Below are positions 1 through 64,000 of a stretch of DNA of 64,000 nt, piece after piece. A program made the position numbers and the translations under genes. Numbering within the stretch: position 1 is the stretch's first letter; each line of letters starts with the position of its first letter. Origin of the DNA: a phage; sequence record PZ540767.1. The stretch is one strand, 5' to 3'. The notes under the pieces were generated by a model. That model did no database searches and was not told the origin of the DNA. It worked only from the letters and a program-made list of their open reading frames with translations.

Positions 1-5
1 ATTTA

Positions 6-239
6 TTACTTATCATCATCATCCAGTGATACACCAAGTGCAGCCAGCTGATTCTCCAGCTGCTTCTTGGTGCTGATGTATTCAGCTTTATCCTTCAGCT
101 CTACCATCTCACTGAAGCGCTTGGCTTTGTTATCCGCTACTTCAGCCAGACGTTTACCAGCTGATGCAAGCAGACCAGCAGTATCAATGGTATCAGTGAT
201 AGTCTTGGTTGCTGAGTCATACACTGCGCGAATACCCAT
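6..239 (-). CDS. hypothetical protein (77 aa), helical, acidic C-terminus
   Basis: Complete ORF; ATG at 239 preceded by AGAGGAA RBS-like motif; no recognisable family. Confidence 0.45.
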   Translation of the reverse strand: MGIRAVYDSATKTITDTIDTAGLLASAGKRLAEVADNKAKRFSEMVELKDKAEYISTKKQLENQLAALGVSLDDDDK

Positions 240-456
240 GGTTTAATTCCTCTTAGCTAAGTTATGAATGCATCATTGCATCCAATCAATGAGCGTGCTC
301 AGAGATGTGTAAGAAGAATGGTAATGGACATGAGTAAGAATTCTTTTTTATCGTTCAGCTCCGGGGGTAGATTCCCCTCTGTGTATCAGCCAGGTAGTAA
401 GTACTACCTCCATACCCAAATGAGCGAAAATTCCATATAGCGAGAAAATGTATCAA

Positions 457-639
457 TTATAGGTGAAATAGCACTTTTACTACTGCACCTACTAGTACTC
501 CCACTATCACTACGCCTATAACATCCCCTATAAAGCTGGGTAAAAGGTAGCTAAAACTATAGGACTTAAGGCAGTTAAACCAATAGAAACCTAGTAGCAA
601 AGATGTAGCAACTATGTAGATAATTATAAAGATTGTCAT
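457..639 (-). CDS. small hydrophobic membrane protein (about 60 aa)
   Basis: ORF track 457..669 begins at a non-ATG codon; first ATG is at 639; product almost entirely hydrophobic. Confidence 0.3.
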   Translation of the reverse strand: MTIFIIIYIVATSLLLGFYWFNCLKSYSFSYLLPSFIGDVIGVVIVGVLVGAVVKVLFHL

Positions 640-702
640 TTTCTGTACCCAAATTAGAAAAATTACCACAACCTGTAAGTTGAAACCGAATGCACCTATA
701 TC

Positions 703-731
703 TTGCTTATGTTTTAACTCTCATATATAAA
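703..731 (+). promoter_or_regulatory. candidate sigma70-like promoter upstream of 763..1023
   Basis: TTGCTT at 703..708, then TATATA/TATAAA about 15-17 nt downstream in an AT-rich stretch; by-eye only. Confidence 0.25.
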
Positions 732-762
732 ATATATAAATTTCACTATAGGCGGGTAGGTC

Positions 763-1023
763 ATGTTTACATTCACGAAAGCATTGGAAGAACTTAAAGC
801 AGGTAACAAGGTAGCTCGTAAAGGCTGGAATGGCGCTAATCAGTTTATCTGGTATGTACCTCCTGGTTTATACCCTGCACGTATGGAAGCCATCAAAGGA
901 TACTTTGCTGAAGATAAAGTTCCCTATGCTGGTTACATTGCACTTAAGAATGCTCAAGATCAGGTAGTACCTTGGCTACCATCACAGGGTGACTTACTGG
1001 CAGAAGACTGGGTTAAAGTTTAA
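763..1023 (+). CDS. DUF2829-family small protein, Tad2-like candidate anti-Thoeris signal sponge
   Basis: 86 aa; N-terminal ALEELKAGNKVARKGWNG signature resembles DUF2829 as recalled; followed by hairpin 1036..1054. Confidence 0.6.
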   Translation: MFTFTKALEELKAGNKVARKGWNGANQFIWYVPPGLYPARMEAIKGYFAEDKVPYAGYIALKNAQDQVVPWLPSQGDLLAEDWVKV

Positions 1024-1035
1024 AAGTAAAGACAA

Positions 1036-1054
1036 GAGGGGCTTAATGCCCCTC
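1036..1054. terminator. GC-rich hairpin between convergent ORFs
   Basis: GAGGGGC-TTAAT-GCCCCTC inverted repeat; sits right after the stop of 763..1023 and spans the stop of minus ORF 1053..1229; no clear T-tract. Confidence 0.4.
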
Positions 1055-1229
1055 AGTCAATTGGGAAGTACTTGTTGAAGAAAGGTACATACTTATCCCT
1101 GCACCACTCTGCCACTCTCTGTAACCAGTCACCAAACCACTCCAGTGCATTGCCTATCGCAAACAGTACCCAACAGCAGAAGACAAAGGGAAAGCAGAGA
1201 TAGCGTACTGTCCAGTTAAAATATTTCAT
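1053..1229 (-). CDS. small Cys/Trp-rich hydrophobic protein (58 aa), absent from ORF track
   Basis: Hand-translated minus ORF MKYFNWTVRYLCFPFVFCCWVLFAIGNALEWFGDW...; ATG at 1229, TGA at 1053..1055. Confidence 0.3.
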   Translation of the reverse strand: MKYFNWTVRYLCFPFVFCCWVLFAIGNALEWFGDWLQRVAEWCRDKYVPFFNKYFPID

Positions 1230-1285
1230 GATGTTTACCTAAAGTGACCTATAGCTTAAACTCCAGCTATCAACTGGAGGTGTTT

Positions 1286-1981
1286 ATGTCAAAGATTACG
1301 CTAGAAGAATTTAAGAATGCTTTGCCGAGTAACCTGGGTAAGAAAGCCAGTACCAAACTGGTAGATAAGATTAATGATATCTTAACTAATGACCCTGGTT
1401 TTGCAGAGCAGTATGCAAACAATCTATTTCAGTACACTAATGTACTGTCCAATGGTAAGTACAGACTCAGTAACTATGTAGAAGCTGTGCAGTTTGTAAG
1501 TTATCTGTCTATGGGTATGTCAAACCAGGATGCCTGGATTAAGACTTTCCCTGATCGCTATAAATATTATCTGAGTAAAGGACTGTCTTCGAAGGAGGTC
1601 AGTGCTTATGTCAGTATGTATTCTAACTCTAAACTGGTATCCAGCCTTAAAGAGGTAGCGTATATTCCTGTTCATATTATGTACAGGCATGTATTCCATG
1701 ATGCTGTGATGCATCAGGCATTGCTCATGAAGACTGCCACCAGCGAGAAGGTACAGAGTGATGCAGCAACTGCATTGATGAACTACCTGCGGCCTCCTGA
1801 AGCTAAGAAGGTGGAGCTGGATGTTTCTGTGAAACAGGATACCACCTTAACCGAGCTGAGACAGGTTATGGAAGGTTTGAGCCGTGAACAGCAACAAGTC
1901 ATTGCCAGTGGCATGAGAACAGCCAAGGAGATTGCTGAGGGCCGTATTATCGAAGGTGAGGTAATAGGCGATGACGATTAA
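1286..1981 (+). CDS. hypothetical protein; candidate terminase small subunit by position
   Basis: ATG at 1286 with GGAGG RBS 5 nt upstream (ORF track begins at 1244); immediately upstream of terminase large subunit. Confidence 0.5.
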   Translation: MSKITLEEFKNALPSNLGKKASTKLVDKINDILTNDPGFAEQYANNLFQYTNVLSNGKYRLSNYVEAVQFVSYLSMGMSNQDAWIKTFPDRYKYYLSKGLSSKEVSAYVSMYSNSKLVSSLKEVAYIPVHIMYRHVFHDAVMHQALLMKTATSEKVQSDAATALMNYLRPPEAKKVELDVSVKQDTTLTELRQVMEGLSREQQQVIASGMRTAKEIAEGRIIEGEVIGDDD

Positions 1982-2082
1982 CCAATGGTATGCCTGGTTA
2001 TTTCTAACATACCTTATGTGCTGGATAGCAGTGATTATATTGCCACGTAAGAAGCGCCCAGCACTGGGAGAGGAGAAAGGTT

Positions 2083-3687
2083 ATGAGTAATATTTTTGAC
2101 GTTGAACAGCCAAAGAAAACGGTAATAGATTGGCTAAACGGGGTGTCTTATGCAGAAGATCCTACGTATAAGCCGAGTCTGTTTGCTTTGCAGTTCGTTA
2201 ACTTTATCAAGCTGGTCAATGGTGGTCAGGGCGAGGAGCATAAGACTCCGGTGCTTCACTACAAAATGCTGGACACTGTTGTATCGGGTGATCGGCGTAT
2301 TGCTAATATGGTACACCGTGGTGCTGCTAAAACTACTGTGATGGCTGAATACCTATTCTTGTACTTAGGTGTGTTTGGTAGTCTGCCTGAGTTCGGACGT
2401 ATTGAACTGGCCCTGTATGTTTCTGACTCCGTGGATAACGGTGTGAAGAACATGCGTAAGAACTTAGAATTCCGTTGGGAAAACTCAGAATTCCTGAAGC
2501 GAATGATCCCTAAAGCCAAGTTTACGGATATTCGTTGGGAGTTTACCAACCTGGAAGGTCAAACCACAGTAATCAAAGGCTATGGTGCTAAGACGGGTGT
2601 TCGTGGTACGAAAGAGATGGGTAAACGTCCTAAGCTGGCGATCCTTGATGACCTGGTATCGGATGAGGATGCACGTTCACCTACCATCATTGCTGCTATC
2701 GAAGATACGGTATACAAGGCAGTAGAGTACGCATTGCACCCATCCAATAACATGATGATCTGGTCTGGTACTCCCTTTAACGCAGGTGACCCCCTGTATA
2801 AAGCAGTAGAGTCTGGAGCATGGACTGTCAACGTCTACCCAGTGTGTGAGATGTTCCCCTGTGAAGAATCAGAGTTCAGGGGCAGCTGGCCTGATCGTTT
2901 TGATTATCGTTATGTCAAACAGCAGTATGAGAAAGCATTACTGGGTGGCAAGATTGCCATGTTTAACCAGGAACTGATGCTTAAGATCATGTCTGATGAA
3001 GATCGCCTGATCGCTGATGGGGATATTCGTTACTACTCTCGTGCTGCCCTGTTGAAGAACAAGAGCAACTACAACTTCTACATCACCACTGACTTTGCCA
3101 CCAGTGACAAGCAGTCTGCTGACTTCTCTGTCATCTCTGTGTGGGCACTGAACAATAATGGTGACTGGTTCTACGTGGACGGTATCTGTGAACGCCAGCA
3201 CATGGGGCAAAATATCAGAGACTTGTTCCGTCTGGTTTCTCAGTACAACCCGCAGGAAGTTGGTATTGAAGTTACTGGTCAGCAATCTGGTTTCATTCCA
3301 TGGATTATTGAACAGCAGATCGATAAGAACGTATTCTTTAATCTGGCTTCCAGTAACAACTCAAGCCAGCCTGGTATTCGTCCTACCACTGATAAGTTAC
3401 AACGCTTTAACGTAGTGGTGCCCTGGTTTAAAGCTGGGAAGATGTATTTCCCTTCAGAGCTGAGAACCAGTAAAGCAATGATCGAGATGATGGAAGAACT
3501 TCGCCTTGCTTCATTGGGTGGTTTCAAATCCAAACACGATGATGCCATCGATACCATTTCTCAGCTGGCACTGTTGAAAACCTTTAAGCCAGGAACAGCT
3601 GCACCTGTATACTACAACGAAGAGAAAGACGTGTGGTACGAGCCAGACGTTGAAGTAGATACTCGACTCAGTAGCTATCTGGTTTAA
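2083..3687 (+). CDS. terL: terminase large subunit
   Basis: 534 aa; P-loop-like HRGAAKTT and ILDDLVSDEDA ATPase motifs in N-terminal half, acidic nuclease-type residues in C-terminal half; GGAGAAAGG RBS. Confidence 0.85.
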   Translation: MSNIFDVEQPKKTVIDWLNGVSYAEDPTYKPSLFALQFVNFIKLVNGGQGEEHKTPVLHYKMLDTVVSGDRRIANMVHRGAAKTTVMAEYLFLYLGVFGSLPEFGRIELALYVSDSVDNGVKNMRKNLEFRWENSEFLKRMIPKAKFTDIRWEFTNLEGQTTVIKGYGAKTGVRGTKEMGKRPKLAILDDLVSDEDARSPTIIAAIEDTVYKAVEYALHPSNNMMIWSGTPFNAGDPLYKAVESGAWTVNVYPVCEMFPCEESEFRGSWPDRFDYRYVKQQYEKALLGGKIAMFNQELMLKIMSDEDRLIADGDIRYYSRAALLKNKSNYNFYITTDFATSDKQSADFSVISVWALNNNGDWFYVDGICERQHMGQNIRDLFRLVSQYNPQEVGIEVTGQQSGFIPWIIEQQIDKNVFFNLASSNNSSQPGIRPTTDKLQRFNVVVPWFKAGKMYFPSELRTSKAMIEMMEELRLASLGGFKSKHDDAIDTISQLALLKTFKPGTAAPVYYNEEKDVWYEPDVEVDTRLSSYLV

Positions 3688-3696
3688 GGATCCTGT

Positions 3697-4578
3697 ATGA
3701 AACTGAAATTATCAGATGTGTTAGAGAACCTGGCAGCGGGTGAGTTATCTCACCTCTCCTTGTTTGAGAATGGGGCGGATATCCCATTTGAAACTTTTAA
3801 TAAACGACTGTTGCCCATTATCAATGCTGGTTTAACTGATATCCATATGCGTTTCTTTGTGAAACAGAAAGAGGTATGGCTCAAGCATTGTTGTGGTGAT
3901 ACTAAACTGGTACTGGATAGAAAGAATGCAGCAAGTGCTCACAGACTTCGTGGCAATGCTTTTATTCAGGATTGTGATGATCCCTTTAAGGATGATGTGG
4001 TAGAGATCCTCTCTATCTATAACCGGGATGGGCAACAATACCCGCTGAACATGGACACAGACCACACCCAGCCGAGAGGCTGTGGGTGTGGGCGTGGACA
4101 TGGATGCAACTGTACACCACCAAACTCATGGGCACGATATGACAGCACATTGGACTACCCGGCAACCATCACCACCAGAACCCCCTATGGCAGCTATGGT
4201 AGTTGTGGGCCTGGCTTGCCTGTGCTGTATACTCCTGCTGTTAATGTGATCAGACTGCCGGAGAATATGCCTTCTGGTTTCATGAAGGTATTCTATAAAG
4301 CTGCACCTGCTCGTATTCCTAAGCTGGAGGATAACGGGGTAACTACCTATGATCGTATCGATCTGGATTTACCCTTTACTTATCTGGATGCACTGGTTTA
4401 CTACATCTCATCCCGTCTGACTGCACCTACCAATGGTGGGCTGCAAGCAGGGACTAATGAGACAACCCAGTACTACAATAAGTATCTGTCTGCTTGTGCA
4501 GTGCTTACTGATCAAGGGGTGGATGTTTCTACTCAGGGATCTGGTTACAGCAGGTTTGCTAAGTCAGACTTCAGATAA
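3697..4578 (+). CDS. hypothetical protein with Cys/Gly/His-rich motif
   Basis: 293 aa; AAGGA RBS; contains HTQPRGCGCGRGHGCNC; followed by terminator. Confidence 0.6.
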   Translation: MKLKLSDVLENLAAGELSHLSLFENGADIPFETFNKRLLPIINAGLTDIHMRFFVKQKEVWLKHCCGDTKLVLDRKNAASAHRLRGNAFIQDCDDPFKDDVVEILSIYNRDGQQYPLNMDTDHTQPRGCGCGRGHGCNCTPPNSWARYDSTLDYPATITTRTPYGSYGSCGPGLPVLYTPAVNVIRLPENMPSGFMKVFYKAAPARIPKLEDNGVTTYDRIDLDLPFTYLDALVYYISSRLTAPTNGGLQAGTNETTQYYNKYLSACAVLTDQGVDVSTQGSGYSRFAKSDFR

Positions 4579-4583
4579 AAATA

Positions 4584-4610
4584 AAGCCCCTTAACCGGGG
4601 CTTTTCTTTA
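4584..4610. terminator. rho-independent terminator, likely bidirectional
   Basis: AGCCCC-TTAACC-GGGGCT hairpin followed by TTTCTTT on plus and preceded by A-run; lies between convergent genes 3697..4578 and 4608..5027. Confidence 0.7.
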
Positions 4611-5027
4611 GTACACCATATCAGGAGTATATTCCAGGAACCGTGTGACAATGGTTCGTTTAGTGTACGTCTTGCCCTTCATATTAGCCAAAGCCTCCTG
4701 CAAAGCCTGGCTTTCTAACTCGGACACTTTAATGTAGTTGGGGGTTTCCTTTTCCCGAGGGAACTCATGTTCCACCTTGTGCCCACTAATTACACCATTA
4801 GCTTCTACATAAAGTGAGACAGCGATGCACCCATTACCTTTCTTAAGTGCTTCAATAACAAGAGCACTAGGGTTACGTTTGGTAAAAGGATCTGCAAACT
4901 CATGGGCTAAGAATTGATCAGCTTTTTGCAGCATGTGGTGCATATCAGCAGATTCAGCCATCACTGCTTGGGCAGCATTGAGAATTCGTTCACGAACAGG
5001 CCCATCATTCATTTCTGTAATTTTCAT
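4608..5027 (-). CDS. hypothetical protein (139 aa)
   Basis: ATG at 5027 overlaps the stop of the upstream gene (ATGA); last gene of a three-gene minus-strand operon. Confidence 0.55.
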   Translation of the reverse strand: MKITEMNDGPVRERILNAAQAVMAESADMHHMLQKADQFLAHEFADPFTKRNPSALVIEALKKGNGCIAVSLYVEANGVISGHKVEHEFPREKETPNYIKVSELESQALQEALANMKGKTYTKRTIVTRFLEYTPDMVY

Positions 5028-5335
5028 TTCTGGTTTTCCTCGAACATTTTCTGCTTCAGGAGATAACCTTCTTTCTCCCAGATCTTTTCGAAGGCATTAT
5101 CATAGGCTTCCTTCCGCCCGATAGCTTCATTGTAACGGGAAGGATCCACACAGGCAGAAGTGCCTTCAACCTTGAAACCATTTTCCATGATGATGATACA
5201 GATGGTTACCAGGTTGAGTTCTGCGAGATCACGATCAGTGTATCCACCATTGCTGTTTTTAATGGCCTCACCAGCATTGATGAAGTACACACCACGGATC
5301 TTGGCTTCGATACTGGATTTACTTACGGTAGTCAT
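5024..5335 (-). CDS. hypothetical protein (103 aa)
   Basis: ATGA overlaps with both neighbours; no recognisable motif. Confidence 0.55.
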   Translation of the reverse strand: MTTVSKSSIEAKIRGVYFINAGEAIKNSNGGYTDRDLAELNLVTICIIIMENGFKVEGTSACVDPSRYNEAIGRKEAYDNAFEKIWEKEGYLLKQKMFEENQK

Positions 5336-5580
5336 ATGGATTCCTTTAAATAAATTTCGGGAAGATACTCTACAAAATATCCTAACTTTTGTTTAGTTGA
5401 GGTATCTGTACCTTTTACTAATCTTTCTACTTCAGTCCTTAGATGAGATTCAATCGCCCAAACATCAAGGTCTTCTAAAGAAACACCTTCAGGTGGTCTG
5501 TGAAGAATACTATCTACAGTGATGTAGCCATTGTGAGCAAACACCTTAATGACACTGAAGCCTTGTTTATCTGTATGCAT
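5332..5580 (-). CDS. hypothetical protein (82 aa)
   Basis: ATG at 5580 preceded by GGAGTAAACCA RBS; first gene of the three-gene operon. Confidence 0.5.
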   Translation of the reverse strand: MHTDKQGFSVIKVFAHNGYITVDSILHRPPEGVSLEDLDVWAIESHLRTEVERLVKGTDTSTKQKLGYFVEYLPEIYLKESI

Positions 5581-5596
5581 TGGTTTACTCCAGCTA

Positions 5597-5621
5597 AAGA
5601 AAAGCCCCTCCGAAGAGGGGC
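5597..5621 (-). terminator. rho-independent terminator downstream of tRNA cluster
   Basis: GCCCCTC-CGAA-GAGGGGC hairpin; A-run on plus strand gives a T-tract after the hairpin on the minus strand. Confidence 0.55.
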
Positions 5622-5798
5622 ATCCTAAGCATTTTACGTCTGCTAGACGAGGCAGGCGGTAATAACTAAGTATCTCTTACGAGTAAAGGTTGATAGCCAT
5701 ACTTAGTATTACTAATAACAGATTAGGTTACGGATCATAAACCTTGGTATGACAATTCCATAATCTGTTACACGGTCTTCCGGTAGCGAGTCGGAAGT

Positions 5799-5875
5799 TG
5801 GCTGGAGCATCTGGATTCGAACCAGAGAATGTCGGTATCAAAGACCGATGCCTTAACCTACTTGGCTATGCTCCA
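5799..5875 (-). tRNA. tRNA-Gln (anticodon TTG)
   Basis: Cloverleaf folded by eye on reverse complement: acceptor TGGAGCA/TGCTCCA, anticodon loop CTTTGAT, T-loop TTCGAAT, encoded CCA. Confidence 0.7.
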
Positions 5876-5878
5876 ATT

Positions 5879-5968
5879 TGGTGGAAGGTGAAGGATTCGA
5901 ACCTTCGGGCGCATCTCTGCACCTCCTGATTTCAAGTCAGGTACAATCGGCCTCTCTGACAACCTTCC
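5879..5968 (-). tRNA. tRNA-Ser (anticodon TGA), long variable arm
   Basis: Acceptor GGAAGGT/ACCTTCC, anticodon stem CCTGA/TCAGG with loop CTTGAAA, long variable arm, T-loop TTCGAAT, encoded CCA. Confidence 0.7.
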
Positions 5969-5974
5969 TAAATT

Positions 5975-6061
5975 TGGTGGGGGAAGATGGAGTTGAACCA
6001 CCCGAGCTTCTTAGGCAACAGATTTACAGTCTGTCCCGCTACCTCTACGGTCTATTCCCCC
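5975..6061 (-). tRNA. tRNA-Tyr (anticodon GTA), long variable arm
   Basis: Acceptor GGGGGAA/TTCCCCC, anticodon stem ACAGA/TCTGT with loop CTGTAAA, T-loop TTCAACT, encoded CCA. Confidence 0.6.
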
Positions 6062-6066
6062 GAATT

Positions 6067-6143
6067 TGGTCACCACGTAAGGATTCGAACCTTAGACACC
6101 TTGCTCCCAAAGCAAGTGCTCTACCAGACTGAGCTACGCAGTG
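6067..6143 (-). tRNA. tRNA-Pro (anticodon TGG)
   Basis: D-arm TAGCTCAGTCTGGTAGAGC, anticodon stem CTTGC/GCAAG with loop TTTGGGA, T-loop TTCGAAT, encoded CCA. Confidence 0.7.
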
Positions 6144-6209
6144 TAATTAGCCCTCTACTGTCGCCATCCAGTAATCCAGTTGGAATCGAACCAACACAGA
6201 GGGGTTATT

Positions 6210-6284
6210 TGGCGATGGGACTGGGACTCGAACCCAGCTGTCATAGATTAACAGTCTACCGCTTCACCGTTTAGCTATCCCATC
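6210..6284 (-). tRNA. tRNA-Asn (anticodon GTT)
   Basis: Acceptor GATGGGA/TCCCATC, anticodon loop CTGTTAA, T-arm CTGGG-TTCGAGT-CCCAG, encoded CCA. Confidence 0.6.
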
Positions 6285-6579
6285 TTATTAATTAAGACAC
6301 TCTGTTATCTGCCGATCCGTGTGGCAGTACGGAGTGATAACACATTGAGATTAGGGTATGAACCTGTTCAATGTTGAGTGCCCTAATTAATAAGCCCCTG
6401 TAAAGTAGGGGCTACTCCGAGTTCGATAACCTGGTTCTGGTTCCAGGGTACTCCAGCTTTTAGACCTTTGTACATAACAGGACACTGCCTGTGATCTGAA
6501 ATACCTTGTTGGGGTATGGCAACAGAATCAACATCGCAACACGCTTCTTCTGTTCTAAATACACTCGTGAATGTATTTA

Positions 6580-6605
6580 AAAAAGAAGCCCTAGCGAACT
6601 AGGGC
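6580..6605 (-). terminator. rho-independent terminator after 6660..7280
   Basis: GCCCTAG-CGAA-CTAGGGC hairpin with T-tract on the minus strand (AAAAAGAA on plus). Confidence 0.55.
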
Positions 6606-6659
6606 TAATGCAGGAATCCAATCCGAATCTTCGCTGGATTTAGTTATGCCATAGCTAAC

Positions 6660-7280
6660 TTAGTTAGACAAGTGCATTTGATTAATGATTTTAGCAACAG
6701 ACTGATATTTAGCCGCTTGCTCAGGATCATAGTCAGGAAACAGACTGGAAAAGTCAGGCTCCTTGAAGGTGATCATGTTCTTGAGGAACTTACCTTCTGG
6801 GTACTCCTTACCTTCAATGACAGTGGTTTTAGCTACTTTGATGTAAGCACGAGGGTATTCACCTTCAATGGTGAGTTCATCATCACCAAAGCCCATAGCC
6901 CAGTAGTAAGACAGGGCATCTTCCACTTCATCTTCATGACGAATGAACTTAGTCATATTAGATTCATGAACCAGGTCATAGATCTTATCAGCATCGAAGC
7001 CAGCAACATGAGCCAGACCATAAGCTACGGTAAGAATGTCACCAATAGCATCAGCCAGTTGGATCATGTTTACTGGACCAACATCAGCATTCGTTAGGCG
7101 TTTCTGCAAATGTACCTGTACCATCATGTCAGGATTACTGGCTTCAATGGCTTCAACTGATTCTTCAAGGCACAGCTTTGCCTGTTTTCTGATAGCATTG
7201 ACATTAGGATTGGAGAGATCGCCTTTAGGGTTACCAAAAGCAATATTAAGTTCAGCTACTTTTTCGGCATTGGACTTCAT
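6660..7280 (-). CDS. MazG-like nucleoside triphosphate pyrophosphohydrolase
   Basis: 206 aa; EESVEAIEA (EExxE) and IGDILTVAYGLA motifs resemble MazG-type all-alpha NTP-PPase; AAGAGG RBS. Confidence 0.55.
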   Translation of the reverse strand: MKSNAEKVAELNIAFGNPKGDLSNPNVNAIRKQAKLCLEESVEAIEASNPDMMVQVHLQKRLTNADVGPVNMIQLADAIGDILTVAYGLAHVAGFDADKIYDLVHESNMTKFIRHEDEVEDALSYYWAMGFGDDELTIEGEYPRAYIKVAKTTVIEGKEYPEGKFLKNMITFKEPDFSSLFPDYDPEQAAKYQSVAKIINQMHLSN

Positions 7281-7336
7281 TTGTATGGCCTCTTTCTGGT
7301 TTAATACAACAAATTATTTACTAAGGTTAGAACACT

Positions 7337-9598
7337 ATGAACGATGAAGATCAGAGCGTAAGTGTAGCTTACCATGATCAACCTGTAGGCATCGAGACAG
7401 GATGGAAGAATCCACCTACTCTATCGATTCTTAAACAGGATCTGACCAATGCTACGCCTATTCATGATACTCAGACCGCTAAGATAGCGGAGTGGGAACG
7501 CTACCGTAAAGGTAAGACGACTACCCCTAAAGGTGAGGGGCAATCTAAAATTCAGCCTAAGCTTATTCGTAAGCAGGCTGAGTGGCGTTATGCTGCTTTG
7601 TCTGAGCCATTCTTATCTACCCCGGACTTATACAACATTAACCCAGTAACTTGGGAGGATGTTCCTGGTGCCAGACAAAACAGTTTAATTCTTAATAACC
7701 AATTCCAGACACAAATTGATCGTGTTGCTTTCATTGATGCCTACGTTCGTAGTGCAGTAGATGATGGTACGATCATTGTTCGTGTTGGCTGGGATTTTGA
7801 AGAAAGAGAAGTTCCTAAACAGGAGCCTGTATACTCTTTCTCAGTTGCTGCTGACATGATGGATATCTATCAAAAGATGGCACAGGTTGAGCAGGAAAAT
7901 CCTGTATACCTCTTAAATTATCCTCAGCAATTACAGGATGGTTACGAGATTCTCAAGAGTACAGGGATCCCTTATGCACTGACTCCTATTGGTGTAGCTA
8001 ACACTACCGAGATGAAGACAATTAAGAACTGTCCTACGGTAGAAGTCTGTGATTTAAATAACCTGTATGTAGACCCTTCTTGTAAGGGTGACCTGGATAA
8101 CGCTAAGTTTGTTATCTATTCTTTTGAGACGTCCCTTGCAGAACTTAAAGCAGATGGGCGATACAAGAACCTGGAGCAGATCAATGTCTCGAACAGTTCA
8201 CCTCTCACTGAGCAAAACTATGAAGCACCTAATGACCCCAACTTCCAGCCGGAGGGTAAACCTCGAAAAAGAATTGTTGCTTATGAGTATTGGGGATATT
8301 GGGATACTGATAATTCTGGTTTGTTACGCCCTATTGTAGCAACCTGGGTTAACGGTATATTAATCCGTCTGGAAGAGAACCCTTTCCCGGACAAGAAGAT
8401 TCCGTTTGTCTCAGTTCCTTACCTGCCTGTAAAAAACTCTATCTATGGCGAACCAGATGCAGAACTGCTAAAGGATAACCAGGATATCATCGGTGCAGTA
8501 ACCAGGGGTATGATTGACTTGCTTGGTAAGTCAGCTAACTCTCAAACTGGTTTTGCTAAGAACATGCTGGATGAAACTAACAAGCGTAAATTCCAACGTG
8601 GTGATGATTATGAGTTCAACCCTGGTACTGATCCCCGTGTAGGTATTCATACCCACACCTTCCCTGAGATCCCACAGTCTGCTCAGTTTATGCTTCAGCT
8701 TATGAACACTGATGCTGAATCATTGACTGGGGTTAAATCATTCTCTGGGGCAGAAGGTATTTCTGGTGCTGGTTTAGGTCAAACAGCTGCTGGTGTCCGT
8801 GGTGCATTGGATGCTGCTTCTAAACGTGAGCTTGGTATCCTTCGTCGTTTATCCAATGGCCTCATTAAGATTGGTCGTAAGATCATTGCAATGAATGCTG
8901 AGTTCCTGGATGAGGAAACTGTAGTACGTATTACTGAAGATGAGTTTGTGCCTATTCGTCGTGATGACTTACCAGGTAACTATGATCTTCGTCTTACCAT
9001 CTCTACAGCTGAGGATGATCAGGCTAAAGCTCAACAGCTTGCTTTCATGCTGCAAACCAGTGCTCAGACACTTGGCCCTGACTTCAGTAAGTTGTTCCTT
9101 GCTGAAATTGCACGCCTGAACAAGATGCCTGATATGGTTCGTAAGATTGAGCAGTATCAGCCTCAACCTGATCCGATGCAGCAGATGATGCAGCAGAAAC
9201 AACTTGAACTGCTTCAAGCTCAGATCAACCTTACTAATGCCCAAGCTATGGCTGAAGGTAGTAAAGGTCAGCTTAACCAAGTTAAGCAGGGTACTGAGAT
9301 GGCTAAAGCTGGTCAGATCCAATCCCAGACTGACAAGAATAGTCTCGACTTCTTGCAGACTCAGAATGGTGTCAAACATCAACAGGCTCTGGAGATGGAA
9401 CAAGTTAAGGGTGATACCTTACTTGCTGCCCAAGCTCTTAAACAGCAAGGCACTCTGGATCAGATTCAGGCACAGCATCAATCTGGTTTACTCCAGCAAC
9501 TTGCTAATACCAGGCTGAACCATAATAGCCAGCTTCAGTTGTTAAGAGCACAGAGGGATTTAAATCCTCCTACTCAAAGCACTGGTAATAACTCGTAA
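7337..9598 (+). CDS. portal protein (N4 gp59-like by size and synteny)
   Basis: 753 aa; first gene of the head module, two genes upstream of the capsid gene; Gln-rich C-terminus. Confidence 0.7.
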   Translation: MNDEDQSVSVAYHDQPVGIETGWKNPPTLSILKQDLTNATPIHDTQTAKIAEWERYRKGKTTTPKGEGQSKIQPKLIRKQAEWRYAALSEPFLSTPDLYNINPVTWEDVPGARQNSLILNNQFQTQIDRVAFIDAYVRSAVDDGTIIVRVGWDFEEREVPKQEPVYSFSVAADMMDIYQKMAQVEQENPVYLLNYPQQLQDGYEILKSTGIPYALTPIGVANTTEMKTIKNCPTVEVCDLNNLYVDPSCKGDLDNAKFVIYSFETSLAELKADGRYKNLEQINVSNSSPLTEQNYEAPNDPNFQPEGKPRKRIVAYEYWGYWDTDNSGLLRPIVATWVNGILIRLEENPFPDKKIPFVSVPYLPVKNSIYGEPDAELLKDNQDIIGAVTRGMIDLLGKSANSQTGFAKNMLDETNKRKFQRGDDYEFNPGTDPRVGIHTHTFPEIPQSAQFMLQLMNTDAESLTGVKSFSGAEGISGAGLGQTAAGVRGALDAASKRELGILRRLSNGLIKIGRKIIAMNAEFLDEETVVRITEDEFVPIRRDDLPGNYDLRLTISTAEDDQAKAQQLAFMLQTSAQTLGPDFSKLFLAEIARLNKMPDMVRKIEQYQPQPDPMQQMMQQKQLELLQAQINLTNAQAMAEGSKGQLNQVKQGTEMAKAGQIQSQTDKNSLDFLQTQNGVKHQQALEMEQVKGDTLLAAQALKQQGTLDQIQAQHQSGLLQQLANTRLNHNSQLQLLRAQRDLNPPTQSTGNNS

Positions 9599-9667
9599 TT
9601 TATTTAAAACTATAGGCAGGAAGGGCAATTTGTTGTATTGTCCTCCTGCTTCTTTCATGAGGTTTCT

Positions 9668-9982
9668 ATGAACATCAATAATCTCGACAACGATATAAAA
9701 AAGTATAAGCAACAGGTAGCACTGGGCGAAGCTTTAGAACGTCTGGAGGTTAATCCAGATTTTCGTATGCTCATTGAACTCAACTATCTGGGAACTCATG
9801 CTTTGGATCTGGTTTATTCACGTACTCGTGATATGACCCCAGATAATGAAATCGCTCGTAAGATTGATGCTGTAGCTACCTTTAAGCAATATCTGGATGA
9901 AGTAAAAGATAACCGGGCAACGGCTACTAAATCTCTCAGAGAAGCGGAGCAGACCCGAGATGAATTTTACGACGAGGACTAA
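9668..9982 (+). CDS. hypothetical head-module protein
   Basis: ATG at 9668 with GAGG RBS (ORF track begins at a TTG at 9638); between portal and scaffold candidate. Confidence 0.5.
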   Translation: MNINNLDNDIKKYKQQVALGEALERLEVNPDFRMLIELNYLGTHALDLVYSRTRDMTPDNEIARKIDAVATFKQYLDEVKDNRATATKSLREAEQTRDEFYDED

Positions 9983-9985
9983 CCC

Positions 9986-11146
9986 ATGAGTAATTCAAAT
10001 GAGCAACTAGATCCTAATGACATCTTCTCCATGTCTGAGGATGAATTAAGCAAATTTGATCCTGAACAAGCAGCAGCGGAAGCTGATGCCCTGGCTACAG
10101 CTGAAGAAACTCCTGAAGAACATCAGGAAGAAACCCCTGAGACTGAAGAAGAAACAGAGCAGCCAGAGGAAGAAACCACCACTGAAACTGATCCTGAGCA
10201 GCCGGAAGAAACTTCTGATAATCCAGAAGACACAGATCCTAAAGCACAGCCTCAGCAGACTGATCCTAACTCCAGCAACGAAAACGCACCGGACTACAAA
10301 GCGTTATACGAGCAAATTGTTGGTAAGCCTTTCAAGGCTAACGGTCGTGACCTCACCATTAAATCTGCCGATGAAGCTGTTAAGCTCATGCAGATGGGTG
10401 CCAACTACCATGAGAAGATGGCTGCTCTGAAACCAGTTCGCCGTGTTGCTCAGATGCTTCAGCAAGCCAATGCAATGGATGAATCCACTGTGGCTTTCCT
10501 TCTGGATCTTCATAATAAGAAACCAGAAGCAATTGCAAAGCTCGTCAAGGACAGCGGTATTGATCTGTATGAGTTCGATGTAGCTCAAGCAGATAACTAT
10601 CAAACCAGTTATCAAGCTCCAACTGATGTTCAGATGCAGCTTAATGACACCATTGAAACATTAGCTACTCAACCTGGTTTCCAGGAAATGTTCACTGGTA
10701 TTGCTCAAAGCTGGGATGATGTAAGTCAGAAATTCATTACTGAAAATCCAGGTATTCTGGGTGTGCTTCAGGAAATGAATGCTCGTGGTGAATATCAGCA
10801 GATCATGGATGAAGTTAGTCGTCGTCGGTTGTTCCAACCAGAACTGGCTGCACAACCAATGCTTCAGTTATTCCGTGATACTGAAGTACGTTTACGTGAA
10901 GCTGGCCTTTTAAAAGCTACTGCTACCCCTGAACAAATTCAGCAGGTACAGCAAGCTCAAGCTCCAGCTGTTGCTACTACTACCCAGCTTAAACAGGGCA
11001 CTGCCTCTCAAACTGCTCAAGCACGTCGTGCAGCAGCTGCACCTCGTCAAGCTCCACAAACCAGTCAACGTAAATTAACTCCTGAAGATATCTTTTCCCT
11101 TTCTCCAGAAGAATTTGCTAAGATTGACCCAAGCAAATTTAATTAA
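9986..11146 (+). CDS. putative scaffolding protein (highly acidic N-terminal region)
   Basis: 386 aa; long E/T/P-rich acidic stretch, helical remainder; directly upstream of capsid gene. Confidence 0.5.
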   Translation: MSNSNEQLDPNDIFSMSEDELSKFDPEQAAAEADALATAEETPEEHQEETPETEEETEQPEEETTTETDPEQPEETSDNPEDTDPKAQPQQTDPNSSNENAPDYKALYEQIVGKPFKANGRDLTIKSADEAVKLMQMGANYHEKMAALKPVRRVAQMLQQANAMDESTVAFLLDLHNKKPEAIAKLVKDSGIDLYEFDVAQADNYQTSYQAPTDVQMQLNDTIETLATQPGFQEMFTGIAQSWDDVSQKFITENPGILGVLQEMNARGEYQQIMDEVSRRRLFQPELAAQPMLQLFRDTEVRLREAGLLKATATPEQIQQVQQAQAPAVATTTQLKQGTASQTAQARRAAAAPRQAPQTSQRKLTPEDIFSLSPEEFAKIDPSKFN

Positions 11147-11160
11147 GAGGTTACTGACCT

Positions 11161-12333
11161 ATGGTTATGCAATATAAGGCTCCTGCCCAAGGTAAACCGT
11201 CTAGCATTGGCCCGCAGATTAATACTGCGTATTACCAGCGTAAGGCGATGGAAGATGCTCAGAAAGAGCAATACTTTACTCAGCTGGCTTCTGCTAAAGC
11301 TATTCCGTCTAACTACGGTAAAAAGCTGAAGATGTTCCATTACCTGCCACTGCTTGATGATCGTAACATTAACGATCAGGGTATCGATGCAACTGGTGCT
11401 AAAATCGCTAATGGTAACCTGTATGGTTCCAGCCGTGATATCGGTACTATCCCGGACAAATTCCCTGTACTGGGTGAAAACGGTGGTCGTGTTAACCGTG
11501 TTGGTACTACTCGTATTGAACTGGAAGGTTCTTTCGAGAAGTTCGGTTTCTTCATTGAGTACACCCGTGACTCTCTGAACTTCGATACCGATGCTGAACT
11601 ACTCCAGCATATCAACCGTGAGATCATGATTGCTGCATCTGACATGAACGAAGATGCTCTGCAAATCGACCTGATCAACAACGCTGGTACTATCGTCTAT
11701 GCAGGCGATGCCAACTCTCGTGCTGAACTGGGCCAGGATGACGTCCTGTCTTACAGTAACTTCATGAAGCTGGCTATGGCTCTGGATAAGGCTGATACGC
11801 CGAAGAAAACCACCATCCTGTCGGGTACTCGTAATATCGATACTCGTGTAGTCCCAGCTGCTCGCTATCTGTTCTGTGGCCCTGAACTGCGTCCTACCCT
11901 GGAAGCAATGAAGAACCTGCACGATCAGCCAGCATTCATCTCTGCTGAACACTACGCTGCTGGTACTACTCTGGCTAACGGTGAAGTCGGTTCAGTAGGT
12001 CAGTTCCGTCTGATCGAAAACCAGAAGATGATGAAGTGGTCTGGTGGCGGTGCTACCTTGACTGGTGGTGATGAGTCTGTGTATTACAACGATGGCGAGA
12101 AGTACGATGTATTCCCTCTGCTGTGCGTTGGTGATGACTCCTTCTCTACTATCACCTTCCAGACTTCTGGTAACCGTGTGAAGTTCGAGATCAACAGCCG
12201 CAAACCAGGTGAGAACATCGACCGTACTGACCCGTATGGCGAGACTGGCTTCATCTCTATGCGCTGGTTCTATGGCTTCATGGCTCAACGTCCAGAACGC
12301 ATTGGTCTGATCATGACCACTGCTAAGATGTAA
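11161..12333 (+). CDS. major capsid protein (N4 gp56-like by size and synteny)
   Basis: 390 aa; AGAGG RBS; followed by the strongest terminator in the window, as expected for a highly expressed capsid gene. Confidence 0.7.
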   Translation: MVMQYKAPAQGKPSSIGPQINTAYYQRKAMEDAQKEQYFTQLASAKAIPSNYGKKLKMFHYLPLLDDRNINDQGIDATGAKIANGNLYGSSRDIGTIPDKFPVLGENGGRVNRVGTTRIELEGSFEKFGFFIEYTRDSLNFDTDAELLQHINREIMIAASDMNEDALQIDLINNAGTIVYAGDANSRAELGQDDVLSYSNFMKLAMALDKADTPKKTTILSGTRNIDTRVVPAARYLFCGPELRPTLEAMKNLHDQPAFISAEHYAAGTTLANGEVGSVGQFRLIENQKMMKWSGGGATLTGGDESVYYNDGEKYDVFPLLCVGDDSFSTITFQTSGNRVKFEINSRKPGENIDRTDPYGETGFISMRWFYGFMAQRPERIGLIMTTAKM

Positions 12334-12370
12334 TACTGGTTTATTAAATCAGTTTGCATTAAGCTTAAAG

Positions 12371-12394
12371 CCGGGGAATTCTCCCCGGTTTTTT
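12371..12394 (+). terminator. rho-independent terminator after capsid gene
   Basis: CCGGGGA-ATTC-TCCCCGG hairpin followed by TTTTTT. Confidence 0.8.
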
Positions 12395-12416
12395 ATTAAT
12401 TAAAGGTAGGTAAGAA

Positions 12417-12959
12417 ATGTCACAGTACACTGAACAAGATCGTGAATTATTGGAAGCTCAAGCTAACCAACTGGGTGTAGATTTCCACCCTAATATCAGC
12501 TCTGAAAAACTGGCTGCACGTATTGCAGAAGTTATGGAAGGGCAAGAACCCCAAGAAAAAGAACGCCCTGTTAAAGGGGAAACCAAAGAACAACGTCGTC
12601 AGCGTAAGCATAAAGAAGCTATGGCTCTGGTTCGTTGTCTCATCGTCTGTAATGACCCAAATAAACGTGAGTGGCCTGGTGAATGGTTAGGTGTATCCAA
12701 TGGTGCTGGCGTCCAAGTTCGTAAATTGGTTCCGTATAACCAACCTGATAAACCATTCCACTTACCACGTATCATGGTAAACATGCTTCGTGAAAAACAG
12801 GTTCAGATCTTTGCTTCTAAACCTGGTAAATATGGCACTACTATTCGAGTGCCTAAATCTATTCCAGCCTATACCATTACTGAGCTGCCTCCACTGACCC
12901 AAGCAGAGCTGGATGAATTGGCGCTTAGTCAGCTGCAACGTGGTGCTCTGGACGACTAA
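12417..12959 (+). CDS. hypothetical virion-module protein
   Basis: 180 aa; AGGTAGG RBS; located between capsid and structural genes. Confidence 0.5.
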   Translation: MSQYTEQDRELLEAQANQLGVDFHPNISSEKLAARIAEVMEGQEPQEKERPVKGETKEQRRQRKHKEAMALVRCLIVCNDPNKREWPGEWLGVSNGAGVQVRKLVPYNQPDKPFHLPRIMVNMLREKQVQIFASKPGKYGTTIRVPKSIPAYTITELPPLTQAELDELALSQLQRGALDD

Positions 12960-12968
12960 GGATAAACC

Positions 12969-14198
12969 ATGGCCGATATCACTATTGATCAAGTAGTAGC
13001 TAAAGATCTTCACCTTGAGGATCTGACTACTATTGACCTTCAGGGATCTGGCGTGTGGGATAAGATGCTGCGTAATATGCGTGTTCAACTCAACGATCAG
13101 TTTGAGAAGAATCGCATCACTGGCCCTACTTATGGGCAAGTATACGCAGCTACTTATGAGTCTACTCTTCAAGCTGCTATCACTTTACTTCTGGCTAAAG
13201 AACGTCAGGCATTAGAGATTAAGCAGCTTGAATTGCAGAACCAACTCACTCAAGCTCAGATTGATCAAATCCATGACCAGATGCAGAAGACGCCTTATGA
13301 GATCGAACAGATTAAGGCACAGACAGAGAATATCAAAACTGAGACTGCACAGACGCAGTACAATATTGATCATATTCTCCCACTTCAGGCTACTGGTTTA
13401 GAACTTGAAAACCAGACTCGTGAGTATAATCTCAACACTGTACTGCCTACTCAGGTAGCTCAGACCGAAGCTCAGACTTCACTGACTAAATCTCAGGAAG
13501 AACAGATCCGTGCTGAGATGCAGAAAGTACCATATGAGATTGAAGTACTTCAGTCCCAGGTGGATGAGTCTAAAATCAAGGTTCTGCAAGAGCAATATAA
13601 CCTCGATAACCTCATGCCTGCTCAGCTGGGTCAAATCAATGCTCAGACTGCTGGTGTGGTTAAAGAGACTGAACTTAAGGACTATCAACTGGTTAATCTG
13701 TACCCAGCACAGCTTGCAGGTACATTGGCCCAGACTGAGAATGTCCAACAAGATACTGCTCTCAAAGAGTATCAGGTACAGTTCCTCTACCCTGCTCAAT
13801 TAGCTCAGGCTAATAAGCAGCTTGAGTTAACTGAAGCTCAGATTGCTGTACAAAATAAGCAACTTGATCTACTTCAGGAACAGGTTAACCAGGCTAAAGC
13901 TCAGACTGATTACTATGCTCAGAAGGTTGTTACTGAGAAAGCTCAGACTGATGCTACAGTGATTGGGGATGGGTCAGTAATTAATACCCAGGTTCAGCTG
14001 ATGAATGCGCAGAAGGATGGGTATAAGCGTAATGCTGAACAGCAAGCTGCTCAGATTATGTCTAATACCTGGAATGTCCGTCGTCAAACTGATGAGGATA
14101 CTTCTGCAAACAGTACCAACTTACTGGATGATGCTACTGTGGGTAAAACCATTCAGACCTTGCTGTCTGGTGTAGGCGTAAATGTTAGCCCGTCCTAA
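12969..14198 (+). CDS. virion protein with internal tandem repeats (Q-rich, coiled-coil-like)
   Basis: 409 aa; repeated units such as YNLDNLMPAQLGQINAQT, LVNLYPAQLAGTLAQT, VQFLYPAQLAQANKQL. Confidence 0.55.
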   Translation: MADITIDQVVAKDLHLEDLTTIDLQGSGVWDKMLRNMRVQLNDQFEKNRITGPTYGQVYAATYESTLQAAITLLLAKERQALEIKQLELQNQLTQAQIDQIHDQMQKTPYEIEQIKAQTENIKTETAQTQYNIDHILPLQATGLELENQTREYNLNTVLPTQVAQTEAQTSLTKSQEEQIRAEMQKVPYEIEVLQSQVDESKIKVLQEQYNLDNLMPAQLGQINAQTAGVVKETELKDYQLVNLYPAQLAGTLAQTENVQQDTALKEYQVQFLYPAQLAQANKQLELTEAQIAVQNKQLDLLQEQVNQAKAQTDYYAQKVVTEKAQTDATVIGDGSVINTQVQLMNAQKDGYKRNAEQQAAQIMSNTWNVRRQTDEDTSANSTNLLDDATVGKTIQTLLSGVGVNVSPS

Positions 14199-14217
14199 TC
14201 GACTGGTATACTATATA

Positions 14218-14240
14218 GGGAGCCTTGTGCTCCCTTTTTT
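14218..14240 (+). terminator. rho-independent terminator
   Basis: GGGAGC-CTTGT-GCTCCC hairpin followed by TTTTTT. Confidence 0.7.
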
Positions 14241-14254
14241 ATTATGAGGTCACC

Positions 14255-17002
14255 ATGGGACTCTTTAGCGGAAAGAAGAAAACGTACCGAGACTTTAGCT
14301 ACTCTCGCCTAATTGAAGATGATTACCTGCCTGATGTTATGGGTCAGGCAGTTACTACGTATGTGCTGGATAAAGATAATACCAAATCACTTACTGATCT
14401 GATGCTGGAATATGGGTGGTCAGCTAACAATGTTAAGTGGGATGCTGCATATCGCTGGGCCAAAAAAGGTAAGTATTTTTATGGCCTCCCTACTACCACT
14501 ACTGTTACTGCTACTGACTTCACTGGTTCAGAGTCCTTAGAAGATGTTCTGCAATCACTCACAGGTCGTACAGATCTTACCTATGTATATAGTAAGTTTG
14601 TGCCTGGGAATTTCAGGCATGGTATGTGGCAGCAACTGATCTCAACTCAAAATTATAATGCCACTACTAATATCCTGGGATCTCTGACTTCATCTTTGGG
14701 CACTACGTGCTGGCTTCATAATGCTACTAACTATTTAACCAGTGAAACCAGGGAAGCTGTAGAAGACACCATGCTGGAGCATTGGGGCTTGTCACCTAAG
14801 AGTGGAGCTACCAATATTCGAAGCCAGGATTTGAATGCTGCTGATACTCCTGATGGGGTTAGTGCCACTGGTTCCAATTATGTCCGTGTGGAGTATGCGT
14901 GTAGCTTTGCTGGGGTAGAACGAATTAAGACCGTGGAAACCACTAAGGTAACCACTACAATTAAAACCCCAGATCCCAATGAGGAAGGTAGCTACACAGA
15001 AGAGACTTCATCTACTTCTTCAGATACCACTACTAACACGACTAACTGGAATGGGGTAACTCTACCTAATAACGTGATCAGTGCAGTGGATGTAGGTACA
15101 GGTACTTCAGAGGTTACTGAAAGTGATCCTGTCGATACGCAAACTACAACTGATGAAACTACTGGGGTAATTACAGAAGTCGTTACAGAGGTCACCAGAG
15201 TTATCACAACAAACACTGTTTCGATCAATGTTATTGCTTACTTCAATATGTCGTTTGGGATCTATGACTACAACCCTGATTCTGAAACCATTGACACTAC
15301 CACTGTGTTGGATGACCGAGATTCTGGGGATTATGATCCTACTGCTCCTCTGGTTCCAAGTGGGGAAGATACCGATGATTCCCCAGATTACTTCATGGTG
15401 TGTTATGAATATACCTCAGGGGGTACTCTCCATATTGGTTACTTTACCTATCAATATGGGTCTGGGAATTATCCTGCATTGGATGGGATCACAGGTACTG
15501 AGGTTGCCGACTTCGGACAACACTTCCCTCGTATGTATTTCCGTCTGGATGGTAAACGCCTCATTTCAGATGAGTACTCACAAACTGAAGGCTATAAGAC
15601 CAGTAAAAAGTTAGGTAATAAGCTGGACTTAGGTTGGTTAGATGTAGGAGAAGAAATTTATAATAGCTTGAGTTCTTTGGGCAAAATCAGAGATGTAATG
15701 ATGATTCTTATGGTTCCTGCCAATACTGAAAATGCTATTGAACAGGAATATCTCTATAACTATTTTCATACCCTCTGTATGTTACGTCCCCAGTACACTG
15801 AAAAAAACTGGACAATCTACTCAACTGAGTCTTCACAATCTGGTTCAGCTACAGTACCCCCATCAGATCTGGATACTTTTGATATGCGTTTAGGGGCTTT
15901 CATGGAGTCCTCTGACACATTTATTGCAACATCAAACCAGATGGACTGCCTGGGGTATGCTCGTATCACAGGCTCAATAGGTAACATTGGTGCCGTGGCT
16001 TCAGGGAGGGGTACAGGTAAGCTTCCCTTTAGATATGAATACAGACAGGATAATCAGCTTAAATACCGTTATGGTGTGAAAGATGTAGATTATCATTACT
16101 ACAGAGTTCAGGTATCCAGCACTCAGTATGATGAAGTCAGGGTGTATAACCTAAGCCACCAGGTTCGTGTAGGCGGTAAACAGGTTAACCGGAGTGGTTC
16201 CAGTGATGAACTCATGGTGCCTTTGGATCATGCTTTCAGAAAGCTGTTTAGTACTCATGAAAGAGAAACATTATATGCAAGGGCTGCTCAGATTTTAATC
16301 TGCACTGAGTATACAGTTAAGACTAAGTGGTATCAGACTAGCATTTTCAAGGCAATTACCGTTGTAATAGCTGTAGCTGTTTCTTGGTGGACTGGGGGAG
16401 CTTCTTTATCCATGATTAGTGTGTTAACTGCTGTAGCAACAACGGCAGCAACAATGATAGCTTTCTCACTATTGAGTAAGTATGTGTTCAGTAAACTGGG
16501 AAGTTGGGCTTCTATTCTGGCTACTGTAGTTGCTGTGGTCGCTGCTGTTTATGGGGGATATCTTGCTTATACAGGAACTACAGGCCCATATAGTTTAACT
16601 GCCCAAAATCTTATGCAGGCATCCAATGTTGCATTTAAAACTGCTGATGCTTCCCTAAAAGGACAGCAAATAGCTATGCAGCAAAAGTTTGGATCTCTTC
16701 AGAAAGAGTTAGAAGAAAAGCAGGAAGTACTACAGCAAGCTCAAGATGAGTTAAACCAGGGTTCTAATACTATTTCTGACTGGATATTCCTACAGGCTAC
16801 AAATGGCTATGTTAACTTAGGTGAAACACCTGATCAGATGATAACCCGTACTTTGAATACAAATATTGGAACACTGGCTTTACAGCTACCTGACGTATAC
16901 CTAAGTCAGGCATTGTCTTTACCTTCACCTGTAGAGATCATGCAGTTTATGCAACAAAAACTGTATACTGTTCCAGATGACGAACTCAATCCACTTACAT
17001 GA
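14255..17002 (+). CDS. large virion protein, candidate ejection/channel protein
   Basis: ATG at 14255 with GAGG RBS (ORF track begins at a TTG at 14225); Thr-rich low-complexity linker; long hydrophobic segments near C-terminus. Confidence 0.6.
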   Translation: MGLFSGKKKTYRDFSYSRLIEDDYLPDVMGQAVTTYVLDKDNTKSLTDLMLEYGWSANNVKWDAAYRWAKKGKYFYGLPTTTTVTATDFTGSESLEDVLQSLTGRTDLTYVYSKFVPGNFRHGMWQQLISTQNYNATTNILGSLTSSLGTTCWLHNATNYLTSETREAVEDTMLEHWGLSPKSGATNIRSQDLNAADTPDGVSATGSNYVRVEYACSFAGVERIKTVETTKVTTTIKTPDPNEEGSYTEETSSTSSDTTTNTTNWNGVTLPNNVISAVDVGTGTSEVTESDPVDTQTTTDETTGVITEVVTEVTRVITTNTVSINVIAYFNMSFGIYDYNPDSETIDTTTVLDDRDSGDYDPTAPLVPSGEDTDDSPDYFMVCYEYTSGGTLHIGYFTYQYGSGNYPALDGITGTEVADFGQHFPRMYFRLDGKRLISDEYSQTEGYKTSKKLGNKLDLGWLDVGEEIYNSLSSLGKIRDVMMILMVPANTENAIEQEYLYNYFHTLCMLRPQYTEKNWTIYSTESSQSGSATVPPSDLDTFDMRLGAFMESSDTFIATSNQMDCLGYARITGSIGNIGAVASGRGTGKLPFRYEYRQDNQLKYRYGVKDVDYHYYRVQVSSTQYDEVRVYNLSHQVRVGGKQVNRSGSSDELMVPLDHAFRKLFSTHERETLYARAAQILICTEYTVKTKWYQTSIFKAITVVIAVAVSWWTGGASLSMISVLTAVATTAATMIAFSLLSKYVFSKLGSWASILATVVAVVAAVYGGYLAYTGTTGPYSLTAQNLMQASNVAFKTADASLKGQQIAMQQKFGSLQKELEEKQEVLQQAQDELNQGSNTISDWIFLQATNGYVNLGETPDQMITRTLNTNIGTLALQLPDVYLSQALSLPSPVEIMQFMQQKLYTVPDDELNPLT

Positions 17003-17010
17003 GGTGACTA

Positions 17011-17436
17011 ATGGCTGGATTATCGATGTATCCAAGTCTGTGGGATCAGGGGTCTATGTCCCCATCTCTAGACTCTCTGAGTTCTGGTTTTACCAACTCA
17101 GCAAATACTTTTAACAATACGGCCCTTACTGGTTCAGGTGGTTCAGGTAGTTTCCTGGATAGTATCCTGGGAGGCTCTGGTGAAATGTCTGGTTTGCAGA
17201 TGGGCCAGCTTGGTCTGGGGGGTGTAACCAGTTTGCTTAATGGTTATCTTGGTTTCCAGAACCTGGGCCTTGCTAAGAAACAATACCAGTCTCAGCTTGA
17301 CCAGTTTAATAAGCAGTGGGATGCCAACAAGAAGTTAACCAATGCTTCTCTGGCAGACCGTCAGGCTGCTCGTGTTGCAAGTAACCCTAATGCATATCAG
17401 TCTGTTGATGACTATATGAAAAAATATGGGATCTAA
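17011..17436 (+). CDS. Gly/Ser-rich virion protein
   Basis: 141 aa; GAGG RBS; low-complexity G/S/L-rich composition. Confidence 0.5.
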   Translation: MAGLSMYPSLWDQGSMSPSLDSLSSGFTNSANTFNNTALTGSGGSGSFLDSILGGSGEMSGLQMGQLGLGGVTSLLNGYLGFQNLGLAKKQYQSQLDQFNKQWDANKKLTNASLADRQAARVASNPNAYQSVDDYMKKYGI

Positions 17437-17439
17437 ACC

Positions 17440-18516
17440 ATGGCTATTAGACTGCAACAAATTGCTGCACCTAACTTTGCTGGTTCTAACCAATTACTGC
17501 TGGCAGCAAACCAGCAGATTGGTAATGCTCTCCAGGGGCTACAAGGCACCCTGGGGCAGTATCGTGATGAAGTAGTACGCCGTAATACAGCTCAGGCTGT
17601 AGGACTGCTTACTGGGGCTACAGATGCTAATGATCTGGCCCAGCGTCAACAGCAAGTAGCACAGTTGGTTCAGCAAGGGGATATTGACCCCACTCGTGTA
17701 TCTGAAGTGGCAGCAACCATGCCAGATACTTTGTTAGGACGTCAGACTAATCAGCTAAAGCTGAACCAGATTCAGACTGCACAGCATGATGCACCATTAA
17801 TGGGTGCTTATATGCAAGCTGTTATGTCTGGGGATCAGAATGCAGCTAAAGGTATTTTGTCGCAATTCCAGGGGGATGCTTCAGATGCTCTGAAGTTTGC
17901 CTCTGATTGGGATATCAAAAACCAGCAGTTGAATCTTCAACGGTCTGAACTGGCACAGCGTCAAGCTCAGTTTGCTGCAACTCAGGCAGCAGCTAAGGCA
18001 AGAGCCGGGCAGAGTAATGCACTGCTTAAAGCCTTACCTGGTTTGCTTAACACAGGTAATGATATTCAGGGGAAGGCTGAAGCCAGGGATTTACAGGCTA
18101 ATGCTCAGGATGCTCAACAACGTGTTGCTATGGATCCTATAAACAACCCTAAGCTTAATGTTGCTGGGTGGGCTGATGCTAACAGTGATGTTTGGTTTAG
18201 GGGCTGGGGAAGACAGGCAGACTCTGACAGAATTTTTAATGCTCTGAAGGATCAACCAGCTTTTAAAGCACTTAATCCTCAACAGCAGATAAATATCCTA
18301 GACGGTGCCCTTGCTAATGAAAACTCCCGCGAAGATAAGGGAAATGTTTCTACTGTAAATGCTGCTACTAAGTATCTGACTGATGCAACGAAGCGCTTAA
18401 ATACCCTGAAGATTACTTCACGGCAAGCAGAGGATGCAAAAGATCAGCAATCTGTTATGCAAGAGCAAAGGGATCGTTTAAATAAGCTGCTTCTGCCCTT
18501 ACTTTTCCAACAGTAA
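17440..18516 (+). CDS. virion protein (Gln/Ala-rich)
   Basis: 358 aa; immediately upstream of the giant polymerase gene. Confidence 0.5.
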   Translation: MAIRLQQIAAPNFAGSNQLLLAANQQIGNALQGLQGTLGQYRDEVVRRNTAQAVGLLTGATDANDLAQRQQQVAQLVQQGDIDPTRVSEVAATMPDTLLGRQTNQLKLNQIQTAQHDAPLMGAYMQAVMSGDQNAAKGILSQFQGDASDALKFASDWDIKNQQLNLQRSELAQRQAQFAATQAAAKARAGQSNALLKALPGLLNTGNDIQGKAEARDLQANAQDAQQRVAMDPINNPKLNVAGWADANSDVWFRGWGRQADSDRIFNALKDQPAFKALNPQQQINILDGALANENSREDKGNVSTVNAATKYLTDATKRLNTLKITSRQAEDAKDQQSVMQEQRDRLNKLLLPLLFQQ

Positions 18517-18560
18517 TGAGGTTACAATCTGGGTACTCCACAATACTAAGGAATACTCAG

Positions 18561-21500
18561 ATGGCTGGTAACTCATCTCCTCTGGACAAGTTTCTTGTCC
18601 CACAACAGGTAACAGGTCAGGAAGCTGCTCAGGCACTTCCTGCACCTACCCAACCAACTATCGCCCAGCGTGTGAATGATGCTTCTACTCGTATCCTGAA
18701 TAACCTCACAGGACAGGGTATGTATCCTACAGAAGAAGGCGAGATTGCTCGACTCAAACGAATTAATAACGAACAGTCGGCATATGCTAAAGAAGTAGCT
18801 GCAAAAGATTCAGATTACGGTTGGTCTTCTACCAACTTCTTAGATCCTGAAACGTCTTCATTGACTGATCGTACAGCTTCTACCTTTGTTAACTATGGCA
18901 AAGCTCTTACTGATGCTGTTAATGGTCTTGCAGGCAAAACAGATAAGACTTTCAAAACACTGGGTAATGTGCTGGATCAGGCTTCTATTCCTAACGATGC
19001 ACTGGATGCTTATCGTCGTGTGCAAGCTGGTAAAGGCACCGAAGCTGATAATGCCCTGTTAGATCGTCAGGGTGCCTGGTGGACACAGCCTATTGAAGTA
19101 AATCAATATGGTGTACCAGAGATGGGTAACCAGACTCTTCGTCAACGTCTGGATGCTATCAACGAACGTCAGAAAACCCAAAACCAGAGTAGCTATGACA
19201 ATCTTGAGAAACTAGCTAACCCTGTTCAAATGCAGCAAGCTGCTGCTGATATTGAGAAATCAATTGAAGGTAAATCAGGACTTGATAAATTTGCTGCTGG
19301 TTTAGCTGCTATTGCTCGTAACCCTGGTGCTGCTGGTCAGACTATGGTGGAGTCTGCTCCATACATGGTTGGTGGTATCCCGGGTATGCTTGCTTCCTCT
19401 GCTATGCAGGGTGGCTCAGTATTGTCTCAGTATCTGGATACCCAACGTAAAGCTTCTGATGGTCAGATCCCTACAGCTAAAGATGTAGCTATCGGTACTG
19501 GTTTGGGTGTTGTTGATGGTGCTCTGAACTTTGCAGAAAGTATCATTAACCGTACTGCTATGCTTCCAGGATCTAAAGTATTACCTGCCGGAGTTGCTGA
19601 TCGTCTGGTGAACGCAGCACAGCGCATCGCACCACGCAGCTCTACGGCTGCTGCTGCTCTTGCGCGTGTGACTGCTCCTACCCTTGACCTTGCTAAGAAT
19701 GCCTTAACTGAAGGTCTGGTATCTGGTGCTCAAAACCAGATTGAGGAGAACTATGCGAAGGGTAAAAATGAATGGGATACCAAAGGTAATGATGTTGCTT
19801 TCTTCCAGGGGATTGCTGCTGCTACTGGTTTTGGTGCTCCTCGTGCTGCACTTAGTACTGCTGGTGAAGTAGCTAATACTGCTGCTCAGGCTATGCAGAA
19901 ACGTACTGAAGCACAAGATCCTGTAGGCCAAGCTGCTCGTAATACCACCCCAGAAGACTTAATGAATCCACAGTCAGAAGGATATAACCCAGCTGCTGCA
20001 ATTCGTCGTGCTGGTATGGAGTGGACTCGTAACACTGATGCTACTACTGATGAACAAAAGGCTGAGATTCAATCTCAGGCTCAGTCAGCTATGGATGCTG
20101 CACAGAATGATCACCAGAATAACCTGGATATGATTAACCAGAGGGCTACTGCTGAACGTACTCTTGCTGACGCTGGTAAGTTTATTCCTGCTATTCAGGA
20201 GAGACTGGATCAACTTAGTAATGATCCTAATGCAGATCCTGATGCTGTTAATCAGTTACAAACCATTCTGGCTCAACAGACTGAAGCTCGTGATGCTGCA
20301 CAGCAACAACTGGATGCTATGCCTTCTCAGGAGGAACTGGCACAGTCTGCTACCCGTTCTGCTGAAGTACTGGATCAGGCTAAGTCTGAGTTTGGTAAGT
20401 TCTCGTCAGCTACTGGTATGAATACCAATACAGCTAAACCAGAGAACCCAACAGCTTCTGACATTATCAGCCACCCAATGTCTTATACCAATGAAGACCT
20501 GCAAGAGTTTGTGCGTAATGCTCCTGCTAATGCTACCCCTGCTGAATTGGGTACGCTTCGTGCATTAGCTGATGCCAAAGTTGCAGAGAATGCTGTTAAG
20601 ACTGGTTCTAAGGTTAATAGTGAGATCTTCAAATCCACTTCTAATAACCTGTCACTGGGTGATTACCAACAGGGTATTAACACTGCTGTACAAGCTGGTG
20701 ATACTAACCGTATCCAATCCCTGATGACTGGTATCAACAACTTTGAAACTTCCCATACTGCTAAAGCAGATATTGCTCAACAGTACCTTAATGAAGCTAA
20801 ACAGAATGGTAAGTCTTACCAGATCCTGAAAACTTCTAATGGCTGGGAGTTAAATACTGGCAAACGTCTGGATGCTAAAGCACAGGCTAAGAATGGTGGC
20901 TTTACTATCCACAAAGGCTCTACTGGTCTGGTTAACAATATTGTTAATGAGGCCAAAGCTATTACAGCCACTCGTCAGTATATGGAAGGCATTGCTACCC
21001 CATCTACTAACCAGAATGTGACTGGCTCGACTGAGCAAGTAGCAAGCCCGGAGGCGCAGCCCGAGGGTGCAGCTACTGTAGCAGGAGAGACAGGAGCACA
21101 AGAACAACAAGCACAACCAACAATCAGCCCACTGACCACACGAGATATTCGTGCAATGGATCAGGCAACGCTGGAAAAGGTTATGGCTACTACTCAGCAG
21201 GCTATGTCTTCTGACACTAATCCTGTACTGGCTCGTAACCTGGATGCACTTGACCGTGAGTGGACTCGCCGTGCTGATGTGGCTACTAACCAGAATCGTG
21301 GTGTTGATGCTCCTCACCGTAAACTGGATGACTCCTTTAAGCCTAAAGCTCAGGAGAATGAGATCCAGCGTTCACAGGCTGAGACTACTACTCAAACTGA
21401 GCACACCCAGGCTGACATTGACAATGAGTCTACTGGTTCAGAATCTCAACAAACTGCCCCAGTTAACGTAGATGATGTTGTTACCAACACTGATACTTTG

Positions 21501-24500
21501 ACTGAGACTCAACAAGATAATGTAGCTCATGGTGCTCTGAGTATCTTTGGTAAAGTTGGTGAGTCCCTGAAAGCTCTGCGTGAGAAAGCTTTGGCTGAAC
21601 CTAAAGGCTTACAGAACCTTGTGCTTACTGGTTTCAACCAGCGAGTTCGTCCAGGTTTTGGTAGCCCACTGGTAGCAGTGAAAGACTTTATCAATACTCT
21701 GAAAACTGCTGTGGATACTGGTAGCTTCACTGAAGTTAACCGTTTCCTGAAACAGCATATCAGTGAGTCGAAAGCTGAAGGTGCTAAACAGAAAGCTCTG
21801 CTGAAACAGTTTGTGGAATTCCATGATCACATCACAGCTAACCTGGATAACATCATCCGTACTAAAGCCCCTGAGTATCGTTATCAGGACTTTGCTCAGT
21901 TTATCTTGGATGAGAATGGTAACTTTGACTCCAATACTAAAACTGGTATTGCAGCAGGTATCTTCTCCTGGCTTGGTGAGAATGGGGATAAGATGTTCCT
22001 GAACCAGAGTGAAGTAGCTAAAACTCTGCGTATCAAAGAAGATCAGTTAACTCCACAAGCCATGTCTCGTATGGCTGATATTGGCTATCGCCAAGACTTG
22101 ATCATGTCCCAACTTGGTCAACGTATTTATCAGGCTATGGGCTTTGCTAAACGTGCTGACGTTGATCCTAACCGTGCCAGCAAATTGCAGAATGCTCTGG
22201 GTGCTTATGCTCTCCATGCCATGTATTCCAATGGCTATATGGAACAGTCTTTAATGACTGCTAAAGAGTACTTCGATCTGCAAACCATGGGTCTGGATGA
22301 ACAATCAGCTAAAGAAGCTGCACAAGCTTTCCAGAATGACTTTGGTGTTTCCCCTAACGATGCCAAGCACAAGATTGTGTTTAGCCGTCCTGCACGTAAC
22401 TTTGATGCAGAAGGTAAACCAGTAGCTATTGAAGCTATCTCTGACATTAAGAATGGAATGAAAGATACCCGTTCTCTCATGTCTAAGCTGTTCGGTTATG
22501 ATCCTGCTGTACGTGAGGTTCTGACCACTAAGCCTGCTGGTTTCAAACAGAAAGTCTTCGGTAAAATGAATCGTGAAGTTCCTTCTGTTTTGGCTGCTCG
22601 TATCAGCAAAGCAATGCAATATGACTACACCATTGATCAGGGTGTAGTGAATGCTATGCGTACTATGTCCACTGTAGATAATGCTGCTCTGCAACATATC
22701 TTTGGTGTACGTACTGATGCTGATGTGCCCAATGAAATGGAGATCTTCAAGAAAGGACGTGAAGCCAAGAATGCTGATATCCAACGTTCTATGGAAATGG
22801 GTTTAGACTTTGCTAACCGTAGGGGTACTAACCCATTCTGGATGCCTATGGAAGTCTGGACTAACCAACGTATTGGTGATCTGGCTTCAGAGTTCAACCC
22901 ACAGGGTTCCAAAGTACACCGTGCTATGGGTGGCTTGAGTGCTCACCAGGTAGAGATTTCTGTAGCCCGTAATGCTCCTGTGCTGGACGCAGATGGTAAG
23001 CCTACTCAGTATGGCCTGTTCCTTGTATCCCTGGCTCAGGGTATGGAAGAAGCTCCTGTAATTGGTGCTGATGGTAAGAAACTGAAGTCTGTTGATAAGC
23101 AGACCTATGCTACCTTCTTACCTGCTTTCCAGAATTACCTGCGTAAACCAGAGAACATTAAGGCTGTACGTGCTATGCAGAAAGTGATCGCTGGTTCAGC
23201 TACTACTGCTGATACCAACGTCATTAAGAATGCTGTGGCTGAGTATGGTATGAATGGTCAGTCTTTTGCTGCCCTGCATAACCTGGCTCAGTATGCTACT
23301 GCTCTGGAATCTGGTAAGTCTTCTGTTAAGCTGCTGGCTCAAATGGAATCGGACGGTGTTACTAACGGCCCTATCCTGACTAACATCCTGAATGGCTCTG
23401 CTGACTTCGATCTACTGAAGCGTGGTGGTATTTATCGTGAAGGTGACAATATTACCAACATGCCTACTTATCGTGAGTTGGGTGGTCAGGATTACTACGA
23501 GCTGCTGGGTGATGCTATGCGTCAGCATTGGGCTGATTACAAAACCAATGCACCTGCTAGTCAGCAAGGTCAGATTCAGGCTCTGGAATATTTCTCTACT
23601 GGTTATGGTGCTCGTTCTAAGGCCAAGACTCTGGCTACCCCATTCAACTACTCTGCTGGTATTCCAGCACTGAAAGCTGCTATGGGCCGAGCTACTGTAG
23701 AGGATGTTTACTCTAAGATTGGTTCCCTGATCCCACTGGCTAAAAGCAATAACAAAGCAGACTTTGCCAAGGCTTATGCTGAGGTGAGTAAAAACCTTTC
23801 TGTACTCCTGGGTCAGAAAGTAAATCTGCCACGTACTGCTGATGGTCTGGTTAAGTTCAGCCTTAACCCGGCTCAAACTAAACGCATCATTGATGTGGAT
23901 TCTCAGACTCGCGGTGTTGCTACAGAGACTGCTGTTAATGAGGTTGCTGCTGACTTCATTGCATCTCGTGATGCTAATACCAGTCTGGTTAACACAACCT
24001 TTACCCTGGCTAACCTTCGCTACAATGCTGCTAAAGCTGCACTGCTGAAGAAGCGTATTGCTGAGGGTAAAATCCCTGTGGATGCTAAAGGTGCTCCATT
24101 GGAAGGACTCACTCAGGCAGATCTGGATAAGCTATCCCGCATGATTCCTAACATGCCTTCTGCAACTGGTGTTCTGTCTGAGAATACCAAAGCTTCTGGT
24201 TACCCAATGGCTAAGGTGGAGAAAGCTTTTACTGCTAAGTCTCCTGCCACCAGCATTGATATCTACTTCAAAGAAGCTGCTAACCCTAAACCAGCAATGG
24301 ATGCTAATGGGATGCTGCTGAGTCAAGGTCTGGTAGGTGGATACAAATCTACCCAGTCTACTGTGACTGAGACTAAGCTGACTAACCCTGGTGTTGCTAT
24401 GGGTGCTAACGTTACTCAGGGTACTGATGCTGCAATCAGCTCTGATGTAATCAGCAAGATCGAAAGCCAGAACGTGCATGATGCTAACATCCTGTCTCCT

Positions 24501-27500
24501 GACAATGTGCTGAAAGGTGCTCGTATCCAGAACAAAGCTATGTTTGATGCTGTGGTTTCTTATCATCCTCAACATCTGGCTGCTTCTGCACTGCTGACTG
24601 AAGTTCGTAGTCTGGCTGGTGCTAACCTGTCTACCAACGACAAGGTTGCAGCGAAGAAAGCTCTGGAAGCCATGAAGACTAAGATCCTGGGTAAAGACTT
24701 CAAGGGCAACATGAAAGCTGCTCTGAACACTATCCTTAACCAGGCATATGATCGTGACATTAAGAAACTGGAGACTCTCTCTGAAGTCTATGCTGTTAAC
24801 CAGTATGGTACTGAGGGGGGTGAATACCTGATCACTGATACTGATCGTAAGAAAATTGGTGATGAGATTGCACGTCTGAAACGTAGTCGTGCTGCTGGCT
24901 TACAACGTATCTCTGCTATGTTCTCTAAGGGTAATGCCCCAAAGGCTGAGGCCAACCAGTATCCTGATAAGATGAGACAATACCTGTATGAGGCTTCGGC
25001 CTCTACAGGCTCTGTGTCAGCTTCTGAGGTGATGGCTCGTACCAAAGGTAAGTTTGCTAACCCAGTATATAACGAACTCCACAATCTCATTTCTGGTTTG
25101 ATTCCAGCTGATGCTGTGGTGAACGTACTGGATGGGCAGACTATGCCTAAGAATGTTAAGGGGCAGTCACTGCCCCAGAACCGTGATGCCATTGCATGGT
25201 CTTATCAAGATAAAAACACTGCACAGGTTAACCTGTCACTCAGCAAAGAGGCTTCACCTGAAGTCTTGCTGCATGAACTGACTCACATTGCTCTGGGACG
25301 TGCAATTGCTACTGCTGATTCAAATCCAAAAGTAAAAGCTGTACTGGCCCGTACAGAGAAGCTAATGGGTAGAGTGACCAAGCTGGTTTCAGCTGATCCT
25401 CAATTGACTCAGAAGTTTGCCCCTGCTTTGGCTAACGTGGATGAATTTATCTCCTGGGGTATGACTAACCCAGAATTCCAACGTTACCTTGATACCATCA
25501 CTGGTGTGCCTGAAATCTCAGGTCGTAACCGTGGATGGTTGGGTACTGCCTTTAAACAGTTTGTGGATCAAATGTCAGGCATCTTTGCTGCTGTAACTGG
25601 TCGAGCTATTAATGCTCGGGTTACTACTGCTCTGGAAGCTCTGACCTTCGATACTGCACATCTGGTTCAGGCTATTAATCCTACTGCTATTGAGAGTCCT
25701 GTATCTTCTATCAGCCACCCTATGAGCAACACTAACAGTGCTGCTGATCAGGTAGCTAAGTTTAGCCATGTGGATATCTTTGATAACCTGGCTTCAACAG
25801 GTGGCAAGACTAACTCAGCACAGTTCACAGGTAACCTCCGTAATGTAATATCCACTGTGGCGGATCAGCTTTACGGTGCTTTAGGCTCCAGAGTCACCCA
25901 GAATGCCAATGAGAATTATACTCCTGGTCAAGTCTGGAATGAGGCTGTAGCCACTGGGAAAGCCCCTGTCAGCACCGAAGCACTGAGCAATGGGTTTGTA
26001 CTGACTAATCAGGAAGCCTTTGCTGTGGAGGCCATTGAGGCTGCTGTATCTGAATCTCTGGCTTCTGGTTTCACTTCACCAGTTAACCGGGAGATTCGTC
26101 GTACTTGGCAAGCTGCTAAACAATCCCTGAAACCAGAAGACTTCCATAATGGAAACTGGAATCAGGCAACTCAAGCAGAAAAACGAGCTGCTCAACAGAA
26201 ATGGAATTATCTGTTTGATGTAACGAATGACTCTGGTGAGTCCCAGCATCTGTCTCGTTTCGTTGCTATGGCTATTGGGCATGAAGACACCAGTAACTTA
26301 CTTGGCTTCCAGATGGAAGATGGTAAGGACTCTGGTAATACTGCCTTTGAACAGGCTACTGCTTACTTTAACCAGGCTGTTAATACAGTCTCTGGCATGT
26401 TGACCAATACCCATCAAGGACAAGCTGCAAATGCTCGTGCTCAAGCACTAGCTGAAAAGCTGATCCAGATTGAACTTAAGAACCGTGATACCACCATGAA
26501 TATTCTTACTGGTGGGATCGACAAAGTAGAGAATGCCTTAGATACGGCTGCTGCTAAGTCTAAACAGTTCCTGGGTAAAATCGTTAAAGCTACTGGTATT
26601 GATCAGTCCTCCAACAATGCTCTGAATGCTATGGGCAAAGTTGCAGGATTGGCTGCTCGTGATCAGCTGGGTAGCCTGAAAGAAACTATTAAAGAGTTCC
26701 GGGACTTTAATGCCCCTAGTACTCCAGAAGGTTCTCTGGCTTCCATTCTGACTGAAGCAACGAATGCTGATGATGTTCGTGCTCTGCATGAATCTCTGTT
26801 ACGTTCTACTAAACGTATTGAACAGGATCGTGCAACCTTAGCTGCTGTTACTGCTAAGAACTTAAATGAGATGTTTGATAACAATGGTCAAGACCTGACT
26901 AAAGAAGATCGTACAGCAATGACTTACTCACTGCTTCGTACTGATCTTCAGTCTGTGTTGCACATTGAAGGTATGAACCTGAATAACTTACATAAACTGG
27001 TTTCTAATACTGGTTATCGTAAGCAGCAGATCAATAACCTTGAGAAAACCATTAGCCAGTATGCTAACGGTAATGATAAGATCATTCGTGCCAAGGCTCT
27101 GGGATTCTGGATGGCTACTGGCAGAAATACCCTGGGACGTGATTTAGTTCTGAATGCAAAAGCTATTGCTACCGGAGCTGCTACTCACTATTCCACAGTA
27201 GGTATCGAACCGACTCTTGATGAAGTGAACGCCATTGATGCTCTGGCTTCAATGTACGCTCTAAGCTACACCAAGACCGAAAACCGTGTTCGCACTGCTG
27301 CTGTAATGGAACGTGAGCTTGCACGAGGTAAAGACAATGGCATTAAAATGCTGATGGCTACTTATGCGAACCTGATTGAGGATTCTGCTAATACGCTGTT
27401 TGCTGGTAACCAGTTGTCTCGCATTAAAGGCTATTTGCCTGAAGATACCAATCCTCATCATGACTTACGTGCGGTTGAGTCGGGGAGTGCAGATGAAGCA

Positions 27501-29198
27501 GCACTGGTGAACATGGGATACCAAAAAGTATCCCCACTGTCCCAGGACTCTTTGTCAAAACACTCTGGACGTGTACTGTATGTGACCAAAGAGAATGGGT
27601 ATCAACGAACCGTCTCTGGTACTTTCAGTTTAACTGGAAGCCAGCGTAAAGGTTCTTCCCTAAGTGGGGATCGTGCTGTTGCTGATCGTGTTCGAGCTGA
27701 CGAGTTAGAACAGTTAAGGCAAGCGTCCTATGCAGACGTGCGAGGGCGTGAAGCACTGTCCCACACTGCCTTTGATCCTACTCAGATCCAGGATAACCAT
27801 GTAGTGCCTGTATTAAGCACTGATGGTCATATCATGGACTTCCGTTACATGGCTACCCACAATACTCGTGACACGTTCCTTGATCGTAATAATGACTTTG
27901 CTGACCTTGTTGGTCGTCTGGCTGGTCAGAATATCGATAAGGGTGATGCCCCAAGCCAGAATGCTAAGATCCTGGAAGCTCTGCATGAAGACTCTAAGGC
28001 TAATATCCTGAAGAATCCTAATGCTTACTTTGAGATTGGGCCTAATGCACCTACTGAGCGAGGACGTGAGATCTGGGCAATGATGCCTTATGAAGCACGT
28101 ACTAAAGCTACTTCTCTGTGGGGTGCTGATCGTATGTATATTCGAAACGATCTGGTTAACCTTACTTTTGGCTTCCGTAAGTATTCACTGGCTAACATTT
28201 TTGATGTTGATCCAGAACAGCGTAATATTGCTCAGGGTGTTGCTGCTGGTTTACTTGAAGCTGCTTTTGGTGATAAGGCTAAAGCTTATGTAATTAAGGG
28301 TGAGCGTGGCATTCAGGAATTTATGCAGTCCTATAAGGACGTGATCGTTATTCGTAACCTGAAAACCCAGTTCAGTAATATTATGTCTAATACTGCTCTA
28401 CTGGCTGCTTATGGCGTTAACCCGGTACGTATGGTTAAAGATATCCGTACTGCTCTGGTTGCTGGGATTGACTACCGTAAACAGTACTCGCTGCTACTCA
28501 AGTATCAGCAACAGCAACGTGCTGGTATTGGTAACTTTGCTCAGATGGAGTCCCTGATCAATGAGACGCAGGATCGCTTGAATGCTAACCCTCTGGCTAA
28601 GTTTATTCAGGCAGGTATGATGCCTACCATCGTAGAAGACGTTCAGCCTGATGCTGATGGTTACACTTATGGTTCTAAGATCCGTAAGAAATTTAATGAG
28701 GTATCTGCCCATCTGCCAGCTTCTGCTGTAACAGCTGCTCGCTGGGCTGTGATTGATAAAGGTACTGCACCTCATAAATTCTTAAGTGATGCTGCTCAGT
28801 TCAGTGACTTTGCTGCTAAGTATGCTCTGTATAAGCACCTGACAGAACATGCCCGAGATCGCCTGAGTCATACTGAGGCTTTACAACGTGCATCTGATGC
28901 TTTTGTTAACTATGACATTCCAGCTACAGCTACTCGCCAATATCTGGATGATATGGGGATTACCATGTTTACGAAGTATCGTGTTCGTATCCAACGTGCA
29001 ATGTTCTACTTGATGGATAAACGTCCAGCATCTGTTATGGCACATATGGCAATTACAGGGCAGTTTACTCATGCACCTGATGCTATGGAGCCACTGTTTG
29101 CACGTAACTTAGGTAACCCATTCACACCTTCAGTATTGCAGGGTGGGAGTTTGTTGAATGTCCCAATGCCTTGGAACTTATTCAGAATGGCATACTAA
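18561..29198 (+). CDS. virion-packaged RNA polymerase (N4 vRNAP-like giant protein)
   Basis: Single uninterrupted ORF of about 3,550 aa; ATG at 18561 has an AAGGA RBS (first in-frame ATG at 18516 lacks one); followed by terminator. Confidence 0.85.
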   Translation: MAGNSSPLDKFLVPQQVTGQEAAQALPAPTQPTIAQRVNDASTRILNNLTGQGMYPTEEGEIARLKRINNEQSAYAKEVAAKDSDYGWSSTNFLDPETSSLTDRTASTFVNYGKALTDAVNGLAGKTDKTFKTLGNVLDQASIPNDALDAYRRVQAGKGTEADNALLDRQGAWWTQPIEVNQYGVPEMGNQTLRQRLDAINERQKTQNQSSYDNLEKLANPVQMQQAAADIEKSIEGKSGLDKFAAGLAAIARNPGAAGQTMVESAPYMVGGIPGMLASSAMQGGSVLSQYLDTQRKASDGQIPTAKDVAIGTGLGVVDGALNFAESIINRTAMLPGSKVLPAGVADRLVNAAQRIAPRSSTAAAALARVTAPTLDLAKNALTEGLVSGAQNQIEENYAKGKNEWDTKGNDVAFFQGIAAATGFGAPRAALSTAGEVANTAAQAMQKRTEAQDPVGQAARNTTPEDLMNPQSEGYNPAAAIRRAGMEWTRNTDATTDEQKAEIQSQAQSAMDAAQNDHQNNLDMINQRATAERTLADAGKFIPAIQERLDQLSNDPNADPDAVNQLQTILAQQTEARDAAQQQLDAMPSQEELAQSATRSAEVLDQAKSEFGKFSSATGMNTNTAKPENPTASDIISHPMSYTNEDLQEFVRNAPANATPAELGTLRALADAKVAENAVKTGSKVNSEIFKSTSNNLSLGDYQQGINTAVQAGDTNRIQSLMTGINNFETSHTAKADIAQQYLNEAKQNGKSYQILKTSNGWELNTGKRLDAKAQAKNGGFTIHKGSTGLVNNIVNEAKAITATRQYMEGIATPSTNQNVTGSTEQVASPEAQPEGAATVAGETGAQEQQAQPTISPLTTRDIRAMDQATLEKVMATTQQAMSSDTNPVLARNLDALDREWTRRADVATNQNRGVDAPHRKLDDSFKPKAQENEIQRSQAETTTQTEHTQADIDNESTGSESQQTAPVNVDDVVTNTDTLTETQQDNVAHGALSIFGKVGESLKALREKALAEPKGLQNLVLTGFNQRVRPGFGSPLVAVKDFINTLKTAVDTGSFTEVNRFLKQHISESKAEGAKQKALLKQFVEFHDHITANLDNIIRTKAPEYRYQDFAQFILDENGNFDSNTKTGIAAGIFSWLGENGDKMFLNQSEVAKTLRIKEDQLTPQAMSRMADIGYRQDLIMSQLGQRIYQAMGFAKRADVDPNRASKLQNALGAYALHAMYSNGYMEQSLMTAKEYFDLQTMGLDEQSAKEAAQAFQNDFGVSPNDAKHKIVFSRPARNFDAEGKPVAIEAISDIKNGMKDTRSLMSKLFGYDPAVREVLTTKPAGFKQKVFGKMNREVPSVLAARISKAMQYDYTIDQGVVNAMRTMSTVDNAALQHIFGVRTDADVPNEMEIFKKGREAKNADIQRSMEMGLDFANRRGTNPFWMPMEVWTNQRIGDLASEFNPQGSKVHRAMGGLSAHQVEISVARNAPVLDADGKPTQYGLFLVSLAQGMEEAPVIGADGKKLKSVDKQTYATFLPAFQNYLRKPENIKAVRAMQKVIAGSATTADTNVIKNAVAEYGMNGQSFAALHNLAQYATALESGKSSVKLLAQMESDGVTNGPILTNILNGSADFDLLKRGGIYREGDNITNMPTYRELGGQDYYELLGDAMRQHWADYKTNAPASQQGQIQALEYFSTGYGARSKAKTLATPFNYSAGIPALKAAMGRATVEDVYSKIGSLIPLAKSNNKADFAKAYAEVSKNLSVLLGQKVNLPRTADGLVKFSLNPAQTKRIIDVDSQTRGVATETAVNEVAADFIASRDANTSLVNTTFTLANLRYNAAKAALLKKRIAEGKIPVDAKGAPLEGLTQADLDKLSRMIPNMPSATGVLSENTKASGYPMAKVEKAFTAKSPATSIDIYFKEAANPKPAMDANGMLLSQGLVGGYKSTQSTVTETKLTNPGVAMGANVTQGTDAAISSDVISKIESQNVHDANILSPDNVLKGARIQNKAMFDAVVSYHPQHLAASALLTEVRSLAGANLSTNDKVAAKKALEAMKTKILGKDFKGNMKAALNTILNQAYDRDIKKLETLSEVYAVNQYGTEGGEYLITDTDRKKIGDEIARLKRSRAAGLQRISAMFSKGNAPKAEANQYPDKMRQYLYEASASTGSVSASEVMARTKGKFANPVYNELHNLISGLIPADAVVNVLDGQTMPKNVKGQSLPQNRDAIAWSYQDKNTAQVNLSLSKEASPEVLLHELTHIALGRAIATADSNPKVKAVLARTEKLMGRVTKLVSADPQLTQKFAPALANVDEFISWGMTNPEFQRYLDTITGVPEISGRNRGWLGTAFKQFVDQMSGIFAAVTGRAINARVTTALEALTFDTAHLVQAINPTAIESPVSSISHPMSNTNSAADQVAKFSHVDIFDNLASTGGKTNSAQFTGNLRNVISTVADQLYGALGSRVTQNANENYTPGQVWNEAVATGKAPVSTEALSNGFVLTNQEAFAVEAIEAAVSESLASGFTSPVNREIRRTWQAAKQSLKPEDFHNGNWNQATQAEKRAAQQKWNYLFDVTNDSGESQHLSRFVAMAIGHEDTSNLLGFQMEDGKDSGNTAFEQATAYFNQAVNTVSGMLTNTHQGQAANARAQALAEKLIQIELKNRDTTMNILTGGIDKVENALDTAAAKSKQFLGKIVKATGIDQSSNNALNAMGKVAGLAARDQLGSLKETIKEFRDFNAPSTPEGSLASILTEATNADDVRALHESLLRSTKRIEQDRATLAAVTAKNLNEMFDNNGQDLTKEDRTAMTYSLLRTDLQSVLHIEGMNLNNLHKLVSNTGYRKQQINNLEKTISQYANGNDKIIRAKALGFWMATGRNTLGRDLVLNAKAIATGAATHYSTVGIEPTLDEVNAIDALASMYALSYTKTENRVRTAAVMERELARGKDNGIKMLMATYANLIEDSANTLFAGNQLSRIKGYLPEDTNPHHDLRAVESGSADEAALVNMGYQKVSPLSQDSLSKHSGRVLYVTKENGYQRTVSGTFSLTGSQRKGSSLSGDRAVADRVRADELEQLRQASYADVRGREALSHTAFDPTQIQDNHVVPVLSTDGHIMDFRYMATHNTRDTFLDRNNDFADLVGRLAGQNIDKGDAPSQNAKILEALHEDSKANILKNPNAYFEIGPNAPTERGREIWAMMPYEARTKATSLWGADRMYIRNDLVNLTFGFRKYSLANIFDVDPEQRNIAQGVAAGLLEAAFGDKAKAYVIKGERGIQEFMQSYKDVIVIRNLKTQFSNIMSNTALLAAYGVNPVRMVKDIRTALVAGIDYRKQYSLLLKYQQQQRAGIGNFAQMESLINETQDRLNANPLAKFIQAGMMPTIVEDVQPDADGYTYGSKIRKKFNEVSAHLPASAVTAARWAVIDKGTAPHKFLSDAAQFSDFAAKYALYKHLTEHARDRLSHTEALQRASDAFVNYDIPATATRQYLDDMGITMFTKYRVRIQRAMFYLMDKRPASVMAHMAITGQFTHAPDAMEPLFARNLGNPFTPSVLQGGSLLNVPMPWNLFRMAY

Positions 29199-29203
29199 TA
29201 AAA

Positions 29204-29229
29204 AGCCCCTCAATGAGGGGCTTCTTTTT
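29204..29229 (+). terminator. rho-independent terminator after polymerase gene
   Basis: AGCCCCTC-AAT-GAGGGGCT hairpin followed by TCTTTTT. Confidence 0.75.
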
Positions 29230-29235
29230 GGCTCT

Positions 29236-29408
29236 TATGAGTCACGCTTTTCCTGGATGACTGCTCCAATGAGGCAAGCAATAAAAATTACAGCCACAAA
29301 GAACCAGAAGAAGCTAAGTAACCAGAAAGCTACCTTCATTAAAGCCAGTACAGCAATGGCTGCAATCACACAGAACAGGCCAATAAAGCCATTAATAACG
29401 TGTCTCAT
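29236..29408 (-). CDS. small membrane protein (57 aa), absent from ORF track
   Basis: Hand-translated MRHVINGFIGLFCVIAAIAVLALMKVAFWLLSFFWFFVAVIFIACLIGAVIQEKRDS; AGGTGA RBS; 10 nt downstream of 29419..30123. Confidence 0.35.
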
Positions 29409-29418
29409 AGATCACCTG

Positions 29419-30123
29419 TTAGTCGAAGTTAGCAAATGGGTCGTCTTCAGTATCTGCTGGTTTAGCAAAGCCAGCCTCACTGGTTTCAACTACTTTGGTT
29501 ACCGGAGTATCTGCCTGAGCAAACAGCTCGTCACCTTCAGATGAAGCCAGCCCAGCGTCTGCGAATGGATCGACTTCTTCTGCTACAGCAGCATCTTTGG
29601 CTTCTGGCAGCAGTTCATTTTCAGCACGCAGGTTTGCACCTTCGTCAATGTCGAATGGGGCAGCATTGTCTGCATCACTGGTTTCAGCAAAGAGATCTTC
29701 TTCACTTTCAGTTTGAGTTTCTGCTTCAGCTTTTACTTCAGCCTGTGCTGCGGCTTCTTCGGCAGCTTTATCAGCTTCGATTTCAGCTTTAGTACGACGT
29801 TTACGACGCTTAGGCTTATCGTCACCAGGTTCGTTACTGGTTTCCTCAGCTGAATCTTCTTCAGCCTCTTCCTCTTCCACTACTGGAGGCTCTGCGAAGA
29901 GTTGTTTAGCAACTTCAGACACAGAACCAGAACTAAGAGGGCCAGTTAAATCAGCAACAGATTTCAGGCGGAAGTTATCTTCGCCTACAGCTACAGCTGC
30001 CACGATCTGACCATCCAGAATACCTACTGTAACATCAGCCCCTTTAGCTGTAGGTACGAGACTGGAAAACGCATGTTTGGTCACCAGTTCGATCAGATCT
30101 TCAGTAGAAAGCAAAATACGCAT
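29419..30123 (-). CDS. acidic hypothetical protein with DDPF-type C-terminal tail
   Basis: 234 aa; AAGGA RBS; E/A-rich, basic KRRKRR patch, ends DDPFANFD. Confidence 0.55.
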   Translation of the reverse strand: MRILLSTEDLIELVTKHAFSSLVPTAKGADVTVGILDGQIVAAVAVGEDNFRLKSVADLTGPLSSGSVSEVAKQLFAEPPVVEEEEAEEDSAEETSNEPGDDKPKRRKRRTKAEIEADKAAEEAAAQAEVKAEAETQTESEEDLFAETSDADNAAPFDIDEGANLRAENELLPEAKDAAVAEEVDPFADAGLASSEGDELFAQADTPVTKVVETSEAGFAKPADTEDDPFANFD

Positions 30124-30125
30124 AG

Positions 30126-30689
30126 TTAATCCTTAGTAGCTAACATGGTTAGCATTTTGAAAGTTTCAGTTTTAATTCCAGCATGTACGGCTGCTACAGC
30201 GTCTGCCATGTGCTCTGCTTTACTGGCAATGATCTGGCCATTAAGTTTGGGCCAGTTAGCATCAGGATATAAACCAGATGCCCAATCAATACCTTGCTGC
30301 TTTGTTGCAGAGGATTTACCAGTGATTTCCATTCTGGTTTCAGTAGCATTTACACAGATCACAGGTTTAGCACCATGACTGTTTCGTATGGCTGCTATTA
30401 ACCCAATACAGGCACCTGCACCCAGTGAAGCTCTGGCATTCTGACTGCCATGAGGAACTTCAATACAGATGGCATCTATGTAAGGCATATAGCTCATTAC
30501 CTTCTCAAACAGGTATTCAGCTCTGGCTAAGTCCTGAGAAGATTTCCGTACTTGCTTGGAATTATCTTTGGGTGGTTGGATAACATCCAGCTTGGCAACA
30601 CTAAGAGATCTGGCTTCAGTGTCATATAACATTGCAGCCAGTCCCCAGTTACTAAAGCTTGGATCCATCCCCAGCAGTTTGAGTTTCAT
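30126..30689 (-). CDS. RuvC-like Holliday junction resolvase
   Basis: 187 aa; N-terminal LLGMDPSFSNWG resembles the RuvC motif I; later acidic residues (EVPH, HMADA) in expected order; GAGGA RBS. Confidence 0.55.
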   Translation of the reverse strand: MKLKLLGMDPSFSNWGLAAMLYDTEARSLSVAKLDVIQPPKDNSKQVRKSSQDLARAEYLFEKVMSYMPYIDAICIEVPHGSQNARASLGAGACIGLIAAIRNSHGAKPVICVNATETRMEITGKSSATKQQGIDWASGLYPDANWPKLNGQIIASKAEHMADAVAAVHAGIKTETFKMLTMLATKD

Positions 30690-30975
30690 TAGGATCCTCT
30701 TCCATGGTGAAGGGCAGTTTTAAGAACTGGTTCAGAGCATACTCTACACCCAGTTTAAATAAAGCACGTTCACGAGGATCAGTAATCAACTCAGGTTGAT
30801 CAGCACCATCGAATTGGACGTTAAGATCGATATCGTCCGGGGCTTGAATTACAGCCAACAGGTGATGGCCAATGTTACGATGCCAATCTGCTACCAGGAA
30901 ACCTAACTGAAGGTGGTTCTCTACTGGCAGAATGTTTTCAGGTTGATCCTGTACTACGGTTGAATCTTGGGTCAT
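30652..30975 (-). CDS. hypothetical protein (107 aa)
   Basis: ATG at 30975 with GAGG RBS; 3-prime end overlaps the resolvase start by 38 nt. Confidence 0.4.
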   Translation of the reverse strand: MTQDSTVVQDQPENILPVENHLQLGFLVADWHRNIGHHLLAVIQAPDDIDLNVQFDGADQPELITDPRERALFKLGVEYALNQFLKLPFTMEEDPNETQTAGDGSKL

Positions 30976-31017
30976 GGTAACCTCAGAATAAGCCCCCTGG
31001 TTTAGGGGGCTAAGTTA

Positions 31018-31758
31018 TTACATGGTAAATGGATCATCACCAGTGGTGGCATTGTCAGATCCTGGGTTGAAACCAGCACCTGCAAAGTTACCACCCGGAG
31101 CACCAGCGTTACCCTGACCAGTCACTTCTTTGAAGCGATCCCATACCTGGCCTTTGTTAGCTTCGAGCCACTTATCTTTGAAAGTAGCGACTTCCTGCTT
31201 ACCACGAATTTCCTGTTCAGTCTTATCGTCTTTACTACGGAAGACTTTTGCAATGGCATTGATCTCACGAGCTTCATTGATCGGCTCATACTGACCATCA
31301 TCGTTGCGTTTCTGCTTGTTCTCTTTAATACGCTGGATAGCGAAGGTGATCGGTTTACCACACAGATCCACCAGCATAGGAACATCAGTCGGAACTTCGG
31401 CTTTCTTCTCGAAGTTATACAGGTTGATGGTTTTGGTTTCTGGTTCCAGTTTAACCAGAGGCTTACCGCAGGCCAGCAGGCAGATCGAGTTTGCTTTCAG
31501 GAAGTTCTTGGTGTACTCGCCTTTATCGTTGACGACTTTACCCTGACCGTTCATGAACCAGATCTGCTCTTTGTAGATGCCGTGATCATCTTCGAATTCG
31601 ATGTTCATGGCTTGAGCTTTGGACTTTTCCGACTTGGTGATGTAAGCCAGTTTGATGATGCCCGGATAGACGTCAGTGTCACGAATGCGCATACCAGTGC
31701 CCAGGGTATCTTTCTCTACTGCTTTTTCTGCATCATAGTTAAAATCAAAATAAGACAT
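31018..31758 (-). CDS. ssb: single-stranded DNA-binding protein
   Basis: 246 aa; C-terminal Gly-rich linker ending in acidic GDDPFTM tail, like bacterial/phage SSB tips; AAGGTAA RBS; N4-like position. Confidence 0.6.
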   Translation of the reverse strand: MSYFDFNYDAEKAVEKDTLGTGMRIRDTDVYPGIIKLAYITKSEKSKAQAMNIEFEDDHGIYKEQIWFMNGQGKVVNDKGEYTKNFLKANSICLLACGKPLVKLEPETKTINLYNFEKKAEVPTDVPMLVDLCGKPITFAIQRIKENKQKRNDDGQYEPINEAREINAIAKVFRSKDDKTEQEIRGKQEVATFKDKWLEANKGQVWDRFKEVTGQGNAGAPGGNFAGAGFNPGSDNATTGDDPFTM

Positions 31759-31759
31759 G

Positions 31760-32290
31760 TTAGTTACCTTTTGTTTCTAGGCCATGGTTCTCATGGAAGC
31801 CTAATTCAATTAATTTCTCAGCCCGGCAGATAGCTGCTTCATTGGCTGTTTTGAAGGTACGTTGCCATACCTTCTTACGGTTCATCGTGATTTCTGCTAC
31901 ATAGCGATCACGACGTTTGCAGTACCAAATACCTTGGTGTCCAGTAATGGTATTGCTGATTGCACCCCTGTTTCGCATATTCTGAAGCATCGTAGTGTCC
32001 TTCAGATTTACTGCCCTGTTGTCATCACGAATATGGTTATCGTGGTCTACGTGCCCTTTAGGCCACTGCCTGTTGTGCATGTAGTAACAGATGATATGCT
32101 CTCCATAGGTAGTGCCGAAGATTGTTATATGGCGGTAGCCGCTAGCCTTGTGGAGACTCCCAGCGCGACTACCGATAACAATTCTCTTATTACAAGACTT
32201 GCTAATCCAAGTAAGATGTCCAGTAAGAGCATCATATTTTAGTACCTTTTCAAGCATTTCAAGGGTGAGATCTTTTTTGGGAATTTTCAT
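31760..32290 (-). CDS. HNH homing endonuclease with AP2-type DNA-binding domain
   Basis: 176 aa; HVDHDNHIRDDNRAVNL HNH motif followed by AP2-like GIWYCKRRDRYVAEI...ANEAAICRAEKL. Confidence 0.7.
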   Translation of the reverse strand: MKIPKKDLTLEMLEKVLKYDALTGHLTWISKSCNKRIVIGSRAGSLHKASGYRHITIFGTTYGEHIICYYMHNRQWPKGHVDHDNHIRDDNRAVNLKDTTMLQNMRNRGAISNTITGHQGIWYCKRRDRYVAEITMNRKKVWQRTFKTANEAAICRAEKLIELGFHENHGLETKGN

Positions 32291-33018
32291 GCGTAATACT
32301 CATGCAAACGGTCTAAGACCAACTGCATGTCATTATCGATGAAGGTTTCCTTGATATCAAATAAGTCCTCTGGGCCACGTAAACGCTCGTTAATGGTGTT
32401 CTTAGTAACCTGGGTCTGGTAAACATGCTTGTACCCGAGCATCTCCTCGCGCTCGTTAATGTGAAGTAACCCGTTCTGGTATTCTTCCAGATCCGTAAGC
32501 TTCACTTTCTTACAGGCAATAACCAGACTGAAGTATGACTCAATGCCCTGGTTCTTCAGTGCCCCTTTAACAGGTACACAGGTTTCACGAACCATGTCAT
32601 CGTTAACTTCATCCTTCGTGTGAGCTAAGAAGATCACGTTCTTGGTAGACGTGGCTACCAGCACCTGCATCAGGTGTTTGAACTGCTGGGCAAATTGGCC
32701 CCATGCAGCTTGGGTATTCGAGCTAGTAAGTACGAGCTGGCTCTCTACCATGTCCATGTAGTACGTCAGTGAATCAACTACAATGGTGTGAATATTCGGC
32801 TGGGTTTCAGCCCACTGAAACGCTTTAGGGAGGATATCCCAACGTGCAATGGTACGTTCCAGGAAACCTGATTTGAACGGCAGCTTTTTACCTGATTCAC
32901 AGTTAAGGTACAGCACACCTTCCGGGTTCTTCAGGTTCTTCAGTGACCGTGATTTACCACTTGCTGATTTACCTACAAGCAGTACAAGGTTGTCATTAAC
33001 GCTGATTTGATCGGACAT
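32287..33018 (-). CDS. P-loop ATPase, probably RecA-like recombination/replication ATPase
   Basis: Walker A GKSASGKS near N-terminus; ATG at 33018 with AGAGGT RBS (ORF track begins earlier at a non-ATG codon). Confidence 0.55.
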   Translation of the reverse strand: MSDQISVNDNLVLLVGKSASGKSRSLKNLKNPEGVLYLNCESGKKLPFKSGFLERTIARWDILPKAFQWAETQPNIHTIVVDSLTYYMDMVESQLVLTSSNTQAAWGQFAQQFKHLMQVLVATSTKNVIFLAHTKDEVNDDMVRETCVPVKGALKNQGIESYFSLVIACKKVKLTDLEEYQNGLLHINEREEMLGYKHVYQTQVTKNTINERLRGPEDLFDIKETFIDNDMQLVLDRLHEYYA

Positions 33019-33087
33019 AATTACCTCTTTTGAAATGCCCCCGAAGGGGCAAACCCACAAAGGGAACGGAAGTTCCCCAACACACAA

Positions 33088-35247
33088 TTACTTAACTTTC
33101 TTGGCAATGGTGAGCATGATGCTGCCATCAATTTCACTCTCGTCCAGCTTACCGGGAAGCTTGTTGTTCAGTTCCTTCACCTGGCTTCTGATACGATCCA
33201 GAGAGAACCCTGCATCTACCAGTACCATGGCATAGTTGAACAGCTGCTTATTACGGTTACCATCACCAGTGTTGTTAAGTACCCAACGTTCCAGATTATC
33301 CAGTTGATGCTGATCAGTAAGCATTTGCTTACGATCCTCGTTCTTACTGGTTTTAGGAATGAAGGGGAGCACATCGAATAGCTGACCATCCGTATACTCA
33401 TAATGCCCTTTATGTGTTAACCATTTCTTAGAACGGTGTGAACACTGGTCATCAGCTTTAAATGGCAAGCCTTCAAGGACGTTGTTATAAAACTCCTTGT
33501 AGTCTTTGGCATCCAGCTTCAGCTCATAGTTAATAGGCAAAATGATACGGAAACGGTTAGTCTCTTCGGTATGTCGTTTAGTGGTGTAATACAAAGCCCT
33601 GTAGTCTTTCAGCAGTAACTTAGCTGTAGACAACTGACAGGTTCCATCCACATCAATAACCAGAAGGTTAAAGCCAGGAATGGCATTCTCTTCATTACGA
33701 TAACCGTTCATCACTTTATGGGTCAGCCAGTGAAGATCAGGCTGATTTACCAGTCTGTGCAGTTGATCGAATGGTACGTCTTTAGGTACGAAACCAGTGG
33801 TTAAATCCTTGCTGTATGACAAGATCATCTCATCAAGGTTAGTTGGTTTCAGAGATTCACCACTCAGGAATAAGATGCCATCAGTGTAGCTTCGCTTCAC
33901 AATGATGTTGTTTTTATAACCATAAGCAATAGCCAGGTTAATCATCTCATCCTTCTGGTTTTTACCACCACGGAAATAAGGCAGATCCTCATCCATGTCA
34001 GCCAAAGTAACGTCTGTGCCTACATCAGCTAAATACTTAGCCAACTTGGCATAGTTACGTTCAGGCGTAAGCAGCTTGGCAAAAGCTTCACCACATTCTT
34101 CAGTAAGCTTAATGGCGTTCTCCAGATGATCCTGAGAAAGCACAGGTGAACCATCTACGAAAGCATAAGCAGCAGCCAACTTCATGCACTTAAAGTAACG
34201 GTTCTCAAGTTCACCCTTTTGGATAGTTTGATACTCGTTTAAGTGTTTGGATTTGGCTTCGCAGTCCAGACGGTACTGCAAGATGTTACGTAGTACTTCG
34301 CGTGGGATAGTGATAGCTTTACGAAGGTTAGAGATATCTGCCAGCTTCTCCAGCTTCTTACCTAGATCGGTAATGAAGGTATCAGCATTGGCATCAAACA
34401 TCTGCTTCATAATGTCATCAGCTGTAATCCCTTCTGGTTTCTTAGCTTTCAGCAGGAAACCAAAGTGACAACGACGTGCATAGCCCATCTCCAGCATGTC
34501 ATACAGACGACGTTCAGTTACATCCCCATCAAACAGCTTGGTTGGAGTACCAAACAACAACATGTTAGTTGGAGTACTACCTACCAGCTTCTCATGGCGA
34601 ACGTTTTCAGCAGACGATTTGATCAGCTTATCTTTTACTAAACCGAGGTCATAGAGTTCCAGGAAAGTATCCAGTACCTCAGTCTGACCTACCAGGTTTG
34701 CACCGATTTCATCAATCTGCAAGTTAACAGCACCTGCATTACCCATAAGCAGTTTATGACGCATCTGCTTAACTGCTGGGGTAGTACCAGAGTCAAAGCT
34801 AAACAGAAGACTGCCTAAGCTTTCAAACTCTTTACGCACCTTCTCCAGCTCATCTTCTGGGTCAACCAGATTAGACGCTGTGGATTTACGTTGAGCACGT
34901 TTCTGAGCAAGCTCAAACATGTTCTGTTCAGCTACTGTAGGGAAAGTTACTTCCAGGAATCGTTCACGGAATCCTGCAAGCAATTCACGTTCGATCAGGC
35001 TGGTGGAATAGCCTTTACCAGTACCTGACGGAGACAGGTTCAGAGCGTAGATATTGATAGGCAGATCGTTACGATCATATCCTTTAATGACTGCTCGCAT
35101 AGACGAGGCCATTACACCCCAGTAGTAAGCCAGAACTACCCTGAAAAAGAGTCGTTCTTCGTTAAGGGTTTTAGCATTGAGAAAATCAACGATCTTCTCA
35201 CTGGTGGGATGATATTTCATCTCACTCACTGGTTTGATGGAGATCAT
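33088..35247 (-). CDS. primase-like replication protein (N4 gp43-like by position)
   Basis: 719 aa; N-terminal P-loop-like SPSGTGKGYS, C-terminal acidic LLVIDVDG motif; AAGGA RBS. Confidence 0.5.
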   Translation of the reverse strand: MISIKPVSEMKYHPTSEKIVDFLNAKTLNEERLFFRVVLAYYWGVMASSMRAVIKGYDRNDLPINIYALNLSPSGTGKGYSTSLIERELLAGFRERFLEVTFPTVAEQNMFELAQKRAQRKSTASNLVDPEDELEKVRKEFESLGSLLFSFDSGTTPAVKQMRHKLLMGNAGAVNLQIDEIGANLVGQTEVLDTFLELYDLGLVKDKLIKSSAENVRHEKLVGSTPTNMLLFGTPTKLFDGDVTERRLYDMLEMGYARRCHFGFLLKAKKPEGITADDIMKQMFDANADTFITDLGKKLEKLADISNLRKAITIPREVLRNILQYRLDCEAKSKHLNEYQTIQKGELENRYFKCMKLAAAYAFVDGSPVLSQDHLENAIKLTEECGEAFAKLLTPERNYAKLAKYLADVGTDVTLADMDEDLPYFRGGKNQKDEMINLAIAYGYKNNIIVKRSYTDGILFLSGESLKPTNLDEMILSYSKDLTTGFVPKDVPFDQLHRLVNQPDLHWLTHKVMNGYRNEENAIPGFNLLVIDVDGTCQLSTAKLLLKDYRALYYTTKRHTEETNRFRIILPINYELKLDAKDYKEFYNNVLEGLPFKADDQCSHRSKKWLTHKGHYEYTDGQLFDVLPFIPKTSKNEDRKQMLTDQHQLDNLERWVLNNTGDGNRNKQLFNYAMVLVDAGFSLDRIRSQVKELNNKLPGKLDESEIDGSIMLTIAKKVK

Positions 35248-35255
35248 ACTTGTCC

Positions 35256-36230
35256 TTATACTTCGAGATGACCAGAACGAATTAGCTCATCTTTTTGTTT
35301 ACAGATTGGAAAGGCTGGGCAGTATGCACAAGCTTTAACTTGACCAGGGTTATGTACGATCATACCCACGTTGCCATCGTCAGCTAGACGCTTATAAGCT
35401 TCAGCCTCAGTGTCAAAGTTTTTGGTTGATCGGGTCATGTTTGCCGGGTTCTTGTAGTACTTCCAGACCGGAGCATCACGCCATAACTCTTCATCGGTAC
35501 ATTCAGGAATGTCTTCGTCTTTGGCCTGTTTATATTTCTCATACAGGGCAATACGACCTTCAACATACTTCTGAGTTTCTTCCAGAGAGAGCAACTGATA
35601 ACGCTTGGTTTCAGTCTTTCGCTGTGGGTAGTTAGGGTTAGCTCTGGCTTGAGCACGTTGCCAGTCAGTAAAGATAAACTGGATAGACATTACATCTTTA
35701 GTAATGATATCCGGGTTAAGCCAGCGATAGATACTACCTTGCAGGGCATAGTCCAGATCCTTACTACCCTTCATATAGCTGAAGGTTGAGGTGGACTTAA
35801 AGTCCTCTAAGGCACCATTACCTACAAAGTCAAACTTACCAGTAACACGGTAACCCATGACTTCTTTCTCAGATCGGATTTCCATATACACTGGGATATC
35901 CCCAGCCTTCAATTCCCATGGTTTAGGGTTCACCTTAACCTTGGCAATCAGATCAGGTGAGTAACCTAGCTTCTCCATAGCTTTAGGGAAGTTTTCCGGT
36001 GACCAAGCCAGCTCAATACCCGAGTGAATAGCTGTACCCATACGAGACGCTACCAGGTCTTCCAGGTCAGCTGTTTGCAGCTCTGGAGGAACACGGGGAG
36101 TCAGTATCAACTGACGAATAGGCTTCAGCAGTTTGGTTGCTGAGAAGGTTCCAGGGATATAATCGTAATGATCAGTAGCCAGGAACACTGCCATAGATAA
36201 TGGGATCTTAGTGTTGTTTGTGTAAATCAT
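35256..36230 (-). CDS. PD-(D/E)xK family nuclease with C-terminal Cys cluster (Cas4/RecB-like)
   Basis: GKFDFVGNGALEDFK resembles a D...E.K nuclease core; C-terminal CAYCPAFPIC cluster; first ATG at 36230 (ORF track begins at a GTG at 36239). Confidence 0.5.
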   Translation of the reverse strand: MIYTNNTKIPLSMAVFLATDHYDYIPGTFSATKLLKPIRQLILTPRVPPELQTADLEDLVASRMGTAIHSGIELAWSPENFPKAMEKLGYSPDLIAKVKVNPKPWELKAGDIPVYMEIRSEKEVMGYRVTGKFDFVGNGALEDFKSTSTFSYMKGSKDLDYALQGSIYRWLNPDIITKDVMSIQFIFTDWQRAQARANPNYPQRKTETKRYQLLSLEETQKYVEGRIALYEKYKQAKDEDIPECTDEELWRDAPVWKYYKNPANMTRSTKNFDTEAEAYKRLADDGNVGMIVHNPGQVKACAYCPAFPICKQKDELIRSGHLEV

Positions 36231-36341
36231 AACAACCACCCAGTAAGGTTTGTGATCAGTTTAGCTACACCAAAGTACATGAAGAAACCTGCTGTAGCTC
36301 CCCAGGCTGCAAATGCTGCAAACACAAAGGTAGACATTAAC

Positions 36342-36809
36342 TTACTTAGCATTGGCTGATTCCTCGCCCCATAAGGCTGCATATGCTGCCAGATCTTCAA
36401 AGTTATCCAGCTTAAATTCACCCTGGTTTGCACGGACAATTTTCAGTAGGACTTGAATGAGCCACCCATCAGCCGGGGTAAGATCCTTACCACGAATCTT
36501 ATTGAACAGCTCAATGACCAGTGGAATGGAACGTTCACCTTCTGCATTATCATAGGTAACTGCACGATCCTCTAAATGCCCAGCAGCAGCCAGTAGTACC
36601 TTGTGGGCACTGACTGTTGTATCTACTGGTTTAGGTTTAAGATCTTCAAGCTGTGCCTTTAGGTCAGTTATAGCTTGCTCATACTTTTTAACCTGGTTTC
36701 CCCAGTAAACTTTTTTATGCTCTGCACAAGACATACCTAAGTAGTTCTTAGCCTCATGCAGACACTTTTCTGCATAAGCAAGAGAGCGTTTTAATGATCT
36801 TTTACTCAT
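36342..36809 (-). CDS. hypothetical protein (about 156 aa)
   Basis: ATG at 36809 with AGGAAA RBS (ORF track begins at a GTG at 36866). Confidence 0.45.
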   Translation of the reverse strand: MSKRSLKRSLAYAEKCLHEAKNYLGMSCAEHKKVYWGNQVKKYEQAITDLKAQLEDLKPKPVDTTVSAHKVLLAAAGHLEDRAVTYDNAEGERSIPLVIELFNKIRGKDLTPADGWLIQVLLKIVRANQGEFKLDNFEDLAAYAALWGEESANAK

Positions 36810-36866
36810 TTGGATTTCCTTTGCAAAGAATTCACAGAGTGCCCGGAAGGGCACCCCACAAAACAC

Positions 36867-38597
36867 TTAAGCCTGACAGCTTAAGCATTCATCCTTAACA
36901 ACCACACCACTTCGTGAGTAGACGTAGTAAACAGACAGGATTTCTTCATCCAGTACACAACGAGTCATCAACTCTGAGATCAGATCTTCTGATCCATCTT
37001 CAGGTACGAAGAAGTTCAGGGACTGACCTTGGCAGATATGTTTCTGACGTAAGCTGGCACGACGTAACAGGACTCGCTGATCCATTTCAAAGGCAGTCTT
37101 AAATACCTGCTTCTCGTGGTCATCAAGCCAGTCAACGTGTTGTACTGAGCCTACATGGTTAATGATATCGTTGATGGTTTCTGCTGAGTACACTCCACGT
37201 TCCTGCATGAGTTTGTAAATCTCAGGCACGATACGACTGAGCTGCCCAGCAGCAGAGCTGGCTTCAAATACCATTCCAGGATCCGGGAACCAGGATTCAG
37301 ATACACCACCCATTAACAGGGCTGTGCTCTTGGTAGGTGCAATGGCTGTACGGTGAGTATTACGTACACCATGACCTTCACACCATTCTGGTTCACCCAT
37401 GACTTCTGCCATCCACTGAGAAGCTTTGAGGCTTTCATCATGGATATGCTTGAAGATCTCTTGGTCGATAAATTGAGCTTCCAGTGACTCGTAGGGAATA
37501 CGCTTCGATTGGAAATAGGTACTGAGTCCCATTACACCTAAGCCAATTGCTCGGCCTTTGATGGTAAAGTCTCGTACTTTTTCTAAGCCCTCAATACCAT
37601 CACTAACTTCGATGAACTCTGAGCACAAGCAGTCCAGGAAAATAGTGGAATAGAATACTGCTTTGCTGGTTTTAATCTTATCCCAGTGAACCAGGTTCAA
37701 TGAGGACAGAATACAGCTATAGGTCAGATCCTTGGATGAATGCAGCATGATTTCGGTACACAGATTGCTTGCCTTAAGCATCAGGTCACGGTCTTTGTAC
37801 ATTGCAGGACGATGGCGGTTAGCCTTGTCTATGAAGTACAGATAACCCTTACCTGTCAGCATTTTGACATGCACAGCATCTTCGAATCGCTGGTTTGCTT
37901 CTGCATCACCAGCTTTCAGTTTCTCAACGAAACTATCTTTAATGATCCAGCCATAGTTCTTACCATTAGGATCGGTCTTCAGTGAGTTAAGGCACTCATA
38001 GAAATCCCCATGCTCGATATCGAGATAGGCACCAACAGAACCACGTCTGTTACCTCCCTGGCTTACCTTGCTGGTACAAGTGAAGAAGTCATCAATAACT
38101 TCCTTAGCACCATTAGCAATGCCACCAGTGCTGATCTTGGCACCACGAGGTCGGATATCCGAGAAGTCTGCTGAAGTACCAAATCCATATTTGGACAGGA
38201 TTGCAGTCTCTCGTAAGGCTGAGTAGAAGCCATCAATGCTATCTGCCACTACCTGCCCAGAGCAGGACACAGGCATACCACGATCGGTTCCTGTATTAGC
38301 CAGTGCTGGTGTAGCGGGTGACAAGATGCCATTCCACATAAGATCGAAGAATGCTTTTTCAAGTTCACCACGATAAAGCTGTGGTACATGACGTGCCAGA
38401 GTGTGTGCAATCTTCTGGTGACGTGCTCTTAATGAGCCTTCACTCTCGACGATGTACTTACTCTTGAACATTTGCCATGCTTGAGTTGTATACCAATCAG
38501 GGAGTAATCCCTGTGCTTGTAACTTCTTACGCTCGGCACTAAGTGCTTCGAACTCAGTAGCGACTGAAGTTTCTACTCCTGTAGGTTTAAACGACAT
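36867..38597 (-). CDS. nrdA: ribonucleotide reductase large subunit
   Basis: 576 aa; NLCTEI active-site region, IAPTKS motif, C-terminal ECLSCQA cysteine pair; AGGAGAG RBS. Confidence 0.85.
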   Translation of the reverse strand: MSFKPTGVETSVATEFEALSAERKKLQAQGLLPDWYTTQAWQMFKSKYIVESEGSLRARHQKIAHTLARHVPQLYRGELEKAFFDLMWNGILSPATPALANTGTDRGMPVSCSGQVVADSIDGFYSALRETAILSKYGFGTSADFSDIRPRGAKISTGGIANGAKEVIDDFFTCTSKVSQGGNRRGSVGAYLDIEHGDFYECLNSLKTDPNGKNYGWIIKDSFVEKLKAGDAEANQRFEDAVHVKMLTGKGYLYFIDKANRHRPAMYKDRDLMLKASNLCTEIMLHSSKDLTYSCILSSLNLVHWDKIKTSKAVFYSTIFLDCLCSEFIEVSDGIEGLEKVRDFTIKGRAIGLGVMGLSTYFQSKRIPYESLEAQFIDQEIFKHIHDESLKASQWMAEVMGEPEWCEGHGVRNTHRTAIAPTKSTALLMGGVSESWFPDPGMVFEASSAAGQLSRIVPEIYKLMQERGVYSAETINDIINHVGSVQHVDWLDDHEKQVFKTAFEMDQRVLLRRASLRQKHICQGQSLNFFVPEDGSEDLISELMTRCVLDEEILSVYYVYSRSGVVVKDECLSCQA

Positions 38598-38599
38598 GC

Positions 38600-39664
38600 T
38601 TACTCTCCTGGTTTCAATAAAGCTGACAGATCACGGGCACCAGATAGCTCAGTAGCTAAGTTCTGGTTAAAGCCTAATTTATGCTTGGCCCAGTTACGGG
38701 TGTACTGCAACTGAGTACCAGCAAAGAAATCTGCAAACTTATAGGAAGACAAGGAGGTATAGAACCAACTGGAGATAACGCCTGATTCCTGCTCGAACAT
38801 GTTCGGCATACCCAGACGATTCAGCACCACGTTCACACGATCACGAATGAAGTGCTGCATTTCTTCTTTGGTTACTACACGGATGGTTTCAGGAGCCTTG
38901 GCAAAGATACGTTCGATCATAGCGAACTCATGATCATGAACATCTTTAGCCATCTTCCAGATAGCATCAGCTAATGCTTCCTGTTTGGCTTCATCCATAT
39001 TGCCAGCTTCAATACGTTCCTTTTTACAGGTGTTATGAAGCCAGGCAGAGAACATGCTGTGATAGTTTTCATCTTTGGCTGAACCGTCGATACCTGCCAC
39101 AAAATGGGGGATCAACTTAAAGCCAGGACGGCTGAATGATTTGAAGAATGCAAATGCTGAGAACAGCATCACACCTTCGAGGAATGCTAACGCTGCTGTA
39201 GCTTCCAGAGCATCACCAGAAGACGCTTGTTCGTCGATCCATGCAATATGCTTGGACAGGTCTTCGTCACGCTTCCAGGTGGTGTAGAACTCATCTGTAG
39301 CCAGATCCAATGACTGATTAATCAGATCATAGAATGGGGCATGAGAGTTAAGCTCAACCATAGCGAATACAGCACAGGCACGTTGAACGTGAGGACGAGG
39401 GAACAGACGCTGGATACGTCCACCCCACATCTCTTCACCACCGATCATTAACTCATACTGAGTCAGGACGGTCTGGAGAGTGAGGATACCTTCACGTTCA
39501 CCTTCAGTTAGTTTGTTGTGGAAGTCACCAACGTCTTCCTCTACACCCAGTTCTTCAGCAGGCCAGAAGATAGCCATCTGGCTAGTGGCTGCTTCGATAG
39601 CTTGGGGGTAGTCGATGACGTAAGACTCTGTTGGAGTCTCAATACGTGAGAGAGGTTTAGTCAT
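38600..39664 (-). CDS. nrdB: ribonucleotide reductase small subunit
   Basis: 354 aa; ferritin-like di-iron carboxylate protein pattern; 2 nt downstream of nrdA. Confidence 0.8.
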   Translation of the reverse strand: MTKPLSRIETPTESYVIDYPQAIEAATSQMAIFWPAEELGVEEDVGDFHNKLTEGEREGILTLQTVLTQYELMIGGEEMWGGRIQRLFPRPHVQRACAVFAMVELNSHAPFYDLINQSLDLATDEFYTTWKRDEDLSKHIAWIDEQASSGDALEATAALAFLEGVMLFSAFAFFKSFSRPGFKLIPHFVAGIDGSAKDENYHSMFSAWLHNTCKKERIEAGNMDEAKQEALADAIWKMAKDVHDHEFAMIERIFAKAPETIRVVTKEEMQHFIRDRVNVVLNRLGMPNMFEQESGVISSWFYTSLSSYKFADFFAGTQLQYTRNWAKHKLGFNQNLATELSGARDLSALLKPGE

Positions 39665-39750
39665 AATTTACCCAAAGAATATTGAGTTGGTTGAAAAGGG
39701 TAGTGAGCATAACTCACTTCCCCGGATTCTGTAATCTGGTTATTTAACCA

Positions 39751-40509
39751 TTATGACTTGGTGAGTGCTGCCCAGCTAACCGGGAACAGAGGTTCCACAA
39801 TAGCTGCTACAGCATGGGCCAGATCCTGAATTTCCTGCTGTGCATGAGAATCAGAACGCTTGTTGAAGAAATTAGCAAAGGCCAGCAAGTTACCTGTCCA
39901 AATCCAGTTAACCATAGCACCTTGAGGCAGTACGAAACGTGCTTGCTCAGGGGCAACACCATCTTCAATCATCTTCTCATAAAGAGCTACTGCCTCTTGA
40001 GTATGGTAGATGTATTGGCGTTTCCAGTAGTCGTTTGCTTCATGGATACCAGCACTACCTTGCTTGATTGAGCCTTCTGGTTTCTGGCGGAATTCAGGGA
40101 TGAAGATCTCAGGAGTACTGCTGATATAACGACGAGACTCTTCATTCTCAACCAGTCCCTGCTTATGTTTGAAGCACTGGGTACGGATAGGAATTGGAGC
40201 CTTCATACGCAACGTGATTGCAGTATGGGCAAATGGTGTCCAGTGAACAGCCTGATGACGGATACGATCATAAAGCCATTCTGCTTCTTCTTTGCCAGAA
40301 GTAGAGTAGTTATCTGATCCCTCTTGGATCATGTTGATAATTACAGCTTTATCTTTACTGGTTACACCATTAGCCAGGAAACGGATAAGACTGGCATCCT
40401 GTTCAGGGGTAGTGACCTTTTTCAGTGGGCCAAATGAAATACGAGCTACATCTACTACACGTTGATCATCACCCATGTGATCAATGTACTCTGCTACTTG
40501 TTGGATCAT
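39751..40509 (-). CDS. thyX: flavin-dependent thymidylate synthase
   Basis: 252 aa; ESRRYISS and FFNKRSDSHAQQEIQDLA segments match ThyX signature regions; GAGGTAAG RBS. Confidence 0.7.
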   Translation of the reverse strand: MIQQVAEYIDHMGDDQRVVDVARISFGPLKKVTTPEQDASLIRFLANGVTSKDKAVIINMIQEGSDNYSTSGKEEAEWLYDRIRHQAVHWTPFAHTAITLRMKAPIPIRTQCFKHKQGLVENEESRRYISSTPEIFIPEFRQKPEGSIKQGSAGIHEANDYWKRQYIYHTQEAVALYEKMIEDGVAPEQARFVLPQGAMVNWIWTGNLLAFANFFNKRSDSHAQQEIQDLAHAVAAIVEPLFPVSWAALTKS

Positions 40510-40591
40510 TATACTTACCTCAGTAAAGGGCTATGCTGCCCATTGTTTAAAAAACAGTTATCATGTCTGTATTCATATACAGGAGACTCCC

Positions 40592-41311
40592 ATGAATATT
40601 CGAACCACTAAGGTAGATGTGTACCTGGTTAATCCAGATGGATCGCCAGCTACTAATTTACGTTTTTACGTTAAACCATTGCGAGCAAGCTTCTGGTCAA
40701 CCTACCCAGGGGTTGCTATAGATGTGGAGCTTTGTGAAACTACGGACAGTACAGGGCATTGTATTTTAGATCTCGTTGCTCTGCCTTATCCATATGAGCT
40801 TACCTATGATGACTCTGATGATTCAATCCCTGGTAGCTTCTTGTTCTATGTCCCGGATGTAGACTTCACAGTTAATTTCCAGGATCTGATCGTTACCCGA
40901 GCTGATTCTCAGGATAAGTATGTAGATAATGCTCTTAACCAGATTATTGATGGTGTGGTTAAATCTAAGCATTATAGCGAAGTGGCTCAAGCAGCTTCTG
41001 AAGCTGCGAAGCAAGCGGAAGAAGCCATTGAGACACAAGCTCAAGTACTCGCACCACAGATTACACAAACTGAACAGATGTTAACAGAAGCTCAAGAGGC
41101 TTTGACTGAAGTTCAGCAAGCCAAATCAGACTTTGAAAGTACCAATGCTTCCATTGTTACTGCTGCGGGTATTATTCAAAACAGTGCTATTACTGGAAAG
41201 TTACCTATTGGGGAATACACCCTCTGGGTTGATGCTGATGGATTACTTCGTATTATCCATGGCAACCCAACAGGGGACAAAGATGGGGTTGTTGTGGGAT
41301 CTCAATCATAA
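40592..41311 (+). CDS. hypothetical tail-associated protein
   Basis: ATG at 40592 with AGGAG RBS; ORF-track start at 40484 would overlap thyX on the other strand; first gene of the plus-strand island. Confidence 0.5.
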   Translation: MNIRTTKVDVYLVNPDGSPATNLRFYVKPLRASFWSTYPGVAIDVELCETTDSTGHCILDLVALPYPYELTYDDSDDSIPGSFLFYVPDVDFTVNFQDLIVTRADSQDKYVDNALNQIIDGVVKSKHYSEVAQAASEAAKQAEEAIETQAQVLAPQITQTEQMLTEAQEALTEVQQAKSDFESTNASIVTAAGIIQNSAITGKLPIGEYTLWVDADGLLRIIHGNPTGDKDGVVVGSQS

Positions 41312-41389
41312 CGGGTAATTTCGATAGCCTTATAGTAAGATCTTCCATTAAGATTAGGGTAGTGACTTATTTTTGATGGGAGATCTTCT

Positions 41390-43627
41390 ATGTCTTGTAA
41401 TTGCACCAACAATTGCAATTGTGGTGATCCATGTTCAGATACCCAGATTCGTCGCATTGTTGATGATGCTGTAGCAGACCGCGTAGAGGACTTGGAAGGT
41501 ATTGCTTCTGACGCCCAAGGTTCTGCTACTGCTTCTGCAAACTCTGCAAACCAATCTGCACAATCTGCTACACAATCACAGCAATTTGCAACCACTGCTG
41601 GTAACAATGCCACTTCTGCTGCCCAGTCAGCACAGCAAGCTGCTGTATCTGCTACTGCTGCGGCTGAATCCGCGTCAGCAGCTGTTCAGGTTACTACTGG
41701 TTTAAAACAAGTAGCTGATGAGCTGACTGCTACTGCTTCTGGTTTATCTTCTAAGGTTGATCAGGCAAACCAGAATGCTGAATTAGCTGAGACTGCTCGT
41801 GATGAGGCTGTTGCTGCTGCTTCCAGTGCTCAAAATAGTGCTGCTACTTCCACAGCATCTGCCAGTGCTGCTAATGTGGCTGCTTCGGCTGCTGCTTCGT
41901 CGTCAGGCACTGCACAAACTGCTGCGGGTCAAGCAGGTGAGTACGCTGTACAAGCTGCTGAGTTAGTTTCTAATCTTGATACTAAGATTGATACTGCTGT
42001 ATCTACTGCACTGGATAATGCAACCGAAGATGTAATTAATGCTGCTACTGAACAGGCTACTTCAGCTGCAAACTCTGCATCTGCTGCTGCCAGTTCTTTA
42101 GAAACTATGTCCAGCACTCTCGCAGCTGCAACTACTAGTGCGGTTGCTCAAGCTACTGAAGATGCTGAAGCTGCACGAGATGCTGCTGAGTTAGCTCGTG
42201 ATCAGGCTAATGCAATAGCAACCTCTGTGGGACTGGTGCCTGATGAGGCTACTGGTTTAGCAAATACCACTGAAGGGCAGTATTTTACTGTAGGTCAGGG
42301 TACAGAATCTGATGCTGCAACTATCACCTACCGTAATGTTGGCGGGGTTGCTGTGCCAGTATTTACTTCTGTGGGTACGGCTGCTTTTACCAAACTGTCT
42401 ACTAAGTTCTTAAACCTGGTAACCCAGGTAGACTATGGAAATGCTGTTGCTGGTTTTATCGATGATGCAAACATGTCTCCTCTGTTTATTAATCCAGAAG
42501 GGTATGTGATCATTAACAACCTCAATTTCCTTGAGCAAGTGCAAGCTCTGCTTAATAAAATTGATGCTTTCTATAACTTCTTTAATAGCTATCCATCTGA
42601 TGAGTATGTCCAGAAGGGTGGCTTTATTGATGATGAAGGCAAACTTCCCCTGTACTTTGACCAGTATGGGGATGTTTGGTTGGGTGATGGCCCGGTTAAC
42701 CTCAGCAAATTTGTGCAGGATTACTCAGCACTGGTTACTAAGGTTAATGATGCAGTTTATGAGATCAATGGAACAGGTAATATTGTCTGTCATGGTGACT
42801 CATTAACTGCTGGTGCAGGTTCTGCTACAGGTCGTGGGTATGTTGAACGTTTACGTACTCGTCTTGCCCCACAGGGTATTACTGTAACTAAACGTGCTGT
42901 AGGTGGGCAGGGTGCCCAGGCTATCGCTACTCGACAAGGTGGTTATGTTAACCTGTTAACGCTGGAGAATAACATTCTTCCTGCTGCTGTTCAGCCAGTT
43001 AACATTGTATCCAGTTCCCAAAATCCAATCACCAGCCAAGGTGGTGGGCCTATCTCAGGTATGCTTAATGGTATTCGTGGTACTGTAGCTGCTACTTTCA
43101 ATGGCACTACCCGCCTTACTTATACCTTTACCCGAGCAGAGGCTGGAACTGCTGATGTCTATATTGATCCTGAATCTCCGTTTATCAAAACTGAAGACGG
43201 TCATGAATACGATATTGACATTATCTGGCTTGGTCGTAATAACACCTCAAGCCCTGACTTGGCTCAAATTTGTTTAGATGCTCTGGATGCTTGTGTTAAG
43301 CATCTTAAAGCTAAAAATAAACGTTTTGTGGTAATGTCCATCCTCAATGGTGCGTACTCCACTGAGTACAAGGGAGGCGAGGTTTACCAGCGTATTATTA
43401 ATGCAAACAATGCCATTAAGTACAAATACCCTGAGAACTATTTGGAAGTTCGTGGGCCATTGGTGCGTTCTTATAACCCATCTGTTCCTCAAGATGTGGT
43501 TGATTTTAACAATGATATTGTTCCTTCAAGTCTCCGTAATGATGCTATCCACTTAAATGACAGTGGGTATGATATCCTTGAAGAACTGGTTTACAACTTT
43601 TTGAAAAGTAAAGGATGGGTAGCCTAA
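41390..43627 (+). CDS. tail fibre/spike protein with C-terminal SGNH (GDSL) esterase domain
   Basis: 745 aa; Cys-rich N-terminus, long Ala/Ser/Thr-rich helical repeat region, then IVCHGDSLTAGAG GDSL block with downstream D/H residues. Confidence 0.7.
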   Translation: MSCNCTNNCNCGDPCSDTQIRRIVDDAVADRVEDLEGIASDAQGSATASANSANQSAQSATQSQQFATTAGNNATSAAQSAQQAAVSATAAAESASAAVQVTTGLKQVADELTATASGLSSKVDQANQNAELAETARDEAVAAASSAQNSAATSTASASAANVAASAAASSSGTAQTAAGQAGEYAVQAAELVSNLDTKIDTAVSTALDNATEDVINAATEQATSAANSASAAASSLETMSSTLAAATTSAVAQATEDAEAARDAAELARDQANAIATSVGLVPDEATGLANTTEGQYFTVGQGTESDAATITYRNVGGVAVPVFTSVGTAAFTKLSTKFLNLVTQVDYGNAVAGFIDDANMSPLFINPEGYVIINNLNFLEQVQALLNKIDAFYNFFNSYPSDEYVQKGGFIDDEGKLPLYFDQYGDVWLGDGPVNLSKFVQDYSALVTKVNDAVYEINGTGNIVCHGDSLTAGAGSATGRGYVERLRTRLAPQGITVTKRAVGGQGAQAIATRQGGYVNLLTLENNILPAAVQPVNIVSSSQNPITSQGGGPISGMLNGIRGTVAATFNGTTRLTYTFTRAEAGTADVYIDPESPFIKTEDGHEYDIDIIWLGRNNTSSPDLAQICLDALDACVKHLKAKNKRFVVMSILNGAYSTEYKGGEVYQRIINANNAIKYKYPENYLEVRGPLVRSYNPSVPQDVVDFNNDIVPSSLRNDAIHLNDSGYDILEELVYNFLKSKGWVA

Positions 43628-44403
43628 TGGGTAACTTCATTAAAATGGGCACTACGCTGAGTAATGCCAACCTGACTAAATTAACTGCTGATGCGACCAT
43701 CGATAACAGCACTGTAATGCTGATTGACTTTGGGCGTAAAACTTCAGTGCCTAACCAAACAGATCTGGTTAACGGTGATACTGTTGGCAACCTGGTTGAA
43801 GGTCAAGCAGGGGGTTCTGTAATTACCGGAACCAAATTCCTCTTCTCTGCTGCTGGTAAGTACATTACTAAGCAAGAAGGCGATATCTCAACCCGAATCC
43901 AGTTGCCTGATGTTTGTAAGGTTAAATCTACTGATCGTAGCTTCCAATTTAGCCTGTGGTTTACCCACATTGATAAAACGGATACTCAGGGTAGCCAAGC
44001 ATTGGGTGGTTATGCATCTAACTCCAGTAACCAGATGCCTTTTGCATTTTACTGGTATGATGGTCAATACAACTTGGGTTGTGCTGGTTCACGTACTGCA
44101 TTTGCTACTCCAGCGGCGGGAACAGTACACCAGTTGTCTGTTGCTTGTGACCTAGATCTGGGTATTCGTAAGTTCTATCACAACAATGAACTGATCCGTA
44201 CTGAGACTAATATTGGTCTTAGTGAAATGACTCAGCCTGCTGCTGGATCTCTGCCTTGGTTGTTCTACCTGGGTGGTGGTTTTAACAGCCGTGGTAACGT
44301 TAAGATGCACCGAGCATGGCTTGATATTAACGGTGGTGGTGCTAAGTTCGATGCAAAAGTAGCTGCGGACTACAACACCAACTACAGCCGATTTGCGGCT
44401 TAA
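43627..44403 (+). CDS. tail fibre-associated protein, possible receptor-binding jelly-roll domain
   Basis: ATG at 43627 overlaps the upstream stop (TAATG); Gly/aromatic-rich beta-type composition; followed by terminator. Confidence 0.45.
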   Translation: MGNFIKMGTTLSNANLTKLTADATIDNSTVMLIDFGRKTSVPNQTDLVNGDTVGNLVEGQAGGSVITGTKFLFSAAGKYITKQEGDISTRIQLPDVCKVKSTDRSFQFSLWFTHIDKTDTQGSQALGGYASNSSNQMPFAFYWYDGQYNLGCAGSRTAFATPAAGTVHQLSVACDLDLGIRKFYHNNELIRTETNIGLSEMTQPAAGSLPWLFYLGGGFNSRGNVKMHRAWLDINGGGAKFDAKVAADYNTNYSRFAA

Positions 44404-44420
44404 GTTAGTAACTTAGAACT

Positions 44421-44446
44421 AAGCCCCTTTATTAGGGGCTTTTTTA
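44421..44446 (+). terminator. rho-independent terminator
   Basis: AAGCCCCT-TTATT-AGGGGCTT hairpin followed by TTTTT. Confidence 0.8.
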
Positions 44447-44461
44447 TATATGAGGTTTATT

Positions 44462-44950
44462 ATGAAAATGTCGAATGAAGGACGCAAAGTAACTAAGTAT
44501 TTTGAGTCCCTTAAATTACGTGCTTACCCTGATCCTGCTACTGGGGGTAAACCATGGACTATTGGGTATGGTCATACTGGCCCAGATGTTTATCCTGGTT
44601 TGGCAATTTCGCAAACCAGAGCTGAACAGTTGCTTGATGCTGACCTTGCTAAGGCTGAAGCAGAAGTAAACAAGTATGGGCATAACCTTACCCAAGGTCA
44701 GTTCGATTGCCTTGTGGACATGGTATTTAATATGGGATCTGGTTTTATCCGGCCTGACAACATCAAGGGTGATTTTGATGACTTTGTTGCATCGGGTAAT
44801 ACTGCTGAGATGCGTAAACGTATTCCTCAATTCCGTATGGCCAACGGTAAAGTTATGAGAGGTTTAGTACGTCGTCGTGCTGCTAACCTTGCTACATGGG
44901 ACGGTAAGTCTGGTGATGAAGCAATTAAAATAGGGGTAAATGCTGCATGA
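44462..44950 (+). CDS. endolysin, GH24 T4-type lysozyme
   Basis: FESLKL...YPDPATGG...TIGYGHT catalytic E/D/T triad pattern and DCLVDMVFNMG motif; GAGG RBS before ATG 44462. Confidence 0.85.
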   Translation: MKMSNEGRKVTKYFESLKLRAYPDPATGGKPWTIGYGHTGPDVYPGLAISQTRAEQLLDADLAKAEAEVNKYGHNLTQGQFDCLVDMVFNMGSGFIRPDNIKGDFDDFVASGNTAEMRKRIPQFRMANGKVMRGLVRRRAANLATWDGKSGDEAIKIGVNAA

Positions 44951-45168
44951 AACTTGTAGAAAACTGGAAGTCAGCATGGAAGTGGTATTCTGTGCATATT
45001 ATGGTAGTGATCGTTGCACTTCCTGAAATCTGGAGTTACTTTCCACAGGAGTTTAAGGATTCATTACCTCCACATGCTCTTGCTGGATTAACAACTTTCC
45101 TGGGTATCTCAGCGATTGTTGCTCGTCTGGTTTCTCAGGAGAAACGTAATGATCAAGGATCTAATTAA
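44947..45168 (+). CDS. small membrane protein, candidate holin
   Basis: 73 aa; start overlaps endolysin stop (ATGA); two hydrophobic segments; inside lysis cassette. Confidence 0.45.
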   Translation: MKLVENWKSAWKWYSVHIMVVIVALPEIWSYFPQEFKDSLPPHALAGLTTFLGISAIVARLVSQEKRNDQGSN

Positions 45169-45658
45169 ACAGTATGCTGTTTTGTTAGGTTCTGTTCTGG
45201 CCCTGGCTTTACTTGCCGGGGCTTGTTACTTAACCTATGTTGTAACAGATAACCACTGGTCTGCTAAGTATTCTGGATTAGAACAGAAGTATAGTGATGC
45301 TTCTGCCAAAGCTACTCAGGAGGCCAGAGTCAAAGAATGGGAGTACCAAAACAATGTTGATGCAATCGCACAGCAAGGGGCTAAAGACCTCGCACAAGCT
45401 CGCTCTGACGCTGATATTGCCAATGCTTCTGTTAGCAGGTTGCAGCAACGGATCAACCGTTTACTTGCCAACACCAGCTCCGAAGATTCCGGCACTACCC
45501 AAAGAGGCAAGACAGCCAGAGAAGCCCTCGATCTGCTTGCCAACGTGCTCGAAAAATCTCTCGAACGAAACAGACAGTTGGCTGACTACGCCGACAAAGC
45601 CAGTAGTGCTGGATTCACCTGTGAAAAAGCCTACGACGCCATCCAATCAGGCAAGTAA
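45149..45658 (+). CDS. i-spanin (Rz-like)
   Basis: AGGAG RBS before ATG 45149; N-terminal TM helix then periplasmic coiled-coil region; an o-spanin-like ORF overlaps in another frame. Confidence 0.6.
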   Translation: MIKDLIKQYAVLLGSVLALALLAGACYLTYVVTDNHWSAKYSGLEQKYSDASAKATQEARVKEWEYQNNVDAIAQQGAKDLAQARSDADIANASVSRLQQRINRLLANTSSEDSGTTQRGKTAREALDLLANVLEKSLERNRQLADYADKASSAGFTCEKAYDAIQSGK

Positions 45659-45683
45659 TACTAAGTTGGTTTATTTCGTATAA
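45354..45683 (+). CDS. o-spanin (Rz1-like outer-membrane lipoprotein), out of frame within and past i-spanin
   Basis: Signal peptide ending in lipobox LLAGC, Pro-rich mature region; start is my best guess among in-frame ATGs. Confidence 0.5.
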   Translation: MLMQSHSKGLKTSHKLALTLILPMLLLAGCSNGSTVYLPTPAPKIPALPKEARQPEKPSICLPTCSKNLSNETDSWLTTPTKPVVLDSPVKKPTTPSNQASNTKLVYFV

Positions 45684-45734
45684 ACCAGTAGAATGATGTA
45701 CATTAACTAGACTTTTCATGAAGAGGAAACACCT

Positions 45735-46178
45735 ATGTCTAAAGTCCCCTCTATCGGTGCTGGTGTTATCACTACCGATGATGTGCTGGCACAAGGCTAT
45801 GATTTTATCCCCCTGAAAATGGGTGGTATGGCTAAAGTGCCTGCTGATGTAGCCGCTGCTCAATCTAAAGACGTCACTGGTGCTGCTTATACTAAACCAG
45901 CAGCTCTGAGTCTGACTACTGATCTGACTGCTACTAAATCTGTTGCTGAAGGTGCTGCCCTGGAACTGAAAGTAGTTCCTGCTGGCGGTGTTGCACCTTA
46001 CAGCGTTACCTGGTTTAAAGGTGGCTCTGCTATCCAGACTCTGGGTAGTTCTACCCTTAACCTGGGTGCAGCTACTCTGGATATGGCTGGCTCTTACCAT
46101 GCTGAAGTCTACGACGCAGCTGGTAAAGAGATTCAGTCTACTACCTGCGTAGTGACTGTCACTGAAGCTGGTGGTTAA
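45735..46178 (+). CDS. Ig-like domain capsid decoration protein (N4 gp17-like)
   Basis: 147 aa; GAGGAAA RBS; beta-sandwich-type pattern YSVTWFKGG...GSYHAEVYD...CVVTV; followed by terminator. Confidence 0.55.
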   Translation: MSKVPSIGAGVITTDDVLAQGYDFIPLKMGGMAKVPADVAAAQSKDVTGAAYTKPAALSLTTDLTATKSVAEGAALELKVVPAGGVAPYSVTWFKGGSAIQTLGSSTLNLGAATLDMAGSYHAEVYDAAGKEIQSTTCVVTVTEAGG

Positions 46179-46196
46179 TAGCTACCAGCATGAATA

Positions 46197-46220
46197 AGCC
46201 CCCATTTGGGGGCTTTTTTA
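46197..46220. terminator. rho-independent terminator, likely bidirectional
   Basis: AGCCCCC-ATTT-GGGGGCT hairpin followed by TTTTTT; lies between convergent plus and minus genes. Confidence 0.8.
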
Positions 46221-46406
46221 TTACCCTGTTAAACCTAAAAGGTTATCAGGATCCTTTACCGCCGTATCTTTGATAAAGGCAAAGGGAACGATGATCTTCC
46301 CGAAATGGAAGGCATTAGCACTTTCTACAATTTTATTTGCTTTGAAAGTGAGTGCACCATTATTTCTGAAAAAGATAGTTATCTCAGCTGGAATTTTGTC
46401 TGTCAT
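46221..46406 (-). CDS. small hypothetical protein (61 aa)
   Basis: Translationally coupled (ATGA overlap) to the upstream small ORF. Confidence 0.35.
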   Translation of the reverse strand: MTDKIPAEITIFFRNNGALTFKANKIVESANAFHFGKIIVPFAFIKDTAVKDPDNLLGLTG

Positions 46407-46633
46407 AGAGAGGCAATCCTGTGAGTTGCAGCCCTGATACGACTAATACGCTTAGTGTGTATTGTCTCATTTCTGTCGTAGCCTCGGGCATTTCTACGAA
46501 TGGTTTCACACTCTGCCCTATAGGCAGGAGTCTGAGTTTGTTTTTGTAGGATCTTAGAACATTTAGAGTGAACTCGTTTATTTCGTAAGATCCCACAGAT
46601 TGGACATACGTTAAATGTTGGACTGAAAATCAT
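46403..46633 (-). CDS. small basic Cys-containing protein, possible zinc ribbon
   Basis: 76 aa; CPICG near N-terminus, Arg/Lys-rich; start overlaps methyltransferase stop (ATGA); competing frame 46384..46596 judged less likely. Confidence 0.4.
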   Translation of the reverse strand: MIFSPTFNVCPICGILRNKRVHSKCSKILQKQTQTPAYRAECETIRRNARGYDRNETIHTKRISRIRAATHRIASL

Positions 46634-47436
46634 GGTTTTAGTACAGCAATGATATCTTTGGCTACTTCTCGTGATTCAGCTTTAGCTGAGATGCTACGAG
46701 TTGCAGTTAATGGGTGAATGTCAAAACCAGCTTTGGTATAGAGATCAACTAAACGTGGAGCACTACTATTTGTAATGACCACTCTTACACCTCTGGCTTT
46801 AAGCTCAAGAGCTTTACCTACCAGACGTTTCTGATCTCCCCACTTAAAGCTGGTGCCACTATAGCTTGTGAACCCCTGATGTTTAGGCATAGGCTCATAA
46901 GGTGGATCACAAAATACAACATTACCTTCCTCAGCAGTGTTCATAAATAACATGAAGTCTGTATTTGCTACTGTTGGTTTCAAACCAGAATTGATGAAAT
47001 CTCTGAGTTCCTGTTCAGGGAAGTAAGGTTGTTCTTTCTGGCCCCAAGGAACATTGAATTCCTTTTTCTTGTTGTAACGACACAGGCCATTAAAGCCAGT
47101 ACGATTGAGCACCAGGAAGAACACGGCTTTAGACAGGGAATTGAACTTACCACTGTTAAAGTTAGCCCTGAGCTGATTGTAGCGAGCTTCTGAGTTACAC
47201 CACTCATGCAGTTTCTTTGCCTGGTTCAATACATAATCACCATTATGGATGAGGGCTAAGTAGAGCTGGCATAGATCAGGATTTACATCATTGATAGCCA
47301 CCTTATCGAAACCAGCATTCATAAATACTGATCCTGCACCCACAAAAGGTTCAATGAGACGATTACCAACTAAGAATGGTTGGATTTGAGGAAGCTGGCG
47401 ATACTTGCCACCTGCCCACTTAAGCCAAGGTTTCAT
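46630..47436 (-). CDS. dam: Dam-like N6-adenine DNA methyltransferase
   Basis: 268 aa; N-terminal WAGGKYRQL, FVGAGSVF AdoMet-binding motif and catalytic DPPY motif. Confidence 0.85.
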   Translation of the reverse strand: MKPWLKWAGGKYRQLPQIQPFLVGNRLIEPFVGAGSVFMNAGFDKVAINDVNPDLCQLYLALIHNGDYVLNQAKKLHEWCNSEARYNQLRANFNSGKFNSLSKAVFFLVLNRTGFNGLCRYNKKKEFNVPWGQKEQPYFPEQELRDFINSGLKPTVANTDFMLFMNTAEEGNVVFCDPPYEPMPKHQGFTSYSGTSFKWGDQKRLVGKALELKARGVRVVITNSSAPRLVDLYTKAGFDIHPLTATRSISAKAESREVAKDIIAVLKP

Positions 47437-47545
47437 TTGAGCACCAATGCTAACAGGTTCATAACGAGTTCATTGGCTTGATAGGCCAAGAACCAGAAGG
47501 CACCCAGCAGTATTGCCAGTATGCACCACACTTTTCCGCGAAAGC

Positions 47546-47884
47546 TCATAAAATTCCTATCCTCTTTTTGAGTAAAATTTCAGCAGTTAAAGGGACTGAT
47601 ACTTGAACTTTGATGGGTAATACAACATCATCATAGATATCCCAGGCATCCCCTTCAGTAAGTGCTATCGTCCCTTCCCCTAACTCATTTAATACAATGA
47701 CTTGATCATGAGGGCAGTACCAGCTATCACTACGTTCTCGGAACATAATTACTGTTTTTTCTACTTCAATGAATTGGTCATTGAATATTGTAAAAGTGTC
47801 GTCTACCTCTACTCCTACTTCCCTGTTATTTAGCAGGATGATAATACCTGTAATAGTAGTTAGATCCATTGCAGTAATCTGCAT
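47546..47884 (-). CDS. hypothetical protein
   Basis: ATG at 47884 with GGAGGGG RBS (ORF track begins at a TTG at 47896). Confidence 0.45.
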   Translation of the reverse strand: MQITAMDLTTITGIIILLNNREVGVEVDDTFTIFNDQFIEVEKTVIMFRERSDSWYCPHDQVIVLNELGEGTIALTEGDAWDIYDDVVLPIKVQVSVPLTAEILLKKRIGIL

Positions 47885-47896
47885 GATCCCCTCCAA

Positions 47897-47920
47897 TGAA
47901 AAAGCCCTCCGAAGAGGGCT
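47897..47920 (-). terminator. rho-independent terminator
   Basis: AGCCCTC-CGAA-GAGGGCT hairpin with T-tract on the minus strand. Confidence 0.55.
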
Positions 47921-47925
47921 TGAGG

Positions 47926-48249
47926 TTACTTAGGTGAACCTGTGTAGGACGTCTTGCCTTCAAACAGCCTTTCTACATACTGGAAGATCTTAATCCCCAG
48001 ATAGGCAGATGCTGAAGTGAATATGGGTTGCGTAATCCCAGTAGGCAACTGACTTGCCACTACAGGGTAGGCATCCCATGCCAAATAGCCTGCGAGTAGA
48101 GCTGCTGACATTTCTGTAGCTGCTGCAACGAAGGTTACCTGACCATAGCGTAGGATTCGTCTCCCAACGGAGATTGCACCACTGACAGTACTAATCAGGA
48201 GAGCACCCAGTAGCTGAACATAAAAGTTCTGTTGCTGATCTGGGGTCAT
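47926..48249 (-). CDS. membrane protein with three predicted TM segments
   Basis: ATG at 48249 with GGAG RBS; hydrophobic segments throughout. Confidence 0.45.
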   Translation of the reverse strand: MTPDQQQNFYVQLLGALLISTVSGAISVGRRILRYGQVTFVAAATEMSAALLAGYLAWDAYPVVASQLPTGITQPIFTSASAYLGIKIFQYVERLFEGKTSYTGSPK

Positions 48250-48294
48250 GACACTACTCCAATTCACTTACATGAAATGGATTGTAACGTTAAT

Positions 48295-48669
48295 TTACTT
48301 TGAATGCTCAGAATTATCTGACCATAAACTAGCAAATTTAGCGTTGATCGCTTTCATGAACCCTTTCTGGTTATGGTTACGAAGACGTAGACGACTAAAG
48401 TTAATCTCATGAAGACCTTTAGTAATCCCTTTAAGGTTCTCAACAAAGATAGCCTTGTCAGGTTCTTCTTGTACCAATGTGACTTTCTGGTTTAGAAAGT
48501 ACAACTGACCATTAAGCAACGTCCAGAAACCAGTGCATTGATACACACTCTCAGCCACTGGAGCACCCATAATTATCTGGCTTGCCAGTGATGTGATGCT
48601 CTCAGGGCATTCAAGGTATAACCCTACCTCTGGTTTAAGGTACTTGAGTTCAATGTTAAGTTTTACCAT
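48295..48669 (-). CDS. hypothetical protein (124 aa)
   Basis: GAGGA RBS; start overlaps stop of the HAD-like gene. Confidence 0.45.
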   Translation of the reverse strand: MVKLNIELKYLKPEVGLYLECPESITSLASQIIMGAPVAESVYQCTGFWTLLNGQLYFLNQKVTLVQEEPDKAIFVENLKGITKGLHEINFSRLRLRNHNQKGFMKAINAKFASLWSDNSEHSK

Positions 48670-49163
48670 GGATCCTCTACGCTAAACTTGGGCACCAAGA
48701 TAGCGCTGACGTTAGGCAGGTATTTTCTGACTTTATTAATGACAGATTTGTCATCATCGATCAGGAAAATTTCTACTTTATCCATCGTAGTCATGGCACC
48801 CATGCAAAACATTGGGATCAGTGACAGCAATGCTTCCAGTTTGAAGTTAGCTGCACTTCCACCCAGATTTTCACTGCGGTTATGGAGTAAGTCGAAGATA
48901 AGATTACCTTCTTCTTTGAAACGATCGTTTGTTTCTTTATCCAGAACTTTGCTACGGTTAGACAGACTAATCAGAACTGAATCCTGATTAATCAGCGATT
49001 TAACCATTTCAATACCTTTATGGTTCAAAGGCTCTAAGATCCAGGCTTTATGCCAATCAAGCCACTCGTGCTGGTTTGATGGGTCTTTGGGGATGTACTG
49101 CTTTCGAAACTCACTGTTACCGTTTAGAACTCCGTCCAGGTCACAGAAGATCAGTCTACGCAT
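48663..49163 (-). CDS. HAD-superfamily phosphatase, possibly deoxyribonucleotidase-like
   Basis: N-terminal IFCDLDGVLNG matches HAD motif I (DxDGV); AGAGG RBS; start overlaps DNA polymerase stop. Confidence 0.55.
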   Translation of the reverse strand: MRRLIFCDLDGVLNGNSEFRKQYIPKDPSNQHEWLDWHKAWILEPLNHKGIEMVKSLINQDSVLISLSNRSKVLDKETNDRFKEEGNLIFDLLHNRSENLGGSAANFKLEALLSLIPMFCMGAMTTMDKVEIFLIDDDKSVINKVRKYLPNVSAILVPKFSVEDPW

Positions 49164-51780
49164 GTGATGCCTCTTTTTGTTTTAGCTTATCCAGTGCTTT
49201 AGCCACAAAGGGCTTTATATCATCTTCTGCGAGGTTGTTAGGCAGAGTGATAGCATTGGCCCAGTTGGGATAATACAAGTCCAGTTCAGCTGGCAGAGGG
49301 ATTCGTGGATCAGCAATTTCAGGTAAACCTTTCCATGCCATACACTCGATCAAGTTGTCATTAACAAACTTGATTACCCTTACGTTGTTACGCATCAGCA
49401 CATAGATAGCATCATGAATCAGAGCCACAGGCAGAATGTCATAACGAAACTCTGAAGCCCACACACGCTCCATGAACTCATTAGCAGCACGGTTGGTTAA
49501 CAGACCATAAGACTGACCTGAGATAGCATTGCCTAATGTACGTCCCTCAGCTTCAGCTTCACGTAGCGTCTTGGTGGTATCCAGGATCGAACGTGCAAGG
49601 AGCGGGGTACGAATACGCAGCCCAAAGGCAGCAGTGGCATAGCCGTCATTACAGGCTTGTCTGATGCGTTCTTTAACCCATTCACCCGATACAGCATAGA
49701 GTGCATGGAAACTGGCTTCAGTTTCTTTGGCTTCCTCTTCAGAGAAACCACAGTTCTTAACCAGGGTAATCCAGGTGCCTTGATACTGAAGTGCAAAGCT
49801 TGGTGCTTTAGACTTATTACGTAGCGGGTAGTATGGGTGATCCTTTTCAGCTATCTGGTTTACAGAAGCTGGATCATTAATGTCGATATCCGGCATTAAC
49901 TTGGCACCCCAATAGCCCACAGCACGTAACGAGTGACCGTCGAAGCCATCCGTGAACACTTTGACCTTGTTAGGATCTTGTGTTAACAGTGCATTGATAC
50001 GATCTTCCAGAGCATTAAAGTCTGCTCCACCGAATACCCAACCATCGGGTGCAGCAAAGCATTTCTTGATGAGTTTACCGAAGGTACTCCCAGAAGGTAG
50101 CTGCTGTAGGTTTGGATCCGATGAGCTTAATCGCCCTGATACTGTACCACCCAGGTTGAAGTTACCATGAAGGTAAGATCTTCCATTACCTTTGTTGAAG
50201 GCATTTTTAAAGGTGGGTATAAAACTGGTGAGGATCTTCTCACCGTCTCCAAACTCACGAAGAGTTTTGAGTACTATCTTTCCACTTTCAGTAGCATGGT
50301 TTTCCAGCTTCTTAAGTGTTGCACCAGCCGTAGATGGCTGCTTGGTTTTGGTTCTGTCCAGCACAGGAAGTTTCATCACTTCATAAAGTAAAGTGATCAG
50401 ATGGTTGCCACTATTAGGGTTAAACTTAAGGTGACTGAAAGCACTGAGAGGGTACTGTTTAGTCTTCAGAGTGGCATTCTTAGCTTCCATTGCTCTGGTT
50501 TGAATAAGCAATTCTGCTTTCTGAACCAGGGGGTGTGCATACAAAGTTTTAAGACTTCGATCATGCAATTCCTGTAATTGCTTCTCTGCCTTATCCACCA
50601 TAGCGGGGATCATAGGCATACCAGTAAGTTCAATCTGGGTGATTGTCTTCTGGCTTGGCATCATCAGGTATTTATACAGCTCAAGCTGCATATCACGAAC
50701 CATAACAGGGTAATACTTGTTATAGACGTACCAGGTAGACATGGTATCGATGATGTTATAGCGGAGCAGTTCAGGCAGGGGGATCACCAGGATATTGGTA
50801 ATATCAGACATAGCCCAGTTACCTGCAAATTCATGAGCAAGCTGTTTCAAGCTCAGTTCATTTTTTGCAGTATTGTTCAGTGCGAGATAAGCAATGATGC
50901 GAGTATCATCACAATCTCGATAGAGACAATCCAGGCCACGCAGTAAACCTTCATTATCCAGGGGATCTTTCATCCAGAGGTTATAGATCAGGACTTTGGT
51001 ATCAAAGTTAGCCCTGTGGAATTTCAGGTTACCCTTATATTCCTCAAAGAACTTACGCAGCTTAATACGAAAGCCTTCGTTAAACCAACGGTAGTTTTCC
51101 CCTTCACTTACTGCAAGGTCACAGGTAAATGCTATACCGCCTGTATTATCAGGGCTGAAAGCAATAGTACCAATGCCAGCAGTAAAGATATCAAGACTGA
51201 AAGTTTCGATATCACAGGTCAGCTTAGGGTAAGACATTAACTTGGCAAATGCCTCGTCAATTTCCTTTTCAGTCTGGGGATACAAAGCCCATTTCAGGAT
51301 ATCAGCACCCAAAGCTTTATAGCTGTTGGTTACCTTACCTGCTAAGGCTTGCACAGACATTTCCAGTTTATCTGCCTGGTTTGGGTTATAGAGTAGAGCC
51401 TGATAGTTAATACCTACCAGTATTTCAATATCCTCGTACCCCGGTATTGAACAGGGAGTGCCATAACCGATCATTGCATCGATCTTGGCATTCTTAACCA
51501 GACACTTAAAGTAAGTGGAGTCAGCACAGTAAATGTACTTAACACCCATCTTCTTAAGCTGAGGGAGAATTTTAGCCAGATAATCCTTACAGAACTTGGC
51601 TGGAGCTTTACCATTGGATTCATACTCTAGCGAAAACGCCAGAATGTTCTCTTTGGCATAGCCAGCTTCGACTAAAGGATTAACGTAGTGACGCTCAATC
51701 TGATCCTGATAGAAAGCAGACTCTTTGATGAGTATTGCTGTCTCGAATTCAGGTTTATGAGCGAACATGATATGACGCAT
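49156..51780 (-). CDS. DNA polymerase, family A
   Basis: 874 aa; exonuclease-like CDIETFSLD near N-terminal half; polymerase-type FGGADFNALEDR, KAPSFALQYQG and HDAIY in C-terminal half. Confidence 0.85.
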   Translation of the reverse strand: MRHIMFAHKPEFETAILIKESAFYQDQIERHYVNPLVEAGYAKENILAFSLEYESNGKAPAKFCKDYLAKILPQLKKMGVKYIYCADSTYFKCLVKNAKIDAMIGYGTPCSIPGYEDIEILVGINYQALLYNPNQADKLEMSVQALAGKVTNSYKALGADILKWALYPQTEKEIDEAFAKLMSYPKLTCDIETFSLDIFTAGIGTIAFSPDNTGGIAFTCDLAVSEGENYRWFNEGFRIKLRKFFEEYKGNLKFHRANFDTKVLIYNLWMKDPLDNEGLLRGLDCLYRDCDDTRIIAYLALNNTAKNELSLKQLAHEFAGNWAMSDITNILVIPLPELLRYNIIDTMSTWYVYNKYYPVMVRDMQLELYKYLMMPSQKTITQIELTGMPMIPAMVDKAEKQLQELHDRSLKTLYAHPLVQKAELLIQTRAMEAKNATLKTKQYPLSAFSHLKFNPNSGNHLITLLYEVMKLPVLDRTKTKQPSTAGATLKKLENHATESGKIVLKTLREFGDGEKILTSFIPTFKNAFNKGNGRSYLHGNFNLGGTVSGRLSSSDPNLQQLPSGSTFGKLIKKCFAAPDGWVFGGADFNALEDRINALLTQDPNKVKVFTDGFDGHSLRAVGYWGAKLMPDIDINDPASVNQIAEKDHPYYPLRNKSKAPSFALQYQGTWITLVKNCGFSEEEAKETEASFHALYAVSGEWVKERIRQACNDGYATAAFGLRIRTPLLARSILDTTKTLREAEAEGRTLGNAISGQSYGLLTNRAANEFMERVWASEFRYDILPVALIHDAIYVLMRNNVRVIKFVNDNLIECMAWKGLPEIADPRIPLPAELDLYYPNWANAITLPNNLAEDDIKPFVAKALDKLKQKEASHA

Positions 51781-51803
51781 AGCCTACCTCTCTAGTGGCA
51801 TAC

Positions 51804-51827
51804 GAAAGAAAAGGGGCCGAAGCCCCT
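51804..51827 (-). terminator. rho-independent terminator
   Basis: AGGGGC-CGAA-GCCCCT hairpin with T-tract on the minus strand. Confidence 0.55.
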
Positions 51828-51832
51828 CGGTA

Positions 51833-53710
51833 CTACTTAAGCCAGGTTTTCAGTTCATCACTGACTTTCGGATCAAGTCCGAATGCTTTTGGCCCTTTCT
51901 TACGAGAGGACATGAAGAACTGGAGTTCCCCTGCTGCATCTTTGGTGTCAGCACGGTTACCTTTGGCTTTAGTCTCTTTGAAGACACGATACAGCTCTTG
52001 TGCCTGCTCTTTGACTGTCATAGCCTTACCTTCTGGTTTAGCTGGAGATTCAGCTTTTGTTTCAGGAGTAGTGACTTTGATATCACTGGCTTCACGAATG
52101 GACAGGATCAGCTCTGCATCTTCATCAGAGATGCCCAGTTTAGCCCAGCCTTTCTTAGCTTTCTGTTTGGCAGAGATTAATTCCTCTGCAAACTTCTGGG
52201 CAGTAGCCAGATCTTCAGCCAGATAAGCAGCTTCAAATTGCTCCCAAAGGAGGTCAATTTTAGTCTTCTTGATTTCAGGGGCAATAACTGGGGCAGGTTC
52301 TTTCAGATCAGCAGCCAACACTGGCGATACTTTTTCAGTAGGTGCTGCTTCTGACAGATCAGATTGTTCCAGTGTTTCCTTAACCAGATCTACTTTTACT
52401 TCTTCAGCTTTTGCTGTTTCAGTATTTTCGACCTTGGTATAGGTTACATTGCTGCCATTGTGACCACCCACTTCAACCAGTTCAGTAATGCCCACATGAG
52501 CACCACGCAGAACTTTGTTCAGCAGCTCTTTACCCTCTGGGATAGAAGAAATAGAGCCACCACTGTTAACGTGGTTACGCAGCGATTCAGGCAGTACAGC
52601 AAGGATGTGGTAACCACATACACGCATTTTAGTGCGGCTGTATTCTGGTACAGCAAAGACGTCTTCAGGACGTACTTTAGCCATCACAGTGACGTTACCA
52701 GGGAAGCTGCTGAGATAGCCCAGGGAAGCTACATGGAGGCCATTAGAGCAGTCCTGACGGCGGTTAGGATCTACCAGACCTGGTTTCATGAAGACATAGG
52801 AACCCACATTCTGTTTGATGTTCCCGGAATGAACATCCACGAAAGTTCCATGCTTCTCTTTGAGACGTTTGTAGATAACGATACAGCCGTCATCTGCAAT
52901 AGGAAGATCACCATGTTCGATGAACTTCATCAGGTCTTCAGCAGAGTGACCACGATCTTTCAGAACAGGTTCCAGACGGTTCAGGAAGTTTACGAAGCCA
53001 CGGAAATCCTTCAGCTTACTTGCTGCTTTCATCTGAGATGATAGCTTGTGAGCATGAGGAATCACACTACCTGTCTTGGTGTTGACTGCCACAATGGTAT
53101 CAGGATCTTCATCCGTGATAGGTTTGTGGAAATCAGGATCATCAACAGTACTACCTTTGCCTGCAAGCTCGCGCATACGGGCTGTAGCCAGATCGATTTT
53201 CTGATCATTGGTGAGTTCTGCTGGTTTGGTTACCTCATTTGCAGGGGCTTCAACTACTTCTTTCAATGCTTCTAGGGCTTCTTCTGCTTCTACTGCCGCA
53301 GATGGAGCTTCCAAAGCATAAGTGAGGTCATCAGCTTCCTCTACATCCAGAATGGTCTGGCCTGGCTTGATACCCAGTTCCAGTGGCGAGATGTGAGCAA
53401 CACTCTCATCCACCTTTTCAGGGGATTCAGTGTCGATGAACTTTTTGACGAAACTTTTGGCAACACGGAAGAACTTGATAAGTCCCCCAGTGCCTTCTTC
53501 AGTTTCTTTGAACTCATTGCGTACCTTGATAGGTTCTGCAATGTCTACAACCGCAGAGCCATCCACAGGGATGTACTTTTTGGCTGTTTCGACGATGTTC
53601 GGCAAACGAGGATCACCCTGTGCAATGGTCACAGTACTGCCATCCTCTAAATAGAGGACAGCATTCTGAGCATCGACAGAGATTCCTACGATGGTCACTA
53701 GTTTTTTCAT
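51833..53710 (-). CDS. rIIB: rIIB-like protein
   Basis: 625 aa; start overlaps stop of rIIA-like gene (ATGA); assignment by position and pairing, no diagnostic motif recognised. Confidence 0.45.
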   Translation of the reverse strand: MKKLVTIVGISVDAQNAVLYLEDGSTVTIAQGDPRLPNIVETAKKYIPVDGSAVVDIAEPIKVRNEFKETEEGTGGLIKFFRVAKSFVKKFIDTESPEKVDESVAHISPLELGIKPGQTILDVEEADDLTYALEAPSAAVEAEEALEALKEVVEAPANEVTKPAELTNDQKIDLATARMRELAGKGSTVDDPDFHKPITDEDPDTIVAVNTKTGSVIPHAHKLSSQMKAASKLKDFRGFVNFLNRLEPVLKDRGHSAEDLMKFIEHGDLPIADDGCIVIYKRLKEKHGTFVDVHSGNIKQNVGSYVFMKPGLVDPNRRQDCSNGLHVASLGYLSSFPGNVTVMAKVRPEDVFAVPEYSRTKMRVCGYHILAVLPESLRNHVNSGGSISSIPEGKELLNKVLRGAHVGITELVEVGGHNGSNVTYTKVENTETAKAEEVKVDLVKETLEQSDLSEAAPTEKVSPVLAADLKEPAPVIAPEIKKTKIDLLWEQFEAAYLAEDLATAQKFAEELISAKQKAKKGWAKLGISDEDAELILSIREASDIKVTTPETKAESPAKPEGKAMTVKEQAQELYRVFKETKAKGNRADTKDAAGELQFFMSSRKKGPKAFGLDPKVSDELKTWLK

Positions 53711-56184
53711 GGTTTAGTTCCGTTTTTGAGTGCACTTAAAACGATGGTTTTCAGAGCAGAAGCTCGCTCTGGGTATTGAATGAGCCACTGAAGGACACTT
53801 CCGTCACCATGCCCAAGGGCACGTAACATAGGGTCTTTACGCAGCACTTTCAATTTCTTGATAAAGGGTAACTCTTCCAGCCTACCCCGCATGATGGTTT
53901 GGATAGGATCCCAGTTTTCATCTGCGTTGAGTTTCTCATACTCTTCTGGAGTATAAGCATAGACAGCCACCACAGACGGAGTAAGAGTGAGAATACGCTC
54001 AAAGTAAGGATCATACCGTAGTTTCTCTAAACCAGGCAGTTTAATGCCGAGTTTAGTACACAGCTTGATATCCTGAGATGAGATACGATGCTGAGTAGCC
54101 AAGGCTTTCTGGCGTTCTTTGGTAACATACTTTGCAAATGCTTTACTCAATACCACTTGTTTAACACGCGGTATAAAATAGGCATCTACATCGATAGCAC
54201 CACGGTTCTCAGCCATACGGCGTTCGATACCATTACGAACAACTACCCCATCAAACAAGTCCTCTGGTGTAGCATCCTTCAGATGAATAAAGCTTCCCAG
54301 CATACCCCCATGGATATCATCAATAGAGATGAAATACTTAGGGTTTTGGTTCACCTGGGTTGGCTCTTTACAGGCAGTAATTTCACCTTTAAGTTTCCAG
54401 TTACCGTTTTTCAGATAAGCAGAGACAGTACCCAGATTATTGCCTGGTTTTTCAGCTTTAATCTTGGCTTTTTTCTCACGCTTTTCCTTTGCTTCAAGGA
54501 TTTCTTGATAGGCAGGATCCCATTCTACACCTGGGGTTAGATCCACTACAGTAAACCCAAGCTTTTCCAGTTTTGCTGTGACAGCAGCAATCTCAGGAGC
54601 TTTAGCTCGTGGATCCACTTTCAGTGCCCATGCAGCATTGGAAGTTCCCTGAACATAACCCTTATATGCTGACTTACTCGCAGCAATACCTTTCAAACGG
54701 GAAGTAAGAAACACTACCTGGTTTTCAAGGTAAGTTACGATTTGAGTTCCTGAGAATGGAATACGACGCATAAAGCCATCGCTATAGACATTACGGCCCC
54801 ACCAGGTATTTTCCTGGGTACTAAAGCGTAAACTCTTAACCGAGATAAAATCAGCCCCAGCAATACCTCGCATAATACGTTTGATAGTATGTTTGCGAAG
54901 GAATGCATAGATAGCTTCACGGGTTCTGTGAGTGCCATATGTGGTAGCTTTACGTAAATCCCACAGAGCCTGGTTAGCATATAGCCATTCTGGATTAGTA
55001 AACTGGTATAACTTTTTGAAGCCAACATGTTCGGCTTCTTTGAGTTCTTTCCAGTACTTCATACGAATAGAGGATCCCAGGTTACTACCAAGATAGCGTT
55101 TAACTACGTTAGGTTGGATTTCCTCCAGAATGTTGGCAGTACTGCCAATAGCAGGTTGTCCCTTATAAAACTTACCTTCACGCATACGCTTGCAAGTAGC
55201 AGCAATAGAAGAAGGAATCTGAGCAATGATATCCTTTTCCATGGTTGCAACTAATTGCACACAGAGATCGGTAAGACCATCTTCAGTCAGTTTCTGACTG
55301 GAGAGGGCTTCACGAGCTGGGGTTAATGCCAGAGTATCAGGGGCTGCTTGAACCAGCAGACGTTGAATACCAACGATCTCCATAAACTCTGAGAGCATTC
55401 CAGTGGCTTTGCTGGTGGCTTCTGTAAACAGCATTGGGTAGATGACAGCACCATAACGCACAAAGATTCTGTGGTTACCCATGTACTTGTTGTACCAGAC
55501 TTCATCATCTGTATTCCATGAACCAGGCTCCTGGGACATACCCAGTTTAGCCATAGGCTCAAATTCGCCACCCATCCAACTGAGTTCTGCATTCATTTCA
55601 CCATGCATAACCAGATACTTCAGGTAGGTATGAGCTGTCTGGGCCTGATCCAGGGTTAAACGAAAGCTGACAGTTAAACCAGAGCGGGTAGTAGGGACGC
55701 TAACCATAGGTGTAATACCTGGTTTGCCCCGGTTCTCTACTACTGAACGAGCCATGTTATAGACTGTCTTCGTTCCGTTGTGCTCAGAAGTCACACGGAA
55801 GGCATCCACAAGTGCCCATGGAGCTTTACTACCCAAACCAAAGCCACCGGTAGTCTTACTGTCGTTACGCTTGGTGGAAGCACCATAGGTGCCATAGATT
55901 TGGGCGATCTTCTCCGGGGGAATACCCAGACCGTTATCCTGAATGATCAGTTCACCATCAGTGGTGATGGAGATCTTCAGGGGTTGATCGGTAGTACCAG
56001 CTTCGATATTAGCATCCCATGCATTACACAGTGGCTCACGAATAGCTGCCAGCAGCTGGTTTGAATACAGGTTAGATGACAGCATCATCAGAAATGCAGC
56101 ATCCTCTACCATAGATACAGCGAGAGTTTCCCCAGCACCCAGAGAGGCAGAGGTCGATTTGTTTTGCATATCCGCAACTTGCAT
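53707..56184 (-). CDS. rIIA: rIIA-like protein with GHKL (histidine kinase-like) ATPase domain
   Basis: 825 aa; N-terminal EPLCNAWDA (N box), DNGLGI (G1) and GGFGLGSKA (G2) ATP-binding motifs; GAGGA RBS. Confidence 0.7.
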   Translation of the reverse strand: MQVADMQNKSTSASLGAGETLAVSMVEDAAFLMMLSSNLYSNQLLAAIREPLCNAWDANIEAGTTDQPLKISITTDGELIIQDNGLGIPPEKIAQIYGTYGASTKRNDSKTTGGFGLGSKAPWALVDAFRVTSEHNGTKTVYNMARSVVENRGKPGITPMVSVPTTRSGLTVSFRLTLDQAQTAHTYLKYLVMHGEMNAELSWMGGEFEPMAKLGMSQEPGSWNTDDEVWYNKYMGNHRIFVRYGAVIYPMLFTEATSKATGMLSEFMEIVGIQRLLVQAAPDTLALTPAREALSSQKLTEDGLTDLCVQLVATMEKDIIAQIPSSIAATCKRMREGKFYKGQPAIGSTANILEEIQPNVVKRYLGSNLGSSIRMKYWKELKEAEHVGFKKLYQFTNPEWLYANQALWDLRKATTYGTHRTREAIYAFLRKHTIKRIMRGIAGADFISVKSLRFSTQENTWWGRNVYSDGFMRRIPFSGTQIVTYLENQVVFLTSRLKGIAASKSAYKGYVQGTSNAAWALKVDPRAKAPEIAAVTAKLEKLGFTVVDLTPGVEWDPAYQEILEAKEKREKKAKIKAEKPGNNLGTVSAYLKNGNWKLKGEITACKEPTQVNQNPKYFISIDDIHGGMLGSFIHLKDATPEDLFDGVVVRNGIERRMAENRGAIDVDAYFIPRVKQVVLSKAFAKYVTKERQKALATQHRISSQDIKLCTKLGIKLPGLEKLRYDPYFERILTLTPSVVAVYAYTPEEYEKLNADENWDPIQTIMRGRLEELPFIKKLKVLRKDPMLRALGHGDGSVLQWLIQYPERASALKTIVLSALKNGTKP

Positions 56185-56223
56185 TTGAATATCCTCAAGT
56201 AAGATTTACTAAGACTTTTAATA

Positions 56224-56248
56224 AGAAAAAGCCAGAATAAATCTGGCT
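56224..56248 (-). terminator. rho-independent terminator
   Basis: AGCCAGA-ATAAA-TCTGGCT hairpin with T-tract on the minus strand. Confidence 0.5.
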
Positions 56249-56390
56249 TATTTGTTAGGCAGCTTGATTTAAGGCTTCAATACCTTGTGGTGTGAGGTGC
56301 CAGCCATACATCTGATTAAACTTGATAAGGCCAGCTTTAGCTAAAGCAGTCCCTGTACGGTTTTTATTAGAACGAGGGGCAGTACCAGAC

Positions 56391-56759
56391 TTAGCCATCT
56401 TGAGGAAGACGACTTGTTGCTTCGAGAGCGGCATTTCTTTTCCTTTCAAAACGTAGGTTTTTGAGTCCTCCCGGATAGCTATCAGCTATACGTCTGGCAA
56501 GACGATGGGAGATATTAAAGTGAGCTTCGGCCTGTTCCAGCGTGTGATCAAAGAGATAATCCAGGATTTTAATTCTGGTTTCATCTCTGATCTCTTTACG
56601 CAATTCAGAAAGTCCAAGCACCCTGATTGCAGAGTCTATTGAGTTAATAGATCTCCCCAAACAGACAGCAAGTCTTTTAATGGGCATACCTCGTAGGTAG
56701 TTATCAATCAGGAAGCTTTTTTCTTCTTTAGTCCATGGCCTCCTAATTGATGAGGCCAT
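56391..56759 (-). CDS. putative DNA-binding regulator (helix-turn-helix)
   Basis: 122 aa; WTKEEKSFLIDNYLRGMPIKRLAVCLGRSINSIDSAI resembles an HTH module; 3-prime end overlaps the uncertain ORF 56255..56449. Confidence 0.4.
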   Translation of the reverse strand: MASSIRRPWTKEEKSFLIDNYLRGMPIKRLAVCLGRSINSIDSAIRVLGLSELRKEIRDETRIKILDYLFDHTLEQAEAHFNISHRLARRIADSYPGGLKNLRFERKRNAALEATSRLPQDG

Positions 56760-57124
56760 TAGTCAGGCTCTTTAGGCAACTTGCTTGCCATAGCTTGCAG
56801 GGTGAATACAGCCATATCAGATGCCTGATCATCGCTGATTTCAGCTAAATCAAAGTCCCAGGATTCATCCCACTCTTCAGCGATTCGTTGAACTTCACCT
56901 AGACCGGCATTCACCATGTCTTTGGTAGGCTCTATCCAGAGCTTTTCCAACTGTTCAATACGATCCAGCAAGACTGTGATCATTGCTGGTGAAGTGAGTT
57001 CACGCCATTGACTGATAGCTGTAACACGCTCATCCAGTTTCATGGTTTGAGTACTCAATGCCTGTTCAGCTACTGGAAGCAGCTTACGAAGGTCATGCAT
57101 AACATCTTTGACTACTGGTTTCAT
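56759..57124 (-). CDS. hypothetical protein (121 aa)
   Basis: Acidic helical protein; translationally coupled to both neighbours. Confidence 0.45.
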   Translation of the reverse strand: MKPVVKDVMHDLRKLLPVAEQALSTQTMKLDERVTAISQWRELTSPAMITVLLDRIEQLEKLWIEPTKDMVNAGLGEVQRIAEEWDESWDFDLAEISDDQASDMAVFTLQAMASKLPKEPD

Positions 57125-57642
57125 ATGATTGATCCTTTGTTAACCCCAATGCTTTCCATCGTTTTACGACGTTTAAACATTGAGATTGCTTTTGCATGTT
57201 CTTTACGGAATTCTACGATTTGCTCTGAAGATACCGAAGTGGGTTCATCATGAGCTTTTAATCCTATTGACCTGATAGTTTCATGCATAGCTTCAGGCAG
57301 AAGGACAAAAAAGTCAGATAGACTGCCACTATTAGCTACGAGATCCCTCAGAAGGTATTCGTAGTAATTACCCTCAAGTTCTTCCATTTGACGTAACTGG
57401 TCATACCGTTCGTCAAAGGCTTCACATAATGAAGGGTGTAGTTGAACTACAGGGGCATCCTCTATTACGTAAGTTGGGTGATGCTCCCCATTTCTGGTGA
57501 AATACTTAGAACCTGTTAAAGCTGTGTGTTTAGGCACTATCTCTTCGAACACCCAAACTTTAAAGTCTGTTTTGGCTTTATCAAACATAGCCTGTTTGAA
57601 ACACCGACAAAAAAGATCCATTTCAGTGGTCTTAATTATCAT
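57121..57642 (-). CDS. hypothetical protein (about 173 aa)
   Basis: ATG at 57642 overlaps helicase stop (ATGA); ORF-track start at 57729 would overlap the helicase. Confidence 0.45.
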   Translation of the reverse strand: MIIKTTEMDLFCRCFKQAMFDKAKTDFKVWVFEEIVPKHTALTGSKYFTRNGEHHPTYVIEDAPVVQLHPSLCEAFDERYDQLRQMEELEGNYYEYLLRDLVANSGSLSDFFVLLPEAMHETIRSIGLKAHDEPTSVSSEQIVEFRKEHAKAISMFKRRKTMESIGVNKGSII

Positions 57643-59036
57643 GGTATATCCCCCGTAAGTACTACCTGCAAACGAGCACGAGAAATAGCTACGTAGAGCA
57701 GGCGACGAAGCTGATCGATATCCCGGCAACGATTGAGGTCACCCAAGTCCACATAGACACGACGGAAGGTGGAACCTTGTGCTTTATGGATAGTGCATCC
57801 GAACACTGGACGTAGATCGATCCAGGTACTTTTAACCTTATCCAAGGCATTTTTGATTGCGGTGAACTCTTCTGGGTTTTCTGCGAAAACCATTCCCTGA
57901 AGCTTCTTGGAGTAACGTCTTAACAGCTTATCTTTGGCCTTTTTATCATTAGGCATAAAATAAGCTTGAACTTTCTCACCTGATTTAAAATCCTTTGAAC
58001 CTTTACGGTTACGGTCGGTATAAACCCAGTGCCCTTCTTCCCCCAACTGTTTACCTCGTTCTAAACCAGTAAGGTAAACGAGACGGTCTGTGCCAATAGC
58101 AGGTAGGACATTCTTAATGCCCCCTACATAGCTGTTACAGATCGCATAGTCACCTTCTCTGAGCGTCTGAGAGCCAGTAACCTGAGAATAAATCTTATGG
58201 TTTACTTCGTTCACACGCTTGTTGGTAAAGGCCAGGAATTTGCTGGTGGAGTATTCCCATTCATCACGGGACATATCCCTGATCATCCCTGCTTCGAACT
58301 TACTACGTTCTACCCAGATGATGTTCTTACCGTCCACATTACATGGAGGAGTAGGGCCACCTTCAAGCACCCATTGACGAAGACGCTTAGATAACGCCTG
58401 TACAGGGTTATCGTCAGACTGTCTCATGATCTGGGTTAACTCGACCATGGGGAAGCGTCCTTCTTCGAATACAGGCAAGTCACCTTCAGCAGTCTTACAT
58501 TGGGCTTTGTCACCCATGAAGATTACTTTGGTGCCTTTACCCAGCTTCATATAGATATGCTCTAACAAGGTCATATCGATGTAGCTGGCTTCATCAACAA
58601 AGACGAAGGTATTCCACAGCAATTCATCTGGTTTATGGGATACGAGAACATCCTTATAAGTCTTAGGATCTTCTTCCATACCCAACCGAAGCAAGCTATG
58701 GATCGTCTTTGCAGTACAACCCATAGCATGTTCGAAGGCTTCAGCAGCCTTATTGGTGGTAGCTGTGAATTCGACGCGGGGATTACGCTGTACTTTAATC
58801 CCCAGTGCTTCCATCGTCTTTTGTACTTTTTCCAGATGTTCAAGCACATACTTAATGACGGTGGTTTTCCCTGTACCAGCAGCACCAGATAAGACCATTA
58901 CCTGATTACTGTTGAATATCATGGGATCTTCATCCCCCTTAAAGCGGGGGACATAGATATCATGAGGTTGATGTTTGTTAAGCAGAAAGTCCGTGATGAA
59001 CTCACAGGCTTTCTGTTGACCTTGGGATAGCTGCAT
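57639..59036 (-). CDS. Dda/RecD-like superfamily 1 DNA helicase
   Basis: 465 aa; Walker A SGAAGTGKTT, C-terminal CTIHKAQGSTF motif typical of RecD/Dda-type helicases; AGGAG RBS. Confidence 0.8.
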   Translation of the reverse strand: MQLSQGQQKACEFITDFLLNKHQPHDIYVPRFKGDEDPMIFNSNQVMVLSGAAGTGKTTVIKYVLEHLEKVQKTMEALGIKVQRNPRVEFTATTNKAAEAFEHAMGCTAKTIHSLLRLGMEEDPKTYKDVLVSHKPDELLWNTFVFVDEASYIDMTLLEHIYMKLGKGTKVIFMGDKAQCKTAEGDLPVFEEGRFPMVELTQIMRQSDDNPVQALSKRLRQWVLEGGPTPPCNVDGKNIIWVERSKFEAGMIRDMSRDEWEYSTSKFLAFTNKRVNEVNHKIYSQVTGSQTLREGDYAICNSYVGGIKNVLPAIGTDRLVYLTGLERGKQLGEEGHWVYTDRNRKGSKDFKSGEKVQAYFMPNDKKAKDKLLRRYSKKLQGMVFAENPEEFTAIKNALDKVKSTWIDLRPVFGCTIHKAQGSTFRRVYVDLGDLNRCRDIDQLRRLLYVAISRARLQVVLTGDIP

Positions 59037-59060
59037 AAATGCTCCTGGTTAAGGGGGCTT

Positions 59061-60242
59061 CTATACAAGCCCTTCCATTGTAAAGTGAACCACTTTGCCA
59101 AATTTTGGTACAAAGTTGGGGTTATCATAAACGAACCAGATTACAGGACGTTTAGGATCTACCAGATTGTGCTGGCTGAGGTAACCATCAGTCAGGATAA
59201 ACATCCCCAGTGATGCTTTATCACGGGCGAAGTCTTCGATGGTACTGTCGATGCAAGTACCGCCACCACCACTGAATTTAACATTGAGCAGATCACGTAC
59301 TGTACATATACGAGAGATATCCTTGATATCAGTATCAAACTGATACAGCTTTATCTCGTCTGGTTTAAACAGTTTCAGTACCTGATAAACACCACCTAAG
59401 AAGATGGTGAACTCTTTCTTGCCAATGGAACCAGATACGTCAATAGCCCATGAAATACGTCCCAGGGACTTACCACGGCGTTCTGGAGCAGTGATATCGT
59501 GTACCAGCATACGACGACGAAGACGTGACCATGTACGGCCAGGCTTACGTGTGACCTTCTCACAGAAGATCTTCAGATAGTGCTGCCAAGGAATTGGAGG
59601 ATTCAGGAGATCCTCAATACGGCGAGCCATATCCTTAGTACCACGCCCAAACTGTTTACCAGTCTGGTTTGCCTCAGCCATTTCAGCTGCCATGTTAGCA
59701 CCCAGTAAGATGCTATCAATTTGCTGCTTCTGGCTATCCTGTTCTTCTTGGGTCAGGGACTGTTTATTGAAATCAGGCATAGGGTTTTTACCCTTGTGAG
59801 TGCCTGGTTTCTTAGCCTCTTCCTGTTGAAGAATCCGGTATACCTGCATGGTGGTCATACCATCAAAGCGGGAGTCTACCAATACCTTAATAGTTGTAGG
59901 CATTGGCATTCCAGACTTTTTCAATTCCAGGTTGATTACATAGTCACCAGCCTGGTTCCACAGATCTTCATCCAGATCGGCAGGGAAAGTAGTGCAGTGT
60001 TCATGCACAATATGCCCAACTTCATGAGCCACCACAAAAGGGTGTTCAGCAGGTTTGAGCATCTCCATGAATTTCTGGTTGTAATACACGGTTAAAGAAT
60101 CCGTGTAAGCAGAATCACAAGGGTGCCCAGCGGGCACTTCCTTATGTTTTAATCTGAGGATCATTGAAGCCCAGAACACATACTTCTCATCCAAAGCCAG
60201 GGTAGTAAAGGCTTTGTCGAGGATCTTCTCAAGTGGTGACAT
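59061..60242 (-). CDS. metallopeptidase-motif protein with probable VWA-like C-terminal domain
   Basis: 393 aa; HExxH-type motif AHEVGHIVHEH in N-terminal half; adjacent to AAA+ ATPase; AAGGAA RBS. Confidence 0.5.
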   Translation of the reverse strand: MSPLEKILDKAFTTLALDEKYVFWASMILRLKHKEVPAGHPCDSAYTDSLTVYYNQKFMEMLKPAEHPFVVAHEVGHIVHEHCTTFPADLDEDLWNQAGDYVINLELKKSGMPMPTTIKVLVDSRFDGMTTMQVYRILQQEEAKKPGTHKGKNPMPDFNKQSLTQEEQDSQKQQIDSILLGANMAAEMAEANQTGKQFGRGTKDMARRIEDLLNPPIPWQHYLKIFCEKVTRKPGRTWSRLRRRMLVHDITAPERRGKSLGRISWAIDVSGSIGKKEFTIFLGGVYQVLKLFKPDEIKLYQFDTDIKDISRICTVRDLLNVKFSGGGGTCIDSTIEDFARDKASLGMFILTDGYLSQHNLVDPKRPVIWFVYDNPNFVPKFGKVVHFTMEGLV

Positions 60243-60251
60243 TGTAATTCC

Positions 60252-61304
60252 TTAGAAAAGTTCGTCAGCGTGGCGAGTACACCAGTTGCTTACCTCAGCA
60301 TTACTGCCGAGTTTAGGGTTACGTGCAATGATGCTGCGCATTGAGATTACCTGGTAGGACGCTGGCATACGCTCAATGAAGGTCATTGCTTTAGCAATGT
60401 TATCTTCAGCTACACCACGAGCCAGTACACCAGTCAGCGCATACATCCAGGATGGTTCATTAGTAGGGATACGAGCACCTTCAGGATCTTTGAGGATCTG
60501 TTCCATAGTTACTACTTTAGAGAAGTAGGTAACGAAGGTACGGAAGCTACGTCCAGTGGCTACACCTACAGTGCCGTCGATCATCGGTTCCCAGCCTTCA
60601 ATAGATTCCAGCGGGGTGATGAGCTTGGACAGCATAGACCAGGTACGAGCACACGCATGGGTATACTCGTTGGCATCCGGGTTGAATTTGTTGAATGCAT
60701 CTGGCTCGTAGTTGAGGAATGCCACAATACGAGGATCCAGAGTTGCAGTGAACAGTTTCAGCCAGTACTTCAGGTTTTCTTTGATGGTCAGGTTGACCAC
60801 ACGAGAACCCAGAGCAGTACCCAGAGAGGATGCAATTGCACCATCATCTTCACGGTTACCAGCAGCCATGATCCACATACGTTTGTGTACGTGTTTCTGG
60901 CCTACTTTCTTGTCCAGAATGAACTTGTAGCTTGCAGCTTTGGTGTCGTCAGCAGCAGAGGTCAGTTCGTCCAGCAGTACCAGGAAACCAGCGTACTGCT
61001 TGCCAGTTTTAGGGTTAACCGGGATAGGATCACCTTCCAGCGGGATTTCATCCAGAGGGATGTATTTACCCTTGGTTTTGTCATCGTTGAAGCCCAGTAC
61101 GCCATTCATGTCTACTGGTTCCATACCAGCCAAACGCAGGTCGATCAGCAGCAGGTTGTAAGTATCAGCTACTTCCTGCGCAATAGAGGATTTACCGAAG
61201 CCAGGAGCACCATACAGCATTGGTACAAGACCCTGCTTCATGATGTGGGCTACGGTAGTAGCAGCTTTGGAAATGTCGAGCGGAGTTGTCAGAGTCGTTG
61301 CCAT
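60252..61304 (-). CDS. AAA+ ATPase, MoxR-like
   Basis: 350 aa; Walker A GAPGFGKS, Walker B-like LLLIDL and LVLLDEL segments. Confidence 0.65.
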   Translation of the reverse strand: MATTLTTPLDISKAATTVAHIMKQGLVPMLYGAPGFGKSSIAQEVADTYNLLLIDLRLAGMEPVDMNGVLGFNDDKTKGKYIPLDEIPLEGDPIPVNPKTGKQYAGFLVLLDELTSAADDTKAASYKFILDKKVGQKHVHKRMWIMAAGNREDDGAIASSLGTALGSRVVNLTIKENLKYWLKLFTATLDPRIVAFLNYEPDAFNKFNPDANEYTHACARTWSMLSKLITPLESIEGWEPMIDGTVGVATGRSFRTFVTYFSKVVTMEQILKDPEGARIPTNEPSWMYALTGVLARGVAEDNIAKAMTFIERMPASYQVISMRSIIARNPKLGSNAEVSNWCTRHADELF

Positions 61305-61305
61305 G

Positions 61306-61545
61306 TTAGATAGTCTCTACTTTAGATGCGGTGAATTTAATACGGTCGCCTAAGCTACCGTCTTTATTGATCATATAACCAATACCCTTACCACCTTGGG
61401 CAAGGATCTTGTTTGATACAGCAGACATTACTTCAGCAGTAATGACTTGAGGATCCATGATAGGCACACCATCAAGGATCACTTGAACAGTAATTTCTGG
61501 GGTAGTGTCGGTAGTGACACCGATTGCTAATGCAACATCGAACAT
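61306..61545 (-). CDS. hypothetical protein (79 aa)
   Basis: AAGGAA RBS; tightly packed with neighbours. Confidence 0.4.
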   Translation of the reverse strand: MFDVALAIGVTTDTTPEITVQVILDGVPIMDPQVITAEVMSAVSNKILAQGGKGIGYMINKDGSLGDRIKFTASKVETI

Positions 61546-61554
61546 GTGAATTCC

Positions 61555-62238
61555 TTAGCAGGAGCAGGAGAAGAAGTTAGGTTTCTCAACATTAGTGAGA
61601 TCACGATTAAGCAATACAGACATTGCTTCCCAAAATTCAGCAGAAGGTCGTTCACCTTCCATAGAGGAACCACCCACCAGGTAGTTATATCCGTTAGGAT
61701 CCTCAATGGCTTCTAACCCCTGATCAAAAAGTTGTTCAGCAGTTATGTCACCCTCATAGTCTGAGAGTTCTTCAGCATAGTTTTCCATGAACTCCCATGC
61801 TTTACCTAACTCAGTACCGATAGCTACATGGGTTTTACGTTCAGCATCATTGAGATCATCCCATGCTTTGGATACTGCTACTTCATGGCTGGTTTCACGA
61901 GAATCAGGAAAATCAGGATGTTCCCAGACGTGGCGAAGGGAAGTGATCATACGTGGGGCCATGACGAACCAAAACGCTTCCCCTGGTAATGGGCCTTTAG
62001 GAAGGAATGGGTCAACAATACCGTGATACGGTACAATTTTACCATCCCATTCAATACCAGTGGCATATGCATGACCGTCAATAATGCCAATACGCTGACC
62101 TGGGTATAGGCCAGCACTTGCTGCTATTACTGGCTCAACACCCAAGTGAATAGCATCACGTTTTTCATCGTGTTGATGGATCATGCCCAGAGTTTCCAGA
62201 GCATCAGTATGGGGAGTACGTTTGTCATTATGGGACAT
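61555..62238 (-). CDS. hypothetical protein (227 aa)
   Basis: AAGGAA RBS; acidic, ends in CSC; no recognisable family. Confidence 0.5.
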   Translation of the reverse strand: MSHNDKRTPHTDALETLGMIHQHDEKRDAIHLGVEPVIAASAGLYPGQRIGIIDGHAYATGIEWDGKIVPYHGIVDPFLPKGPLPGEAFWFVMAPRMITSLRHVWEHPDFPDSRETSHEVAVSKAWDDLNDAERKTHVAIGTELGKAWEFMENYAEELSDYEGDITAEQLFDQGLEAIEDPNGYNYLVGGSSMEGERPSAEFWEAMSVLLNRDLTNVEKPNFFSCSC

Positions 62239-62262
62239 GATTAATTCCTTAATAGGTTGAAG

Positions 62263-62448
62263 TTACTTAATAGGTTTAAACGCATTAGCAGGTAATTTTT
62301 TAGCTCCTGCTACAGCATTCTGAATTGCTTTGATTCTCCCAAATAGGGTGTCAGGTTCACCTGGATAGGATCGGGCAAATTCAAAGCCAGAATGTTCAAG
62401 TTGCCCCTCTTTGGTAACAACCATGTATCCGAATTTAGTTACGATCAT
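62263..62448 (-). CDS. hypothetical protein (61 aa)
   Basis: Strong GGAGGA RBS before ATG at 62448. Confidence 0.45.
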   Translation of the reverse strand: MIVTKFGYMVVTKEGQLEHSGFEFARSYPGEPDTLFGRIKAIQNAVAGAKKLPANAFKPIK

Positions 62449-62532
62449 TAATCCTCCAGATTTTCTGAATAATTAGGGAATAGTGTGAATAACTTTCACA
62501 AACCTGGCTTACATGAAACCAGGTTTAGGAAG

Positions 62533-63369
62533 TTACTTAACAGGGACGAAAGGTACAGAAGCACCTGGCACCATAGTGGTAGGCATTACACCGTTCCACT
62601 TAGCAATGGCATCCAGTTGAATTACGTTCGGGTTAGCAGCGAGTGCTTCACCACGCAATTTGATAGCATCAGCTTCACCTTGGGCACGGATACGTGCAGA
62701 GTCGGATTCACCACGAGCTTTCGCACGTTCTTTCTCCGCTTCAGCTTCAGATTGTTTGATCTCTTGTTCACGCTGCAATGTAACCTGGTTTGCAGTTACT
62801 TTGGCGTTAATGGAAGCAATGACGGTTGGTGGGTATTCAGGCTTGCCCACATAGGACAGACTGATCACCTCAATACCAACTGGGGTCATTTCAGCCTGGA
62901 TCATACTGAGTGCTTGGGTCAAGAGATCAGATTTACCACCATCAATGAACTTGTCAGTAGTCATACGTGAGGCCAGACGGTTCAGGCTGTCAGCAATCTT
63001 CTGTTGCAGATCGCTGTCGGTGATTTCATCCACACCTTTACGATAGGTCTGGAAGACTGTCGCTACTTTAGTCGGGTTGACTTTATAAGCCACACCGATG
63101 TGATAGCCGATGGTTGTACCGTCAGACATTTGGAACGTAAAGATCCCGTCGTAGGTTTTCATCTGCTTGAAGGTCGGGAACGTGTACAGGTCTTCGTTCC
63201 AGCCGATCCAGTAACGGCCTACACCTTTCACTTGCTGTTCAACACCCTTCTCGTCACCGAGACGGTTAACGATAATACCCACGTTACCTGGTTCGACACG
63301 CTCATAGCAGCCTGTCAGCGAGGTCATTGCAACGACTGCCAGAATGCAGCCCATGATAAATTTACGCAT
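62533..63369 (-). CDS. SPFH/band-7 (stomatin/prohibitin-like) domain lipoprotein
   Basis: Signal peptide MRKFIMGCILAVVAMTSLTGC with lipobox LTGC, then SPFH-like core and C-terminal Ala/Glu-rich coiled coil; ORF-track start at 63510 is a non-ATG extension. Confidence 0.55.
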   Translation of the reverse strand: MRKFIMGCILAVVAMTSLTGCYERVEPGNVGIIVNRLGDEKGVEQQVKGVGRYWIGWNEDLYTFPTFKQMKTYDGIFTFQMSDGTTIGYHIGVAYKVNPTKVATVFQTYRKGVDEITDSDLQQKIADSLNRLASRMTTDKFIDGGKSDLLTQALSMIQAEMTPVGIEVISLSYVGKPEYPPTVIASINAKVTANQVTLQREQEIKQSEAEAEKERAKARGESDSARIRAQGEADAIKLRGEALAANPNVIQLDAIAKWNGVMPTTMVPGASVPFVPVK

Positions 63370-63565
63370 GTTTGATCTTCTTTTTGATTTGACGATAAAC
63401 GAAAGTGACCACCAGAGCAGGCCACACCAGAGCACCAGCAATGCCGATGAACACGAGGATGGTATCTTTAGCTGATACCAATGAAGGCAATATGCCTCCA
63501 TACAGGACACCTGACAGGAGTAAGATCACTACTCCATACAGGTAGAGTTTCAGATATTTATTCAT
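63362..63565 (-). CDS. small two-TM membrane protein, possible partner of SPFH protein
   Basis: 67 aa; two hydrophobic segments and basic C-terminus; 8-nt overlap with SPFH gene start. Confidence 0.45.
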   Translation of the reverse strand: MNKYLKLYLYGVVILLLSGVLYGGILPSLVSAKDTILVFIGIAGALVWPALVVTFVYRQIKKKIKHA

Positions 63566-63884
63566 CTGTTTTGCGATTCCTTAAACCAGGGATTGTGTAG
63601 GCTTTGGAGATATACTCCCCAATATAGAAATACTCATGAATTTCACTTTCAATCATTCGTACTTCAGAGCCTGCATCAGTCAGTACGGTGTAACAGGGTT
63701 CTGGCTTAAAGTCGGCAATGCTCATTGTGGATCCGATTTTGGTAATGAAAGCATTACCTAACCGACGTCCATCTTTTGTGCATAGCTGACGATGTAATTC
63801 CAGAGTCCCGGACGGATCGTAACGTTCAGCCCAGTCAGGCAGGACTTCACGTTTAAACTGTTCGTCATACTCTTCGTCTGTCAT
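63558..63884 (-). CDS. hypothetical protein (108 aa)
   Basis: Strong AAGGAGG RBS; start overlaps stop of a partial upstream ORF (ATGA). Confidence 0.45.
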   Translation of the reverse strand: MTDEEYDEQFKREVLPDWAERYDPSGTLELHRQLCTKDGRRLGNAFITKIGSTMSIADFKPEPCYTVLTDAGSEVRMIESEIHEYFYIGEYISKAYTIPGLRNRKTDE

Positions 63885-64000
63885 GAAGCCTCCTTTAAAG
63901 CTTTGTCACGACGCTTACAGTTTTCTTTCTGGCTTACCATTTCCAGATGTGCAGGGTTACAGCACAAGCGATTACGACACTTATGGTCTATCTGCTTCTT
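63881..64000 (-). CDS. partial ORF (C-terminus only), Cys/His-rich nuclease-like motif
   Basis: Hand-translated ...KKQIDHKCRNRLCCNPAHLEMVSQKENCKRRDKALKEAS; truncated by window edge. Confidence 0.3.
   Translation of the reverse strand, partial: KKQIDHKCRNRLCCNPAHLEMVSQKENCKRRDKALKEAS

Follow-up and report, generated by a model that had tools for sequence, protein, structure and literature searches.

A tRNA array of an N4-like Klebsiella phage holding a non-tRNA cassette that recurs in the tRNA arrays of unrelated phages

The dense cluster of tRNA genes between positions 5799 and 6284 of the phage sequence PZ540767.1 raises two questions: whether the array is more than another set of phage tRNAs, and what occupies the widest gap between its genes. 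The whole 64,000-nucleotide (nt) stretch that was analyzed is referred to here as the window, and a preliminary description of it had listed five minus-strand tRNA genes packed 3 to 66 nt apart, each with an encoded CCA end. ARAGORN recovered all five on the minus strand at identical coordinates and with identical anticodons, and its total for the 64-kb window was exactly five tRNA genes, all on that strand. Rfam family RF00005 matched all five independently at 37.8 to 65.3 bits (E values of 2 × 10−4 to 6 × 10−12; gathering score, 29 bits). From first to last, the array comprises tRNA-Asn(GTT) (6210 to 6284; 59.5 bits), tRNA-Pro(TGG) (6067 to 6143; 62.8 bits), tRNA-Tyr(GTA), which has a long variable arm and, as an oddity, a weak D-stem (5975 to 6061; 37.8 bits), tRNA-Ser(TGA), also with a long variable arm (5879 to 5968; 50.5 bits), and tRNA-Gln(TTG) (5799 to 5875; 65.3 bits). 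A CCA was read at the 3′ end of each of the five genes, and the gaps between them measured 3, 6, 5 and 66 nt, the last of these, between tRNA-Asn and tRNA-Pro, being filled by a non-tRNA cassette hereafter called E66 (6144 to 6209, minus strand). Taken as a whole, the region is, with good confidence, a polycistronic tRNA operon of the kind typical of N4-like enterobacterial phages, in which E66 would form a separate cassette selected for its fold.

The phage context given earlier was correct and could be narrowed. The region is 93 to 97% identical to Efbeekayvirus Klebsiella phages P19-618, pKP-BM327, GADU21, FBKp27 and HS106, and by these matches the source phage is assigned to the N4-like Klebsiella phages of the family Schitoviridae, genus Efbeekayvirus. 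Late and virion genes, including one for a 3,560-amino-acid virion RNA polymerase, occupy the plus strand from 1244 to 29198, and early and middle genes the minus strand from 29419 to 63510. The tRNA array lies within a small minus-strand island (4608 to 7280) inside the late region, where the late genes themselves use the other strand, flanked on one side by MazG-like and portal genes and on the other by a gene for a virion structural protein. The other products of the island are a MazG-like pyrophosphatase, a protein of the N4 gp49 family and two proteins without an assigned role; no tRNA repair or modification gene was found among the island neighbors of the array. Relatives, including phages of the sister genus Cbunavirus, carry a tRNA array at the equivalent site, and the 23 related arrays all keep, without exception, to one backbone order, Asn-Asp-Pro-Tyr-Ser(TGA)-Gln-Ser(GGA). 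Each backbone unit was independently present or absent in these 23 arrays, the extremes being Asn-Gln only and all seven units. The array can be described as a mosaic, fixed in backbone order but with each cassette present or absent on its own. The combination found in the window (Asn-E66-Pro-Tyr-Ser-Gln, together with the leader cassette L90 and the long trailer described below) occurred in none of the 22 other arrays examined. Efbeekayvirus arrays (vB_KpP_FBKp27, GADU21, P19-618 and VB_KpP_HS106) share the slot, strand, leader and backbone order of the window, and their tRNA-Asn, tRNA-Tyr, tRNA-Ser and tRNA-Gln show zero to two mismatches to those of the window; HS106 also has E66 at the same junction. 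Because relatives carry the same array, annotated, at the same position, the five-tRNA cluster itself is ordinary and already known, and the main departure from an ordinary array is one modestly interesting, undescribed cassette, E66.

The five tRNAs are canonical cloverleaves, 65 to 83% identical to their E. coli isoacceptors; tRNA-Gln is 83% identical to E. coli glnU, and tRNA-Asn, which is identical in FBKp27 and HS106, is 69% identical to E. coli asnT and has the same anticodon loop. All five anticodon loops (CUGUUAA, UUUGGGA, CUGUAAA, CUUGAAA and CUUUGAU) have 7 nt, U33 and a purine at position 37. They are those of the E. coli isoacceptors except at one position, C32 for U32 in tRNA-Gln, and for this reason give no sign of nuclease evasion by loop mutation. 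Identity elements are likewise kept (U1-A72 and G73 in tRNA-Gln, C1-G72 and A73 in tRNA-Pro, G73 in tRNA-Asn, and the long variable arms of tRNA-Tyr and tRNA-Ser), the exception being discriminator A73 in tRNA-Ser where E. coli has G73. The tRNA-Tyr is identical at 87 of 87 positions to that of VB_KpP_HS106. In contrast to the other four tRNAs, tRNA-Pro sets the window apart from the Efbeekayvirus arrays: its six window-specific differences from all relatives form three private compensatory pairs (7-67, 29-43 and 51-65), which are direct evidence for selection on the cloverleaf.

Within the 66-nt gap, the T-arm-like fragment that had been noticed earlier was found at 6179 to 6195 of the minus strand (GTTGG-TTCGATT-CCAAC), with a 5-bp stem and a 7-nt loop that matches the T-loop consensus. 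No tRNA was called in the gap by ARAGORN or, even at an E value of ≤10, by Rfam, and E66 has no encoded CCA. It matched no Rfam family at gathering thresholds; Y RNA-like YrlA (RF02553) reached 22 bits, where 69 are required, in a partial match that overlaps tRNA-Pro, and a mascRNA match (16.9 against 42.5 bits) fell on tRNA-Asn. Copies of E66 were found in HS106 (100% identical), in Enterobacter phage EspM4VN (82%) and in the viral contig L007 (about 85%). EspM4VN belongs to the Ackermannviridae, genus Agtrevirus, and carries E66 3 nt upstream of a tRNA-Ser(GCT), and L007, a 72-kb contig whose relatives include Salmonella phages TR2 and FSL SP-058, has E66 between tRNA-Tyr and tRNA-Ser(GCT). 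At all four loci E66 sits inside a tRNA array, and none of the records concerned annotates it. No further copies came from phage BLAST, nhmmer or pattern scans of viral contigs, a metagenome collection and bacterial genomes, the last of which gave zero matches, and a covariance model of E66 found these four loci only in 1.26 Mb; three weak matches to the model (L066, L012 and L035) were dismissed as lacking either the tRNA context or a matching fold. From this distribution of sequence matches we conclude that E66 is probably a discrete cassette that has been exchanged horizontally between the tRNA arrays of unrelated phages.

The conserved E66 unit measures 61 nt and is closed by a 7-bp outer stem (6197 to 6203 pairing with 6151 to 6157), within which the T-arm-like hairpin is followed by 21 nt (6158 to 6178) that are unpaired and yet conserved to the same degree as the stems. 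Compensatory double changes affect 4 of the 12 proposed pairs among the three distinct E66 sequences, and 94% of cells were paired, compared with 42 to 61% in slid controls. Between the window and EspM4VN, 8 of about 12 substitutions, counted on the three-sequence alignment, fall in those four compensatory pairs. A long-hairpin fold obtained by minimum free energy was rejected: it has a z score of only −1.8, and two of the three homologues disrupt its inner helix. The model of a stem plus T-arm was preferred to it. The pattern is suggestive, albeit not conclusive, of selection on E66 for an RNA fold; the three distinct sequences come from three phage lineages that amount to effectively one deep branch, which makes the covariation evidence thin. 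The unpaired segment holds the motif CUGGAUGGYGA, whose last six nucleotides (UGGYGA) are the complement of the UCRCCA of tRNA 3′ ends. The possibility that E66 regulates a phage gene by antisense pairing was rejected after a search of the window for complementary sites, which found none within three mismatches.

The preliminary description had taken the T-arm-like fragment for a possible decayed sixth tRNA, and the position of E66 lends that idea some appeal: the cassette occupies exactly the slot between tRNA-Asn and tRNA-Pro in which 12 of 23 related arrays have tRNA-Asp(GTC), the 7 nt after its perfect T-arm can be aligned with the acceptor 3′ strands of real tRNAs, and it is rare, its presence in just 2 of the 23 arrays implying that it is dispensable. 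A decayed tRNA-Asp was nevertheless rejected on the strength of an alignment, the missing match to a tRNA model and a shuffled-control test. Alignment by MAFFT with FBKp27, GADU21 and BM327-1.2 left no conserved columns across the slot, and the best local alignments to 110 tRNAs spanned just the T-arm and the adjoining ~7 nt and did not exceed the controls, 21 of 60 shuffles equaling them. That E66 is a rearranged, functionless remnant of any tRNA, be it tRNA-Asp or another, strikes us as quite improbable, given that the 61-nt unit has been kept at 82 to 85% identity in the tRNA arrays of three unrelated phage lineages and that so many of its substitutions are compensatory, which is unexpected for decaying DNA. 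The claim of a decayed tRNA is thus not one that we retain, although part of E66 may be tRNA derived. An alternative for which we see somewhat more room, but still regard as unlikely, is that E66 and the other non-tRNA cassettes are purely cis-acting, serving as processing punctuation or stabilizers with no function in trans. In the detailed form of this proposal, to which we give the same low credence, a tRNA-like minihelix would recruit RNase P or block 3′ exonucleases so that the neighboring tRNAs mature. The acceptor/T-arm minihelix is recognized by RNase P, and the outer stem and T-arm-like hairpin of E66 resemble it; moreover, E66 always lies between two tRNA or tRNA-like units, 3 to 7 nt from the next tRNA, and NCCA forms the end of many of its sister cassettes in related arrays. 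Most related arrays, however, have an Asn-Pro or Asp-Pro junction with a spacer of only 5 to 7 nt, so that a processing role in cis is possible but seems unnecessary, and conservation of the 21-nt unpaired segment at the level of the stems is not required of a pure structural spacer. Known tRNA-like processing signals include minihelix substrates of RNase P, mascRNA and the t-elements of plant mitochondria. E66 has in common with such elements a closing stem and a T-arm-like hairpin, the lack of D and anticodon arms and a location at a processing junction. It differs from them in having no RCCA and in the placement of the T-arm, which comes after the 5′ strand of the closing stem in E66 but before the 3′ strand in a tRNA.

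The nearest analog of E66 and its sister cassettes is offered by phage T4. Its tRNA operon also encodes a pair of stable RNAs that are not tRNAs (species 1 and 2, rnaC/rnaD); they are small, structured, cotranscribed with the tRNAs and released by tRNA processing. E66 is likewise encoded within a phage tRNA operon, between tRNAs. It shares this position with rnaC/rnaD but no detectable sequence similarity, phage-database searches having returned no T4-like phage, and it is shorter than the T4 stable RNAs and carries a T-arm-like hairpin. By analogy with the non-tRNA stable RNAs of the T4 operon, our preferred guess is that E66 might be a tRNA-mimicking or processing-related small RNA. More speculatively, it could mimic an acceptor/T-arm minihelix, or bind tRNA 3′ ends through the conserved UGG-containing segment. 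A broader proposal would make the tRNA arrays of enterobacterial phages platforms for the exchange of hidden, tRNA-sized structured RNAs, among them E66, the leader unit L90 and the cassettes of 73, 80, 90, 121/122 and 155 nt in relatives (see below). Such RNAs would be horizontally mobile and would target the host tRNA system in trans, with E66 as a tRNA mimic or tRNA-binding RNA that could decoy or block tRNA-targeting defense nucleases or modulate tRNA processing; in this full form, we consider it a long shot.

E66 is not the only non-tRNA element of the locus. Directly upstream of tRNA-Asn lies the leader cassette L90 (6292 to 6386, minus strand), a predicted three-way-junction RNA for which 12 distinct Efbeekayvirus and Cbunavirus versions, once aligned, gave 25 predicted pairs, 4 of them with double changes (columns 48 and 81, for example, read UA in six versions, AU in five and CG in one). 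L90 is cleanly missing from P19-618, HS106, L222, L228 and L233 and is for that reason counted as another cassette; it had no match in Rfam. Further upstream, the leader unit L1 (6389 to 6493, minus strand) has a near-invariant 43-nt core (6414 to 6456), two covarying helices in which three pairs show double changes, and a terminator-like end hairpin (6393 to 6413) that was also listed by a terminator scan. The leader formed by L1 and L90 is conserved across genera, and its motif was found in 22 loci. At the start of the leader, a conserved hairpin followed by TTTAGAA (6552 to 6578, minus strand; covarying stem in seven phages) marks a candidate transcription start region, and the terminator hairpin of the MazG gene (6587 to 6606) directly precedes it. 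No sigma-70-like promoter was found in the leader, and literature searches yielded no usable consensus for N4 middle promoters; the hairpin with TTTAGAA was rejected as a recurrent phage promoter, the motif being unique in the window and a repeat search giving no relevant matches. Downstream of tRNA-Gln, a structured trailer (5640 to 5797, minus strand) folds into four predicted hairpins (5777 to 5797, 5715 to 5771, 5659 to 5712 and 5640 to 5655) with a z score of −3.65, none of 200 shuffles being equally stable. Among the relatives, GADU21 and P19-618 alone have the trailer in full; in others the central part is missing. An intrinsic-terminator-like hairpin with a T-run (5604 to 5621, minus strand; seven pairs, six of them G-C; TTTTCTTT) closes the RNA unit immediately before the next open reading frame (5332 to 5580), and the array is thus bracketed by terminator-like hairpins at 6587 to 6606 and 5604 to 5621. 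Other non-tRNA cassettes, of 73, 80, 82, 90, 121/122 and 155 nt, occur in related arrays; many have a closing stem and then NCCA, and some a canonical T-arm. At gathering thresholds, no Rfam family was matched by the cassettes of the window and eight related loci, and none of the other cassettes was found in an unrelated phage among the loci compared. Literature searches found no earlier description of non-tRNA cassettes in phage tRNA arrays, and E66, L1 and L90 appear to be previously undescribed.

Two roles had been put forward for the tRNA set itself: compensation for codon usage and replacement of host tRNAs cleaved by nucleases. For the former, 19,384 phage codons were compared with highly expressed genes of host proxies, these being E. 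coli and 12 other Enterobacteriaceae loci rather than K. pneumoniae itself. Codons read by the array tRNAs were enriched relative to the proxies (AAT, 3.5-fold; CAA, 3.0-fold; TCA, 3.8-fold; CCT, 2.6-fold; TAT, 2.3-fold), and GAT was enriched 1.7-fold. This part of the codon claim stood, whereas the match of the whole set to demand was weaker (P ≈ 0.07 by permutation, the comparison being with randomly drawn sets of five tRNA species), and the largest codon excesses of the phage, GCT and ACT, are served by no phage tRNA; for both reasons, codon compensation is compatible with the data but not compelling. For the latter, Azam et al. (2024) showed that the tRNA-Tyr of HS106, expressed in E. coli, rescues T5-like phages from retron-Eco7, whose effector PtuAB lowers host tRNA-Tyr (PMC11555353). 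The tRNA-rich region of T5-like phages has a tRNA-Tyr that likewise overcomes retron-Eco7, phage tRNA-Tyr(GTA) in excess restoring infection under depletion by PtuAB (PMC11555353); the HS106 tRNA-Tyr tested there is identical to that of the window. The assay was heterologous (E. coli, plasmid, SP15 promoter) and did not involve the window phage in Klebsiella (PMC11555353). The two arrays also differ in scale, T5 having ~20 or more tRNAs over ~8 kb and the window five in <500 nt. Rescue varied with expression level, and E. coli tRNA-Tyr also worked under a strong promoter (PMC11555353), so that the effect is one of supply and not of nuclease resistance, in agreement with the host-like anticodon loops seen in the window. 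The suggestion that these tRNAs replace cleaved host tRNAs has some support from this experiment in the case of tRNA-Tyr; the anticodon loops carry none of the mutations expected of nuclease evasion by loop change.

A tRNA set kept purely for codon compensation, by an AT-rich phage in a GC-rich host and with no part in evading defense, is on balance doubtful. The GC content of the phage (44 to 45%), the 2.3- to 3.8-fold enrichment of cognate codons and the unmutated anticodon loops are all as such a set would have them, but the most demanded Ala and Thr codons go unserved, relatives of little sequence difference carry anywhere from two to seven of these tRNAs, and a tRNA-Tyr identical to that of the window counteracts retron-Eco7 (PMC11555353). 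The contrasting proposal, that the set is kept mainly as a counterdefense that refills tRNAs depleted by nucleases such as PtuAB of retron-Eco7 acting on tRNA-Tyr, draws on that direct experiment and on the patchy presence of the tRNAs among near-identical phages, which fits strain-specific arms races; we hold it to be possible, though short of probable. The backbone also includes three of the four Q34 (GUN-anticodon) tRNAs, namely those for Asn, Asp and Tyr, and Q34 tRNAs are the target class of colicin E5. On the other hand, the dependence of rescue on supply and the unchanged anticodon loops count against the counterdefense proposal, and we know of no defense system specific for tRNA-Pro(UGG) or tRNA-Ser(UGA). 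Patchiness among close relatives fits strain-specific selection (counterdefense, for example) or near-neutral gain and loss better than it fits a fixed translational need, and codon supply and counterdefense are both live, mutually compatible roles.

From what is established for E. coli tRNA processing, a single transcript would cover the array, with RNase P cutting at the 5′ end of each tRNA and RNase E or exonucleases acting in the A/U-rich spacers that follow each CCA; the tract directly after each CCA in the window is always AAT or AATT. E66 would be cotranscribed and released between tRNA-Asn and tRNA-Pro as an RNA of roughly 60 nt. Processed phage tRNAs may then enlarge the host tRNA pool during infection, where they could help to translate phage genes, which are richer in AT (AAT, CAA, TCA/TCT, CCT/CCA and TAT codons), and might protect the phage from host systems that deplete particular tRNAs, in the way that the identical tRNA-Tyr counters retron-Eco7.

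By itself the tRNA cluster adds little, being a further version of an array for which annotated examples already exist among sequenced Klebsiella phages. However, related phages that are otherwise nearly alike but carry between two and seven of these tRNAs, in fixed order, constitute a natural experiment on codon supply versus counterdefense, and the question of why tRNAs are retained is relevant to the choice of therapeutic Klebsiella phages. What E66 contributes is a fold-conserved non-tRNA cassette common to the phage group of the window and two unrelated phage groups. If such cassettes are functional RNAs, they would provide small, easily deleted test objects in HS106, a phage that laboratories already work with, and they would reopen the fifty-year-old question of the non-tRNA stable RNAs of phage tRNA operons.

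Between the tRNA genes of N4-like arrays lie cassettes with tRNA-like architecture. A 155-nt unit occurs in the related loci L004 (∼1988-2142), L006 (∼1742-1896) and L222 (between tRNA-Tyr and tRNA-Ser). Its 7-bp acceptor stem (TACAGAT/ATCTGTA) is perfectly paired, its T-arm (GTAGG-TTCGAAC-CCTAC) is canonical, and its 3′ end is made up of a discriminator A followed by CCA; its interior holds ∼75 surplus nucleotides, and the unit was not called by ARAGORN or Rfam. Three tRNA-sized cassettes with NCCA ends were also found: 80 nt between tRNA-Tyr and tRNA-Ser (L232), 90 nt between tRNA-Tyr and tRNA-Gln (L095 and L226) and 73 nt between tRNA-Ser and tRNA-Gln (L001, 1847-1919). None of the three was picked up by tRNA finders, and one of them resembles a tRNA lacking the D-arm, its T-arm being canonical and its GCA loop Cys-like. 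The L095 record (Enterobacter phage SonariX, PQ898399.1), labelled “partial genome”, contains a full N4-like block of portal, MazG-like gene, leader and Asn-Asp-Tyr-Gln array. Its 248,734 bp exceed three times the ∼76 kb of related N4-like genomes, so the assembly could be chimeric or concatenated.

A further closed RNA of ∼115 nt, with an 8-bp closing stem enclosing four hairpins, was found at two distinct junctions in different N4-like genera: in the 121-nt cassette between tRNA-Asp and tRNA-Pro (L222 and L233) and in the 122-nt cassette between tRNA-Tyr and tRNA-Gln (L225 and L227). Its stems covary, and no Rfam counterpart was identified. The sequence on its 3′ side is ACCA in L222; in L233, L225 and L227, it consists of CC and diverged sequence.

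The tRNA region of Enterobacter phage EspM4VN (Ackermannviridae; locus L005) is rich in long unannotated stretches (∼1010-1310, 1970-2225, 2312-2506 and 2660-3000). At their 3′ ends, a T-arm precedes an acceptor-like 3′ strand and then CCAAAT, as in 2421-2504 (GCGGGAG...CTCCCGC-T-CCA), an arrangement suggesting that they are additional, noncanonical tRNA-like units. In the 72-kb SP058-like viral contig (L007), a long perfect hairpin on the minus strand (∼3015-3080), immediately 3′ of tRNA-Ser(GCT), has arms GGAGAAATAGTAGT...ACTATTATTTCTCC followed by GCCA; this minihelix has a 3′ end like that of a tRNA.

Within the window, tRNA-Pro (6067-6143) carries six substitutions relative to all relatives, HS106 included. 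As these private changes pair up as three compensatory pairs, they suggest that this cassette was acquired from a lineage more distant than that of the rest of the array. Past tRNA-Gln, the minus-strand trailer (5640-5797) forms four hairpins and folds far more stably than shuffled sequences (z = −3.65). The whole trailer is common only to GADU21 and P19-618; in the remaining relatives, the central two hairpins are missing or replaced by tRNA-Ser(GGA). A bidirectional terminator-like hairpin (4583-4604), scoring on both strands, forms the border between the minus-strand island and a plus-strand virion structural gene (3697-4578).

Upstream of the array, the minus-strand leader cassette L90 (6292-6386) forms a three-way junction in which two hairpins branch from an 11-bp closing stem; across the 12 distinct versions compared, four of its pairs covary. 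It is cleanly absent from P19-618, HS106 and three viral contigs. In Pectobacterium phage phiA41 (L094/L234), the leader and L90 are intact; downstream of them, ARAGORN calls no tRNA, and the sole annotation downstream of the leader is a pseudo “tRNA-OTHER”. This array looks like one that has lost its tRNAs and retained its leader RNAs. The second leader unit, L1 (6389-6493, minus strand), is nearly invariant across Efbeekayvirus and Cbunavirus over a 43-nt core (6414-6456); compensatory changes occur in two helices, and TTATTAATTA follows its terminator-like hairpin (6393-6413). L1 has no match in Rfam. It could function as a small RNA, or as an attenuator governing read-through into the tRNAs.

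Follow-up and report, generated by a model that had tools for sequence, protein, structure and literature searches.

An obvious question raised by a MazG-like gene beside the tRNA cluster of a Klebsiella phage is which nucleotide its product hydrolyzes, and to what end. A sequence-only reading of the 64,000-nt stretch of DNA analyzed here (referred to as the window) had assigned the product to the MazG NTP pyrophosphohydrolases and had put it forward as a candidate counter-defense or metabolic takeover enzyme. The gene is real, well conserved and ordinary, and at that level of description it was already known. The family to which it belongs is large, with more than 1,500 representatives at 50% identity, appears to be viral, and has a conserved insertion and two invariant lysines. 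One biochemical study of a member would give the substrate for a gene of many Klebsiella, Salmonella, E. coli, Pectobacterium and Dickeya phages, and those phages are under development for therapy and biocontrol.

A conserved gene of N4-like Klebsiella phages

In a megablast search, the window groups with the ~76-kb Klebsiella phages that include HS106, P19-618, FBKp27, GADU21 and P184. FBKp27, a RefSeq member of the group, is placed in the genus Efbeekayvirus of the Schitoviridae. The window, which carries an ORF for a virion RNA polymerase of 3,560 aa, is that of an N4-like (Schitoviridae) Klebsiella phage. Its MazG-like protein has the same sequence (100% identity) as unnamed proteins in HS106 and P19-618 and is 97.5% identical to FBKp27 gp25, which is named "putative nucleoside triphosphate pyrophosphohydrolase" in GenBank and "MazG-like pyrophosphatase" in RefSeq. 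The MazG-like identification is correct and already present in the public annotation of near-identical phages.

The ORF claimed at 6660-7280 was confirmed at exactly 6660..7280 on the minus strand (Table 1). Over 197 codons compared with FBKp27, 34 differences are synonymous and 5 are non-synonymous, and the gene's pN/pS of ~0.04 indicates that it is under strong purifying selection and is a real gene rather than a chance ORF. The reality of the gene is also backed by the 342 phage records that match the protein in a tblastn search (E<=1e-5) and by the 1,567 cluster representatives recovered in an exhaustive profile search at E<=1e-3, 207 of them at E<=1e-10. Most of the profile-search matches extend through profile position ~180. 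Two plus-strand ORFs that overlap the gene (6672..7097 and 7036..7347) were rejected as shadow ORFs because the family profile A2, which was built from 59 diverse representatives, reaches only E 0.67 there and because the minus-strand frame is under purifying selection. Upstream of the gene, a match to a promoter of the sigma-70 type (7341..7313) was also set aside, as one such match was found versus 3.7 expected, which is not above chance.

The gene had also been credited with a terminator of its own, and this was borne out by a hairpin that starts 54 nt past the stop codon and by a terminator annotated at the equivalent position in the FBKp27 RefSeq record. The hairpin is GC-rich, lies on the same strand as the MazG-like gene and consists of AGCCCTAG-TTCG-CTAGGGCT, followed by TCTTTTTT. 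Across the region, 6 terminator-like sites were observed versus 1.5 +/- 1.3 in shuffled sequences.

Table 1. Positions in the window of the MazG-like gene, its protein segments and other features discussed in the text.
Feature	Positions	Strand	Basis or remark
CDS, 206 aa	6660..7280	minus	ATG start, stop codon inside coordinates (ORF list)
Shine-Dalgarno AGAGG	7289..7293	minus	8 nt upstream of ATG, by inspection of the sequence
Intrinsic terminator, 8-bp stem, TTCG loop and T-tract	6577..6606	minus	hairpin part 6606..6587
Residues 1-115, helical MazG/PRA-PH-like catalytic core (predicted)	6936..7280	minus	AF2 model, DR2231 alignment
Residues 39-46, EExxExxE metal-binding motif (predicted)	7143..7166	minus	DR2231 alignment, conservation in 59 relatives
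Residues 48-70, lineage-specific loop	7071..7139	minus	alignment
Residues 77-81, DAIGD, second acidic motif	7038..7052	minus	alignments
Residues 104-112, VHESNMTKF, helix-4 motif	6945..6971	minus	common to DR2231 (VHRANLSKA)
Residues 116-160, conserved helix and four short beta-strands	6801..6935	minus	insertion relative to DR2231
Residues 163-177, tail motif GKFLKNMITFKEPDF	6750..6794	minus	invariant K164 and K167 (59/59)
Residues 181-206, clade-specific C-terminal tail	6663..6740	minus	predicted helix, lower confidence
tRNA cluster Asn-GTT, Pro-TGG, Tyr-GTA, Ser-TGA, Gln-TTG	5799..6284	minus	ARAGORN; Rfam 37.8-65.3 bits
Three small ORFs	5580..5332, 5335..5024, 5027..4608	minus	PHROG 29724, PHROG 322, no hit
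Ribonucleotide reductase large and small subunits	36867..39664	minus	PHROGs 30939/84 and 86; FBKp27 annotation
Flavin-type thymidylate synthase (thyX in FBKp27)	39751..40509	minus	PHROG 85, 3.7e-57

Placement within the NTP pyrophosphohydrolase superfamily

[quoted passage not shown] The Pfam model PRA-PH (PF01503) covers residues 32-108 with 31.1 bits against a cutoff of 21.3, and PHROG 2144 ("MazG-like pyrophosphatase") covers residues 1-184 at 1e-57. The Pfam model MazG-like (PF12643) gave 24 bits, which is below its cutoff of 27, and an NCBIfam scan of the protein gave no match. When the 59 diverse relatives were scanned singly, PRA-PH was found in 38, MazG (PF03819) in 22 and MazG-like in 21.

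In a PDB search with the single sequence, DR2231 from Deinococcus radiodurans was the only significant relative (E 1.2e-5, query residues 3-112). The A2 profile matched DR2231 at 9.3e-9, and the next MazG-type matches were AF_0060 (6.5e-3), SSO3215 (0.025), 3nl9 (0.078) and E. coli MazG (3cra; 0.13), with a MazG-related protein also among the MazG-type structures at 6.5e-3 or worse. A narrower profile, A1, gave a weaker result against the PDB than the broad A2. DR2231 is ahead of all other MazG/HisE/dUTPase structures in the profile search as the nearest characterized relative. The claim of a MazG NTP-pyrophosphohydrolase fold was upheld by the above-cutoff PRA-PH match and by the PHROG 2144 and DR2231 matches. 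Within the superfamily, the best placement of the gene product appears to be as a DR2231-like (COG4696-type) NTP pyrophosphohydrolase rather than as a canonical MazG, and on such a placement the published roles of cyanophage MazG and of Atd1 should not be carried over to it.

A Foldseek search of the PDB also ranked DR2231 at the top, although not significantly (E 0.075, TM 0.2-0.3; monomer model). The weak score is unsurprising for a single-chain model of an oligomeric bundle that is completed by a partner subunit. T4 gp56 was rejected as a close relative (hhalign probability 34%), and a canonical trimeric dUTPase (Dut, with a beta-rich fold and five motifs) was ruled out because the protein is helical.

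The names given to other family members are few. The homologue P0044 bears the JGI name 'predicted HAD superfamily Cof-like phosphohydrolase', which we take to be the old COG4696 label, and among the cluster members of ten diverse relatives for which names were sought, none carried one. A comparable 152-aa protein of the N4-like phage phiAxp-3, ORF41, is listed under cd11530/COG4696/pfam01503 (PMC4837373). The literature searched contained no biochemically characterized member of the PHROG 2144 / COG4696-type phage family. Two narrow A1 peptide patterns gave 32 pattern matches in 185,579 bacterial and archaeal genomes, 0 of which were confirmed by tblastn. The outcome for these two narrow patterns is suggestive only, and it suggests that the PHROG 2144-type family is viral and absent from cells.

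Predicted active site and family-specific elements

The AF2 model of the protein (pLDDT 89.7) has the helical-bundle core fold, with core helices at residues 4-14, 27-48, 72-93 and 97-109, and the core (residues 1-115) aligns with DR2231 residues 15-119. The two stretches on which the MazG assignment had originally been based both occur in the translated ORF, with EESVEAIEA spanning residues 39-47 and GDILTVAYGLA residues 80-90. The EExxE motif of that assignment stands, and to it are added the DxxxD second motif, the 116-160 module and the GK-LK tail, which were absent from the sequence-only reading.

Among the 59 relatives, E40, E43, D81, G88, K164 and K167 are invariant, and N12, Q33, D77, L166 and P175 are conserved in at least 90%. 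E39, E40 and E43 align with DR2231 E46, E47 and E50. In the second acidic motif, D81 (59/59) aligns with DR2231 D82 and D77 (57/59) aligns with DR2231 H78; A78 aligns with DR2231 E79, and this position is alanine or glycine across the phage family. The motif has the form DxxxD in place of the classical ExxD, with the carboxylate supplied one residue earlier by D77, and it is plausible from the alignments that DxxxD is the functional equivalent of ExxD. S107, N108 and K/R111 of the helix-4 motif are conserved among the 59 relatives as well. Past the helix-4 motif, all that DR2231 has is a short tail. The block that reads GKFLKNMxxFKEPDF in the family aligns weakly, as a second local domain, with the DR2231 tail DGKQLKPEGWRPAD (DR2231 residues 126-145).

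Two other parts of the protein, the 48-70 loop and the 181-206 tail, are specific to its lineage. The loop, in which the pLDDT falls to 78, is present in the clade of enterobacterial N4-like phages and Ackermannviridae and is missing from the short members of 153-175 aa. For the conserved helix plus beta-hairpin module at residues 116-160, which precedes the GK-LK tail, we found no match among solved structures and no Pfam model that covers it. One could suppose that this insertion and the DxxxD motif mark a virus-restricted MazG subfamily with a substrate other than dUTP, which might be a defense-related or signaling nucleotide or one of the host pool. If that is the case, the substrate would be an alarmone, a viperin product, a cyclic-nucleotide precursor, or a nucleotide whose removal reprograms the host pool, and a gene widespread in N4-like phages and Ackermannviridae would be an uncharacterized counter-defense or takeover enzyme. 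We regard this idea as a long shot.

The last ~9 codons of the gene (window 6660-6690) are wholly different from those of FBKp27, with …KIINQMHLSN here versus …KKLGVGVA in FBKp27 (8686-8715), and the 97.5% identity between the two proteins refers to the remainder. Judging from this comparison, the extreme C-terminus of the MazG-like protein appears to be replaceable.

An inverted island beside the portal-to-vRNAP block

The MazG-like gene, its terminator, five tRNA genes and three small ORFs form an inverted minus-strand island (4608-7280). The island is flanked by plus-strand terminase/gp67-like genes and by the plus-strand portal-to-vRNAP late block. The position beside a tRNA cluster, which had been noticed earlier, is correct, with the five same-strand tRNA genes found downstream of the gene at 6284..5799 and separated from its CDS by the terminator. 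Pectobacterium phage CB1 has the same island layout, and its homologue (gp87) is beside the portal gene.

Two more terminator-like hairpins are found on the minus strand, one between the MazG terminator and tRNA-Asn (6393-6413) and the other just past tRNA-Gln (5604-5621). Because of these hairpins, the tRNA block appears to be bracketed as a transcription unit of its own. Between tRNA-Pro and tRNA-Asn, FBKp27 has a sixth tRNA, Asp-GTC, where the window has 66 nt of unrelated sequence (6144-6209, minus strand). Neither ARAGORN nor Rfam called a tRNA in these 66 nt; a T-arm-like GGTTCGATTCC is present on the minus strand, and the stretch may represent a tRNA that has been replaced or has decayed, or else a fragment of one. 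Beyond the tRNA cluster, the non-coding DNA gives an Rfam match to the enterobacterial sRNA STnc100 that stays below threshold (5592-5734, minus strand; 24.2 bits versus a gathering score of 47, E 0.01). The match overlaps the terminator at 5621..5604 and is probably due to chance or driven by the terminator.

The location of the MazG-like gene, away from the replication module and in a small accessory island that also has tRNA genes, would suit a counter-defense or host-takeover enzyme that destroys a signaling nucleotide, which could be (p)ppGpp or a nucleotide made by a defense system, such as a viperin product. A phage enzyme of this kind is Atd1 of Pectobacterium phage PcCB7V, which hydrolyzes ppGpp and blunts the toxicity of TIR-STING and retron-TIR (bioRxiv 10.1101/2022.06.09.495361). 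However, PcCB7V is absent from the best 60 of the 342 tblastn records, and these 60 include 14 of the 16 Pectobacterium matches, all from N4-like phages. The description of Atd1 likens it to the catalytic domain of E. coli MazG, to which the phage family is only marginally similar (E 0.13). The Ackermannviridae homologues, moreover, sit with replication genes, and a PADLOC scan was without a match. Nothing was found in support of the proposal that the gene encodes a candidate counter-defense enzyme, given the PADLOC result and the position of PcCB7V outside the close homologues, and we consider such a role improbable.

Proposed reaction and substrate

The overall explanation that we favor, with middling confidence and on the strength of sequence comparison, is that the gene encodes a Mg2+-dependent NTP pyrophosphohydrolase of the DR2231 type that acts preferably on dUTP or a similar nucleotide. 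The enzyme would convert an NTP to the NMP and PPi in a Mg2+-dependent reaction, which is the activity of the superfamily. It presumably acts as an oligomer like other superfamily members, given that 3nl9 is dimeric and that the DR2231 entries contain several chains each. The carboxylates (E39/E40/E43 and D77/D81) are predicted to hold two metal ions, through which water would be activated for attack on the alpha-phosphate, and a two-metal mechanism for DR2231 is stated in the title of Mota et al. 2016. K164 and K167 probably bind phosphate, which would be that of the leaving pyrophosphate.

The preferred substrate, which is the less secure step of the mechanism, would be dUTP or a similar pyrimidine or non-canonical dNTP. 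Hydrolysis of dUTP would keep uracil out of the phage DNA and supply dUMP to the phage thymidylate synthase, the inferred dUMP consumer. One line of reasoning in favor of dUTP is that dUTP is the only reported substrate of the nearest characterized relative, DR2231, whose crystals were obtained with dUMP. A second is that the phage converts dUMP to dTMP itself but has no recognizable dUTPase. In the six-frame ORFs of the window, there was no second MazG-like gene and nothing like E. coli Dut (searched with an approximate query sequence), and neither a dUTPase nor a dCTP or dCMP deaminase appears in the PHROG-style RefSeq annotation of FBKp27. A third is that the Ackermannviridae orthologue sits among replication genes in phages without a T4 gp56-type enzyme, as the Ackermannviridae are reported to lack a dCTPase/dUTPase of that type (PMC12115623).

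Several considerations count against the explanation that we favor. Identity to DR2231 is ~26% over the core, with the 116-160 insertion and the one-residue shift of the fourth acidic ligand in addition, and in this phage the gene is found among late structural genes rather than with replication genes. The Klebsiella host has its own Dut, and a phage dUTPase is therefore not strictly required. Substrate specificity in the superfamily is not predictable from family membership. The assignment as a dUTPase, which draws on comparison with DR2231, is for these reasons a tentative one, although we take it seriously.

The family-level evidence for a dUTPase serves equally well for a house-cleaning or pool-shaping (d)NTP pyrophosphatase of broad or other specificity, which might act on dGTP/dCTP or on oxidized or aberrant dNTPs. 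Cyanophage MazG is described in the cited literature as preferring dGTP/dCTP, and the 116-160 insertion and the DxxxD motif mean that the pocket may differ from that of DR2231. However, the nearest characterized relative by a wide margin is the dUTP-specific DR2231, and the canonical MazG entries (3cra, SSO3215, iMazG-type) were matched by the family profile at E 0.025-0.13 or not at all. A pyrophosphatase of broad or other specificity is rather unlikely in our estimation.

The presence of ~48%-identical homologues throughout the Ackermannviridae brings in a further alternative, which is that the enzyme excludes a canonical dNTP for the benefit of modified DNA, as a dTTPase or dCTPase in the manner of T4 gp56 or of the hmdU-phage dTTPase. 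The DNA of Ackermannviridae carries a hypermodified thymidine derived from 5-hmdU (PMC5889632), hmdU phages encode a dTTPase (PMC8989533), and T4 gp56 is in the same superfamily as the MazG-like protein. Neither of these two papers mentions a MazG-like gene, however, and T4 gp56 is remote, as its hhalign probability indicates. The phage has a thymidylate synthase and so makes dTMP, and the near-identical FBKp27 genome has no annotated gene for a hydroxymethylase, a kinase or any other modification enzyme. Exclusion of a canonical dNTP is, in our judgment, very improbable.

A 174-aa ORF (36342-36866, minus strand) immediately follows the gene for the large subunit of ribonucleotide reductase. 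The ORF matches PHROG 474 'phosphofructokinase' (2.2e-19) over residues 81-170 only, and its FBKp27 equivalent is annotated as hypothetical; the 'phosphofructokinase' label looks doubtful.

Comparison with known systems

Canonical MazG proteins (those of E. coli and cyanophages, and Atd1) and T4 gp56 are in the same superfamily as the phage protein and have the same EExxE-type metal site, but their similarity to the phage family is marginal, as judged by E. coli MazG (E 0.13) and T4 gp56 (hhalign probability 34%). T4 gp56 is a dCTPase/dUTPase and falls in Pfam dUTPase_2. The substrates reported across canonical MazG and gp56 are all (d)NTPs, dGTP/dCTP, ppGpp, or dCTP/dUTP. The putative NTP-PPase 3nl9 (Exig_1061/YP_001813558.1, DUF2166) is an all-alpha, segment-swapped dimer with six helices (PMC2954211). 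It lacks the beta module of the phage protein, and its sequence similarity to the phage family is also marginal (E 0.078).

The best sequence match among solved structures is DR2231 (PDB 2yeu/2yf*/5i0m), a MazG-like NTP-PPase with dUTPase activity. DR2231 and the phage protein have in common the EExxE motif, the D of the second motif, the YG...GxDAD segment, VHxxNxSK and the GKxLK...P tail. DR2231 differs in having ExxD instead of DxxxD and in lacking two elements, the loop of 23 residues (48-70) and the module of ~45 residues made up of a helix and a beta-hairpin (116-160). In addition, DR2231 is a cellular protein, whereas the phage family looks viral.

The protein's own family is that of the PHROG 2144 / COG4696-type phage NTP-PPases, which includes FBKp27 gp25, CB1 gp87, the Ackermannviridae orthologues and phiAxp-3 ORF41. 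The Ackermannviridae orthologues are ~48% identical and, at 288-294 aa, have an extra C-terminal extension of ~100 aa that has no Pfam match. They belong to the replication module, where the clamp loader and regA are their neighbors; in Salmonella phage ST-W77 (Ackermannviridae), the orthologue (9001-9867) comes immediately after the genes for the regA translational repressor and the clamp loader. In phiAxp-3, the NTP-PPase gene is found between rIIB and a helicase gene (PMC4837373). Nothing essential sets the protein described here apart from the other members of this family.

Follow-up and report, generated by a model that had tools for sequence, protein, structure and literature searches.

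The window analysed here is a stretch of 64,000 nucleotides of phage DNA, and positions 12969-14198 of its plus strand are filled exactly by a single open reading frame encoding a protein of 409 amino acids, the stop codon being included in the span (Table 1). As far as can be told from its sequence, the source phage is a member of the Schitoviridae of the Efbeekayvirus type, and among isolates it stands nearest to Klebsiella phage pKP-BM327-1.2 (Schitoviridae/Efbeekayvirus, 95% amino acid identity). The virion genes lie in the order portal, a 104-aa gene, gp57-like, capsid protein, gp55-like, tube, gp53-like plug, gp52-like, a gene in the gp51 position and a 3560-aa vRNAP, which is identical to the order in N4 as judged by the N4 annotation and by tblastn searches of the window with N4 proteins. 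The same order is also kept in seven related loci and in L015. N4 gp51 had no tblastn match in the window at E ≤ 1e-3, and the 358-aa gene that fills its slot was assigned by position. The plug gene probably starts at ATG 14255 rather than at TTG 14225, a choice with which 915-aa orthologues agree. A terminator is annotated in phage FBKp27 at the place equivalent to the hairpin between the tube and plug genes.

Table 1. Features of the tail-tube locus and of the related virion genes in the window
Feature	Coordinates	Strand	Basis or remark
Head-to-tail adaptor homologue	3697..4578		
N4 gp55-like gene, 180 aa, directly upstream of the tube gene	12417..12959	+	tblastn with N4 gp55, 4.7e-22
Ribosome-binding site AAGGA	12958..12962	+	6 nt 5' of the ATG; read from the sequence
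Probable tail-tube protein gene, 409 aa	12969..14198	+	homologue of N4 gp54 and DEV gp75; ORF, PHROG 2050, PDB sequence matches, N4 synteny
Conserved N-terminal domain, aa 1-92	12969..13244	+	near-invariant in the alignment of length variants; aligns with the N-terminal part of solved tubes
Variable modular shaft, aa 93-290	13245..13838	+	seven proline-delimited, heptad-periodic helical segments; Pro spacing, self-similarity, periodicity
A-type module core copy 1, MQKTPYEIE, aa 105-113	13281..13307	+	motif search, 79-aa duplication
B-type motif copy 1, YNIDHILPLQ, aa 131-140	13359..13388	+	motif search; the single copy of N4 gp54 aligns (HMMER, 9lc0)
B-type motif copy 2, YNLNTVLPTQ, aa 153-162	13425..13454	+	left side of the in-register crossover yielding the 294-aa variant
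A-type module core copy 2, MQKVPYEIE, aa 184-192	13518..13544	+	motif search, 79-aa duplication
B-type motif copy 3, YNLDNLMPAQ, aa 210-219	13596..13625	+	motif search
B-type motif copy 4, YQLVNLYPAQ, aa 239-248	13683..13712	+	motif search
B-type motif copy 5, YQVQFLYPAQ, aa 268-277	13770..13799	+	motif search
Conserved C-terminal domain, aa 291-409	13839..14195	+	best-conserved stretch versus DEV gp75; many invariant columns across length variants
Terminator-like hairpin and T-run between tube and plug genes	14217..14235	+	sequence inspection
Tail-plug gene, N4 gp53 / DEV gp74 homologue, 915 aa	14255..17002	+	PHROG 2220, E 4.7e-157; tblastn with N4 gp53, 4e-09
N4 gp52 homologue	17011..17436		
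358-aa gene in the gp51 slot	17440..18516		position
vRNAP homologue	18516..29198		
Fibre module	40484..44403		

The product of the 409-aa gene is very probably the tail-tube protein of a sheath-less, N4-like Klebsiella phage, and its modules probably set the length of the tube. The ORF matches PHROG 2050 ('virion structural protein', E 2.7e-58), and a phmmer search against PDB sequences recovered DEV 'gp75 tail tube' (9bgm, E 6.5e-32), B2 Gp34 (9d83, E 1.3e-24), N4 Gp54 (9lc0 and others, E 1.8e-15) and Moo19 'Tail protein' (9d80, E 1.3e-09). In HMMER alignments, aa 13-217 pair with residues 5-207 of DEV gp75 and aa 290-403 with residues 207-320 (87 bits), while aa 14-151 pair with residues 51-193 of N4 gp54; both ends are collinear with the solved homologues and both terminal domains are covered. 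These homologues were found in virions by mass spectrometry and cryo-EM (PMC11445570, PMC13434306, PMC11654681). The sequence-only reading had called this a virion protein and placed it in the tail or ejection channel, and homology to tubes resolved in cryo-EM maps of DEV, N4, Moo19 and B2 virions supports it on both counts.

That reading had also described degenerate tandem repeats of 30-40 aa spanning the protein. These repeats hold up: five copies of the motif Y-x-[ILVF]-x-x-[ILVFM]-x-P-x-Q (B-type, Table 1) are present, most of them trailed by A-Q-T. When the protein was compared with itself using BLOSUM62, the best ungapped self-diagonals fell at offsets 79 (score 145) and 29 (score 122), far above shuffles of the whole protein (40.1 ± 5.2, maximum 55) or of the central region alone (42.1 ± 6.7, maximum 67). 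Thus, the self-comparison that had been suggested as a check finds an internal periodicity beyond both chance and composition. A uniform unit size did not hold up, as the motif copies are irregularly spaced (22, 57, 29 and 29 aa), and instead of spanning the protein the repeats are confined to its central ~200 aa. A second module type, MQK-x-PYEIE (A-type), gives rise to a 79-aa super-repeat (approximately aa 93-171 versus 172-250). Counted by its prolines (aa 109, 138, 160, 188, 217, 246 and 275, at spacings of 29, 22, 28, 29, 29 and 29), the shaft has seven segments; it is rich in glutamine (17%) and has a net charge of -15.

The repeat units share 24-52% amino acid identity and 41-53% nucleotide identity. 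Tandem Repeats Finder returned zero rows on the DNA at a minimum score of 30, because the units are old and diverged, and a DNA-level tandem repeat or contingency locus was rejected on these grounds; to judge from these identities, the repeats are old and present at the protein level only. Phage tRNAs (Gln, Ser, Tyr, Pro, Asn) serving the Q/Y/N/P-rich repeats were also considered and found no support in the codon usage of the tube gene (CAG exceeds CAA; CCT and CCA are mixed).

The hydrophobicity of the protein has a period of 2.39 (about 7/3) with a power of 130, compared to 57 ± 11 in shuffles, and a second peak at 7.06, in agreement with the coiled-coil character proposed earlier. An AF2 monomer run on a 30-sequence alignment (pLDDT 59, pTM 0.38) places helices at aa 29-46, 52-180, 196-327, 338-373 and 388-401 and no strands, so that at this low confidence aa 52 to 373 are almost wholly helical. 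The heptad-type periodicity agrees with this model, and together they suggest a subunit that is essentially all-alpha-helical. A Foldseek search of the AF2 model against the PDB returned only generic coiled coils of dynein, SMC and Tc-toxin (E > 0.01), the DEV tube chains scoring an E of about 1, and is uninformative about topology.

The best solved homologue is gp75 of DEV, a sheath-less Schitovirus (PDB 9BGM, 9ZDW; PMC11445570, PMC12892993), which forms a dodecameric alpha-helical tube and whose gene likewise lies between the gp55-like and plug genes. The tube is built of twelve copies in DEV, N4, Moo19 and B2 alike (PMC11445570, PMC13434306, PMC11654681). In DEV it is ~330 Å long (OD 63 Å, ID 36 Å) and has been likened to a portal barrel turned upside down. 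A localized map at 3.1 Å of the surroundings of the portal and adaptor allowed residues 2-157 to be built; residues 158-321, invisible there, were modelled in a map of the entire tail at low resolution, and a helix-turn-helix of the N-terminal region docks on the head-to-tail adaptor (PMC11445570). Contacts of the distal end with the plug have been described (PMC13434306, PMC12892993), and the plug closes the tube (PMC13434306). A 321-aa chain folded into a full helical hairpin would span no more than ~240 Å (321 x 1.5 / 2) of the ~330 Å tube, and the DEV chain must therefore be largely serial; both the single-pass topology and the Å-per-residue figure used below rest on the numbers quoted in PMC11445570.

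By homology, twelve copies of the 409-aa protein would form a hollow alpha-helical barrel suspended from the head-to-tail adaptor, each chain running essentially once along the tube axis; assembly as a 12-mer on the adaptor and closure by one plug are what the homologues lead us to expect. The conserved N-terminal ~90 aa would dock on the adaptor, and the conserved C-terminal ~120 aa (aa 291-409) would be the distal tip, where the tube meets the product of the next gene, the single-copy plug that closes it. The shaft between them would consist of heptad-periodic helical segments, the repeats first noticed being its modules, and each segment would start at a ...Y-x-L-x-x-L-x-P-x-[QE]-[LVI]-A... 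or ...MQK-x-P-Y-E-I... junction. Since the chain would be laid out end to end along the axis, the length of the tube should come in quanta fixed by how many modules there are and how large each one is (7n or 7n+1 residues from proline to proline). At ~1 nm per heptad, that is ~3.3 nm per 22-aa unit and ~4.3 nm per 29-aa unit, a tube of ~42-46 nm is predicted here, compared to 33 nm measured for DEV and an estimated 26-28 nm or so for the type phage FBKp27. Tail lengths by negative stain, 7 nm for nACB1 (a relative of phage XC38) and 'about 100 nm' for HS106, are unusable for calibration.

Alternatively, the protein could be a tail-tube protein whose extra modules fold back, thicken the wall or project outside, leaving the tubes similar in length. 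The AF2 monomer hints at a fold-back in that it interrupts the long helix at aa 181-195, a break coinciding with the start of the second 79-aa super-repeat, and a short tube would agree with the 7 nm tail seen for the relative of XC38, whose own tube protein has 480 aa. We nevertheless regard this arrangement as unlikely. The pLDDT in the break region is below 50, monomer predictions of obligate 12-mers are unreliable, and the break is probably a monomer artefact. The insertions and deletions described below are quantised in heptads or heptads plus one residue and stay in register, as a continuous helical barrel needs and an external loop would not. Finally, 330 Å for 321 aa in DEV demands a serial layout (PMC11445570).

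The earlier suggestion that the protein is a length ruler or connector did not survive comparison with these structures, according to which it would instead be the wall of the channel, a dodecameric tail tube. As a long helical repeat protein of variable length it does resemble tape-measure proteins (for example PMC13585406), in which tail length goes with that of a helical repeat protein and shifts as repeats are gained or lost, and its homologue in Pectobacterium phage Horatius is annotated 'putative internal virion protein'. The resemblance to tape-measure proteins is one of analogy, with no sequence relationship: a tape measure sits inside many stacked rings of tube protein, whereas here the repeat protein would itself be the tube, as one ring of 12 chains. 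A Pfam search gave sub-threshold noise only (DRC7_C, GvpK, RpoY) and no tape-measure domain; with PHROG assigning a virion structural family and the genome being that of an N4-like podovirus, tape-measure membership was rejected. An ejection protein of the Schitoviridae gp51/gp52/vRNAP class was rejected as well, since the gp52 and vRNAP homologues are separate genes and the 358-aa gene occupies the gp51 position; these downstream products do that job. Given, in addition, the collinear homology to four proteins modelled in cryo-EM density as a dodecameric tube wall, a ruler or an internal or ejection protein passing through the channel is very improbable. Equally hard to credit is an external coiled-coil fibre or connector (a whisker or fibre stalk) outside the channel: the heptad periodicity and the Q/E/T-rich helical sequence do resemble fibre stalks, but homology and synteny point to the tube, and the fibre module of the phage lies elsewhere (Table 1).

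Comparison with the solved tubes locates the difference in the shaft. DEV gp75 has 321 aa, one proline in its shaft and two repeats of 28 aa, against 409 aa and seven segments of 22-29 aa here, and the ~88 additional residues all fall in the shaft; an internal repeat is common to both, that of DEV having been measured in the DEV-like YH6 protein (28 aa, score 148 versus 35 ± 4). N4 gp54, the founder of the family (PDB 9LC0, 9YF4, 9YF5, 9YFT; PMC13434306), is likewise encoded between gp55 upstream and the gp53 plug downstream. Unlike the protein studied here, it has 299 aa and no significant long internal repeat; its one motif copy, QYNLSSMLPQQL (YNLSSMLPQQ), aligns to the first copy here. A tube thus forms in N4 without repeats. 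The N4 tube is enclosed by a gp64/gp65 sheath reaching the plug, whereas tblastn found no homologue of N4 gp64, gp65 or gp66 in the window. No structure running beside the tube is known to limit its length. In the Shigella phages Moo19 (gp71, 279 aa) and B2 (gp34, 206 aa), homologous C12 tubes below the adaptor are made of much shorter subunits (PDB 9D80, 9D83; PMC11654681). Only the N-terminal ~80 aa and last ~130 aa of our protein find a counterpart in B2 gp34, indicating that B2 is without almost the entire modular shaft. The barrel of P22-type portals offers an analogy, as a coiled-coil channel of twelve helices with heptad-type periodicity, much as the tube here would be, but it is a different protein inside the capsid and not a modular repeat array.

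Repeat number was expected to vary between strains, and it does. Homologues with near-identical ends have 255, 259, 272, 294, 309, 323, 366, 401, 409, 430 and 452 aa and contain, in the same order, 1, 1, 1, 2, 2, 3, 4, 4, 5, 5 and 6 motif copies. All differences in length fall within shaft aa 93-290, and among the variants of 272, 294, 323, 366, 409, 430 and 452 aa they amount to whole in-register modules of 7, 22, 29 or 57 aa; the reading frame is preserved in every variant. For example, the 401-aa variant lacks the 29-aa unit of B-type copy 4 relative to the 430-aa variant, and copy 5 is the one kept by those shorter relatives (255-309 aa) that have a B-type motif. The 294-aa allele equals the 409-aa allele minus 115 codons, and its junction sits within the P-x-Q-[VL]-A-Q codons common to repeats 2 and 5. 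In-register recombination at the conserved junction motif is the probable route by which modules come and go, and it would generate tail-length polymorphism among phages with otherwise near-identical virion genes. The 272-aa form is exemplified by gp019 of Klebsiella phage vB_KpP_FBKp27 and found in other Efbeekayvirus isolates, where the gene set (at the genus level) and the gene position are the same as here. FBKp27 has a portal 100% and a capsid protein 99% identical to those of this phage, while its gp019, described in records no further than as 'hypothetical' or 'virion structural protein', is 137 aa shorter, with one A-type module and one B-type copy against two and five here.

Least probable of all is that the variants in length are not real alleles but errors of assembly or annotation, with repeats collapsed or expanded in metagenomes: most variants do come from Logan or ENA metagenome assemblies, but units that are 41-53% identical in nucleotide sequence offer no long exact repeats to collapse, the 409-aa form occurs in this window and one cultured isolate and the 272-aa form in more than 10, the 294-, 430- and 409-aa classes each recur as several non-identical sequences from different samples, and every variant is in frame and in module register.

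The same arithmetic extends beyond the genus. In a survey of 150 representatives of the family (144-816 aa), 344 of 370 Pro-Pro spacings in the shaft (93%) equal 7n or 7n+1, compared to 36-58% for control residues, and protein length follows the number of shaft prolines (Spearman 0.85). The family consensus around the proline recovers the motif first noticed in this protein, and an 816-aa member occupies the same synteny; a protein of that length is encoded on ERZ27284627 k119_162015. The tubes of DEV-like YH6, LUZ7 and Acinetobacter phage XC38 have their own 28- or 35-aa repeats.

Head proteins remain nearly constant while the tube changes. Across seven loci with tubes of 272, 294, 323, 366, 409, 430 and 452 aa, the portal (753 aa, 99-100% identity), the capsid protein (390 aa, 97-99%), the scaffold-like protein (386-388 aa) and the gp55-like protein (180 aa, unchanged in all tube length variants) vary little or not at all. 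No partner co-varying with tube length was found among the portal, scaffold-like, capsid, gp55-like, gp52-like and gp51-position proteins, all of which are constant, and the plug (904-925 aa) has two allele classes, neither of which tracks tube length. Among the few genomes compared, tube length is not coupled in any simple way to the receptor-binding proteins. This phage and pKP-BM327-1.2 have the 409-aa tube in common yet their fibres agree only over the first 139 aa, HS106 and P184 have unlike tail proteins yet 272-aa tubes in both, and the spike and fibre set of FBKp27 is unlike that of this phage. In the metagenomic variants the fibre modules lie ~27 kb from the tube gene, and the flanks examined reached 10 kb. 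A single host strain yielded both pKP-BM327-1.1 (272-aa type) and pKP-BM327-1.2 (409 aa). Comparison of host strain, fibres and plug alleles yielded no adaptive reason for tube length.

Collectively, these results point to a length polymorphism of the tail tube, apparently undescribed, within an ordinary gene family. Should length be determined here, the determinant would be the structural subunit's own length and not a separate measuring protein. Whether tail length in the Schitoviridae at large has no separate ruler, being encoded in proline-delimited, heptad-quantised modules of the tube subunit that evolve fast and in register, we would put at slightly below an even chance. The repeats, the homology, the synteny, the modular variation in length and the heptad quantisation are observed directly; single-pass topology, a tube length proportional to module number and any adaptive value are what we infer.

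This analysis assigns a function to a gene still labelled 'hypothetical protein' or 'virion structural protein' among the Efbeekayvirus records examined, and it suggests a testable rule for N4-like phages, namely that tube length is the sum of heptad-quantised modules in one 12-copy subunit. If true, this rule would account for the family range of about 200 to more than 800 aa. Phages with near-identical heads would then carry tubes differing ~1.7-fold within a genus (272-452 aa), and the range across the family would be ~4-fold (about 200-816 aa), including 'podoviruses' with tubes nearing 80-100 nm. The pair pKP-BM327-1.1 and pKP-BM327-1.2 amounts to a natural experiment on tube length versus adsorption, ejection of DNA and vRNAP, and passage through the Klebsiella capsule. 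Anyone engineering a longer or shorter tail would find obvious units in the in-register 22- and 29-aa modules, and if tube length is under selection (for instance by capsule or envelope depth, or by fibre reach), host adaptation of therapeutic Klebsiella phages would gain a new axis that is easy to engineer.

A search of PDB sequences with the 409-aa protein returned four protein matches: DEV gp75, deposited as 'tail tube' (9BGM, E 6.5e-32), B2 Gp34 (9D83, E 1.3e-24), N4 Gp54 (9LC0, 9YF4, 9YF5 and 9YFT, E 1.8e-15) and the 'Tail protein' of Moo19 (9D80, E 1.3e-09). In these four phages the homologues form a dodecameric tail tube on the head-to-tail adaptor (PMC11445570; PMC11654681; PMC13434306), and the tube is closed by one copy of the next gene's product, N4 gp53 or DEV gp74 (for N4, PMC13434306). 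Since homology to solved tubes is joined by synteny, membership of the tail-tube family is secure at the level of sequence. The sequence-only reading had proposed a helical virion protein of the tail channel, which homology and heptad-type periodicity bear out, acting as a ruler or connector; by homology to the DEV, N4, B2 and Moo19 proteins, it would instead be the tube itself. The structure and role of the family were worked out in 2024-2026, and the 409-aa protein is a new, longer member.

According to the DEV paper (PMC11445570), gp75 (321 aa) builds an all-helical tube ~330 Å long with outer and inner diameters of 63 and 36 Å, likened to 'an upside-down portal barrel', which touches the adaptor solely through a helix-turn-helix close to the N-terminus. 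A 3.1 Å localized map around portal and adaptor allowed residues 2-157 to be built; residues 158-321, invisible in it, were modelled with the help of a low-resolution map that covers the complete tail. The 409-aa protein is collinear with gp75 at both ends (query 13-217 with gp75 5-207, query 290-403 with gp75 207-320), and differs in that all of its surplus residues lie in the middle. N4 gp54 contains exactly one copy of the repeat motif Y-x-[ILVF]-x-x-[ILVFM]-x-P-x-Q (Y-motif; QYNLSSMLPQQL), which aligns to the first copy in the 409-aa protein.

The window holds most of an N4-like phage genome, with a gene order from portal to virion RNA polymerase that is exactly that of N4 gp59 to gp50. 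Its closest cultured relative is Klebsiella phage pKP-BM327-1.2 (Schitoviridae, Efbeekayvirus), in which the tube orthologue (95% identity) is annotated 'hypothetical protein'. By tblastn, N4 gp51 and gp58 had no match in the 64-kb window, and neither gp64, gp65 (sheath / receptor-binding protein) nor gp66 (appendages) had a homologue there; because these last three are absent, the tail is predicted to be DEV-like (bare tube plus fibres) and not N4-like (sheathed tube).

Features of the tube locus and its surroundings
Feature	Position	Strand	Remarks
tRNA genes Gln-UUG, Ser-UGA, Tyr-GUA, Pro-UGG, Asn-GUU	5799-6284	-	five phage tRNAs
Portal gene	7337-9598		
gp57-like scaffold-position gene	9986-11146	+	386 aa; tblastn with N4 gp57, 4e-35
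Major capsid protein gene	11161-12333		
Terminator-like hairpin	12367-12392	+	directly 3' of capsid gene
gp55-like gene	12417-12959		
Ribosome-binding site of tube gene	6 nt 5' of ATG		AAGGA
Tube gene	12969-14198	+	one ORF, 409 aa
Terminator-like hairpin and T-run	14217-14235	+	just 3' of tube gene
gp53-like (plug) gene	14225/14255-17002	+	
gp52-like gene	17011-17436		
358-aa gene	17440-18516		gp51 position
Virion RNA polymerase gene	18516-29198		3560 aa
Fibre module	40484-44403		

The gp57-like protein, with an acidic, low-complexity N-terminus, is called 'tail length tape measure protein' by PHROG 2120 and in the record of Klebsiella phage vB_KpP_FBKp27 (FBKp27, 272-aa tube); that label looks wrong for a podovirus, the gene sitting between portal and capsid genes, the place expected of a scaffolding protein. 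The mechanically called TTG start of the plug gene (14225) falls within the terminator hairpin, while the ATG at 14255, with GAGG upstream, gives 915 aa, the length of the orthologues in two close relatives (L005 and L006). FBKp27 has annotated terminators at both matching places, and we speculate that the hairpins could fit expression being lowered in steps, first from the capsid to the 12-copy tube and then to the 1-copy plug. Four of the phage tRNAs serve residues that typify the tube repeats (Gln, Tyr, Pro and Asn), but the codons used by the tube gene (CAG 43 versus CAA 18; CCT 5, CCA 3) do not point to a link.

Within the 409-aa protein the Y-motif occurs five times (starts at aa 131, 153, 210, 239 and 268), and a second module, MQK-x-PYEIE, occurs at aa 105-113 and 184-192. 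In ungapped self-comparison, an offset of 79 scored 145 and an offset of 29 scored 122, against 42±7 (maximum 67) for a shuffled central region. The repeats noticed in the sequence-only reading are thus real, but its description of them as tandem units of 30-40 aa gives way to spacings of 22, 57, 29 and 29 aa plus a 79-aa super-repeat. Prolines at aa 109, 138, 160, 188, 217, 246 and 275 anchor seven segments of 29, 22, 28, 29, 29, 29 and 29+ aa. The units are old: they match one another at 24-52% of amino-acid and 41-53% of nucleotide positions, which explains why Tandem Repeats Finder reported no repeat in the DNA. In the central region, hydrophobicity is periodic, with peaks at 2.39 residues (the 7/3 harmonic; power 130 versus 57±11 shuffled) and at 7.06 residues, which marks a heptad-type helical sequence. 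AF2 predicts, with low confidence, a near-continuous helix over aa 52-373. The shaft carries a net charge of -15 and is rich in Q/T/E, as expected for a DNA conduit.

This architecture extends across the family. An exhaustive profile-free search yielded 1465 representatives at E≤1e-3, 81 of them at E≤1e-30; the best 150 of the 1465 range from 144 to 816 aa (median 344), and 106 of 149 among them have a strong internal repeat, most commonly with periods of 28, 29, 35, 21, 49 and 36. In the same best 150, consecutive shaft prolines are spaced by 7n or 7n+1 residues in 344 of 370 cases (93%; dominant spacings 22, 29, 35 and 36), against 36-58% for control residues (binomial p ~1e-151 versus 2/7, a value in which relatedness of the sequences overstates independence), and the number of shaft prolines follows protein length (Spearman 0.85). 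The consensus at these prolines, Y(-7)-x-L(-5)-x-x-[KL]-L-P-x-[EQ]-[LVI]-A-x-L-x-A-Q-T, is the motif of the sequence-only reading. The DEV-like tubes of YH6 and LUZ7 have 28-aa repeats, and the 480-aa tube protein of Acinetobacter phage XC38 has 35-aa repeats with prolines every 28-36 aa; judged by their sequences, these expansions are independent. The duplication in YH6 (L010 883-1848) and LUZ7 (L011 1501-2466), SAGFQDLLV-x-EQT..., is clear (self-scores 148 and 129 versus ~36±5), and the available text of the DEV structure paper (PMC11445570) does not mention it. Further long representatives reach 690-716 aa, and the 816-aa homologue (L015 3950-6400; ENA ERZ27284627 k119_162015) has 57-aa repeats with a self-score of 726 and lies in the order scaffold, capsid, 181-aa gene, tube, plug, as in the window.

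Among close relatives found by database search, the first ~100 and last ~130 aa of the tube protein are almost constant while total length varies. As the sequence-only reading had anticipated, repeat number differs between strains: one Y-motif copy at 255, 259 and 272 aa, two at 294 and 309, three at 323, four at 366 and 401, five at 409 and 430, and six at 452. Lengths step by whole modules, of 22 aa (272 to 294, 430 to 452), 29 aa (294 to 323, 401 to 430) or 57+29 aa (323 to 409, 366 to 452), and 409 becomes 430 through three separate +7 insertions. In its DNA, the 294-aa allele is the 409-aa allele minus 115 codons, with the junction within P-x-Q-[VL]-A-Q codons common to repeats 2 and 5, a difference that reads as an in-register crossover at this conserved motif. 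Loci carrying the 452-, 430-, 366-, 323-, 294-, 272- and 409-aa alleles were compared with the window: the portal is always 753 aa (99-100% identity), the capsid protein 390 aa (97-99%), the gp55-like protein 180 aa and the scaffold-position protein 386-388 aa. By sequence, then, the polymorphism is located in otherwise near-identical phages. Assembly artefacts were rejected as its source, since units this diverged would not collapse, cultured isolates are known for the 409- and 272-aa forms, and several classes recur in multiple samples.

Homology and synteny thus indicate a tail-tube subunit, in which conserved adaptor-end and distal domains flank a heptad-periodic, proline-punctuated modular shaft with variable module number. 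An α-helix rises ~1.5 Å per residue. By the published DEV numbers (~330 Å, 321 aa), the gp75 chain would have to run largely in a single pass along the axis, because a complete 321-aa hairpin would span at most ~240 Å. Most likely, twelve parallel chains likewise each run once along the tube of the window phage; every inserted residue would then add up to ~1.5 Å, and insertions would be tolerated only where helical register is kept, by adding a heptad or a heptad+1 'skip' at a proline junction. Scaled from those same DEV figures, the tube would measure ~420-460 Å for the 409-aa subunit, ~257-280 Å for the 272-aa type and ~465-525 Å for the 452-aa type. A less likely alternative is that extra modules fold back and leave the tube unextended, for which a break at aa 181-195 in the AF2 monomer, a poor model, can be cited; Foldseek with this model matched dynein, SMC and Tc-toxin coiled coils of the PDB at E>0.01 and the DEV tube chains at E ~1. 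Published negative-stain tail lengths are mutually inconsistent.

Comparison of host strain, fibre and plug found no reason for the variation in tube length. A single host strain is listed for two isolates of which one has a tube of the 272-aa type and the other a tube of 409 aa, the 409-aa tube is paired with different fibre C-termini, and the plug (904-925 aa), with allele classes at 72-75%, 86% and 96-97% identity to the window, showed no correspondence with tube length in the compared loci. The window fibre (41390-43627, +) is itself mosaic: an initial stretch of 139 aa, with 81% identity to pKP-BM327-1.2, leads into an Ala/Ser/Gln-rich stalk, and over its C-terminal ~470 aa the protein shares 49% identity with the E. 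coli phage Ptacy1537 fibre. A GDSL-type motif there (CHGDSLTAG) suggests an esterase rather than a pectate-lyase spike as in FBKp27. In pKP-BM327-1.2 (OP413827.1; L013 1-3495) no CDS is annotated over the fibre region; the gene apparently crosses the point at which the circular record begins, and the public annotation therefore lacks the receptor-binding protein.

In our literature search, which did not extend to the 2025 Structure paper on N4, no account came up of repeats in Schitoviridae tail tubes or of polymorphism in their length. A shaft that is modular, heptad-quantised and rapidly evolving may be new, as may the polymorphism of tail-tube length within the genus that it implies. The finding is useful for annotation. 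If length scales with the subunit, the 816-aa member would give a 'podovirus' a tube of near 80-100 nm.

Follow-up and report, generated by a model that had tools for sequence, protein, structure and literature searches.

A probable tail plug related to N4 gp53 and DEV gp74 in a Schitoviridae podophage

In phage N4, a single copy of gp53 sits outside the tail tip and seals the 12-mer tail tube, giving a 12:6:1 symmetry mismatch. This monomeric plug consists of a globular core, a beta-feather and a hydrophobic knot, in which residues 29-56 and the hydrophobic residues 670-716 form short helices that cork the tube. The N4 model spans residues 9-724, with the remainder lost in the lumen, and the plug is seen on full and on emptied particles. 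The ejection proteins of N4 are gp50-52. Channel activity has been measured for gp51 and gp52 and not for gp53, and the N4 authors term gp53 and gp54 'ejection-related'. In phage DEV, the gp75 tube is closed by gp74 (12:1 tube to plug), which the gp56 fibre keeps in place, and virions of a delta-56 mutant lose their DNA. Members of the family have been detected in virions by LC-MS (N4 gp53), by MS (Moo19 gp70) and by virion proteomics (product of the plug gene, conserved in DEV and LIT1).

The tail needles of phages P22 (gp26) and Sf6 likewise seal the distal channel of a podophage tail until receptor contact. Structurally, they are trimeric coiled-coil fibres, and they are expelled. The DEV papers draw the comparison between the plug and these needles. 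For Klebsiella phage KP8, the genome paper predicts four transmembrane domains in ORF71, a hypothetical protein encoded in the structural gene cluster, and proposes a structural role for it; from its position and description, we infer that ORF71 is a gp53 homologue. The hydrophobic helices had thus already been noted there and in Vibrio phages, where family members carry the annotation 'TMhelix containing protein', but no function was given.

The plug family already solved in N4 and DEV has a further member in the protein described here, which is encoded in a 64-kb window (the whole stretch of phage DNA that was analysed; Table 1). The phage belongs to the N4-like podophages of the Schitoviridae and has its closest relatives among Klebsiella phages, and we estimate a probability of about 0.85 that the gene product is its tail plug. 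What this analysis shows directly is the homology, synteny and core fold, together with a secondary-structure prediction and three conserved apolar helices.

Table 1. Features of the plug gene, its product and its neighbours, numbered by position in the window
Feature	Position	Strand	Remarks
Tail-tube gene, gp54-like, 409 aa	12969..14198	+	phrog_2050
Terminator-like hairpin AGGGAGC-CTTGT-GCTCCCT + T-run	14217..14244	+	terminator scan
Shine-Dalgarno GAGG	14246..14249	+	5 nt upstream of ATG 14255; read from the sequence
Probable tail plug gene	14255..17002	+	915 aa; orthologue of N4 gp53 / DEV gp74
N-terminal motif MGLFSxKKKT	14255..14284	+	family-wide
N-terminal helices, aa 28-55	14336..14419	+	AlphaFold2 helices 28-38, 46-55
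Thr-rich module, aa 206-335	14870..15259	+	five very long predicted beta-strands, 'beta-feather'-like sheet
Acidic loop, aa 336-378	15260..15388	+	11 Asp per 40 residues
Beta-rich globular core, C-terminal half, aa 379-690	15389..16324	+	pLDDT mostly 80-95
Hydrophobic block, aa 691-775	16325..16579	+	KWYQTSIFK motif, then three apolar helices
Long amphipathic helix, coiled-coil-like, aa 783-834	16601..16756	+	AlphaFold2, low confidence
C-terminal motif LGExPDxxxxRTLxTxNIG...LxLPS, aa 855-891	16817..16927	+	
gp52-like ejection protein gene, 141 aa	17011..17436	+	
gp51-slot gene, 358 aa	17440..18516	+	assigned by position
Virion RNA polymerase gene, 3560 aa	18516..29198	+	BLASTP vs N4 gp50 E 3e-38

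The protein resembles N4 gp53 in size (885 aa in N4), in its identical synteny and in profile homology over the full length. The hhalign comparison (probability 99.9%, E 2e-33, 772 columns) places residues 10-891 on N4 gp53 residues 1-882, even though a pairwise comparison detects similarity only at aa 571-833 (24% identity). Phmmer searches find PDB chains 9ze4_M ('N4 gp53-like protein' of the DEV tail gating complex; E 2e-42) and 9yft_FA (N4 Gp53; E 3.9e-5), and the protein falls in phrog_2220, where it covers positions 1-848 of 850. A Foldseek search of the PDB returns a sole match below E 1e-3 (E 5.1e-30, TM-score 0.56 normalised to the target structure), and the globular core has the fold of a solved plug. 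The fold libraries (cut-off April 2026) did not include 9YFT, and the comparison with N4 is accordingly one of sequence profiles. In sequence and fold searches alike, the PDB matches are plugs only. No fold resembling the P22/Sf6 needles occurs among the fold-search matches, and the protein has no sequence similarity to them.

The family is large, with 3023 clusters at 50% identity matching the profile. The top 13 BFVD fold matches, three of them unnamed, include proteins of named N4-like phages and of uncultured podoviruses; Acinetobacter XC38, Vibrio VCO139, Shigella pSb-1 and Escherichia Bp4 are among the phages represented. Several of the Klebsiella, Kosakonia and Pectobacterium phage records that were checked label the plug 'hypothetical protein'. 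Virion MS of Pectobacterium phage CB1 lists CB1_77, 78, 79 and 81, with the plug-slot protein absent from the list; judged by the CB1 relatives Nepra and A38, the CB1 plug is about 55% identical to the present protein. A plug present once per virion could account for this omission, which does not, however, count as positive evidence.

The open reading frame is a real gene with correct coordinates. Its product begins with MGLFSGKKKT, which fits the conserved family motif. M1, G2, F4 and K7 are invariant in an alignment of 67 sequences, and the MGLFS start, which the protein shares with N4 gp53 and DEV gp74, is found in 71 of 148 distant representatives. A TTG start at 14225 was rejected because it lies inside the terminator-like hairpin and because the ATG yields this family-wide N-terminus. 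The hairpin separates the tail-tube gene from the plug gene and has an RNA fold energy of -17.2 kcal/mol (z -2.0). LIT1 and Nepra have a hairpin of the same shape and different sequence at the equivalent place, whereas N4 lacks one and leaves a gap of only 3 nt before its plug gene.

Genes in the window are ordered MCP, gp55-like, gp54-like, plug, gp52-like, gp51 slot and vRNAP, and the order is identical in N4, LIT1 and Nepra. The longer series gp69-68-67...59-57-56-55-54-(53)-52-51 slot-50 is colinear with N4. The plug gene occupies the slot between the tail-tube gene and the gp52-like/gp51-slot/vRNAP cassette, as in N4, and the plug genes of DEV and LIT1 also follow the tube gene. The tail-tube protein matches N4 gp54 (phmmer E 2.5e-19) and the LIT1 gp54-like protein (E 2e-37); by analogy, its tube would be the one that the plug seals. 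Similarly, the gp52-like protein matches its LIT1 counterpart (phmmer E 1.1e-14) and N4 gp52 (E 1.2e-6). Only the first ~40 aa of the gp51-slot protein resemble N4 gp51 (E 0.004), but the protein is homologous to the Nepra protein in the matching slot, and the CB1 gp51-slot protein (CB1_78) was detected in virions.

The window differs from both solved systems in what might hold the plug. The N4 plug is held by the gp64/gp65 sheath and the DEV plug by the gp56-55-54 fibre, but no homologue of N4 gp64/65 or of the DEV-type LIT1 ORF54-56 occurs in the 64-kb window, which may be a partial genome given that close relatives have about 74-77 kb. When N4 gp64/65/66 and LIT1 ORF52-56 were compared with the window by tblastn, the sole match was to the N-terminus of LIT1 ORF53, at 40604-40945. 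LIT1 ORF53 is a collar or fibre adaptor.

By analogy with the solved plugs, aa 1-205 and aa 379-690 may together form the external body of the plug. The latter segment is the best-scoring stretch of the DEV gp74 match and also the most exchangeable part of the protein among close relatives. Within the former, the sequence alignment suggests that aa 28-55 are the counterpart of residues 29-56 of N4 gp53, which make up the first half of its knot. DEV gp74 has only 740 aa and does not contain the region between these two parts (aa ~190-374 of the present protein), which holds a Thr-rich beta-sheet and an acidic loop.

The initial annotation described a Thr-rich linker here, a low-complexity segment rich in Thr, Ser and Asp near residue 250. 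The Thr-rich part stands (24% Thr in aa 206-335 compared with 12% in the whole protein), with a maximum of 15 Thr per 40 residues that only 0.65% of 2000 shuffles reach, but the Asp-rich part is a separate segment (aa 336-378). The Thr-rich part also does not look like a linker. AlphaFold2 predicts strands at 209-239, 247-264, 274-290, 294-299 and 306-332 (block pLDDT 79-91), so that the module, although compositionally biased, is predicted to be a long ordered sheet. Only aa ~340-378 look flexible; the acidic loop has a block pLDDT of 44-63 and is probably disordered.

The five long predicted strands lie where DEV-like plugs have a gap and where N4 gp53 has a Thr-rich stretch in the equivalent position (aa 271-340). 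This model suggests that the sheet occupies the site of the N4 beta-feather. The module measures 123-130 aa in 58 close homologues, 73-100 aa in intermediates and 29-40 aa in DEV-like proteins, and the acidic loop shrinks to 0-16 aa in featherless and intermediate relatives. The Thr-rich sheet is an optional insertion carried by a minority of family members. Common ancestry of the two feathers is unproven: a profile of the feather and loop from the target clade does not detect the N4 feather (-1.5 bits after an 18-bit bias correction). A toxin-like membrane beta-hairpin was also considered for this sheet and rejected, because the sheet has no hydrophobic face and the structural matches are not significant. 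Of its strands, the two confined to the middle stretch of the module have two polar faces each (mean KD -1.7/-1.3 and -2.6/-0.7), and Foldseek matches to toxin pores reach only E 0.016-0.2 with probability <=0.10.

The hydrophobic block contains the other half of the putative knot. Three or four hydrophobic helices had been expected near residue 700, and AlphaFold2 predicts three, at aa 696-713, 721-744 and 751-773; they are helices rather than buried strands, and there is no fourth. Kyte-Doolittle scoring with a 19-residue window (KD19) gives peaks of at least 1.6 at aa 703-721, 721-739 and 753-771. A 77-residue stretch with only three charged residues has a mean KD of 1.42, compared with 0.43 +/- 0.16 in shuffles (z 6.3; reached by 0 of 3000). 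The helices are uniformly apolar (KD19 1.64-1.96; hydrophobic moment 0.14-0.83, with 0.14 and 0.34 for the second and third), and Ala, Gly, Ser and Thr make up 49% of the block. On a summed Hessa-type scale, they score about 1.0-2.4 kcal/mol per 19 residues. All three qualify as potential membrane-active segments.

This block is exactly 85 aa long in the sampled close homologues. Of 148 distant representatives, 137 have three or four KD peaks of this kind, whose median location is 0.77 of the way along the protein. The KWYQ(S/T)xIFK motif and the apolar helices after it align with the N4 knot, the first part of the block falling on N4 residues 670-716. N4 gp53 itself has KKWYQSGIFK followed by apolar helices, and in DEV gp74 and LIT1 such helices follow a (K/P)WY motif. 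The sequence elements of the putative knot are helices 28-38 and 46-55 and K691-W692-Y693-Q694...F698 with the apolar helices behind it. The N4 block differs in being about 17 residues longer and more hydrophobic, with KD19 up to 2.68.

From residue 714 to the C-terminus, the AlphaFold2 pLDDT stays under 50. The helix at aa 783-834 has a helical hydrophobic moment of 1.01; its match to TRIM_CC, the only one that Pfam gives for the protein, scores 22 bits where the cutoff is 30 and was taken as a generic coiled-coil signal. The C-terminal motif is common to this protein, Nepra, LIT1 and N4 and is also recognised in DEV gp74, with G856, E857, R865, T866, N870, G872, Y882 and P890 invariant or nearly so. 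The N4 residues that match it are not in the model and are described as lost in the tail lumen.

Copy number, location, cork arrangement and displacement can be modelled on N4 and DEV. A single plug per virion would shut the distal mouth of the dodecameric tube, with the beta-rich core (aa 1-205 and 379-690) outside and gripped from the side by a tail protein that binds the receptor. A hydrophobic cork in the tube opening would consist of the N-terminal helices (aa 28-55) together with the first hydrophobic helices (aa ~696-744), while the third hydrophobic helix, the amphipathic helix and the C-terminal motif (aa ~751-915) would run up the lumen. The Thr-rich stretch might project from the core at the beta-feather site as a long, solvent-exposed sheet followed by the floppy acidic loop. 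Receptor binding would displace the plug, after which the gp52-like protein, the gp51-slot protein, the giant RNA polymerase and the DNA could exit through the tube.

The initial annotation had instead proposed an ejection protein that leaves the virion and inserts its hydrophobic helices into the host envelope as a conduit for DNA and the giant polymerase. Its placement of the protein in the virion and in the genome-delivery apparatus is supported by the family members found in virions (N4 gp53, Moo19 gp70 and the DEV/LIT1 plug), and podophage ejection proteins (T7 gp14/15/16, N4 gp50/51/52 and DEV gp71/72/73) serve the same delivery step from genes that, in N4-type phages, adjoin the plug gene. 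The uniform apolarity of the three helices and the conservation of the block across sampled family representatives would suit a conduit, as would the fact that no other protein of the tube-plug-ejection cassette has segments of such a grade (maximum KD19 is 0.83 in the gp52-like protein, 0.59 in the gp51-slot protein and 1.17 in vRNAP). The N4 cassette is similar, but its vRNAP has one internal KD19 peak of 1.82. However, apolar segments alone do not define ejection proteins, since N4 gp51 and gp52, for which channel activity was measured, form pores without them, and three helices of one chain cannot line the ~35 A channel of the N4 study. Ejection proteins reside in several copies in the head or portal region, form pores and are lost from emptied particles, whereas the plug homologues are single-copy, external and still present on N4 particles after DNA release. 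Sequence searches find no similarity between this protein and N4 gp50, gp51 or gp52 or their LIT1 equivalents. Judging by N4, it would neither be stored in the head or portal nor contribute to a multi-copy conduit. An ejection protein is thus very improbable, and the helices most likely form a cork rather than a DNA channel.

The plug might still act on a membrane once displaced. Its C-terminal ~165 residues, located in the lumen, could insert into the outer membrane and there tether the tail tip or seed or prime the site of a gp52-type pore, somewhat like the hydrophobic end of siphophage tape-measure proteins. In N4, the corresponding part lies in the lumen outside the model, beside density that may be gp52, and would be positioned to exit first. 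The C-terminal motif is kept in N4, LIT1, Nepra and this protein although the region is only 27% identical between the protein and LIT1 or N4, which indicates a specific role over and above occupying space. The very low amphipathicity of the apolar helices also fits, and insertion would explain why, within this phage's cassette, the plug alone has helices of transmembrane grade. On the other hand, the N4 authors see in the hydrophobic region a knot packed on itself, through which the plug can also rebind, and the plug density seen on emptied particles suggests that, in vitro at least, the knot goes back into the tube; we consider both the insertion and the proposed roles unlikely. Hardly credible is a role in the infected cell, where the helices would anchor new plugs in the inner membrane and nucleate tail-tube assembly before the plug is extracted into the particle. 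Helix hydrophobicity is what speaks for it, along with the need for a cytoplasmic protein that carries three helices of this kind to be kept soluble. The N-terminus has a conserved polar motif rather than a signal sequence or membrane-targeting feature, and the first helices of the N4 protein are packed in the tube of the mature virion, which already explains their apolar character.

Assignment as a tail plug will not surprise a specialist, but it allows entries now called 'hypothetical protein' to be named, with domain boundaries. The hydrophobic knot of N4 looks like a widespread feature of the family, given that sampled representatives keep three or four apolar helices. If the displaced C-terminal part does enter the outer membrane, the plug would be the earliest component with membrane activity in the ejection pathway of Schitoviridae. 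For Klebsiella phage therapy, the external core and feather are variable, recombining parts, and they may co-vary with the receptor-binding proteins.

The phage in the window is an N4-like podophage of the Schitoviridae. Between 1.2 and 29.2 kb its + strand carries homologues of N4 gp69, gp68, gp67, gp59 (portal), gp57, gp56 (major capsid), gp55, gp54, gp53, and gp52, followed by the gp51-slot gene and a virion RNA polymerase of 3560 aa. The gene order from gp69 through the polymerase is identical to that of N4. We consider it very probable (about 0.85) that the gp53 homologue is the tail plug gene. The nearest deposited genome, Klebsiella phage pKP-BM327-1.2 (genus Efbeekayvirus), has a counterpart that is 85% identical and annotated 'hypothetical protein', and a public assembly carries a protein that is 97% identical. 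Searches with tblastn find relatives in 211 phage records, some of them named 'N4 gp53-like protein'. A GAGG lies 5 nt upstream of the plug gene's ATG; a longer reading frame from a TTG at 14225 was rejected because this position falls within a hairpin.

Coordinates of the plug gene and of features discussed with it
Feature	Position (nt)	Strand	Length
Hairpin after the major capsid gene	12367-12400		
Tail-tube gene (gp54-like)	12969-14198	+	
Hairpin before the plug gene	14217-14244		
Plug gene	14255-17002	+	915 aa
N-terminal motif of the plug	14255-14284	+	
Plug residues 379-690	15389-16324	+	
C-terminal motif of the plug	16817-16927	+	
Gene in the gp51 slot	17440-18516	+	
Tail-fibre module	40484-44403	+	
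Endolysin	44450-44950		
Rz-like spanin	45116-45658		
Hoc-like decoration protein	45735-46178		

Homology, synteny, core fold, and predicted secondary structure support this assignment, as does the family-wide conservation of an apolar block and of motifs at both termini. The best match among PDB sequences is the 'N4 gp53-like protein' of the DEV asymmetric tail gating complex (9ze4_M, E 2e-42), which aligns at both ends, and the second is N4 Gp53 (9yft_FA, E 3.9e-5). Between a profile of 67 sequences and N4 gp53, the alignment extends across 772 columns with a probability of 99.9% (E 2e-33). Proteins of named N4-like phages and of uncultured podoviruses are among the 13 significant matches to predicted viral structures. 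The full-length protein belongs to phrog_2220 (E 4.5e-157), a PHROGs family of unknown function, and a Pfam search gave no match above threshold. Sequence, fold, and position agree with membership in the N4 gp53/DEV gp74 family in every comparison that could be run. This family and its role have already been published (2025-2026). Transmembrane-like helices were noted in 2019 in KP8 ORF71, a protein encoded in the structural cluster of an N4-like Klebsiella phage, and members from Vibrio phages are annotated 'TMhelix containing protein'.

In N4, a tail tube of 12 gp54 copies is plugged by one gp53 that lies mostly outside the tube (Bellis et al., Nat Commun 2026, PMC13434306). The base of the tube is corked by a 'hydrophobic knot', six short helices from gp53 residues 29-56 and 670-716, and the plug is held by one sheath protomer (gp65 D9-D10), which creates a 12:6:1 mismatch (PMC13434306). 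In DEV the homologous plug is gp74, which the gp56-55-54 receptor-binding fibre holds from the side, and DNA is lost from virions of a delta-56 mutant (mBio 2026, PMC12892993). A search of the window for proteins that could hold the plug as in N4 or DEV found no homologue of N4 gp64/65/66 or of LIT1 ORF54-56. The virion proteome of Pectobacterium phage CB1 lists the neighbours of the plug slot and omits the plug-slot protein itself, an omission compatible with a single hydrophobic copy in each particle.

The features of the N4 plug can be placed on the protein by alignment. The stretch K691-W692-Y693-Q694...F698-K699 aligns with N4 KKWYQSGIFK (N4 aa 659-669), so the counterpart of N4 residues 670-716 would be roughly aa 700-735, a stretch that takes in the first apolar helix and the greater part of the second. 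N4 gp53 has about 17 more residues here. Two N-terminal helices (28-38 and 46-55) align with the other part of the knot. The structural model of N4 gp53 spans residues 9-724 (PMC13434306), and the third apolar helix (751-773), a long amphipathic helix (783-834), and the C-terminal motif (aa 855-891) correspond approximately to the luminal part that is absent from it. AlphaFold2 confidence is below 50 for all residues after 714, as expected if the C-terminal part folds only inside the tube.

Both terminal motifs lie outside the N4 model. The first, MGLFSxKKKT, occurs almost throughout the plug family: four of its residues (M1, G2, F4, K7) do not vary among 67 sequences, and MGLFS opens the protein in 71 of 148 distant representatives. 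The second, LGExPDxxxxRTLxTxNIG...LxLPS, is common to the window phage, Nepra, LIT1, and N4, and is kept even though identity across its region is only 27% with LIT1 and N4.

The initial annotation proposed three or four hydrophobic helices near residue 700, and three are found, with Kyte-Doolittle peaks (19-residue window) of at least 1.6 at aa 703-721, 721-739, and 753-771. Over a 77-residue block the mean hydropathy is 1.42, versus 0.43 +/- 0.16 in shuffles (z 6.3), and just three residues are charged. Ala, Gly, Ser, and Thr make up 49% of the apolar block, with many small-xxx-small spacings, and its second and third helices are barely amphipathic (helical moments 0.14 and 0.34, versus 0.83 for the first). 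Counted as aa 691-775, the hydrophobic block is exactly 85 residues long in sampled close homologues. Among the 148 distant representatives, 116 have exactly three such peaks, 21 have four, and nine have two, at a median position of 0.77 of protein length.

Within the cassette from tube to polymerase (12969-29198), the plug alone exceeds 1.6; the maxima are 0.83 for the gp52-like protein, 0.59 for the gp51-slot protein, and 1.17 for the polymerase. The N4 cassette is similar, with low values for gp51 and gp52 (0.65 and 0.9), but its polymerase has one internal peak of 1.82. Because only the plug carries transmembrane-grade segments, it was reasonable to propose an ejection protein that inserts into the envelope and forms the channel for DNA and the giant polymerase. 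The homologues argue against this role, since they are single-copy and sit outside the tube, the N4 protein stays on emptied particles, and pore activity was measured for gp51 and gp52 (PMC13434306). The abstract and main text of that paper contradict each other on which of these two acts in the outer membrane and which in the periplasm, and we therefore rely on neither assignment. The hydropathy of the plug also leaves a minority reading in play: after release of the plug, its luminal C-terminus would insert into a membrane.

The predicted Thr-rich low-complexity segment is present (aa 206-335, 24% Thr), and its peak of 15 Thr per 40 residues is matched in 0.65% of shuffles. What had been described as one Thr/Ser/Asp-rich segment is, however, two adjacent and distinct stretches, the Asp-rich one covering aa 336-378. 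Nor is the Thr-rich stretch predicted to be a linker; AlphaFold2 gives it five very long strands at residues 209-332 (31, 18, 17, 6, and 27 residues; block pLDDT 79-91), and disorder is predicted only for the acidic loop at aa ~340-378 (pLDDT 44-63). The two strands wholly within the middle of the module are polar on both faces. Such a pattern is in keeping with a sheet exposed to solvent, a setting that favours Thr, and speaks against a membrane-inserting hairpin.

The Thr-rich module is an insertion. Its length is 123-130 aa in 58 close homologues and 73-100 aa in intermediates, and DEV-like proteins, themselves 742-757 aa long, have 29-40 aa here. The plug profile matches 3023 clusters at 50% identity in an exhaustive search, and 145 of 148 newly retrieved representatives, drawn from the best 150 of these clusters, have the 722-800 aa of the featherless form. 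DEV gp74 lacks the beta-feather of N4 gp53, as the N4 authors remark (PMC13434306). N4 gp53 is Thr-rich at the aligned position (aa 271-340), and a profile built from the feather of the window clade does not recognise this stretch. We therefore call the module beta-feather-like; it sits where N4 gp53 has its feather, and the two need not share an ancestor.

A terminator-like hairpin with a T-run lies directly before the ribosome-binding site of the plug gene, between the genes for the 12-copy tube and the 1-copy plug. Hairpins with different stems occupy the same position in Pseudomonas phage LIT1 (GGGGAAC/GTTCCCC, L003 ~5963-5993) and Pectobacterium phage Nepra (GGGAGC/GCTCCC, L004 ~2963-2990), whereas the tube-plug gap of N4 is only 3 nt. 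The hairpin may attenuate read-through and in this way set the ratio of tube to plug. A stronger one (11-bp stem, six GC pairs, T-run) directly follows the major capsid gene and would suit a drop in expression downstream of the most abundant virion protein. The tail-tube protein has 409 aa, versus 299 in N4, 293 in LIT1, and 262 in Nepra, and its surplus of ~110-150 residues is a Gln/Glu-rich helical expansion in mid-protein, so the tube of this phage may be longer. The gp51-slot protein (358 aa versus 644 aa) is similar to N4 gp51 over no more than the first ~40 residues (E 0.004) and is homologous to the Nepra protein in this slot; its CB1 counterpart was detected in virions and described as unrelated to gp51.

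The tail-fibre module lies amid replication genes encoded on the opposite strand and precedes the lysis and decoration genes. One of its products (275 aa) has an N-terminus like that of the tail protein LIT1 ORF53, and the other two are a 745-aa tail fibre and a 262-aa protein with no known function. The ORF53 N-terminus probably corresponds to the DEV long-fibre collar domain.

Another homologous plug protein (P0004) is 98% identical over aa 1-205 and 96-98% over aa 206-378, but only 66% over aa 379-690. In ten Klebsiella phage records the DNA match is limited to the last third of the plug gene (nt 1837-2748, 82-84% identity). The plug is mosaic; its external core seems to have been exchanged and its luminal part kept. 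Its mechanism would be that of the N4 and DEV plugs, from which its copy number, its position at the tail tip, its cork arrangement, and its displacement on receptor binding are predicted.
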